33,670 bases of DNA from an uncultured bacterium (GTDB lineage Bacteria; CSSED10-310; CAZUFC01). Of this stretch, positions 1-33,670 are shown in pieces (the first letter of the stretch is position 1; every line of letters begins with the position of its first letter). The notes below the pieces were generated by a model. It saw only the letters and a list, made by a program, of their open reading frames with translations. It had not been told where the DNA came from and searched no databases. The stretch covers positions 27,601 through 61,270 of the forward strand of contig CAZUFC010000042.1 of the NCBI GenBank assembly GCA_964619725.1, in the 5' to 3' direction. Made by a program: the position numbers and the translations under genes.

Positions 1-6
1 ACATCT

Positions 7-278
7 GCAGCATGACCCCAAGTTCTTCAAGGGTTGACGAAGGGCTCTGACCCCAGCGTAAACCCCACGGCATCGGACGCCGGCAGCACGGCCCCTGGTT
101 CTTCAAGGGTTGACGAAGGGCTCTGACCCCAGCGCAAACCCCACGGCATCGGACGCCGGCTGCATGGCTTCTGGTTTTTCAAGGGTTGACGGAGGGCTCT
201 GACCCCAGCGTAGACCCCAGCGTAAACCCCACGGCATCGGGCGCCGGCTGCATGGCTTCTGGTTTTTCAAGGGTTGAC
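7..278. repeat. Tandem array of about 3.5 x 76-bp imperfect palindromic (REP-like) units; may continue beyond the left edge
   Basis: CAAGGGTTGAC recurs at 28, 104, 180 and 268 (period 76, 76, 88). The 88-bp unit carries a 12-bp duplication, GACCCCAGCGTA. The period is not a multiple of 3. Confidence 0.9.
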
Positions 279-421
279 TTAGGGTTTTTAAATGATTTAG
301 CGATCAGAGTTCAGATATATTGTGGATTGGACAGGACTATTTTACTGTTGTATAGAAGATTGAGGAATGGATTTTTATTGCTCTGCCATGACAGTGGGTA
401 ACATCGGGGGAGGCTTGACGG

Positions 422-1297
422 ATGGAGCAGCAAAATAAAGCATATCTTTATGCCGTGAGTTCTGTTTTATTGTGGTCTACTGCGGCTTCAGCCTTTAAAA
501 TCACTTTGCGATATTTGGATTTTTTGCAATTGCTTCTCTATTCCAGTTTCAGTTCCGCTCTTGTTTTGTTTCTCATTATATTGCTCCAAAAAAAAATACA
601 TTTGCTCAAGGGCCTTTCTTTCAAAGAATATGCGCAATCCGCCACCCTGGGATTCCTTAATCCTTTTCTTTATTACATCGTCCTTTTCAAAGCTTATTCT
701 CTGTTGCCCGCTCAGGAAGCCCAACCCCTCAACTACACCTGGCCGCTTATGATCGTTCTGCTCTCTATCCCCCTTCTGAAGCAGAAGATCAGGCCGTTAA
801 GCATACTGGCGGTTTTCATCAGCTTCATCGGCGTAGCCGTTATCGGATTACGCGGCGATATCACCGGCCTGGAGTTGTCCAATCCTCTGGGGGTTTTTCT
901 GGCTGTCGGATCATCAGTGATATGGGCCCTGTTCTGGATTTATAATGTGAGAGACGAAAGGGATGAAGTCGTCAAATTGTTTTTGAATTTCTTATTCGGT
1001 TTTATATTGATAATTCCGGTCTGCCATATTTTTTCGGAAGTTGAGCTGCCGTCCTGGCCCGGAATATTCGGTTCGATGTACGTGGGGCTTTTCGAGATGG
1101 GAATAACCTTCGTTCTCTGGCTCAACGCCCTAAAATTTTCCCGAACCACGGCCAAAGTCAGCAATCTGATTTATCTGTCGCCTTTTTTATCCCTGGTTTT
1201 CATCCGATTCATCGTGGGAGAAACGATAAGAATCTCCACGATCATCGGGCTGGTCTTCATCGTCTCGGGAATAATAGTGCAGAGGAAGATCAGGTAG
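422..1297 (+). CDS. DMT/EamA family transporter
   Basis: 291 aa, about 10 hydrophobic segments in two similar halves; LNYTWP and LIYLSP motifs; GGGGAGG RBS upstream. Confidence 0.9.
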   Translation: MEQQNKAYLYAVSSVLLWSTAASAFKITLRYLDFLQLLLYSSFSSALVLFLIILLQKKIHLLKGLSFKEYAQSATLGFLNPFLYYIVLFKAYSLLPAQEAQPLNYTWPLMIVLLSIPLLKQKIRPLSILAVFISFIGVAVIGLRGDITGLELSNPLGVFLAVGSSVIWALFWIYNVRDERDEVVKLFLNFLFGFILIIPVCHIFSEVELPSWPGIFGSMYVGLFEMGITFVLWLNALKFSRTTAKVSNLIYLSPFLSLVFIRFIVGETIRISTIIGLVFIVSGIIVQRKIR

Positions 1298-1304
1298 GGA
1301 CCGA

Positions 1305-3347
1305 TTATTCATAATCGAAAAATTCGCCGTTTGCAGCGATATTGTCGTTGAGCACGAAAAGTTCATCCAGTAAAGATTGTGCGGCGATAATGCCGTCTGC
1401 CCAGAGCAAAGCCGGAGCGCCGGCAAGAGTCGAATCCGCCCAGAAAATTCCGTCGCTCCACAGGATCGCCTCAGTAGCCAAATTCTGGCTTTCGATAATA
1501 TCTCCATGAGCTAAAACGGCATTTTCCTCCCAGTTTCCCTCGACGGACAAAATCCCATTATCCCAATTATCCGGTACGACCGAAATGCACGAAGAATCAG
1601 CCCATAAAATGGCCGTTGAGCTTCCTTCCGCGAATAGATCGCAGAAAAGCAAACCGTCTGAGAAATTCAGACCGTCGACAAAGAAAATTCCTTCATCGGT
1701 AAGAAGTATATCATCGACATATAGAGCGCCTCCCCGAAGCTGGAATAAACCATCCCGGTACGCATAAACTCTTCCTGCCGCCCATTCAAAGGTTTCACCG
1801 GCAATCGTCGTAGTCATTATCTTCGGCATTTCATCATCGAGACACAAATTTACTCCAGGACCCATATTCTCATAATCCGGCCATATACGTTCCGCTAATC
1901 GTATCGCTCCTTCGATGTTTAAAGCTCCTGCCCCTTGCTCATATGGAGATATTTCGGGAAGCAATTGAGCCGTAAACATCAAAATCGCTTTAACCATGGC
2001 GGGGCTCAGATCAGGGTTAGCTTCAAGCAAGAGTGCAACGGCGCCGGCAACGACCGGAGCGGCCATGGACGTGCCGGAAAGACTCATGTACTTCGGTATT
2101 GGATTTCCATTATTCAGTTCATATAATATTTGGGGATAAGTCTGATATAAAATGTTATTCGGACTGAAGACCGACACTAAACCGGCGCCCGGCGCAGAAA
2201 TGTCGGGTTTGATCAAATTATCATATATTCCGTCTTCGGCATCATATCCCCTGGTCGGACCTCTCGAACTGAACAACGCCGGATCATCGTCGCTCCTGAT
2301 GACCGTATTGTACGAATTCAATGCCCCCACCGTTAATGCATAGGGCGACATACCCGGATTACCTATCGCTCCGTAAATTTTTTCGCCCTGTTCATTAAGC
2401 CCCCTGTTGCCGGCCGAACACACCACCACTATGCCTTCCTCTACCAGAGCTTTAACAGCCAGGCACAACGGATCGGTCCGGTAAGATTCGCCAGGCGCTC
2501 CGCTTAACGACATATTAACCACTCTGATGTCATATTCCGAATGATCCGTAAGAATTTCGTCCAAAGCTTCCAGTAACCAGCTCGTATAACCTGTTCCTTC
2601 ATGAGTGAGAACCTTATATACAAGCAGATCGCTGCCTGGAGCCATACCTGCGAGATTCTCTCCGTTTATTTTAGATATCGCCCCGTTTCCGGCGGCAATC
2701 CCGGCGACATGAGTGCCGTGCCCCAGGTAATCATCATTTTTTCTTTGTGGAGCACAATCAGTAAAATCTTTTTTTAATTTAATCCTGCTTCTCTGAAGTT
2801 CCATGAAATCTATGCTCGCAGAGTAAACTCCCGAATCGACCACGGCAATCCCAATACCTTCTCCCGTATAAGGATGAACCTGGTCAATTCCCGACGTCAT
2901 CTGCAGAAAACTCCATTCAGGCACGCTGCTGAATTTAACCTCTCTATCCGGTGAAATGCGCGTCACAGCAGGCTCCTCCGACAATCGCAATATATCTGCA
3001 GCCGACATTTTCGCCGCAATAAAAGGCAAATGCCGTAAATTCGAAGTGATGAAGTTACCCTCCATAACCTTACTCCTTACATTTTCAAGAGAAGATCGGT
3101 CCGAACAACGAATTATGCATCTCAACCGCGTTACATCACTTCCGTTCTCCTTTCGAAGCAAAACGTCGTCTCCATCTTCCGTACCGGCTTCATCCAGCAA
3201 ATTCCCCGGTTCATCCGATGAAAAATATCTGACGAGTTGTTCCCGAAGATCAGGAGCCATTTTTGATAAATCTGCGGCATTCGCCTGAAATGAAAAAAAC
3301 AGAATTAAAAAAAATAAGACTAATCGGAAATCAATTCCTTTCAGCAT
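1305..3347 (-). CDS. Secreted S8 (subtilisin-like) serine peptidase with C-terminal repeat tail
   Basis: Triad motifs VVDSG, GHGTHVAG and GTSMAAP; oxyanion SAGN; signal peptide ending ANA. Start moved from 3440 to ATG 3347 (or 3350) because AAAGGAG lies just upstream. Confidence 0.92.
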   Translation of the reverse strand: MLKGIDFRLVLFFLILFFSFQANAADLSKMAPDLREQLVRYFSSDEPGNLLDEAGTEDGDDVLLRKENGSDVTRLRCIIRCSDRSSLENVRSKVMEGNFITSNLRHLPFIAAKMSAADILRLSEEPAVTRISPDREVKFSSVPEWSFLQMTSGIDQVHPYTGEGIGIAVVDSGVYSASIDFMELQRSRIKLKKDFTDCAPQRKNDDYLGHGTHVAGIAAGNGAISKINGENLAGMAPGSDLLVYKVLTHEGTGYTSWLLEALDEILTDHSEYDIRVVNMSLSGAPGESYRTDPLCLAVKALVEEGIVVVCSAGNRGLNEQGEKIYGAIGNPGMSPYALTVGALNSYNTVIRSDDDPALFSSRGPTRGYDAEDGIYDNLIKPDISAPGAGLVSVFSPNNILYQTYPQILYELNNGNPIPKYMSLSGTSMAAPVVAGAVALLLEANPDLSPAMVKAILMFTAQLLPEISPYEQGAGALNIEGAIRLAERIWPDYENMGPGVNLCLDDEMPKIMTTTIAGETFEWAAGRVYAYRDGLFQLRGGALYVDDILLTDEGIFFVDGLNFSDGLLFCDLFAEGSSTAILWADSSCISVVPDNWDNGILSVEGNWEENAVLAHGDIIESQNLATEAILWSDGIFWADSTLAGAPALLWADGIIAAQSLLDELFVLNDNIAANGEFFDYE

Positions 3348-3411
3348 CATAATCTCCTTTATTGGGTTTGACTTCTTTTGGACATCACGAGTGAACCTCC
3401 GATTTTTATGA

Positions 3412-3427
3412 AGCAAAAACTTTACCA
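3412..3427 (-). promoter_or_regulatory. Putative sigma54 -24/-12 promoter of the S8 peptidase
   Basis: Minus strand TGGTAAAGTTTTTGCT has GG-N10-GC spacing and lies about 65 nt upstream of the start. Confidence 0.6.
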
Positions 3428-3836
3428 ACAGGAAACACATTAAAAAACAGCATCATAAAATAAACATAGGAAACACCTTTGTTCAAAATTTAAACTGATG
3501 TACTGAAGCTGTTCATATATTCGACACGGTTTAATAATTTGGCGGCGCCATCTTAGCTCTTTTTATATGGGGCTCCGCACAACAGAAGTCCGGCATCGAT
3601 CAAAAACGGACCTTTTGAAGTTATTCTTCAATTTCGATTGCGATATCGATTACTGATACAAAATGTCGAAAGATTTGAAAAAAGTGTAATCCCGGTTTGA
3701 TCAGTCCCGAAAATTCAGCAGAATATCTCAAGACCGGCTTCTTGATAGCCTGATCAATTGAGCGTCGAACCTCAAAACAGACATCAGAAAAACGCGGCTT
3801 AGCCTTCAGCTAATGCTATACCGTCTTCCATCTTCA

Positions 3837-5993
3837 TCACAATAATCCATTCATAAAGTTAATCAAATCTTCCGGCCTGAACGGCTTTTCAAGATAACCC
3901 GCTGCATCGAGAGCCCGCACATCTTCAGACAGCTCATTCCATGAATATCCGCTGGTAAACACGATAGGAATATTTTCGTTAATCTGTTTGATTTCCTGGT
4001 ACAGCTCCGCGCCGTTCATATCAGGAAGGGTTATGTCTATCAAGGCTGCAAGAAGGTCTGAGCCGTTTTCCTCCAGAACTCTTCTGGCCTGCGAACCGTC
4101 CTCAGCCGGCAACGACTTAAAATTATTCTGCTCAAGTACAGAGCACAACAATTCCCGTATGATCTCTTCGTCCTCAACGATCAGGATACTTTGAGCCTTT
4201 CGGTCGGAAACTTCCGATTCCTGTTCATGGTTTTCATCTCTTTCCGTCATCTTATCCGATTCTTCCTCCTGCTTTTCAACATGCGTGACGGAGGGAAGGA
4301 GAATAGAAAAGGAAGTGCCTTTGCCTTTTTCAGAGTCAACTTCTAAAAAACCCTTATGATTTTTCACGAGTCTGTAAACCATGGCGAGCCCCAACCCTGT
4401 CCCTTTGTCACGGTCTTTCGTGGTAAAGAATGGATCAAATATTTTATTTAATATTGAATCTTCAATGCCTTCTCCGGTGTCGGCCACCGTTAACTTGACG
4501 TAATTCCTTTCCCTCTGCCCCCTGGACATTTGAACCGGTATGCTTTCGCCTTCCTTTACACTGGTTGATATGGACAATTTACCTCCAGAGGGCATGGCAT
4601 CACGAGCGTTAAGACAAATGTTTAAAATCACCTGCTGAAGCTGTTCCGCATTTCCCCGCACCGGCGGAATTTCATTATTGATATTCACATCGAATTCAAT
4701 ATCCGAAGAAATATTGCTCCTGACTAACGGTATGATCTCATCTATGAAAACGCATACCTGAATCTCCTTCATCTCCGTCGGCTCCTCCCCTCTGGCGAAA
4801 TTCAGCAACCTTTTCGCCAATCCTGCCGCCTTACCCGTCGAATTCTCTATTACAGCAATCTTTTCACATATCCCCTCATCCGCCGCATGTTTTTTCTCCA
4901 ATTCCGTTCTTATGGCTGATGAAGCATTCAAAACCGCGCTCAGGTAATTCTTGAAATCATGAGCCAGCCCGCCGGCCAGCGTTCCCAATCCTTCCATCTT
5001 GTGCGAATGCAGCAACTGATTCTCCAATTGCTTCTTCTCGGTGACGTCTCTTATGAAAGCCTGAATGAACGTCCCCTGATCCCAGGTTACCGTTCTGGAA
5101 GTTATTTCAACGTCGAGCAGGTCTTTATTTTTGTTGAGCATCCGACATTCGGTGAAAACCGCTTTCTCTTCAGGATTCGCTTTTAAAAACTCTTCGATGA
5201 TTTCTTCGTGCCCCGGCTCTGCCAATTCTTTAATGTTCCTGGCCTGCAGTTCATGCTTCTCATATCCTGTCATTTTGGCCGCTGTCTCATTCATATCCCT
5301 GACCGCACCGTTCAACTCAAGAATCAAAATCGCTTCCGTCGCACTTTCAAATAGCATCCGGTATTTTTTCTCCGACTTCTTTAAACTCTCGTAAAGACGG
5401 GCTTTTTGTATTACCAACGCCGCAAAATTGGCGAAAGTCCTCAGCAACCGCTTTTCCTTCTCTGTGAATGCTCCAGGCTTCCCCCGATGATCCAGATATA
5501 TGACTCCGATCTGACGGTTCAACGATTCCAAAGGCACGCAGAGAATCGATTTTAACTTCAGATTCAATACGCTCTGCTGCTGTGCAAAATGATTATCCAA
5601 ACCTGCATTGTCAACTATCAACGGCTCATTGAGCTTCATTACCTGCTTCACTATCGTTTGGGAAATCTCCTCGCGCACATCCTGCATCTCCTGATTGCTC
5701 ATCTTGTGCGCTACCCTGGCGCTCAATTCTTCGTTCTCATCCTTCAACAGTAAAAAACCGCGCTCTGCCGCCGACAGCCTTATCGCTTCCTCCATTATCC
5801 TCTCCAACAATATCTGAATGTCGAGAGTCGAATTTAATACGCAACTCAATTCCCATATCCTCTCGATTCTATTGTCGGCATTCAGTTGATCAGCCAAATC
5901 GTCCAATTCATCCAGATCCTTGAAAAATTCGTCGAAATAACTCCCGTCATCCTTTTTTTGCCGTAATTCAAACGCTTTTCTCATGTTAATCAA
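3837..5993 (-). CDS. Cytoplasmic hybrid sensor histidine kinase (GAF-PAS-HisKA-HATPase-REC)
   Basis: GAF (SILCVPL...GVIYLD), PAS, H-box LAHDFKN, N-box NARDAM, DTGEGI, FDPFFTTK, GTGLGL; receiver VEDE...D...KPF. The start may be ATG 5984. Confidence 0.93.
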   Translation of the reverse strand: MINMRKAFELRQKKDDGSYFDEFFKDLDELDDLADQLNADNRIERIWELSCVLNSTLDIQILLERIMEEAIRLSAAERGFLLLKDENEELSARVAHKMSNQEMQDVREEISQTIVKQVMKLNEPLIVDNAGLDNHFAQQQSVLNLKLKSILCVPLESLNRQIGVIYLDHRGKPGAFTEKEKRLLRTFANFAALVIQKARLYESLKKSEKKYRMLFESATEAILILELNGAVRDMNETAAKMTGYEKHELQARNIKELAEPGHEEIIEEFLKANPEEKAVFTECRMLNKNKDLLDVEITSRTVTWDQGTFIQAFIRDVTEKKQLENQLLHSHKMEGLGTLAGGLAHDFKNYLSAVLNASSAIRTELEKKHAADEGICEKIAVIENSTGKAAGLAKRLLNFARGEEPTEMKEIQVCVFIDEIIPLVRSNISSDIEFDVNINNEIPPVRGNAEQLQQVILNICLNARDAMPSGGKLSISTSVKEGESIPVQMSRGQRERNYVKLTVADTGEGIEDSILNKIFDPFFTTKDRDKGTGLGLAMVYRLVKNHKGFLEVDSEKGKGTSFSILLPSVTHVEKQEEESDKMTERDENHEQESEVSDRKAQSILIVEDEEIIRELLCSVLEQNNFKSLPAEDGSQARRVLEENGSDLLAALIDITLPDMNGAELYQEIKQINENIPIVFTSGYSWNELSEDVRALDAAGYLEKPFRPEDLINFMNGLL

Positions 5994-6205
5994 ATTCCCT
6001 CATCAAAAAATGTAAAAATTCAAACTATGACTCAATCTTCTTCTGATCGCTGAAATACAATTCGATCAGGTTCCGTAATCGACTTTACAATACAAAATCT
6101 CTACCGGTTTAATCTTAATTCCCGGCTTTTCATATTCACTTATAATTCATGAAATAAGGACTGCTCCCTTTGCGCTCCCCACGACTCACAAAGTCAGCAG
6201 TCCCC

Positions 6206-6233
6206 ATTATAAGAATAATTTGAATAATTGCAA
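6206..6233 (-). promoter_or_regulatory. Possible sigma70 promoter upstream of the kinase
   Basis: TTGCAA-16 nt-TATAAT on the minus strand. Confidence 0.45.
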
Positions 6234-6288
6234 AAAGCGCAAAATTTTCTGCTTAAAGCATTCAATTTATTGCACCCGCTCAAATAAC

Positions 6289-6337
6289 GAACGGCGGAAA
6301 AAGCGGAGGAAACTGAATAACGCTTTGACCGCCGTTC
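6289..6337 (-). terminator. Stem-loop downstream of the porin gene, probable terminator
   Basis: GAACGGCGG/CCGCCGTTC outer stem plus AAAGCG/CGCTTT inner stem, about 45 nt after the stop; weak U tail. Confidence 0.5.
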
Positions 6338-6383
6338 AAAACTAAGATGTGAAAAGCGTCCAGAAAACGGACGAAAATTGCTA

Positions 6384-8531
6384 TTACAATGCGAGCGTGA
6401 AACCTACCCGACCGTAGTAATATTTCCCTGACTGATCGCCATAGACCCAGAGTTCGTCATCGCTGAAGTCGAGATAGTCGGCATCTGCAAAGATACCCAG
6501 GTTGTCGTTCAAGTCGAATTCACCGCCGAGTTTCAGTTCCAGGTAACTTTGATCCAGGTCGCTGTAGGTATGAATATTGGAATAGTCGTAGTCAGCGTAA
6601 GGCACTCCCGGATCAGGCTGATCCATGTGGACCGAATCATACCCTCCTTCAGCCATGGTATAGGAACCGTTGAGGAAAAGGTGAGCTTTTTTGCCGGGGT
6701 AAAGATCGAAGCCTGCGAAGATGATATGCGCAGTACTGTTATATTCAGTAAGCCCCGAGGCGCTTCCGTAATGTTTGAATGTCCCGTCACCGACAGGACC
6801 GAGCTGCCCCGCTCACCCATCCATAACCGGAATGCAGAAGAGAGCGTTGGAAGTAATATCCAGGAAGTTGTAACCGAGAGTAAAGATGCTCACCTGATTT
6901 GGCGCTGCGAACAGATTCAAGCCGGAGATCAGCATATCGCGTTCCCACTGGTATTCGTTCAATTCATCGTTTTTTTCATCCTGGTAAGAAGCCTGCAAAT
7001 TAAGCGAGGCTTTCGTTCCGCTGAATAAAGAGCCGTTGAATTTAATTCTTAAAGAATCCGTAGGCTGATTCGTAGCGGCTGCCAGTCGTTCTCTCTGGAA
7101 GTAGTAGAATGAGCTGTTGTCCGGTAATGTTTCTCCGTTTTCGTAGGAGGGTTCGCACATGGCATCCTTGTTTGCGAAAGGATAATCGGTTAGTTCATAT
7201 TCAACTGTGAACGTGCTCCTGCATATCGGTTTTCTTCTGTGCCAGGACATCTGGACCCGGTTTTGCACCGTCTCTTTTTCACTCGAATCCGGATAAAGTT
7301 CCAGATATTCCCTGTCAATGCTTCGATATCGATAGTCGAAACTCACTCCATTGACTTTGTTCAACTGATAACTGCCCTGAACGCGACCGACCGTCACATC
7401 CCGGTTATAAGCCGAGTATCTGGTCCAATCGAAGTCCTGTCCACCGCCCGTATAACCTTCGCGCCAGGGATCAAGATCAATGAAAACATCATCATTGTCC
7501 AGACTTTCCCTGGAAAACGTCGTCGTCAATTTGAAGTTTCCTTCAGGATTATAATACCAGGCGGCCGAACCCGTTTTGGATTCTAACGTCAGGTCCTCCA
7601 GTTCGTTTTCCAGATCAAACATCGAAAAAGCGCCGACAATGGAATGAGAGTCGGTAAGCATACCGTTTATTTTGAGTTCGTGCGACTGTTTTTTCGTATC
7701 GGGCGTTCGGGAATACTCGCCTTCTTCGTCCCCATAGATCACGCGGGTCGGAAAATCTCCTCCCATATCATCAGAAACGGGATGTTTCGCAGCGTCCCAG
7801 AAATTCGTCGGGGCAGCAGCATGATTGGTGAATTCGCTGGAAACAAATTCGTAGATAACCTGCAGTTTCGGAAATACAGCCGAGAATCCCACATGATGAT
7901 CCAGAGTCGTTTCGTCCACCCGCGCACGCCGTCCCACAACATGACACATCGAACATTTGTTGACGCTTATGGCTTGTCTGTATCCTTTTCGTGTTCTTCG
8001 ACCGTAACCCCACTTGCATATGATGTGACTGCCCACATCGACTTCCAGTTCGTTTTTCAGCTCTGTAATGGTTACGCCGTAAGAACCGTCCGGGTCTCTG
8101 TCTTCATGAGTGAACATCATGCCGCCTGGAGTATTCGCTTCCGGATCAGCGCTCGAACGGGCCGTGATGTTCTTCAGGTAATCATGGTCCAGCCTGTGAA
8201 TGAAACGTCTGTAGGAAAACTCGTTCCTGACCCCCGAACCTGAATGGATGCGAACGCGGCTCCATAAATCGTATTCGTTGCGAATATCCGCTTCAACCTT
8301 CATGAAACGATCGCCCCGGTTATGGAATAATTTCAATTCTATATCCGCTGCTCCGTCTTCATCAATCGTCTCATATTCCGCTGCACGCTCCTCGCTGTCC
8401 TCCACATCAGAAAAATGTCCGCCCACTGAAACGGAACCTTCCATATAGGCATCCTCGCCGTCTTCTCCCAAACACAGGGCGCAAACCATCGTTAATGCCA
8501 AAATCACTGTAATCTTAGTCCATCGATTCAT
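6384..8531 (-). CDS. MtrB/PioB-like outer-membrane beta-barrel with one CxxCH and an in-frame TGA (selenocysteine at residue 573 of 715); resembles the GSU2204-type (seleno)proteins
   Basis: ORFs 6813..8531 and 6384..6656 are in the same frame. They are joined by 52 sense codons after a single TGA (...FCIPVMDG-U-AGQLGPVGDGTFK...). Signal peptide, amphipathic beta strands, CSMCH and a SECIS-like hairpin are present, and the gene follows a decaheme gene. Confidence 0.85.
6781..6799 (-). promoter_or_regulatory. Bacterial SECIS-like hairpin
   Basis: GUCCUGUC-GGU-GACGGGAC: 8-bp stem whose G-starting loop begins 22 nt after the UGA at 6813-6815. Confidence 0.75.
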
Positions 8532-8543
8532 CTTATCACCTCC

Positions 8544-9518
8544 CTATCTCGTCAGGCCCTTGCCCATGCCGCTCAGAGCCTGTGACGGAAGGTCCGAACC
8601 GTGAATCGGCGAATGGCATTGAGTGCACTTCGTTAAAATTGACTGCTTGATGCTCTCCCTGTGAGACAATCCGCCTCGCTCAGGAAAACGCGGCGAACTG
8701 AACTCCCCTCGATAACCTTCCAGTTGCGTATGAAAATGTATCTGATGACACGAAAGACATATGAACGGCTCGTTCTGCTTCAACAAATTGTTGGCCACCG
8801 TGCCGTGAGGCTCATGACAGATCGTGCAGTTCTCCGCAACCGGCGCATGCTCAAATACAAAAGGCCCCCTGTATTGTGCATGACACTCCAGACATGTCTC
8901 GTTCACACGCTCCTTCTCAAAACGCTCCTGACCCGTTATGTCATGACAGGACGAACATAACATCCGCCCCTCCTTCATCGGATGATGAGAAGGCAATCGG
9001 CTCCTCGCCTTTATGTCATGATGGCAGGATGTGCACAACTCCAGCTCCGGCGACGTCAGATTACCCTTCATCGGAGACTGATGAATCTTATGGCAATCCG
9101 TGCAGAATACCCTGCAATTCTTTACCTTGTGTCCCTTGAATCCGCAATGAATCTTGTTATGACACTTCCGGCAACTCAACTGCATAAATTCATAATCCGC
9201 CTTGCCCGTCAATATCTGCGACGCGTCACCCGATTCCGAATGAAGACTCCCCGGACCGTGACAATCCTCGCAGGATACCTCTTCCGTCCCCTTCGCCGTT
9301 ATATGGTGAATACCTCGAAACTCCGGCTTCGCATACGAATCATGACACGTTAAACATACCTCCTCGCCTGCCTCCGTCGCCTCAGATAAATACGATCCGG
9401 CTTCCGATTCACCTCCGTTAACCCACATCATCAAAACGCCTGCAAGCAGAATTAATGAACAAATAAAAACCCTCGAATTCCTCTTCACTAAAATCTTACG
9501 TCTCAGTTCACGACGCAT
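8544..9518 (-). CDS. DmsE/MtrA/PioA-family decaheme c-type cytochrome
   Basis: Ten CxxCH motifs (CLTCH, CEDCH, CRKCH, CTDCH, CTSCH, CSSCH, CLECH, CTICH, CLSCH, CTQCH); GPFVFEHAPV and IHGSD motifs; signal sequence; GGGGAGG RBS. Confidence 0.95.
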   Translation of the reverse strand: MRRELRRKILVKRNSRVFICSLILLAGVLMMWVNGGESEAGSYLSEATEAGEEVCLTCHDSYAKPEFRGIHHITAKGTEEVSCEDCHGPGSLHSESGDASQILTGKADYEFMQLSCRKCHNKIHCGFKGHKVKNCRVFCTDCHKIHQSPMKGNLTSPELELCTSCHHDIKARSRLPSHHPMKEGRMLCSSCHDITGQERFEKERVNETCLECHAQYRGPFVFEHAPVAENCTICHEPHGTVANNLLKQNEPFICLSCHQIHFHTQLEGYRGEFSSPRFPERGGLSHRESIKQSILTKCTQCHSPIHGSDLPSQALSGMGKGLTR

Positions 9519-9587
9519 TAATTCCTCCCCTCTTCTTTTTGTTGTTTTCGTTTCCTGTACGCTCGTTCACGCCAAATACACGAATAG

Positions 9588-9603
9588 AGCAAAATACATG
9601 CCT
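9588..9603 (-). promoter_or_regulatory. sigma54 -24/-12 promoter of the cytochrome-porin operon
   Basis: Minus strand AGGCATGTATTTTGCT (GG-N10-GC), 70 nt upstream of the decaheme start. Confidence 0.75.
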
Positions 9604-9639
9604 GAACCGACGACTTCATTAAATTTTTAAATACTTTAT

Positions 9640-9652
9640 TTTCAATTAGTTA
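9640..9652. promoter_or_regulatory. IHF-like site
   Basis: TTTCAATTAGTTA versus consensus WATCAANNNNTTR (1 mismatch), with an adjacent AT tract, lying between the UAS and the promoter. Confidence 0.5.
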
Positions 9653-9685
9653 TAGGAAAGACGAAAAACTTGAGCAGGCTGAAGA

Positions 9686-9721
9686 TGTTAAATGGTTAAC
9701 AAGTTAACATAACAAGTTAAC
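9686..9721. promoter_or_regulatory. Putative upstream activator sites for an enhancer-binding protein
   Basis: Palindrome TGTTAA-N4-TTAACA (9686-9701) and GTTAAC at 9695, 9703 and 9716. Confidence 0.6.
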
Positions 9722-9877
9722 GCGGAGGCTATTCAGCCGACGGAAAAACCGTGCTTTTTGTGGCAGCAGATGTCAGGCTTATATACTTTTCGTCTTAAAA
9801 CTAGTGAACCGTTCACGCCAAGGCTTAAACGGGAGAGGATTGGTTCGGATCAGGAATCAGGGAATTCGGCAGCGGCA

Positions 9878-11269
9878 TTATTCGGGTCGCGTTATATGGA
9901 AATATTTCATTTTTTTCCATAGCGTGACGCGGCTGATGCCAAGAGATCGAGCGGCATCCTGTCGGCGCCAGTCATTGTCGGCGAGGGCTTTAAGAATATC
10001 GGACCTTGATAAGGAGTTATTGTTTGATCCGGCGGCGGGATTAAATTTGGAGGAAGCCTGCAGAACATTTTGAGGCAGATCATATTCGCTGATCATATTT
10101 CCCTGAATTCGAACGAAGGCATGTTCGATAGCGTTTTCCAATTCACGGACATTTCCCGGCCAGTGATATTTCTTCAATTTATCCACGGTTTTTTTCGTAA
10201 TGCCGGTTACTTTTTTTCCGGTAGAGCGGGAAAAGCGTTTGACGAAATGCTCAATAAGCAGCGGAATGTCCTCTTTTCGTTCGCGAAGACTGGGCATTCG
10301 AATGGGAAAGACGTTAATGCGGTAGAAGAGGTCTTCTCTGAAGGAGCCGTTTTCGACCAGGCTCGTGAGATCATTATTAGTAGCTGAAATAATTCTGACA
10401 TCCAGTTTAATTACTCTGTTCTGTCCAATTCTTTCAATGGTTTTAGATTGCATGAATCTCAGGAGTTTAATCTGAAGCGACAGCGGCAAATCCCCGATTT
10501 CATCGATAAATATAGTCCCTGTATCGGCTGTTTCCAATCTTCCGACCTTATCGCGAATAGCTCCGGTGAAGGCGCCTCTGACATGCCCGAAAAGGTCGCT
10601 TTCCAGGAGAGTTTCCGGCAGCGAGCAACAATTGGCTGTGATGAAGGGGTTATTGCGTCTGCTGCTGAGAGAATGTATGGCTTGGGCAGCCAGTTCTTTT
10701 CCGGTGCCGCTTTCTCCAGTAATCAGGACAGAAGCTTCGCTTTGCGCGGCGAGTTTAATGTCTGCGAAGACTTTATGCATTAGGGGTGTATCGCCGACGA
10801 GTTTTTCGAGCCGTTTTTCGGGTTTCAGGTGGCTTTTGAGATATCGAATTTCATGATCGGCTTCCTTTATGCGGGTTATATCGACCAGGTTGACTATTCC
10901 CATGACCTTGCCGTCATTCTCATCTTTCATCAGACGGGCTGATTTAAGCAGATAAACTGCCTTACCGTCCTTCCCTTCAATGCGGCACTCCCTTTCGATA
11001 TCCTCATTCTGGAACAATCGGCAACTCAAAATACCGTTCCCGCAGAATCCGTCTTTACAAACCTCGCCCGGAAGCTGCCCGCATAGATTCCCGACCATTT
11101 CTTCCCTGGAATAACCGGTGATCTGTTCAGCAGCTCTATTCCAGTAAACGATCACTCCCTGCCGATTGACCAGATAAACTCCTGAAGCGATCGATTCCAG
11201 AGCTTTCAGCAAAATATCCTTATTGGAGAAAATCATCGCATCAATTTGATCCAGGAATTTTCGCCTCAT
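9878..11269 (-). CDS. PAS-domain sigma54-dependent transcriptional activator (PAS-AAA+-Fis HTH)
   Basis: GESGTGKE, GAFTGA, FIDEIG, FREDLFYR, WPGNVRELEN and the HTH AARSLGISRVTLWKK. Confidence 0.96.
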   Translation of the reverse strand: MRRKFLDQIDAMIFSNKDILLKALESIASGVYLVNRQGVIVYWNRAAEQITGYSREEMVGNLCGQLPGEVCKDGFCGNGILSCRLFQNEDIERECRIEGKDGKAVYLLKSARLMKDENDGKVMGIVNLVDITRIKEADHEIRYLKSHLKPEKRLEKLVGDTPLMHKVFADIKLAAQSEASVLITGESGTGKELAAQAIHSLSSRRNNPFITANCCSLPETLLESDLFGHVRGAFTGAIRDKVGRLETADTGTIFIDEIGDLPLSLQIKLLRFMQSKTIERIGQNRVIKLDVRIISATNNDLTSLVENGSFREDLFYRINVFPIRMPSLRERKEDIPLLIEHFVKRFSRSTGKKVTGITKKTVDKLKKYHWPGNVRELENAIEHAFVRIQGNMISEYDLPQNVLQASSKFNPAAGSNNNSLSRSDILKALADNDWRRQDAARSLGISRVTLWKKMKYFHITRPE

Positions 11270-11767
11270 AAATCCTCCGGAATGATTACATTAGAGCGTT
11301 TCCTCTTATCGACCGATATAACTGACGCATCGGAAAACCGACTGGCGAACTGTCCGACGCCTGAGTTTAAACCGGTGAAAATAATACCGAGGCGATCAAA
11401 CTCTTCAGCGCTCACAATCAAGGTAAATCCCCGCTTGTGATTCCTGGGAAGAGTAGAATACATTGTCCTGAAAGTCAAACGATTATGAAAGCAATTTCTT
11501 ATCACTCTTATTTTGCCGCTTCAACGCGTATCAGATGGAAAATTTGAATTTTAGCGCTTCTCAGAATCTGCCTTTTCCGTTTTCTATTCATGCCGACTTG
11601 AATCCGGTTCATTTATTTTTGCAGTAAAGATTCCATTCCGTCGTCGTTCCCCAATGATCTGCGTTATCCGCCCTCGCCCCATTGTCGCTCACCTTTTCAA
11701 AATACGACGTTCTTTAAGCATAAATATTATGTCCGCATAAATTTCTGAACGAAATGCCGATTACTGA

Positions 11768-13702
11768 TTATGGTCCCTGTTTATCGATTTTGACAAGAAT
11801 AAAATGTTTCTTCTTTTCTTTAACCGCACGAACTTCCGCATTTTCTTGCGGAAGGTTCAAGATATCCTTTTTAAGAGCCAGATAAGAATCATAATTTTTC
11901 TTCTTTTTGCCGCCGGCGCCGGGTCCCGGTCTGGATTCAGGAAATAAAACGATAAACGATGGGATTTTCATCTCGTTATTTTTGATCATACTCATGGTTT
12001 CTGTAGTGGTTACGAATTCATAATTTTTATTTTTGCTAAAGGGAATGCCTTTTTCATAAAGAAGAAATTTCAGTAAAAACTTATCGTGATGAACATTGGC
12101 GAAATAACCCCATCGTTGATCGAGCAATTCGGCCAGCAATGTTACAGTCTTTTCGTTCAGCTTCGGCGCGACGTGAGGAGACCCGATGAGTAATTTAGTC
12201 TGGTTCCGGTAGAGGTTGCCGTATGCATAGGGGATGGCTGTCGACAAGATCAGCACGGCAGCGGCCGTCAACGCTGCATGCTGCCTGCGCGTAAAGGCGA
12301 GCTTTTCAATCAATTTCATCAAGGCGAAAAAACCGAGCGATGCAGCAAGGAAAAGGATATGGATAAACAGAAACATTCTTCGGGAAACAGGTTTAGTTAT
12401 AAGAGCGGGAATCAGGGAAACTATTCCCCAGAAGAAAATAAGCCGGGCAAACTGATTTCTGAGCGAGAAAATCAGAGCGACCAAACCTGCGGGAAAACAG
12501 ACGGCAACCAGAGGAAAAAGAATAGTTCTTTTTAAGAGGTGTTCCATAAACCAGTCGAGATTTCTCATAAAATTTTTCCAGGCAGCCGACAGGTTGAACT
12601 GTTTAATAATGATGTATCCCGTCTCAGAACGATGCCAGAACGCCACGTCGGGAGGGCTGTATTTTCTCTGGTAAAAAAATGTATTGAAGGGGTCGGCGTT
12701 ACTTTTCGTCTGAAGATAGAAAACGCAGCCCGTAATGACGGTGAAGATGAGCAGCCCTGATATTTGATATTTAATGCGTTCGGGCCGGATGATGATATTG
12801 ATGAAGAAGATGAAAAAAGCAAAAGGCGCCATAATTCTGATTGAGGCGTAAAAATACACGGAAAGAGAGACAGCCGTCGCCGTGAGAGCGTAAAGCGCCA
12901 TTTCTTTTTTTCTTATGGATTCATAAATCAGCGCCAGGATAATAACGCTGAACGTCCAGGTGGGCGCAATAAAGTCTCCCGTTCGGGAGACGCCCGTATG
13001 CCAAAGGGATGCGCCTAACAGAAAAACGGCAGCCAGCGCTGTCTCGAATCTCATGCCTTTTCTGAAAAACAAATAAGCGACAACCAGTCCGATCATGCTC
13101 CAGGCTGCACCGGCGATTTTTACGGCAGCTTTTGCAGGTCCGAACAATTTGAAAGCGGCCATAATCCCTGAAAGATAAACAGGCGAAAATTGAGCATGCG
13201 CCAATGTGCCCGGTTTAAGATTCCAATAATGGGCCGGGATATTCAAGGGATTGCCGTATTTCACAGCGTCCAATGCTGCCCTGGCCGTATAATCATTTAT
13301 TCCCGGAGGGAAATCGTCAATACCGTGAAACCTGAGCAATGCCGAGGCGGTAAAAACAGCGATGATCGCCGTCCATTTCACAGCCAATCTGTTCGTTCTG
13401 CTTCTGCTTTCAAATAGAAAGGTGAAAAACGACGATCCTGAGAGCAGAAGCAAACCGAAAGATGCAGCAAAAGAGAATAATGCAAGCCTGTATTGCGAAA
13501 CCATTGCCGACAGATGGGTTACTCCTGCGAACCAGAATCCGAACAGAAAAAGCGCGGTTTTTATCCTGAACTGTTTCTGAGTCCTGAAAAAAATCATGTA
13601 AAGAAACAGGATCATCAGGAAAAACAAAATGCCCCAATACCAGGCAAATGATTTTGCACCCATCCGAAAGACATTTATTATCATATTCAAAATAAAGCTC
13701 AT
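11768..13702 (-). CDS. GT-C fold membrane glycosyltransferase (ArnT/PMT-like)
   Basis: Polytopic membrane protein with LRFHGIDDFPPG loop, SLWHTGVSR and YFYASIR segments typical of this class. The acidic loop residues look diverged. Confidence 0.65.
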   Translation of the reverse strand: MSFILNMIINVFRMGAKSFAWYWGILFFLMILFLYMIFFRTQKQFRIKTALFLFGFWFAGVTHLSAMVSQYRLALFSFAASFGLLLLSGSSFFTFLFESRSRTNRLAVKWTAIIAVFTASALLRFHGIDDFPPGINDYTARAALDAVKYGNPLNIPAHYWNLKPGTLAHAQFSPVYLSGIMAAFKLFGPAKAAVKIAGAAWSMIGLVVAYLFFRKGMRFETALAAVFLLGASLWHTGVSRTGDFIAPTWTFSVIILALIYESIRKKEMALYALTATAVSLSVYFYASIRIMAPFAFFIFFINIIIRPERIKYQISGLLIFTVITGCVFYLQTKSNADPFNTFFYQRKYSPPDVAFWHRSETGYIIIKQFNLSAAWKNFMRNLDWFMEHLLKRTILFPLVAVCFPAGLVALIFSLRNQFARLIFFWGIVSLIPALITKPVSRRMFLFIHILFLAASLGFFALMKLIEKLAFTRRQHAALTAAAVLILSTAIPYAYGNLYRNQTKLLIGSPHVAPKLNEKTVTLLAELLDQRWGYFANVHHDKFLLKFLLYEKGIPFSKNKNYEFVTTTETMSMIKNNEMKIPSFIVLFPESRPGPGAGGKKKKNYDSYLALKKDILNLPQENAEVRAVKEKKKHFILVKIDKQGP

Positions 13703-13986
13703 GGTGAAAACACCGCTTTCAAGCGCTTCCTGACAAAAATAAACGAGATATCATTCAGGGTCAAGGCTCATGCTCCTCTGCACCGCGGCTTTGAAACAAT
13801 TGGGAAAGTTTTCCCCGGCGCACGAAATAATGCAACAGTTAAAGCAATTTCTCGACATGGCAGCGGAACGAAGAGCATGATCTATCAGCCCGACAGTTTT
13901 GCATGACAGACTTAAAGTCCTTTTCATCCTGCGTTTGAATTGAAAGATCGACACCATTTCACTAACATAGTCATGAGAGGAACCGA

Positions 13987-14973
13987 ATGCGCAAACCGAC
14001 GGAATTGGAAGAAAAAACACTGACGGAAAAAGCGAGAAAAGGCGATAAGGATGCTTTTAATCGCCTGGTCGAAATTTTTACCCTGCCCCTTATCGGACAT
14101 ATCCTGGCCCGGATAGGAGGCTCCCGCAGCGATGCGGAGGATATCGCACAGGAAGTCTGGCTTGCCGCAGCCGGTTCAATCCGACTGAAACCTCAAGAGG
14201 GAGGCTTCGACATCCACAAAGGGGGATATTACAATTATCTTATAAACAGGTATGCGAAATTTAAAATCAGGCAATGGAAACAAAAACAAAAAAGAAATCG
14301 TGAATACCCCTTCCCGGCCGATAGAGAATTTAAAGGCTTGTATCCCCAGATCAAGGACAGCGATGAATCCTCCTCGCCTGATGCGCTCCTGCATTTTATG
14401 GAAGAAAGAGAACAAAAAGCGAAGCAATACTGGGAACTGCTGCGCATCGTTTTTCTTTGCGGAGGGTTGCCTCACCAGCAAATTTCTTTTCTTTATTCCA
14501 AGATAATATATGGGCGCAAGAGTCCCAGAGGCATTGAGGGCAATCCTAAAAAGGTGAATGAAAGACATGGGGCAGAGAGTTTGAATAAGCTTCACGAAAA
14601 GTTCTGGAAGTGTTTTAAAGCCGCCGCTCAAATTGACGAAAGTATTATTGAAGGCCGCAGGCATTACAGCGATCCGCTGAAAAAACGCCTTCAACTTAAA
14701 GTTCAAACCCTTGTAGGCAATGATTCCAGATTGATGAAATATCTCGCTAAAATCCTGAACATACAAGCCGCTGAAACAAATCTCGCTGACTATTATGCTG
14801 AATTTGCCGGCGGGTATTCTACAGCCGTTCCCGATTGGTGCTACAAAGTTGAGCGCAGAATACGCACTGTTCTCTCGGGCAAAGGTGATTCCTGCCGTCG
14901 ATGCAAATTGAAGAATCTTCCCCCCTGCAGCGATTCATCTACTGAATTAAAAAAGATAGGGAATGAAAAGTGA
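13987..14973 (+). CDS. ECF-type sigma factor with atypical extended C-terminus
   Basis: ARKGDKDAFNRLV and DAEDIAQEVW region-2 motifs; GAGGA RBS; 328 aa ending in CRRCKLKNLPPC. Confidence 0.75.
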   Translation: MRKPTELEEKTLTEKARKGDKDAFNRLVEIFTLPLIGHILARIGGSRSDAEDIAQEVWLAAAGSIRLKPQEGGFDIHKGGYYNYLINRYAKFKIRQWKQKQKRNREYPFPADREFKGLYPQIKDSDESSSPDALLHFMEEREQKAKQYWELLRIVFLCGGLPHQQISFLYSKIIYGRKSPRGIEGNPKKVNERHGAESLNKLHEKFWKCFKAAAQIDESIIEGRRHYSDPLKKRLQLKVQTLVGNDSRLMKYLAKILNIQAAETNLADYYAEFAGGYSTAVPDWCYKVERRIRTVLSGKGDSCRRCKLKNLPPCSDSSTELKKIGNEK

Positions 14974-15069
14974 TGCGGAATATTTTTTTAAATGAATTCA
15001 CTCGCATTTTTCTCGCGAGAATATCAGATCAAAGGCGTAATGATATAGACGACAGGAAGGAGGAATCGG

Positions 15070-15864
15070 ATGACTTGCCTGAACGACATCTCAGCTATTC
15101 GTTATGCCGCTGATTCCATATCGGTTTCTGAAAGGATTCAAATGGAATCTCATATGGCGGAATGCGAACAATGCCTGGATCGCATTCGTAATGTCTTGAT
15201 TCTCAAAGAAAACTTTGAAAACGTATGGAATTCGTGGACGGCTTATGATCACGGACGCGTTTTGATCCAGTTAAAAATCCTTAGAAACCTGAAGAAATTG
15301 GAGACGCTGCAGCCTTCTTACGCTGAAAAAATAAAAAATTGGTTGAGAAATCTGAGGAAAGAGACGGAGATTGCATTAAATATCTTCATTGACGGCATTC
15401 AGAGAAAGGCGCTGATCGCCGGCCGTTTTCTCCCCTCAAATCATCATTTTCAACTTCGCCCGCTGCTCACGGGAATAGGATCGCCTTTGGATCAGACGGC
15501 AGTAGAGGAGCGCATGGAGCAGGGAAGCGATTATCTTTCGAAAGGATTATGGTCAAAGGCGGAACAAGAAATTGACGAGCTGAAAAAGATCAATGCCAGA
15601 GCGGCGCATGCGGCTGTATCGGAAATTTATGATGAAAATGGAAAGAAAATGGAGGCAGCTCTGGACGGCAGGCGAAACCGGTTATCGGTAAAACTATGGA
15701 CGGGTCGGGAAAGCTCAGTGCCCAAATATCTAATGCTCATTCCCGCCGAAGAATCATATCAACCGCTGATGGTCGAATTTGAATATATTGAAGATGAATC
15801 GTTTTTTCTGGCGGAAGCGGAAGGCATGAGATTCAAAAATGCTGAGCTCATAGTAGTTTACTGA
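15070..15864 (+). CDS. Soluble zf-HC2 (ZAS) anti-sigma-like protein
   Basis: N-terminal C...HMAECEQC (HxxxCxxC); no transmembrane segment; AGGAGG RBS; directly follows the sigma gene. Confidence 0.75.
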   Translation: MTCLNDISAIRYAADSISVSERIQMESHMAECEQCLDRIRNVLILKENFENVWNSWTAYDHGRVLIQLKILRNLKKLETLQPSYAEKIKNWLRNLRKETEIALNIFIDGIQRKALIAGRFLPSNHHFQLRPLLTGIGSPLDQTAVEERMEQGSDYLSKGLWSKAEQEIDELKKINARAAHAAVSEIYDENGKKMEAALDGRRNRLSVKLWTGRESSVPKYLMLIPAEESYQPLMVEFEYIEDESFFLAEAEGMRFKNAELIVVY

Positions 15865-15901
15865 GAACATCTTCGCCTTATGACAGGAAGGCCTGCCCCC
15901 G

Positions 15902-17443
15902 ATGAATGAATGGTTTTTCATCAGAAGAGAAAACGTTATTATTTACGGGCCTATGAAGGACGGGTTGAACTATGCGGCCTATCATTGCGGGGGAGCCCTG
16001 ATTGATTGGCTGACCGTCAGAAATATCGGAGAGAAAAAATCAATCGGCATGCATCTTGAGATGCAGCTTGTAGACTACAGCGACATCTGCCATGTTTACA
16101 TACCTGAACTGGCAACCGGAGCATCCATAAATTTTGATGCGCCGTTTTTTCATTTGCATTCCGAGGCATTCCGCCGCAGCATGGAAACAACCAAAACCTC
16201 ATTGCACGTCGTCATAAACGGCGCTCACATACCCGAAGCGGAAAAAGATGTTAAGATTTACGGGTTCTGGGACTGGTCTTATTCTAAAGAAGACAGAAAA
16301 ACAATAGCGGCATTCGTTTCTCCCTATCATCCTTTCGTCGAAAATATAATCCGGGACGCTCAGATATATTTAAAACGACTGACCGGAACGGACGATTTCG
16401 AGCAATTTTTGAAAAAGGACAGGAACGATGCTGAATTATTGGTCCTGAAAAGCATTTATCAGTGTCTTTCTCAAGGCAGGTCGATCAACTATATATCACC
16501 GAAAAAGAAAACCGGCTCCAGAGATGATAAATTTTTTCAGACCCTCAGGCCGCCGGACCGCATATTTTCCAAAAATGATCCTTTCAAAGGCAAAGCCACC
16601 TGCCTGGATTTAACGGCGTTGACGGCCGCCTGCGTTGAAAATGTCGGCTTATGTCCTTTGATTATATTTCTTGGCAGAAATGAGGAAGATTTATATCACT
16701 GCTTCATCGGCATCTGGGCGAGCTCAATACCCGGCGCCAGGCATCTGATAAACGACAAGGAATTATTAAAAAATTACATTGACTCAGGACAGCTTATCGC
16801 AGCGGAAATAACAGGAGCATCAGAAGGAGCATATCCCGATTCAGTAAAATTGACGTTTGAACAGGCCGTGAGGAAAGCCCGGGCTCATCTTGACCGGAGT
16901 CCCTGGTCAGGAGCAGTGGATATTTCTGCATTGAGACCCCCGAACGGAGAAATAACGCCCCTGGATTCTCCCTGGCAGCCGGAAATAGCACAGGCATATA
17001 ATATGGCCCGGCAATTCGCCGCTCTGGAAAACAGCCGTGCCGTCGAAACAACACACCTGTTTTTCGGTCTGATCGCTTCAAGAGGCAAAGTCGTGCAATG
17101 GATGTTCCGTGAGGCTGATCTTGATATAAGCTCAATCCTCAATTCGTGGCATCGCACACATAAAGGCATTGATAGAGCGTTAAAATACCCTGATTTTTAT
17201 ACGCGGAATTTCTTTGAGATTAAGACCCTGGCCCGGGAGTACGCCGCTAAATCCTTCAGTCCATCCGTTCATGAGCAGGACTTAATGTGGGCTATTCTGG
17301 ACAAAGGCTCCAGCAGTAAAAAATTAAAGAAAATATGCTACAATTACGGAATCGATCTGGATAAATTATCCAAAATCCTGGAACTTCGCTACCCGCGCTT
17401 CTCCCCCTACTTTGAAACAGAAACCATGCCCGAAATCGACTGA
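15902..17443 (+). CDS. Transglutaminase/papain-like Cys-His domain fused to a C-terminal double Clp-N repeat domain
   Basis: FQTLRPP...ATCLDLTALTAACVENVGLCPLII...HCFIGIW...AAEIT; then ARQFAALENSRAVETTHLFFGLI and AREYAAKSFSPSVHEQDLMWAIL. Confidence 0.7.
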   Translation: MNEWFFIRRENVIIYGPMKDGLNYAAYHCGGALIDWLTVRNIGEKKSIGMHLEMQLVDYSDICHVYIPELATGASINFDAPFFHLHSEAFRRSMETTKTSLHVVINGAHIPEAEKDVKIYGFWDWSYSKEDRKTIAAFVSPYHPFVENIIRDAQIYLKRLTGTDDFEQFLKKDRNDAELLVLKSIYQCLSQGRSINYISPKKKTGSRDDKFFQTLRPPDRIFSKNDPFKGKATCLDLTALTAACVENVGLCPLIIFLGRNEEDLYHCFIGIWASSIPGARHLINDKELLKNYIDSGQLIAAEITGASEGAYPDSVKLTFEQAVRKARAHLDRSPWSGAVDISALRPPNGEITPLDSPWQPEIAQAYNMARQFAALENSRAVETTHLFFGLIASRGKVVQWMFREADLDISSILNSWHRTHKGIDRALKYPDFYTRNFFEIKTLAREYAAKSFSPSVHEQDLMWAILDKGSSSKKLKKICYNYGIDLDKLSKILELRYPRFSPYFETETMPEID

Positions 17444-17800
17444 GCTGAACAAGCGCTGCGGTTTCTGATCATCAAACGAGAAAATTTTTCTCAAGGTCAG
17501 GAAGGCAACGATTTGCGCAGCAGAAGCGACCGTCACGCCGAAGCCCCGGCGCAAGCGGATTATTGCGTATACGTTGAATGAGCAAATCCTGAGTGTGAAG
17601 CAGCATTGAGGAAAACTGGCCGTTTATGGACAGAAAATGGAGAGTTTGCGGACAGGAGTCGATACGAATCATTGCAAAGAATGCTCAAGACCCTTAAAAT
17701 GAACTCGCTGGATTTTCCCGTTTTCCTTAGAAATCGGGCGTATAATTCTGCGAAGGCGTTGACCGGCCTGTCCGGTTTTGTTTTTAAGACGGGTTCAGAG

Positions 17801-18817
17801 ATGAAAAGTTTTTCCTGGCATAAAATTCTGAATAATTACGAAAAAATTGAACGCCATCGTTTCTATATCTTGAGCTTCTCTTTTCTGTTCATAATCTGTT
17901 TTTTTTATTTTTTAAAAAACGTTCATTATGAGAATTTCTTCATCAAGCAGGAGAAACCCGTTATTTCCCTGGATGCCGTTGCGGAAGTGGAATTCCCTGA
18001 AGCCGTCTTGGACTCTTATGACGCTTATCCGGTCACCTACAGATGGAAAATAGAGGACAACGGCGACAAATGGCCCGCCTTGAACTTAAAAGTAAAATCC
18101 AAATTCGTCACTCGTTCGGGAGAAATAATAGCGGAAGACGATCATTTTCCGCCTGTTTCCGCCTCGACCTGGAAACCGGGGCAAACCATCCAATACTCCC
18201 GTTATGTTTTTTTTCCCAAATTAAGCAAACGTGAGAAAGTTTCCGTGTTTTTGGGGCTGGAAGACGAAAAAAAACAAAGAGCCGTAAGATTGCCGGGACT
18301 GCATTGGAAAAACGATCTGAACTGGGCAGGCAACGTCGTAGTAAAAGCCTCCAAAACAGCGACAAACGTTCAAAAAGGACTTTTGTATTATTACGGCTGG
18401 TATCCCTATGAAACAGGAGGCCAAGAAACGAAGGAATATAATTTCAGGCGATGGATGGGAGGCGAAGGTCTGGTTTATATAAAAAATACTCATGAGGATT
18501 CCATTCTGTATATTAAAGCCTGGGCGCCTCGTGACGTCTATCCGGAGCCTCCTGAGATACAATTCGTCCTGAACGGAATAACTCTGGAAAAATTCAAACT
18601 CGCTTCGGAAACCATCTCGAAAAAATATTCCATTCCTGCAGAATGGCTTGGGGATGATTTCAGGGTGCTCTTTAAAATAATCGTCGACCAAACGTTCATT
18701 CCGAAGGAAGTGGGTTTCGGAAAAGATAATAGAAAACTTGGCCTGTTGCTTAATGCGCTCGTTTTCAAGAAAAACGATAACTCAAAAAACAAAAAAATCA
18801 TATCCAGCGCTTCCTGA
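17801..18817 (+). CDS. Membrane-anchored extracytoplasmic beta-rich hypothetical protein
   Basis: One N-terminal TM helix (FYILSFSFLFIICFFYFL) then beta-rich domains. Start placed at ATG 17801 after TATAAT at 17741; ends 3 nt before rlmH. Confidence 0.7.
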   Translation: MKSFSWHKILNNYEKIERHRFYILSFSFLFIICFFYFLKNVHYENFFIKQEKPVISLDAVAEVEFPEAVLDSYDAYPVTYRWKIEDNGDKWPALNLKVKSKFVTRSGEIIAEDDHFPPVSASTWKPGQTIQYSRYVFFPKLSKREKVSVFLGLEDEKKQRAVRLPGLHWKNDLNWAGNVVVKASKTATNVQKGLLYYYGWYPYETGGQETKEYNFRRWMGGEGLVYIKNTHEDSILYIKAWAPRDVYPEPPEIQFVLNGITLEKFKLASETISKKYSIPAEWLGDDFRVLFKIIVDQTFIPKEVGFGKDNRKLGLLLNALVFKKNDNSKNKKIISSAS

Positions 18818-18820
18818 ATT

Positions 18821-19291
18821 ATGAAAATTAGAATCATCGCAGTCGGCAAATTGAAAAAATCATATCTTAAAGAAGGATGTGATGAGTATTTGAAGCGTTT
18901 GAAAGGATATGTGCCTGTTGAAGTAATTGAAGTCAAAGAACAAAAAGGTCATAAAAAACAAACTCCGGAATACAGGAAAGCGAAAGAAGGCGAACGTATT
19001 GCTGCTTTGATTGACGATCCCGGCCATACGGTAGCGCTGGACTCGCTCGGAAAAAAAATGAACACTATCGCGTTCAGTAAATGGATGAGAAAAAACATAC
19101 GTTCCGGTTCCCGGCAATTAACCTTTATCATCGGAGGTTCTGACGGCCTCTCATCAAGCATTAAAAAAAAGGCTTCCCTGATCCTTTCCTTTTCTCCGCT
19201 GACCTTTCCTCATGAAATGTTCCGCATGATTTTTCTGGAACAGCTTTACAGGATATTCACCGTCATTCGTTCGGAACCCTATCATAAATAA
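18821..19291 (+). CDS. rlmH: 23S rRNA (pseudouridine1915-N3)-methyltransferase
   Basis: MKIRIIAVGKLK, FIIGGSDG, TFPHEMFRMIFLEQLYR, PYHK; 156 aa SPOUT protein. Confidence 0.97.
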   Translation: MKIRIIAVGKLKKSYLKEGCDEYLKRLKGYVPVEVIEVKEQKGHKKQTPEYRKAKEGERIAALIDDPGHTVALDSLGKKMNTIAFSKWMRKNIRSGSRQLTFIIGGSDGLSSSIKKKASLILSFSPLTFPHEMFRMIFLEQLYRIFTVIRSEPYHK

Positions 19292-19597
19292 TTCGGGTAC
19301 TGATCAAATAGAGATCACAGTTTCGCGAATCACTTCTTTCCTTATCCGTAATAATCCGCGCTATCCGTGGTTTCGGAGCCTTTACTTTCCAAAACTCTGC
19401 TTGTTTTGATCACCGCCATAATTCGAAGTCATAGTGCTCCTGAAAAAAAATTACATGAAAAAAAAACCGGACACTGTACAAAATCCAGTTATACGATGTT
19501 TAACAATTGAACAAAAAAAATGACATTGAAATCAACTTTTATTTCCGTGTTCCTATAACTTATTGCAAACAAGAGGTAAAGAGAATAAATCGAAGTT

Positions 19598-19613
19598 TGG
19601 TACGCAAGTTGCT
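19598..19613 (+). promoter_or_regulatory. sigma54 -24/-12 promoter
   Basis: TGGTACGCAAGTTGCT, a near-perfect match to TGGCACG-N4-TTGCW. Confidence 0.8.
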
Positions 19614-19623
19614 TTTGAAAGAA

Positions 19624-19792
19624 CGGCTGGTGAACGGCCAGGCTGTTTAATATAAACGGCAAACCTGAAGAAGAGGTACTCCACCGGCCCGAAATTATAC
19701 GATAGTGTTTTTCACCTGACAGCCTGCCTCCTTTCAGAGCGTCCTCTTCTTAGAGTCCTTCTCAAACTAAAAGAGAAGGGCTCTTTTTTTTT
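19624..19792 (+). ncRNA. Candidate sigma54-dependent small RNA of about 170 nt
   Basis: Bounded by the sigma54 promoter and a +strand intrinsic terminator; no ATG-initiated ORF; internal complementarity CAGGCTGT/ACAGCCTG; carries CCTCCTTT. Confidence 0.6.
19752..19792 (+). terminator. Intrinsic terminator
   Basis: AGAGTCCTTCTC-loop-GAGAAGGGCTCT followed by a long T run. Confidence 0.88.
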
Positions 19793-19808
19793 CTTCATTT
19801 ATTCGTTT

Positions 19809-22628
19809 TCATCTGATCATTATTTCATGGACAGACCACCAGAATTCGCTTTTTTCGGTTAAGACCGCCGAAAAACAGGAGGCTTCTGATTGAGGAAAAG
19901 AAATCGTGAACTCATTCGTCAATTCATCATAAGAAAAGGAAGGCTTCAAAATGAGAGGTTTTTCGTTTTCGTTATGACATTCTATTCTTAAATTCCTTGG
20001 AAAATCGTTTTTGGAGCTTCCCATTTTAAACAGGATACTCTGCAATTCACGAGGCTGTGAGAAGCAAATTTTCAGGTAGAATCCCGGACTCATGGGTTCC
20101 ATTGTGGTCCATCGAGTATTTATATTGCTGTCCCTGGCGTAAAGAAGCTCCTGGGGGTTCTTATCGGAAATTAAAACGGCGCCGTCAGGAAGAGATTGGA
20201 AGGCGGATTGAACGTTTACATTGTTTTCTGAGTATTGTATCAATCCGTCATTTCTTTTGACGATAAGTCGGTATGAACCTTCCGAGTTTGGAGTTTCCAG
20301 GATGAGAGCCAGCCTGGCGCATTGGCCCGGGAATACATCATGCGGTATGGAAAAAACTTCTCTGTCAGATATCCTGCAGGGATAACATTCATTTTTATCG
20401 TCAGCCCAGGCAAAAGCGGCGTTCAGTTTCAATTGCGCATTTTTTTTCCAGATTTTTTCGTCCTGATTTTCGATTAAAAATTCTGCAGAGAATTCTTTCC
20501 CTGCGGCGACCGGCGCCACAGGCAAATAAATTTCGCGAAAAACATCAACATCTGCAACCTGGGTTTTCTCCATCGGGCAAATTACTTGCACCGATCCCTC
20601 CTTGCGTCCTTTCAATTCCCAGGGCGAATCATTCGACCATGCGAATCTGTAGTTGTACCGGCCGGTCTGATTCAACACAGGCCATTCAATGCTGAGCGGT
20701 AAAATCGAATAGGGTTCGTAATGAAAGGGAATCCTCAGTTTCCGTGAAGAGGCATGTGCGGTATTTTCAGCGGAGAAGATACTTAAATCAATGTTTAGTC
20801 GATCAGGAACGATGAAATTATGTTTGGGGCTGGGATTAATGAGGAACGCTGGAGCAGATATTTCGGCGTTTGCGGGGAACCGGCGCGGCAGATTATCTAA
20901 AATTTGCAGCCTGTTTTCTTCTGCATTTTCTTCGATGACCTCGTAAACGCTCGTTTCATCGAATTTTTTCGTCAATTTAAGGTATTCGCCGGCGAATTCT
21001 CCAGTCATGTCGATCGGCTGGTCGTGATGAGAGTGAACGAATATGTGCGAGACTTTCATGCTTCTCATCAGGTCGAGAGATTTTTTTGAGGGAAATTCAT
21101 TCACGATCTTTTTTATCCGTCCATACGTAGGGGGATAATATCCGCTGACGCCATTCACGATCGGGTTCCAATGAAAAACGGAGAAATAAACGTATTCATA
21201 TTCGTAATGAGTCATGGGAAGTTCAAGGACAGCCTTTATTTGATCGTTATTTTGTTTTGCCCAGGGGTACACGGAAGGAACCTGATGCTCGGCCGGGGCT
21301 TTCACTGTTGATAAAGGAGCGTGAAGCGTTTCGATATAAGCAAACAAAACCAGAATGGCCCCGGTAATATTTTTAATCTTAGCTGATTTAATATTTTTAA
21401 GGACAATATCCACAGTCAGTCCTGCTGTCATGGCAGCAGCCAGTTGAAAAAGCAGGGCAAAGCGCGAGGGGACCCTCATAGCCCCGAAACCGGGCAAAAA
21501 TCTTAAACAGTAGTCATAAGGCAATTTAATAATCGTTTTTCCGTCAGCTCCCCATCGCCATTCGGGGCCCAAAGAGAGCACGAAAGAGATGCAGGCGAGC
21601 AAAATGAAAAAAATATAATTTTTGAAATTTCTCCTTTTAAAAGCCAGGATCAACGGCGTCGCCAGCAGAGCGACCCAGGCTGTTGCCCCGGGAAATAGTT
21701 GCGTCTCCGGCCCGTAATGTCCGTTTTGCTTCCCGATAAAAGCGTGAATGAATCGATAAGGGATATTGGTCGGATCAGGAATGACATAGTCTCCGGGACT
21801 CGCTGAAAGACCAGCGATCATTTCTTTCGGAGCTTGAACATTCAATTCTTCGTTCATTTTAAAATAGGGAGCGGATAGGGCTAAAAACGGGATCATCAAT
21901 AAAATGAAAACCGCCAAAGCTCTGAGGAAACTTTTTCGTTTTACCTTTCCAGGATCAAAAATCATTAATGTCAGGATGTATACAAACAAAACCAGCATCT
22001 CGAAAAACGCCAAATAATAGGATGAGAAAATCTGCAGGGCAAAAAACAAAGCTGCAGGCGCCAGAAAGGCAAATTTTTCCTGCTTAACGAATTTCATGAA
22101 GAAAAACATGCTTAAAGGAAGCCACTGAATATTCAATAGTTGAAAGTGACCCAACTGGGCATATCGCCAGGGCGAATAAGCGAATATTACGCCGGCGAAC
22201 AAAGCGGCAGCCCATCCCGCATTGAACTGCCTAATCCACAAAAAAACGCCCCATCCGCTCAGAACAAAACTGCAAAAAATCAGAAAATTCAACATGAGAA
22301 CGGGATTGGTCATTCCCATAAGATAAAAGGGATAAGCAACGACAGCGACGCCGATAAGATGTTCTGAAAAAGCGAGGGTACAGGGGTGCGGATATAGAAT
22401 GTTTCCCTGGAAAAAGTCGTTCAGTCCGGTCTGGAATTTATGAAAGTTCCATTGAAGAATCCATATGTTCAGCCGGGTATCATACGGTTCGGGGATACTC
22501 TGTTTCATGTCGACGGACAAAGGAAACAGCGCACAGAATGACATAAAGCTGAAAAGAGCCAAAACAAGAATTATGCCGAGGGTCTTGTTGAAAGGCTTCG
22601 ATTTTTTCATTCCATGAAATTTCAGCAT
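19809..22628 (-). CDS. GT-C/YfhO-like polytopic membrane protein with C-terminal Ig-like and discoidin (F5/8C)-like domains
   Basis: NILYPHPCTLAFSEH, MRVPSRF, VLELP and IVNGVSGYYP motifs; C-terminal ARDSNINTRWTT. Confidence 0.7.
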   Translation of the reverse strand: MLKFHGMKKSKPFNKTLGIILVLALFSFMSFCALFPLSVDMKQSIPEPYDTRLNIWILQWNFHKFQTGLNDFFQGNILYPHPCTLAFSEHLIGVAVVAYPFYLMGMTNPVLMLNFLIFCSFVLSGWGVFLWIRQFNAGWAAALFAGVIFAYSPWRYAQLGHFQLLNIQWLPLSMFFFMKFVKQEKFAFLAPAALFFALQIFSSYYLAFFEMLVLFVYILTLMIFDPGKVKRKSFLRALAVFILLMIPFLALSAPYFKMNEELNVQAPKEMIAGLSASPGDYVIPDPTNIPYRFIHAFIGKQNGHYGPETQLFPGATAWVALLATPLILAFKRRNFKNYIFFILLACISFVLSLGPEWRWGADGKTIIKLPYDYCLRFLPGFGAMRVPSRFALLFQLAAAMTAGLTVDIVLKNIKSAKIKNITGAILVLFAYIETLHAPLSTVKAPAEHQVPSVYPWAKQNNDQIKAVLELPMTHYEYEYVYFSVFHWNPIVNGVSGYYPPTYGRIKKIVNEFPSKKSLDLMRSMKVSHIFVHSHHDQPIDMTGEFAGEYLKLTKKFDETSVYEVIEENAEENRLQILDNLPRRFPANAEISAPAFLINPSPKHNFIVPDRLNIDLSIFSAENTAHASSRKLRIPFHYEPYSILPLSIEWPVLNQTGRYNYRFAWSNDSPWELKGRKEGSVQVICPMEKTQVADVDVFREIYLPVAPVAAGKEFSAEFLIENQDEKIWKKNAQLKLNAAFAWADDKNECYPCRISDREVFSIPHDVFPGQCARLALILETPNSEGSYRLIVKRNDGLIQYSENNVNVQSAFQSLPDGAVLISDKNPQELLYARDSNINTRWTTMEPMSPGFYLKICFSQPRELQSILFKMGSSKNDFPRNLRIECHNENEKPLILKPSFSYDELTNEFTISFPQSEASCFSAVLTEKSEFWWSVHEIMIR

Positions 22629-22682
22629 ATACTACTTTAATCAAGAGAAGAATTCACAAATTTATACAGCGCTCAGAGGGAA

Positions 22683-23687
22683 TCAACTAAGGGTTTGAAG
22701 CGCAGTGACTGCTGCAATGGTAACTATATCGTCGACGGAACAACCTCGTGAAAGATCGTTGACCGGTTTCGCCATGCCCTGAAGAATCGGACCTATGGCT
22801 TCTGCCCCTGCCATTCTTTGAGCCATTTTATAGCCGATATTGCCGGCGTTGAGGTCCGGAAAAATCAGTATATTCGCTCTGCCTTGCACCGGACTGTTCG
22901 GGGCTTTACTGCGCGCCGTCGAAGGCATGATTGCCGCATCCAGTTGAAGCTCACCGTCGACGACCAGGTCTGGGTTTCTGGAGCGAGTCATTTCTGTTGC
23001 CGATATTACTTTATCCGCCAACTGGTGTCGTGCGCTGCCTTTTGTGGAAAAAGAGAGAAACGCGATTCTGGGAGGTTTTCCGATAAGATTCTGATAAGTT
23101 TCCGCTGAACTCAGGGCAATCTCGGCCAACTGTTTTTCATCAGGGTCCGGGGTAACTCCGCAATCCGCAAAAAGCATAGTGCCCTCATCTCCAAACCGTA
23201 CATCAGGAAAAACCATTATAAAACATCCTGAAACCACTGATATCCCTTTTCGTGCTCTAATCGTCGTAAGCGATGCCCGCAAAACGGCGCTGGTAGTATT
23301 CATCGCTCCTGCGACCATTCCGTCCGCATATCCCTGCTTAACCAGCATGGCGGACAGCAATAAAGGGTCTTTCATCATATTTCCGGCCTGATGGAATCCG
23401 ACGCCTTTCTCCCGCCTGGCTTCGTAAAATGCAAAAACCAGTTCTTTGTTATAAGGATTCTCCTCAACCTCAATAAATTCAGTGCCGGCGAGAGATACGC
23501 CCGCTTTTCGAGCCGTTTCTTCCGCTTCTTTCCTGTTCCCCGTCAATAAAGGCTGGGCTATCCGTTGTTCTTTTATGATGTTCACAGCTTTCAACGTTCT
23601 CTCATCATTCGTTTCCGGAAAAACAATTTTCTTCTGCAGCTCAGCCGCTCTTCTTCTTAAATTTTCCAAGGTGTTCATGTTCATCAT
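22683..23687 (-). CDS. pta: Phosphate acetyltransferase
   Basis: IVFPE, FADCG, LSFSTKGSA, DGELQLDAA, FPDLNAGNIGYK, KPVNDLSRGCS. Confidence 0.96.
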   Translation of the reverse strand: MMNMNTLENLRRRAAELQKKIVFPETNDERTLKAVNIIKEQRIAQPLLTGNRKEAEETARKAGVSLAGTEFIEVEENPYNKELVFAFYEARREKGVGFHQAGNMMKDPLLLSAMLVKQGYADGMVAGAMNTTSAVLRASLTTIRARKGISVVSGCFIMVFPDVRFGDEGTMLFADCGVTPDPDEKQLAEIALSSAETYQNLIGKPPRIAFLSFSTKGSARHQLADKVISATEMTRSRNPDLVVDGELQLDAAIMPSTARSKAPNSPVQGRANILIFPDLNAGNIGYKMAQRMAGAEAIGPILQGMAKPVNDLSRGCSVDDIVTIAAVTALQTLS

Positions 23688-23701
23688 CCGTTTAATTTAA
23701 T

Positions 23702-25351
23702 TTATGTTTCGATTCCTAAAGAAAAAATTATGTCGTTCATCCTGTTATACTGTTCTATTTCTACGGACCCCTCTTCAAGAGATTCCAACAGGGACATCAA
23801 TATCCTTCCCTTTCCTTCGCGTCCATACATGACCAATGCCTGCTTGAGTTCCTTTCTCTTTTTTTCCAGCGTTTCTTCATCTATAAATTGACGGGGTTTT
23901 AAATCCTCGTCTCCCGTTTGAACCTTGACCGCCTTTTCATCCCGCATGAATTCGAATTCGAATTCATCTTTTTCAGCATCAAAAAGCAGGTGCCCCAGGA
24001 TATCCTCCATGTAATCATCTTTCAGAATGCCGAATTCCTGTTCCAGATCAATTTTGTAAATAGGAGCCACCGGTTCGTATATCGGACGCGAAAAATCGTC
24101 AAAGTATTCTTCCACCAACAACAACTTTATGCTGTTCGCATCAAAAGGAGCCATATCGAACCGTCGCTCTATTTTAACCGTAAAATCATTCACGCTTTTT
24201 TTCGGCTTAAAACGCTGAACGATGGGTTGAAACGAAGGCGTCTTTCCCGCCACTTCCAATCCGATGGAATGAGTATAAATATCTTTCAATTTGAAATCTT
24301 GCGCTTTTGTCGCGCAATAAGCCAGGCCTTCATGAACGTAATCCGCAACAGCGCCTTCCTCGTAAATGATCGCTTCCGGCCGAACCGCTTCTGCGATCAG
24401 CTCCCTTACTTTGGGTATTTTCATTCCTCCGCCCGTCAGAAGTATTCTGTCTATTTCTTCCGGTTTTTCCGCCGAGTTATTCAGAAACCGCATCAGCATG
24501 TCCCGGACGTTCGCTAAATCAGGAAGCGCTTTCCTTTCAAAATCCTCCCTGGTGATCTTCAGTCCTTTTAACGGAACTTCAAATACATCGTTTTCAATCG
24601 TTACGGCAGATTTGTGCGACAACTCTATTTTTATTTTTTCCGCCAGATCAAGCAGAGCGAAAAAAGTGGGTTGTCCCCGCAACCGCGCAATGTCCATATT
24701 GATCGGAAAGGGTCGGCCGGTTTGCCTTCTCCAGGACTCCTTTATCAATTCCAGGACAAGATAATCCAAATCCCGTCCCCCCATCCTGTTGTTCCCTTCG
24801 CAATACATCAGCTCAAAAACATTGTTTTTCCATTCCCCAATGGTTATGTCGGTGGTTCCGCCGCCGTAATCAAACACGATAAACTTGCCGTCGATGGGTT
24901 TTTCCTGGCGCATCTGATAACCGATCACTGCGGCTGCAGGTTCCTTTATCAGTTGTATGTTTTCGATATATGCATCATAAAATGCAGACCGGTATGCCCT
25001 GCGATGAAGCAAACCGAAATCATTGGGAATGCCTACTGCAACACCGTCGATTTTTTCCTTGATTTTCCCCTCCACAATCTGCTTGACCCTCTGCACTATT
25101 TTCGTAAATAAAAGCTCCGTCCTGCATCCCAGCGATTGCTCCTTGAAAACGCGCCGCTTTAAATTATCCAGATATATCGTCTCCTCATATTCCCTTATCC
25201 GTCGCGCCTCCGCTCCCACCAGTATCCGATCACCTTTGCGCGCAACCCCTACAGGAAAATCCAATCCCTTTGAAATCCAGGTCCTGGGACAGCCTCCATC
25301 TATCGCCGTGCAAGCCACGCTGCTCGTCCCCAGGTCTATCCCTACCCTCAA
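23702..25351 (-). CDS. Divergent Hsp70-family ATPase (not canonical DnaK)
   Basis: GIDLGTS, KEPAAA, FDYGGGTTD, GGRDLD, AEKIKIELS, LTGGGMKIP, linker LKDIYTHSIGLEV; divergent C-terminal half; TTG start with GAGG RBS. Confidence 0.9.
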   Translation of the reverse strand: MRVGIDLGTSSVACTAIDGGCPRTWISKGLDFPVGVARKGDRILVGAEARRIREYEETIYLDNLKRRVFKEQSLGCRTELLFTKIVQRVKQIVEGKIKEKIDGVAVGIPNDFGLLHRRAYRSAFYDAYIENIQLIKEPAAAVIGYQMRQEKPIDGKFIVFDYGGGTTDITIGEWKNNVFELMYCEGNNRMGGRDLDYLVLELIKESWRRQTGRPFPINMDIARLRGQPTFFALLDLAEKIKIELSHKSAVTIENDVFEVPLKGLKITREDFERKALPDLANVRDMLMRFLNNSAEKPEEIDRILLTGGGMKIPKVRELIAEAVRPEAIIYEEGAVADYVHEGLAYCATKAQDFKLKDIYTHSIGLEVAGKTPSFQPIVQRFKPKKSVNDFTVKIERRFDMAPFDANSIKLLLVEEYFDDFSRPIYEPVAPIYKIDLEQEFGILKDDYMEDILGHLLFDAEKDEFEFEFMRDEKAVKVQTGDEDLKPRQFIDEETLEKKRKELKQALVMYGREGKGRILMSLLESLEEGSVEIEQYNRMNDIIFSLGIET

Positions 25352-25352
25352 A

Positions 25353-25571
25353 TTACCCCTCCTCTTCCTCGGCGCCGTCGGCCTCCGGTATATCGACTTT
25401 CCTCCCGGATATAAAGCTGATGTCGTTCCATTTTCCGTCCACTACATCCAATTCGGGCAATTCCTGAAAAACATCTCCCTCCCCTTCATATTCCTGTAAT
25501 TTCTGCAAAGCTGAATCACCATATCTCTTCAGCAATTCAGCCAATACGCGTCTAATTCTTTCCGCCGGCAA
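25353..25571 (-). CDS. Small acidic hypothetical protein (72 aa)
   Basis: TTG start 7 nt after GAGGTG. It overlaps the upstream stop by 20 nt and ends 1 nt before the Hsp70 start, filling the gap exactly. Confidence 0.7.
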   Translation of the reverse strand: MPAERIRRVLAELLKRYGDSALQKLQEYEGEGDVFQELPELDVVDGKWNDISFISGRKVDIPEADGAEEEEG

Positions 25572-28500
25572 TATCCATCACCTCTTTCAGAAATTCGATG
25601 ACATGACCGTAAATGTAATTTACGTCAAGATGCTCGCGCTGCCTGTGTATGAGCCGTTCCCTTTCCAGCTCCCTGACCAGCTTTACCAGCTTGCCCGGAT
25701 TCAATACCGCCAAATTGTACTCCTCAATTACCTCCTTCTTTTCCCTCTCGACTTCCTCCGCCTTATTTTCATAGTCTCTCAACTTTTCGATCTTTTTAAA
25801 TATGCCGTGCCTTATGTTCTGCCTCGCGTTCACTCTATCCAGTTCACGCCTAGCCATCTTTTCAGCTTCTTCAATTCCCTTTCCGTTTCTTACGATAAGT
25901 TTTTCGATCTCCCTCTGTATTCGCTTCGCCTGAGCTGTCCTGCCATGATATTTGTCATACTTTGCCGCCAGGTTTCTGCGTCTTAGTATTTCTCTTTTTT
26001 TCTTTTCGAGTTTCGCCCACTTTTTTAATCCCTGTTGGGGAGTTTCTCCGAGTCCGGGAATAGCGACCAAAGTGTGCATCAGGTATCTTCCGATTACCTG
26101 AAGGTCAGGATTCTCCACTAGTTTATATATTTTTCTTCTCGCTTCCTCAATCGTTTTATTGTCGACATCATTCCGCTCGCCCTCACCTGCGGCAATCTCG
26201 TAATTCAAAAACGCGGAAATAAGCGCGCCTTCATCAGTTTGGAGATATCGCATAAATTCCACGGAATTGAGAATATCCGCTGCAGTTGAAATGTCTCCCT
26301 TTTCTAAATATTCGGAAACTATGCCCAAAGGAACGACTGAATATGCCGTATTTTGCGCGATAATATGAGGCGCCAGGCTCTTTGTCGACATCCAGGCATA
26401 ATAGGCATCCCGGTAACGCTTACTCTCAAAAAGCAAGCGCATCATCACCGCTCGCACCTCAGCATCCTCCCTGGGCTGCATTAACTGCCATTTAGCCGCC
26501 GCCTGCAACCGCAGCAACGAATCTGTCTTCTCGTTTTTTATGCTTGAAAGCAAAAAAGAACGCAGCAACTCATAATCAAATGTTAAATCTTGCCAATTTT
26601 CTAAAAATATATTTTGCACATCTGCCGCTCCGGCTCCGAGCCTCTTTGAAAAAATGCCGAGTAATTCCGAAGCCGTTTTATCATCGATTGTTTCCAGGTA
26701 GTTTATCTCCTGAAAAGCTTTGAATACCTCTCCTTTTTGAAGCTTATCCACAAAATGCTGCTTGACCAGATATTTTTTGAGTTCGGGGAAATTATTTTTG
26801 CATGTGGGATCGTCTGCCGCCGCTTTTTTGAAGGAATCAAGCAGAAACTCGGTATATCCCTTGCTCTCCAATATTTTTCTTATTTTTTCCATCACTTCAC
26901 GGCCGGATAAACACTTTTTCCCGGACAAATAATTCTCAAGTTCAAACCCATCAAGCTCAATCCCCGTGAATAAACGCTTTCTGACTTTTTCCGTTAACGG
27001 GACCGCCTTCTCATATTCCTTCTCCACGCGCCTCAACGCTCGTCTCAGCATCACGGTATCCGTCTCGCTCAAAGGCAGGTCCTCCGCCGCCAGTTTCTCA
27101 ACGCCCAACTCAAGAAACGCCTCCAGCTCATCATAATTAAGTCCGGCCCGAAGCGTCCTTACGAAAGTTGCAGGAAATAATTTATTAAAAATCCTGAAAC
27201 TCAACGCCTTTTTCAGCGCCTTTGTGAATCTCTCCTTATAATCTGCCGGAAAACGGAATTCCAATTTATCGAGATATCTCCTGAAACTTCCAGACTCTAT
27301 CGCCAAATAGACGCACAATACGGCATATTCTTCCAGGTGGTGAAGATTATGGGCTTCCATTTCATGCAAAAGGGGCGAAAGCAATTCGTCATAATTCTCC
27401 GGGTCCTCTGCCGCCGTCCGGATAATCCTTTCCAGTAATTCCGGGTCTTTCATTTTTTTCCAGGCTTCAAAGGCTGATTTAAGTTCTTTTCTTTCTATCT
27501 GGATGAGTGTCTTGAGTTCCTTGAGGACAGGTTCTTTCTCCAGCGTTTCTTCCGGTATTTCCATCAGTTCCTGATAATTCATCCTGGCAGCATCCAGACA
27601 AATCTGCATTATCTCAAATTCAGGCAATTCCATCCCGGGCGGCGCCGCTTTTTTTATTTTATCCAAATATGAGTTAAACTCGATAAGAACTCGATCCGAT
27701 AAATTTTTATCATCCTGATTGAGAACGTCGAGTGCCTTCTGCAGCAAATCCTCATAATCGTCAGACGAAAAAACCTCCCTGAATCGTAAATATTGCGACA
27801 TGCGGCCGAGAGGATACAGAGACTGTAAATTTTCACACAAAATTAAAGCATCGCGCCATTGTCCTGTCTGCGCATATCGAATCATTTTCATTAACTTGAT
27901 GATAAAGAAACCGGGGAAATCCGGTTCAATGAGCAAATCAAAAATTTTGACGACTTCATCATCAGTTAATGATTTCTTTTCCTGTCTTTTTATATAGTCG
28001 ATAAATAAAGAAACAGCCTTCGCCATGTCGGCTTCCATGCGGAGATGACCGTCCAGATAAAAATAGAGGTATTCGTCCAACTCTTCCGGCTCATATTGCT
28101 GCAATAATCTATAAGCTTCGCCGTGCTTGCTCTCCTTATACAAATAATGACACTGAAGCAATCGCACCCGCTTGTATTCTTCTGTATCTTCCATTCCCAT
28201 TTCTTCCGCCAGCCTCAACATCAGCTTCACATCCGCCAGGGTCCAGTTCCCATAAGGCCAATCAAAATTTTTAAACAAACGCTGAAGCAGAATTTTCAAA
28301 TGCTGTTTCGTCAAAACACCGAATTCTTCCGTCGACTTCGGCATCTGCGAAGTTGCTTGCTTTCTGCCTGGCCGCAGCTTCTCATCCAGCATTTCAAGAA
28401 AGCATATGAAAAACTCGGGGTCCCGAAAATGTTGCAGCTTCTCCAACCCTTCTATGATATCCTGAAGAGCGACCGGTTTTTCCTCCCTGGCTCGATACGC

Positions 28501-31221
28501 CAACATGTCCAGAAAAGCTGTGAGGTTACCCTCATAATAAATCGTATCTTCCGATTTTTTCAATAAACGCAGAAGTCTTTTCCTGTCGTAATCATAATAA
28601 GCCAACTCGGTTATGTATTCATAGGCCGTCTGAAAGTCGCCTTTCTTTTCCGCCATATCGGCTATAATAATAGCTCCTTCTACAATCGGTTTTCTCTCGG
28701 TAACGTCAGAATATTTCAAAAACTCATCCCATATAAGCAGCCAGGTATCCATCGGGAAATTATCCATTTGTGTTGTAAATTTAAGCGCGTTAAGCAAAAC
28801 TTCGTCGTCAGCATCCATGATGTAATTTTCGACCGCTTTTTTAACGTCGTTTGAATATTCATCAAAATGACTGATTAATTCTGCGAGTTGACGGACGTCC
28901 AATGCTTCCGGGAATCCTTCCAGTATCCAGTTCCTGAATCGGGAGGACCTGGTAGTCAAAAATTCCCCGAAAACGGCATAATACGCATCGGGATCATACA
29001 TAAGGTCTTCTCTGTATTTTTTCTTCTGATGAAGCCCTATATTGGGGTCTTTGACGATTTCAATTTTCCTTTCAACCGAAATCGCTTTTCCGGATTGCAT
29101 TAGAATCTCGCTCAATAAGCGCTTCGCTTCGCCGGGCAAGGGCTCATTCAAATAATCCTCTAGCGCTGACGCTTCCTCCATTTTCAATTCCGGAAGGTAA
29201 CGTTTCAGCAGCAGTTCGTAATCTTTCGCTTTAGGATCGGATTCTGGCGGAAAAGAATCGAGCAACAGTTTAACGGCGTCCAGAAGAGTAATATTTCGCT
29301 TCAGGGTTTCAAAGTGTTCCTGTTTTAATCTTCGGATGTAGTCGACGCCTTTTATGACATAATCTTTTCTGTCTGCTGCGACCAGTTTTTCAGCAATTTG
29401 ATCTTTTTGCCCATTCGGTATCTGTTTCCATTTTTGGTCCAGGACAGGGAGTATATCGGGTTGTTCTTTTGAGATAATAGTTTTAAGCGTTTCGACCATG
29501 GCAGGCATTTTCAGGTCATTAATCTTCTGAAGCAACTCCTTTTCCTTGCGTCCGCCCTGTCCGGCAAAAGTTGCTATCAATTTACCCTGAAAGTTTTCCG
29601 GTAATTCGTCCACATATTCCAGGAGATAATTCAGGTCGACCAAATCCTTGTTGACTTCCAGCAATTTGAAAAAGAGGTCCTTGTCCTCCTGTTTCAACCT
29701 GGGCAACAACTCCTCAAATATTTTTTTAGACGATAAAGACCCTTTTCTGATTAAAAAGGATATCAGCAGCTTGACCGTAAGGCTGAGTTCGTCGTCATCA
29801 AACGACTTTAAAATTTCGAAGGCCTTCGTCAGCTCAGAGCCGGTCCATTGGCGTTCCGTCAATCGATCGATAATGATCTTCCGGTGCTCCTCCCTGTGAA
29901 GCGGCAGAGTCTCCAATATCCATGGCGCATTGATCCGGACGTCGGAATTAATGAACGACATGGCCGCTTTCCTCCTGCTTTCGGTTTTCCTCAGCAGAAT
30001 GACCCGGTCGCATAAAACATCAAGCATACTTTTGTCGTTAAGGTTGATCAGGAATTCTATGGCGCTTTCTCGCACGTTTTGGCCGTTAACGAAACGCTCC
30101 ACCGCCGCCAGACGCTTCTTTGGATCAACCGACTCCATGAGCGTTTTGACTTTCGAGGCTAAAGGTCCCGGAAGCCTGTCCAACTCCTGAAGCGCTTCAT
30201 CTATATTTTCCCAGCGAATAAAGTCTTCAAGCAGTTGAGCGAACCTCTTTTCACGTTGCGGCCTGGAGAAAAAAACAGCGTTTTCCGACAGATCGATTAT
30301 CGTCGACAGACTGGCGCTCGCCAGCAGCTTCCTTATGCGCTCTCGAATATCCGCATTTTCCTCATCAAGATACCAGTTCAGAATCTCTCCGGCCGTCTCA
30401 TGCATGCCTTCTGTGCTTAACTTTCCTAATATTTTATCCTTTAATTCGTTTGTCCCGCGCTCGCGGACTTTTGAAATTACAAAATTCCTGTTTCCTGCTT
30501 CGGGATGCTCAAGAAGAATTTCCGCCGTCGCAGAAACGACTTCCGCAGATTCATCGTCCAATCTGCTTAGAATATAACCCCGGAAATCTTCCAGCGCTAT
30601 TTTAGATAATCCCCTGACCGAATGAAGCCTGATCTCGGCATCCTCATCTTCCAGCAAACGCTTGAAAGCATCAGCAGCCTCCTCCGGATATCCCATGTCC
30701 GCCAGCTCAAGCACAATCTCCTTCCTTTGACTGCGGCCCGCGTTGGAAAGCTGATCAAGCAGCCATCGCGTTCGTTGAAATTTCTGACGTATCTTATCCT
30801 CTTCCTCCTCTTCCCAGCGTCGGAAATCCGCAATCTTGCTGTATTTCGCTCCATATTGCCGGACACGCCGGATCAACTCCTCGTCGTTGGTCACGACTAC
30901 TATGCTCTGAGGCTCTAAACTCTTCCTCACAACTGATACTATGCGGTCATCCGCTTCCCTGGGCGGCCTGGAGTAAAGTATTGAAACGCGCCCCTGACTT
31001 CTTTCCAGATCGCTTTGATGTATCAGGCTCGTGTAATTGCTCTTGTTGTCGTAAACCAGGGTTATCGGTATCGACGTATTCGTGTGAAATCTCTGCATTA
31101 AAGAAAATACGTTCTGTCGGACCTTCTCCCATAAATTATGCTCTTCAACATAGTCGCGATCCCACAACGCTAAAATATAATTATAAGCATCGACGATGAT
31201 GCTTTTCGGTTTGCTCTTCAA
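25552..31221 (-). CDS. 1889-aa protein: N-terminal NYN (YacP/Rae1-like, PIN-fold) RNase domain, HEAT repeats, long helical/TPR-like solenoid, C-terminal coiled coil
   Basis: IIVDAYN...LVYD...YSRPPREADDRI...VVVTNDEEL; HEAT-like LLEDEDAEIRLHSVRGL, LDDESAEVVSATAEIL and LDEENADIRERIRKLL. Confidence 0.82.
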   Translation of the reverse strand: MKSKPKSIIVDAYNYILALWDRDYVEEHNLWEKVRQNVFSLMQRFHTNTSIPITLVYDNKSNYTSLIHQSDLERSQGRVSILYSRPPREADDRIVSVVRKSLEPQSIVVVTNDEELIRRVRQYGAKYSKIADFRRWEEEEEDKIRQKFQRTRWLLDQLSNAGRSQRKEIVLELADMGYPEEAADAFKRLLEDEDAEIRLHSVRGLSKIALEDFRGYILSRLDDESAEVVSATAEILLEHPEAGNRNFVISKVRERGTNELKDKILGKLSTEGMHETAGEILNWYLDEENADIRERIRKLLASASLSTIIDLSENAVFFSRPQREKRFAQLLEDFIRWENIDEALQELDRLPGPLASKVKTLMESVDPKKRLAAVERFVNGQNVRESAIEFLINLNDKSMLDVLCDRVILLRKTESRRKAAMSFINSDVRINAPWILETLPLHREEHRKIIIDRLTERQWTGSELTKAFEILKSFDDDELSLTVKLLISFLIRKGSLSSKKIFEELLPRLKQEDKDLFFKLLEVNKDLVDLNYLLEYVDELPENFQGKLIATFAGQGGRKEKELLQKINDLKMPAMVETLKTIISKEQPDILPVLDQKWKQIPNGQKDQIAEKLVAADRKDYVIKGVDYIRRLKQEHFETLKRNITLLDAVKLLLDSFPPESDPKAKDYELLLKRYLPELKMEEASALEDYLNEPLPGEAKRLLSEILMQSGKAISVERKIEIVKDPNIGLHQKKKYREDLMYDPDAYYAVFGEFLTTRSSRFRNWILEGFPEALDVRQLAELISHFDEYSNDVKKAVENYIMDADDEVLLNALKFTTQMDNFPMDTWLLIWDEFLKYSDVTERKPIVEGAIIIADMAEKKGDFQTAYEYITELAYYDYDRKRLLRLLKKSEDTIYYEGNLTAFLDMLAYRAREEKPVALQDIIEGLEKLQHFRDPEFFICFLEMLDEKLRPGRKQATSQMPKSTEEFGVLTKQHLKILLQRLFKNFDWPYGNWTLADVKLMLRLAEEMGMEDTEEYKRVRLLQCHYLYKESKHGEAYRLLQQYEPEELDEYLYFYLDGHLRMEADMAKAVSLFIDYIKRQEKKSLTDDEVVKIFDLLIEPDFPGFFIIKLMKMIRYAQTGQWRDALILCENLQSLYPLGRMSQYLRFREVFSSDDYEDLLQKALDVLNQDDKNLSDRVLIEFNSYLDKIKKAAPPGMELPEFEIMQICLDAARMNYQELMEIPEETLEKEPVLKELKTLIQIERKELKSAFEAWKKMKDPELLERIIRTAAEDPENYDELLSPLLHEMEAHNLHHLEEYAVLCVYLAIESGSFRRYLDKLEFRFPADYKERFTKALKKALSFRIFNKLFPATFVRTLRAGLNYDELEAFLELGVEKLAAEDLPLSETDTVMLRRALRRVEKEYEKAVPLTEKVRKRLFTGIELDGFELENYLSGKKCLSGREVMEKIRKILESKGYTEFLLDSFKKAAADDPTCKNNFPELKKYLVKQHFVDKLQKGEVFKAFQEINYLETIDDKTASELLGIFSKRLGAGAADVQNIFLENWQDLTFDYELLRSFLLSSIKNEKTDSLLRLQAAAKWQLMQPREDAEVRAVMMRLLFESKRYRDAYYAWMSTKSLAPHIIAQNTAYSVVPLGIVSEYLEKGDISTAADILNSVEFMRYLQTDEGALISAFLNYEIAAGEGERNDVDNKTIEEARRKIYKLVENPDLQVIGRYLMHTLVAIPGLGETPQQGLKKWAKLEKKKREILRRRNLAAKYDKYHGRTAQAKRIQREIEKLIVRNGKGIEEAEKMARRELDRVNARQNIRHGIFKKIEKLRDYENKAEEVEREKKEVIEEYNLAVLNPGKLVKLVRELERERLIHRQREHLDVNYIYGHVIEFLKEVMDIAGGKN

Positions 31222-31469
31222 TACTCACCGCCCCTTTAAAATCCTTTTGGTTTGCGTTCCCGGCAATGTCCTGTGCGGGGACGGACAAAAAATTAAAATA
31301 TCACGATACCGTGCCAAAACTCAACCCCCCTCGCTCACTGCCTTCAGCCGCTCGACTCCCTTTTTTCATTTATTTCCCGAACTTTTTTTTCAATACCCTG
31401 GAATAATTTTCAAAAAGGTTCTATAACATAAGGGGTTTTTCGCCGAGGATTCTTTTGACGGAGATTCTG

Positions 31470-32459
31470 ATGCAATACAAAGGAAAATACGAGATATTCG
31501 ATTATCAAAAAATAAAAAGGTATTCCCTGTCCGAACGCAAGAACAAGTTCAAGCGCGATATGCTTATCGAACCGTCCCAAACCGTTTCAAGCTCAGAACT
31601 TACGGCGCCGGAACATCTTAAAAGCGTCGCCGCCGCCGTCATCAAGGCTCATCGAAAAAAGCGCCCTGTCATCTGGATTTGCGGCGCCCATTTCCTTAAA
31701 AACGGTCTCTCTCCACTTCTGCTGCACCTGATGCGGCGAGGAATCATCACGCATGTCGCCGGCAACGGAGCTCTGGCCATACACGATTTTGAACTGGCGC
31801 TGATAGGAGAAACTTCGGAAAATGTTCCCGGCGCTTTGGGCAAGGGGCTTTTCGGCATGGCGAGGGAAACCGGCCGGTTGATGAATCTTTGCATCAATCA
31901 TGGTTATTCCCTTAAATTGGGTCTGGGCGAAAGCCTGGGGCGATTCATCAATGGCGAAGCCTTTCCTGAAAAAGCAGATTTCCGCTTTCCTGAATTATCT
32001 GTTTTCAGACTGGGGTATGAATTGAATATTCCCGTTACAGCTCACGTCTCTATCGGCTGCGACATTATTCATCAGCACCCGGAATTCGACGGATGCGCTA
32101 CAGGAGGCTGTTCCGCCATCGATTTCAGTATTTTTGCTCATGCCGTGGGCGAGCTCTACGGAGGAGGCGTCATTCTGAATATCGGATCAGCCGTCACCGG
32201 ACCGGAAATACTGCTGAAAGCCATTTCCATGAACGCCAACATCGGCAAATGCCCTCAAAATATCGTCACGGCCGATTTCGATATGAGAGTCGCTCCTGCT
32301 CATCAGGAAAATGAAAGCATTCCCTCATACTATTTCAGAGACATAAAATCCATAGTGGGAAGAATCCCCCGGGTCGCCCGCGGAACTGGTTACCTGATCG
32401 AAGGTAATCATAAAGATACCCTGCCGCTCTTCTACCAATTGATTTCCGAAAGGCTGTGA
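31470..32459 (+). CDS. Deoxyhypusine-synthase-like fold hypothetical protein
   Basis: GAHFLKNGL, HDFELAL.GETSENV, IGCDIIHQHP and NIGSAVTGPE motifs. Start is ATG 31470 or TTG 31455. Confidence 0.6.
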   Translation: MQYKGKYEIFDYQKIKRYSLSERKNKFKRDMLIEPSQTVSSSELTAPEHLKSVAAAVIKAHRKKRPVIWICGAHFLKNGLSPLLLHLMRRGIITHVAGNGALAIHDFELALIGETSENVPGALGKGLFGMARETGRLMNLCINHGYSLKLGLGESLGRFINGEAFPEKADFRFPELSVFRLGYELNIPVTAHVSIGCDIIHQHPEFDGCATGGCSAIDFSIFAHAVGELYGGGVILNIGSAVTGPEILLKAISMNANIGKCPQNIVTADFDMRVAPAHQENESIPSYYFRDIKSIVGRIPRVARGTGYLIEGNHKDTLPLFYQLISERL

Positions 32460-33574
32460 TGGCGACGAAAAAAATTTCCATGCTGAATCAGCTCCATAAG
32501 CTTGCCTTCTCAATTATAAAGCCGAATCATCCCTCCACGCTGGCCTTCTACGTCACCCTTCGATCAGAAAAGAATCCGCTCTTTCCTGAAAATCTTGAAA
32601 AATTGAAAAATCAGTTCAACCAACGGGAATTGTCTCTGAATGAATATAAACTCATCGCTCAAAGAGCCTCTCCGCTCTTTCACGTCCTTTTCGCCGGCGC
32701 TGATCCTTTTATGAGGGACGACCTGCCCGAATTAGTCCTCGCCTTTCCCCATTACGCCAAATCGCAACTCATCTCAATTACGACATGCATACCCGAAAAT
32801 CCCGCAGTACCGGAAGCTCTTTCAAAAATATGCGCGGATTGCCGAAACATCCCCATAAACCTTTACTGCATCATTCCGGTTGAATCTCTCTATGATCCCG
32901 CCGAACCTGATCTGTCACCCGATGAAAAATATCTGAACTCATTGGAACATTTGCAGCGATTAAGAGAAAAATTCGCCCATTTATCGTTCAATGTCATAAC
33001 CGCTGCAGGACCGCAAAAAGAGGATGAGCTGAAACGATACCTGGACTTTGTCCGTCGCAGATTGAAACCGGACTACCACCAGGTTGCCCTTACGGATCAT
33101 TCTTTCTGGGACCCTGATGATGACGGGCGGTACGACCTGTCCATTCGACTGATGAAAAACCAGGCCGGCTGGAGCTCGAAAAAAGCCGGTCGATTCCAGC
33201 GGTCCTTCAATGAATTGCTGCTGAATACGCATAAAAAAATTCATAAGACGCAGAAACTGCCTTATAAATGCCTGGCCGGTCGCAAGTTGGCCGTCTCCGA
33301 CCCCACAGGCATCATCTATCCATGCGAAACCCTCTGGTTCCATAAAGAAAAATTTCCCGCCTTCCGCGACTACAGAATCGGAAGTTTTCGCGTCACGGAT
33401 TATCGCTGGCCGATGATTCAGATGACCGATCAGTACCGGGAAATTACAGAATTCATCAAAAATAAAGGTTGCCTCTGCGCCTGGGAGCATGCTTCAGCCT
33501 GTTCGCTGATGCATTCGGCATCTCACTGGATTAAAGTGGTCAAAAAAGTATTCAAACCCCGTCGCAATGCGTGA
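32456..33574 (+). CDS. Radical SAM/SPASM-like protein lacking the CxxxCxxC motif
   Basis: FYVTLR start strand, GADPFMRDDL (GGEP equivalent), C-terminal CLAGR...GIIYPCE...CLC; overlaps the upstream stop (GTGA). Confidence 0.7.
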   Translation: MMATKKISMLNQLHKLAFSIIKPNHPSTLAFYVTLRSEKNPLFPENLEKLKNQFNQRELSLNEYKLIAQRASPLFHVLFAGADPFMRDDLPELVLAFPHYAKSQLISITTCIPENPAVPEALSKICADCRNIPINLYCIIPVESLYDPAEPDLSPDEKYLNSLEHLQRLREKFAHLSFNVITAAGPQKEDELKRYLDFVRRRLKPDYHQVALTDHSFWDPDDDGRYDLSIRLMKNQAGWSSKKAGRFQRSFNELLLNTHKKIHKTQKLPYKCLAGRKLAVSDPTGIIYPCETLWFHKEKFPAFRDYRIGSFRVTDYRWPMIQMTDQYREITEFIKNKGCLCAWEHASACSLMHSASHWIKVVKKVFKPRRNA

Positions 33575-33670
33575 GCTTTCCGCTTGTCGGAAAATGTGTT
33601 CTCGCGCGAATGATAAGTGTCCTTCCGGTAAGCATGCACAGGGCAAATTTTTTTCCACGGCAAGGCATGA

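Follow-up and report, generated by a model that had tools for sequence, protein, structure and literature searches.

The genes under study lie on the minus strand of a 33,670-nucleotide stretch of DNA, which we call the window. The features of the locus, in the order in which they are read, are:

25552-31221, minus strand: gene for a giant protein (P0001) of 1889 amino acids, from the open reading frame and its translation
30766-31200, minus strand: NYN_YacP (Rae1-like) endoribonuclease domain, residues 8-152 of the giant protein
30451-30780, minus strand: PBS-lyase-type HEAT repeats, residues about 148-257 of the giant protein
25555-30450, minus strand: remainder of the giant protein, residues 258-1889, a predicted alpha-solenoid (the model ends at residue 1200)
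25353-25571, minus strand: micro-ORF of 72 amino acids, with its start inside the last 20 nt of the giant gene
23702-25351, minus strand: divergent Hsp70 gene (P0003), 549 amino acids
22683-23687, minus strand: pta, phosphotransacetylase (PF01515, 4.9e-119), 14 nt downstream of the Hsp70 stop codon
19809-22628, minus strand: gene for a membrane protein of 939 amino acids, no family assigned, 54 nt after pta

The giant gene, the micro-ORF and the Hsp70 gene all begin with TTG. The first two overlap by 20 nt (25552-25571), and a single base (25352) separates the micro-ORF stop from the TTG of the Hsp70 gene; coordinates and junctions agree with the preliminary description of three minus-strand genes with these starts, this overlap and this gap. 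Each start is preceded by a purine-rich motif resembling a Shine-Dalgarno sequence: AAAGGGGCGGTGAG for the giant gene, GAGGTGA at 6 nt upstream for the micro-ORF, and GAGGAGGGG at 4 nt upstream for the Hsp70 gene. The overlap, the 1-nt gap and the good Shine-Dalgarno motifs together point to coupled translation. Homology backs the TTG starts of the giant and Hsp70 genes: their relatives start at the same place, give or take a few residues. The first in-frame methionine of the giant protein is residue 42, and starting there would lose the first catalytic aspartate. As a check on the assembly, one contig of run X1, possibly the source sample, covers 22600-29207 with zero differences, and short contigs from another three samples match the sequence exactly across all three gene junctions; all of these samples belong to one study and do not constitute independent support. 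A junction joining 23724 to 25986 in one contig of run X3 was set aside, having 21 letters on its shorter side and occurring in no other run. The sequencing-run search found the locus in only four DNA runs, all from one microbial-mat study, and listed no RNA run.

The preliminary description had limited the operon to three genes. This limit was not confirmed: pta begins 14 nt beyond the Hsp70 stop codon, which leaves room for a longer operon, and the promoter and terminator scan found no terminator-like site between the two genes. The operon may extend to include pta and the gene for the 939-residue membrane protein, downstream of which there is a terminator-like site (19076-19059, minus strand). 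We regard pta as possibly belonging to the transcription unit but not to the functional module, and the membrane-protein gene as a possible end of the unit. The promoter scan performed at chance level (17 found against 18.3 expected), and we claim no promoter.

The N-terminal domain of the giant protein is assigned to the YacP/Rae1 family on the basis of its sequence, predicted fold and putative catalytic residues, an assignment that agrees with the first description of this domain. The match to PF05991 scored 61.3 bits in a Pfam scan of the giant protein (cut-off 24.6; 1.5e-16) and 65.9 bits in a genome-wide search. An AF2 model of residues 6-144 can be superimposed onto Bacillus subtilis Rae1 (5mq8_A) with a Z score of 14.8 and an rmsd of 3.0 for 127 residues (24% sequence identity), and this was the top structural match among 48,161 chains. 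The family profile matches Rae1 5mq8 with an E value of 1.2e-7; the profile was needed for this match, a phmmer search of the PDB with residues 1-200 having returned nothing at E<=1. In an alignment with 31 small YacP proteins, D11, D58, D91/D92 and D113 of the giant protein coincide with the four conserved acidic motifs, D11 and D91 being the equivalents of Rae1 D7 and D81. The D7N D81N double substitution is the catalytic mutant of Rae1, according to PMC10351889. P0001 and its relatives P0126 and P0127 retain all four acidic motifs, unlike P0128, a partial relative that lacks the aspartate equivalent to Rae1 D81 but keeps the solenoid. Because of this loss, RNase activity is probably not essential everywhere in the giant family. 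In size the giant protein fails to resemble its family: YacP proteins are usually small and stand-alone (about 130-240 amino acids), against 1889 here. An ordinary stand-alone small YacP is also encoded elsewhere in the genome.

The preliminary description had called the remainder of the giant protein a HEAT-TPR solenoid, of which the HEAT repeats and, as far as residue 1200, the helical architecture stand; TPR repeats were not seen. HEAT_2 (PF13646) matches residues 153-237 in Pfam with 36.3 bits (cut-off 27.7; 6.8e-9), the family profile matches alphaRep chains with an E value of 4.7e-13, and the HEAT part resembles alphaRep and YibA in structure (VIA Z 11-12). The AF2 model of residues 1-1200 consists of short helices throughout, with pLDDT of 80-89 at residues 90-560 and 680-880. 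Foldseek matched the solenoid to generic HEAT/ARM solenoids, with a TM score of about 0.1. At E<=0.01, Pfam gave no TPR match in P0001, and a sub-threshold TPR_19 match occurred in P0128 only. For residues 850-1889, the ESM Atlas offered no usable lead (best 0.90, mixed unnamed clusters). The NYN and HEAT part is the best conserved region of the giants, with about 50% identity in residues 1-60 versus 10-20% over most of the solenoid. The conservation profile of residues 258-1889 shows conserved blocks at about 721-780, 1261-1380 and 1561-1680, and the C-terminal stretch is basic and charged. A hidden P-loop NTPase was considered and ruled out, as the giants have no Walker A motif.

The Hsp70 is motif-complete and predicted to be ATPase-competent, yet it is extremely divergent. 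PF00012 matches only the nucleotide-binding domain (residues 81-371; 123.6 bits, cut-off 20.6; 9.5e-36). The protein is predicted to consist of this domain (about 1-355), a linker, a beta-rich region resembling a substrate-binding domain, and three C-terminal helices. In the AF2 model the nucleotide-binding domain has a pLDDT of 85-95 and residues 368-490 are at 41-60; the beta strands (354-478) and helices (492-544) were modelled at low pLDDT (41-60). Foldseek aligned the model over full-length DnaK, BiP, Ssb and Ssz1 with E values of 1e-31 to 1e-24. In an alignment of 54 Hsp70s, the invariant ATPase columns are present as D6, G8, T9, K65, E137, G163, G165, T166, D168, G191, G192, D194, G307 and G308. 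The scores are below the curated NCBIfam cut-offs, at 119.7 against 822.55 for TIGR02350 (DnaK) and 103.5 against 708.55 for HscA. In a tree, the protein forms a clade with P0006 (support 1.0) on a long separate branch with a stem of 2.9 substitutions per site; the family match and the branch length bear out its first description as a divergent Hsp70. None of the seven locus proteins matched a DnaJ or GrpE family in Pfam. The locus contains no J-domain, and the giant protein, the micro-ORF product and the relatives lack an HPD motif. Two canonical DnaK-size genes are also present in the genome. Given these and the stand-alone YacP, the giant protein and the divergent Hsp70 would be extra, specialised copies.

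The micro-ORF product has 72 residues and a net charge of -10 and scores as coding, as expected of the acidic microprotein proposed at the outset. Under a codon model for which 939 long ORFs of the genome served as training set, it scored 0.43 bit/codon in frame, above 91% of 300 real 72-codon windows; none of 600 out-of-frame windows reached this score. The product has no family match in Pfam, PADLOC, NCBIfam or PHROGs, BLAST searches of the relatives' proteins and of the complete genome yielded chance-level matches only, and the ESM Atlas provided no usable lead. A prediction of its complex with the Hsp70, run without controls, scored 0.00 against a mark of 0.32, which counts neither for nor against contact. 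We rejected the possibility that the micro-ORF is a frameshifted C-terminal extension of the giant protein, as the relatives end at the same alignment column. No antitoxin family was matched by the locus proteins in Pfam or PADLOC. Compared with type II toxin-antitoxin systems, the gene order (large protein first) and the size are atypical.

Only three other giants turned up among 1.84 billion cluster representatives, which stand for about 15 billion proteins. The search returned 111 proteins at E<=0.001, 107 of which match the N-terminal nuclease or the HEAT part only; nearly all of these have 126-295 amino acids. Homology extends over the whole length of P0126 (1910 amino acids) and P0127 (1925 amino acids) and also to the partial P0128, which comes from a 7,028-bp NCBI contig, the giants sharing 20-32% identity end to end. 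Both the giant and the Hsp70 subfamily are present in one of 14 genomes of the phylum and absent from the other 13. The Hsp70 subfamily has one other lineage (P0006, from a 4,236-bp NCBI contig), whose only JGI copy, P0236, is on a contig of 40,584 bp; the only contig with the giant homologue P0127 is also 40,584 bp long. Judging from this equal length, the giant and the Hsp70 appear to share one contig in a second lineage. The Hsp70 thus looks dedicated, as had been suggested: it shares its long branch with one other lineage, and the two families are jointly absent from the phylum's other genomes and apparently co-present in the second lineage. A word-indexed search with 8000 candidates scored revealed no partner Hsp70 for the 19,807-bp Logan contig of P0126, and a word-indexed search with the whole giant protein, again with 8000 candidates scored, had a single match at E<=0.001, the protein itself. 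A search of genome contigs with P0006 gave no related locus. The giant-family alignment found four loci in metagenome contigs and one in genome contigs, all of them covering residues 5-151 only, the NYN domain. The cluster, which joins a Rae1-type RNase on a giant helical scaffold, its own Hsp70 and a tiny acidic protein, is very rare and is best read as a lineage-restricted accessory module. With four lineages and uncultured hosts, its general importance would be limited unless the mechanism proves new.

As the best reading of these data, we tentatively propose a Rae1-like RNase machine that is coupled to a chaperone and acts on ribosome-bound mRNA. Enzymes of the Rae1/YacP family are known to cleave mRNA only in association with ribosomes that have stalled or collided, a tie that is recent, and so far they are known as small free-standing proteins. 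This tie makes for a more specific reading than the one first proposed. The N-terminal RNase would be the cutting part of a regulated RNA-cutting machine, with ribosome-bound mRNA as its most likely target. The solenoid of about 1,700 residues may serve as a docking or sensing platform that takes the nuclease to its target, or it may gate the nuclease. Using ATP, the private Hsp70 would put the solenoid together, switch it on or reset it, and coupled translation would supply the acidic protein as a cofactor in stoichiometric amounts. We infer physical interaction, ribosome targeting, the direction of regulation and the biological role; the earlier ideas of a solenoid that keeps the RNase inactive and of an Hsp70 that arms it are likewise pure inference. 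In PMC12407103 and PMC13622287, Rae1 is described as cutting at the tail of stalled ribosomes and feeding trans-translation; ribosome association of the giant protein would be an extrapolation from B. subtilis Rae1 at 24% identity. The two share the PF05991 family, the fold, D7 and D81 (kept as D11 and D91) and all four acidic motifs. However, Rae1 stands alone and has about 170-180 amino acids, whereas here the NYN domain is the first 8% of a much larger protein accompanied by a private Hsp70. A Rae1 mounted on such a solenoid and paired with its own Hsp70 would represent a new way to target or gate this nuclease.

A somewhat unlikely but live alternative, raised in the preliminary description, is an anti-phage or other conflict system. 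The solenoid would act as sensor of an invader protein and the Hsp70 would relay or license the signal, upon which the NYN RNase would destroy cellular or viral RNA (abortive infection); the microprotein would act as inhibitor or antitoxin. The very patchy distribution (one of 14 phylum genomes and four lineages in the search of cluster representatives), the fast divergence of the giants, and the low expression suggested by three TTG starts are all consistent with this alternative. A nuclease combined with a repeat scaffold and an ATPase is also an architecture typical of conflict systems. Searches for positive evidence found none. In PADLOC-DB 2.0 (2023 library), the giant protein and the micro-ORF product have no matches and the Hsp70 matches only PDC-M61B, weakly (3e-4); 12 other ORFs of the window gave generic subtilase and sigma-54 AAA matches only. 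The cluster is flanked by housekeeping genes, its neighbours being pta, RlmH, cytochromes and regulators, and has no defence-island context; no integrase or transposase family was matched among the neighbours scanned. A tblastn search found no match in 72,556 plasmid records or 50,697 phage records. If the locus were a defence system after all, it would be a new one.

Two kinds of conflict system with Hsp70 bear on this alternative. PMC11090510 describes type III CoCoNuTs in which Hsp70-like units (CnuD/CnuCD) and HEAT-like repeats accompany HEPN RNases. Like our locus, these combine an Hsp70-like ATPase and HEAT-like helical repeats with an RNase, and in both cases the predicted target is RNA and the translation system. 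By contrast, Pfam and PADLOC revealed no McrB-type GTPase, McrC/DUF2357, coiled-coil nuclease or HEPN domain in the locus; the RNase is NYN instead of HEPN, and the HEAT repeats are on the nuclease protein here and on the Hsp70 there. The motifs of CnuD, which we compared by its description in that text only, are degenerate, unlike the intact motifs of our Hsp70; this also argues against defence. PMC7159879 places HSP70 in GTPase-centred conflict systems, as DO-GTPase/tubulin/HSP70 and as GAP1-N2 with HSP70, GrpE and DnaJ- or TPR-fused proteins. Common to these and our locus is a non-housekeeping Hsp70 adjoining large repeat-containing proteins, but there is no GTPase, tubulin, GrpE or DnaJ domain in the locus or the scanned neighbours. 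Beside the GTPase-centred and CoCoNuT systems, the cluster would be a third type of private Hsp70 module. The combination is unmatched in PADLOC, Pfam, NCBIfam, PHROGs and the literature searched, in keeping with the earlier view that it is not a named system; the supplementary tables of the CoCoNuT and Kaur et al. papers, which lay outside this search, might list Hsp70-linked neighbourhoods.

It is improbable, in our view, that the giant protein serves chiefly as a structural or scaffolding solenoid, with an RNA-binding or vestigial NYN domain, a dedicated folding or assembly chaperone in the Hsp70, and no regulated nuclease switch. The repeat scaffold does make up most of the giant protein, P0128 has kept it while losing the D81-equivalent motif, and the predicted layout of the Hsp70 is complete and chaperone-like. 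However, three of the four giants keep all four acidic motifs, the NYN and HEAT part is far better conserved than most of the solenoid, and the genome already has its two canonical DnaK-size genes. Still less probable is an adjacency without functional meaning, in which the three genes are passengers with no relation to one another, carried in a longer operon along with pta and the membrane-protein gene, the micro-ORF perhaps being untranslated: the closeness of pta, with no terminator-like site between, and the lack of a micro-ORF homologue would fit, but the signs of coupled translation, the coding score that no out-of-frame control reached, and the occurrence of both rare families together here and apparently in a second lineage, with neither in the other 13 phylum genomes, argue against it.

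The proposed RNase machine can be taken further by analogy, as a long shot only slightly less doubtful than the passenger explanation. The cluster might do in a bacterium what collided-ribosome surveillance does in eukaryotes, with different parts: a GCN1- or Ltn1-like solenoid would span stalled or collided ribosomes, its own Rae1 nuclease would cut the mRNA, and the private Hsp70, in the role of Ssb/RAC, would handle the nascent chain or reset the sensor together with the acidic microprotein. The likeness to GCN1, Ltn1 and Ssb/Ssz1 is one of analogy only, in combining a giant HEAT-type solenoid and an Hsp70 with a nuclease of the stalled-ribosome type. Our structural matches include Ltn1 in the RQC complex (9ofv_e, 8aaf_e) and Ssb/Ssz1, which reflect generic similarity among solenoids or among Hsp70s (TM about 0.1; Z 8.7, rmsd 35.7) and imply no homology. 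A translation-surveillance device of this kind would parallel the logic of eukaryotic GCN1, RQC and RAC, and would be the first prokaryotic solenoid-type ribosome-stall sensor.

A further comparison is with PRORP, the protein-only RNase P, which combines PPR helical repeats with an NYN nuclease. PRORP differs from the giant protein in NYN subfamily, repeat type, domain order and size, and has no chaperone partner, but both fuse an NYN-superfamily nuclease to a helical-repeat domain that binds RNA or a target.

Three open reading frames on the minus strand form a compact cluster. Each has a purine-rich Shine-Dalgarno-like motif upstream of its start codon:

25552-31221, minus strand: giant gene (P0001), ORF of 1889 aa, TTG start
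25353-25571, minus strand: micro-ORF, ORF of 72 aa, TTG start
23702-25351, minus strand: Hsp70 gene (P0003), ORF of 549 aa, TTG start

The giant gene and the micro-ORF overlap by 20 nt, and a single base separates the micro-ORF from the Hsp70 gene; our ORF check bore out the coordinates, TTG starts and spacings of the preliminary description. Judged by its sequence, the giant gene encodes a catalytically intact Rae1-type nuclease joined to a long solenoid; it is translationally coupled to genes for an acidic orphan protein and for an Hsp70 that is highly derived and complete in its motifs. The TTG starts of the giant and Hsp70 genes are supported by their relatives, which begin at equivalent residues; the first in-frame methionine of the giant is residue 42, and a start there would lose the first catalytic aspartate. 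Contigs from four runs cover the locus, including all junctions, with zero differences. This confirms the assembly, but the support is not independent, as all four runs belong to one microbial-mat study and one is possibly the source sample. One low-depth X3 contig suggests a form skipping 2261 bases (window 23724 to 25986), with the Hsp70 gene and micro-ORF removed. Its shorter side consists of only 21 letters, it is absent from the other runs, and it is probably an assembly artefact.

At its N-terminus, residues 8-152 of the giant match Pfam NYN_YacP with 61.3 bits, where the cut-off is 24.6. A profile of the four-member giant family matches the sequence of the B. subtilis YacP/Rae1 crystal structure 5mq8 (E 1.2e-7), and Rae1 is the top structural match of the giant model among 48,161 PDB representatives (Z 14.8, r.m.s. 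deviation 3.0 Å, 127 residues, model residues 6-144). Alignment with 31 small YacP proteins shows that all four conserved acidic motifs are kept: D11 (DAYN), D58 (VYD), D91/D92 (EADDRI) and D113 (TND). In the alignment with Rae1, D11 and D91 correspond to D7 and D81, the two residues replaced in a catalytic mutant already published (D7N D81N; PMC10351889); given these and the intact motifs, the nuclease looks active. The same genome encodes an ordinary stand-alone YacP/Rae1 (G000:C8:78711-79145(+), 179-aa open frame, 69.7 bits, all four acidic motifs), so the giant's nuclease is an additional paralogue.

The only further Pfam family in the giant is HEAT_2 (residues 153-237). PBS-type HEAT repeats are the building blocks of the artificial alphaRep proteins, which match positions 148-257 of the family profile (E 4.7e-13). 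An AlphaFold2 model of residues 1-1200, built from four sequences (mean pLDDT 69, pTM 0.34; confident for residues 90-560 and 680-880), consists of an α/β domain (1-128), a long helix (130-158) and an unbroken array of short helices; residues 1201-1889 are expected to be helical as well. HEAT/ARM repeat proteins rank after Rae1 among the PDB matches, and Foldseek returned generic solenoids only (CAND1, mTOR, importins, Ltn1, Ski3; TM about 0.1). The giant contains no Walker A, CxxC or HPD motif.

P0003 matches Pfam HSP70 over residues 81-371 (123.6 bits) and falls far below the cut-offs of all NCBIfam DnaK and HscA equivalogs (e.g. 119.7 against 822.55). When aligned with DnaKs (54 sequences in all), P0003 has all the classic nucleotide-binding residues, each in an invariant column (D6, G8, T9, K65, E137, G163, G165, T166, D168, G191, G192, D194, G307, G308), and the interdomain linker is partly retained (L355, D357). 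The predicted structure has a confident nucleotide-binding domain, a β-rich region of low confidence (354-478) and three C-terminal helices; Foldseek aligns it along full-length DnaK, BiP, Ssb and Ssz1. In a quick maximum-likelihood tree, P0003 groups with its relative P0006 (support 1.0) on a stem of 2.9 substitutions per site, and it lies about five times as far from the DnaKs as these typically lie from one another. Because two genes of DnaK size and further Hsp70-like ORFs are also present in the genome, P0003 is an extra, specialised paralogue.

The micro-ORF is taken as real because of its coupled arrangement and coding score. A codon model built from 939 long ORFs of this genome gives it an in-frame score of 0.43 bit per codon, above 91% of 300 real 72-codon windows and a value reached by none of 600 out-of-frame windows. 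Judged by eye, the protein (net charge -10) starts with a helix-like segment, has a short hydrophobic stretch (ISFISGRKV) and ends in a tail rich in Glu. It matched no family in Pfam, PADLOC, NCBIfam or PHROGs, no paralogue in the genome and none of the relatives' proteins.

An exhaustive phmmer search of 1.84 billion cluster representatives, with residues 1-1200 of the giant as query (E<=0.001), gave 111 matches: the giant itself, three other giants, and 107 proteins, nearly all small, whose similarity is confined to the N-terminal nuclease or HEAT part. The longer YacP-bearing proteins scanned among them were P0159, a fusion with a glycosyltransferase, and proteins of 213-413 aa in which no second family passed its threshold. 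The other giants are P0126 (1910 aa, 6e-77), P0127 (1925 aa, 1.5e-63) and P0128 (partial, 1131 aa, 6e-42). All four are homologous over their whole length (20-32% identity), with conservation peaks at residues 1-240, 721-780, 1261-1380 and 1561-1680. In P0128 the 'ADD' motif that corresponds to Rae1 D81 is missing, and the Pfam NYN match, under the cut-off, spans just residues 4-56; the solenoid is kept (32% identity to P0126), and this member of the family may be catalytically dead.

Among the best 8000 word-sharing candidates scored from 5.8 billion clusters, the Hsp70 subfamily has one other lineage, P0006 (40% identity, 98% coverage); the next matches are ordinary DnaKs (about 29-32% identity across 58-75% of the query). 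The P0006 cluster has two members, identical except for the start, one on a 4,236-bp NCBI contig and the other (P0236) on a single 40,584-bp JGI contig. The giant P0127 likewise lies on a single 40,584-bp JGI contig, and we infer that the two share it. No partner for the 19,807-bp contig of P0126 was found among the 8000 candidates sharing most words, which is not proof of absence. Of 14 GTDB genomes of the phylum, only the window's own has the giant (four others have small YacP-size matches) or the Hsp70 subfamily, which scores 1031 bits here and no more than 120 bits in the others. Neither a giant nor an Hsp70 relative came up in two scans of GTDB species representatives; one relative is labelled candidate division CSSED10-310 bacterium at source. 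The Hsp70 seems to travel with the giant. The module is real, extremely rare and present in uncultured hosts, a variation on Rae1 nucleases and private-Hsp70 modules; full-text literature searches listed no paper in which a YacP/Rae1 domain is joined to a giant solenoid or has an Hsp70 as partner.

Cleavage of mRNA by Rae1 is tied strictly to stalled ribosomes and occurs at their trailing edge; it feeds collided ribosomes to trans-translation (PMC12407103; PMC13622287). As the genome retains an ordinary YacP, we take the giant to be a specialised derivative. Going beyond the parts list, we tentatively infer that the solenoid would dock or sense, with translating ribosomes or their mRNA as the most plausible target, that the Hsp70 would drive assembly, activation or resetting with ATP, and that the microprotein would be a stoichiometric cofactor.

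The anti-phage role proposed in the preliminary description is possible but rather doubtful. The family is patchy and fast-diverging, and there are precedents: type III CoCoNuTs combine Hsp70, HEAT and RNase parts (PMC11090510), and HSP70 occurs in GTPase-centred systems (PMC7159879). However, the GTPase, McrC and HEPN parts described for the former and the GTPase, tubulin and GrpE parts described for the latter are absent here, and neither context nor defence models gave positive support. PADLOC had zero matches for the giant and micro-ORF, PDC-M61B at 3e-4 for the Hsp70 and generic domain matches only for the neighbours; PHROGs gave generic Hsp70 matches only. No mobile or defence genes were apparent among the scanned neighbours in the window, and tblastn with the giant found no match in 72,556 plasmids and 50,697 phage records. 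GC content across the locus (0.43-0.50) is similar to the rest of the window. A pure scaffold with its folding chaperone, as the eroded active site of P0128 might suggest, is improbable, and coincidental adjacency is unlikely, since the genes are coupled and are present or absent together.

The three-gene cluster has these neighbours:

22683-23687, minus strand: pta, starting 14 nt past the Hsp70 stop
19809-22628, minus strand: polytopic membrane protein of 939 aa without a family, 54 nt after pta
31455-32459, plus strand, divergent from the giant gene: GSU2086-family protein (NCBIfam 1.7e-99)
32456-33574, plus strand, overlapping the GSU2086-family gene: 372-aa ORF, weak radical-SAM/SPASM maturase match (0.0029)

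Scanning on from the Hsp70 gene, there is no terminator-like site until about 19076-19059(-), and the transcription unit may be five genes long, which would oddly pair central metabolism with the giant-Hsp70 module. Other scanned ORFs encode an EamA transporter, a subtilase, a hybrid histidine kinase, a multihaem cytochrome, a sigma-54 activator and RlmH, and several more have no family. The window, whose end is the contig end, is rich in unannotatable genes: ORFs of 644, 264, 513, 403 and 572 aa (11768-13702(-), 15070-18817(+), 6813-8531(-)) match none of the Pfam families at E<=0.001. Two other genomes of the phylum contain neighbouring pairs of divergent Hsp70-like ORFs (G005:C45:18204-19214 and 21474-22478; G009:C45:12047-13018 and 15102-16055). 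These are open frames of 576-695 aa matching the profile from the N-terminus at only 54-86 bits, and they may represent other non-canonical Hsp70 modules.
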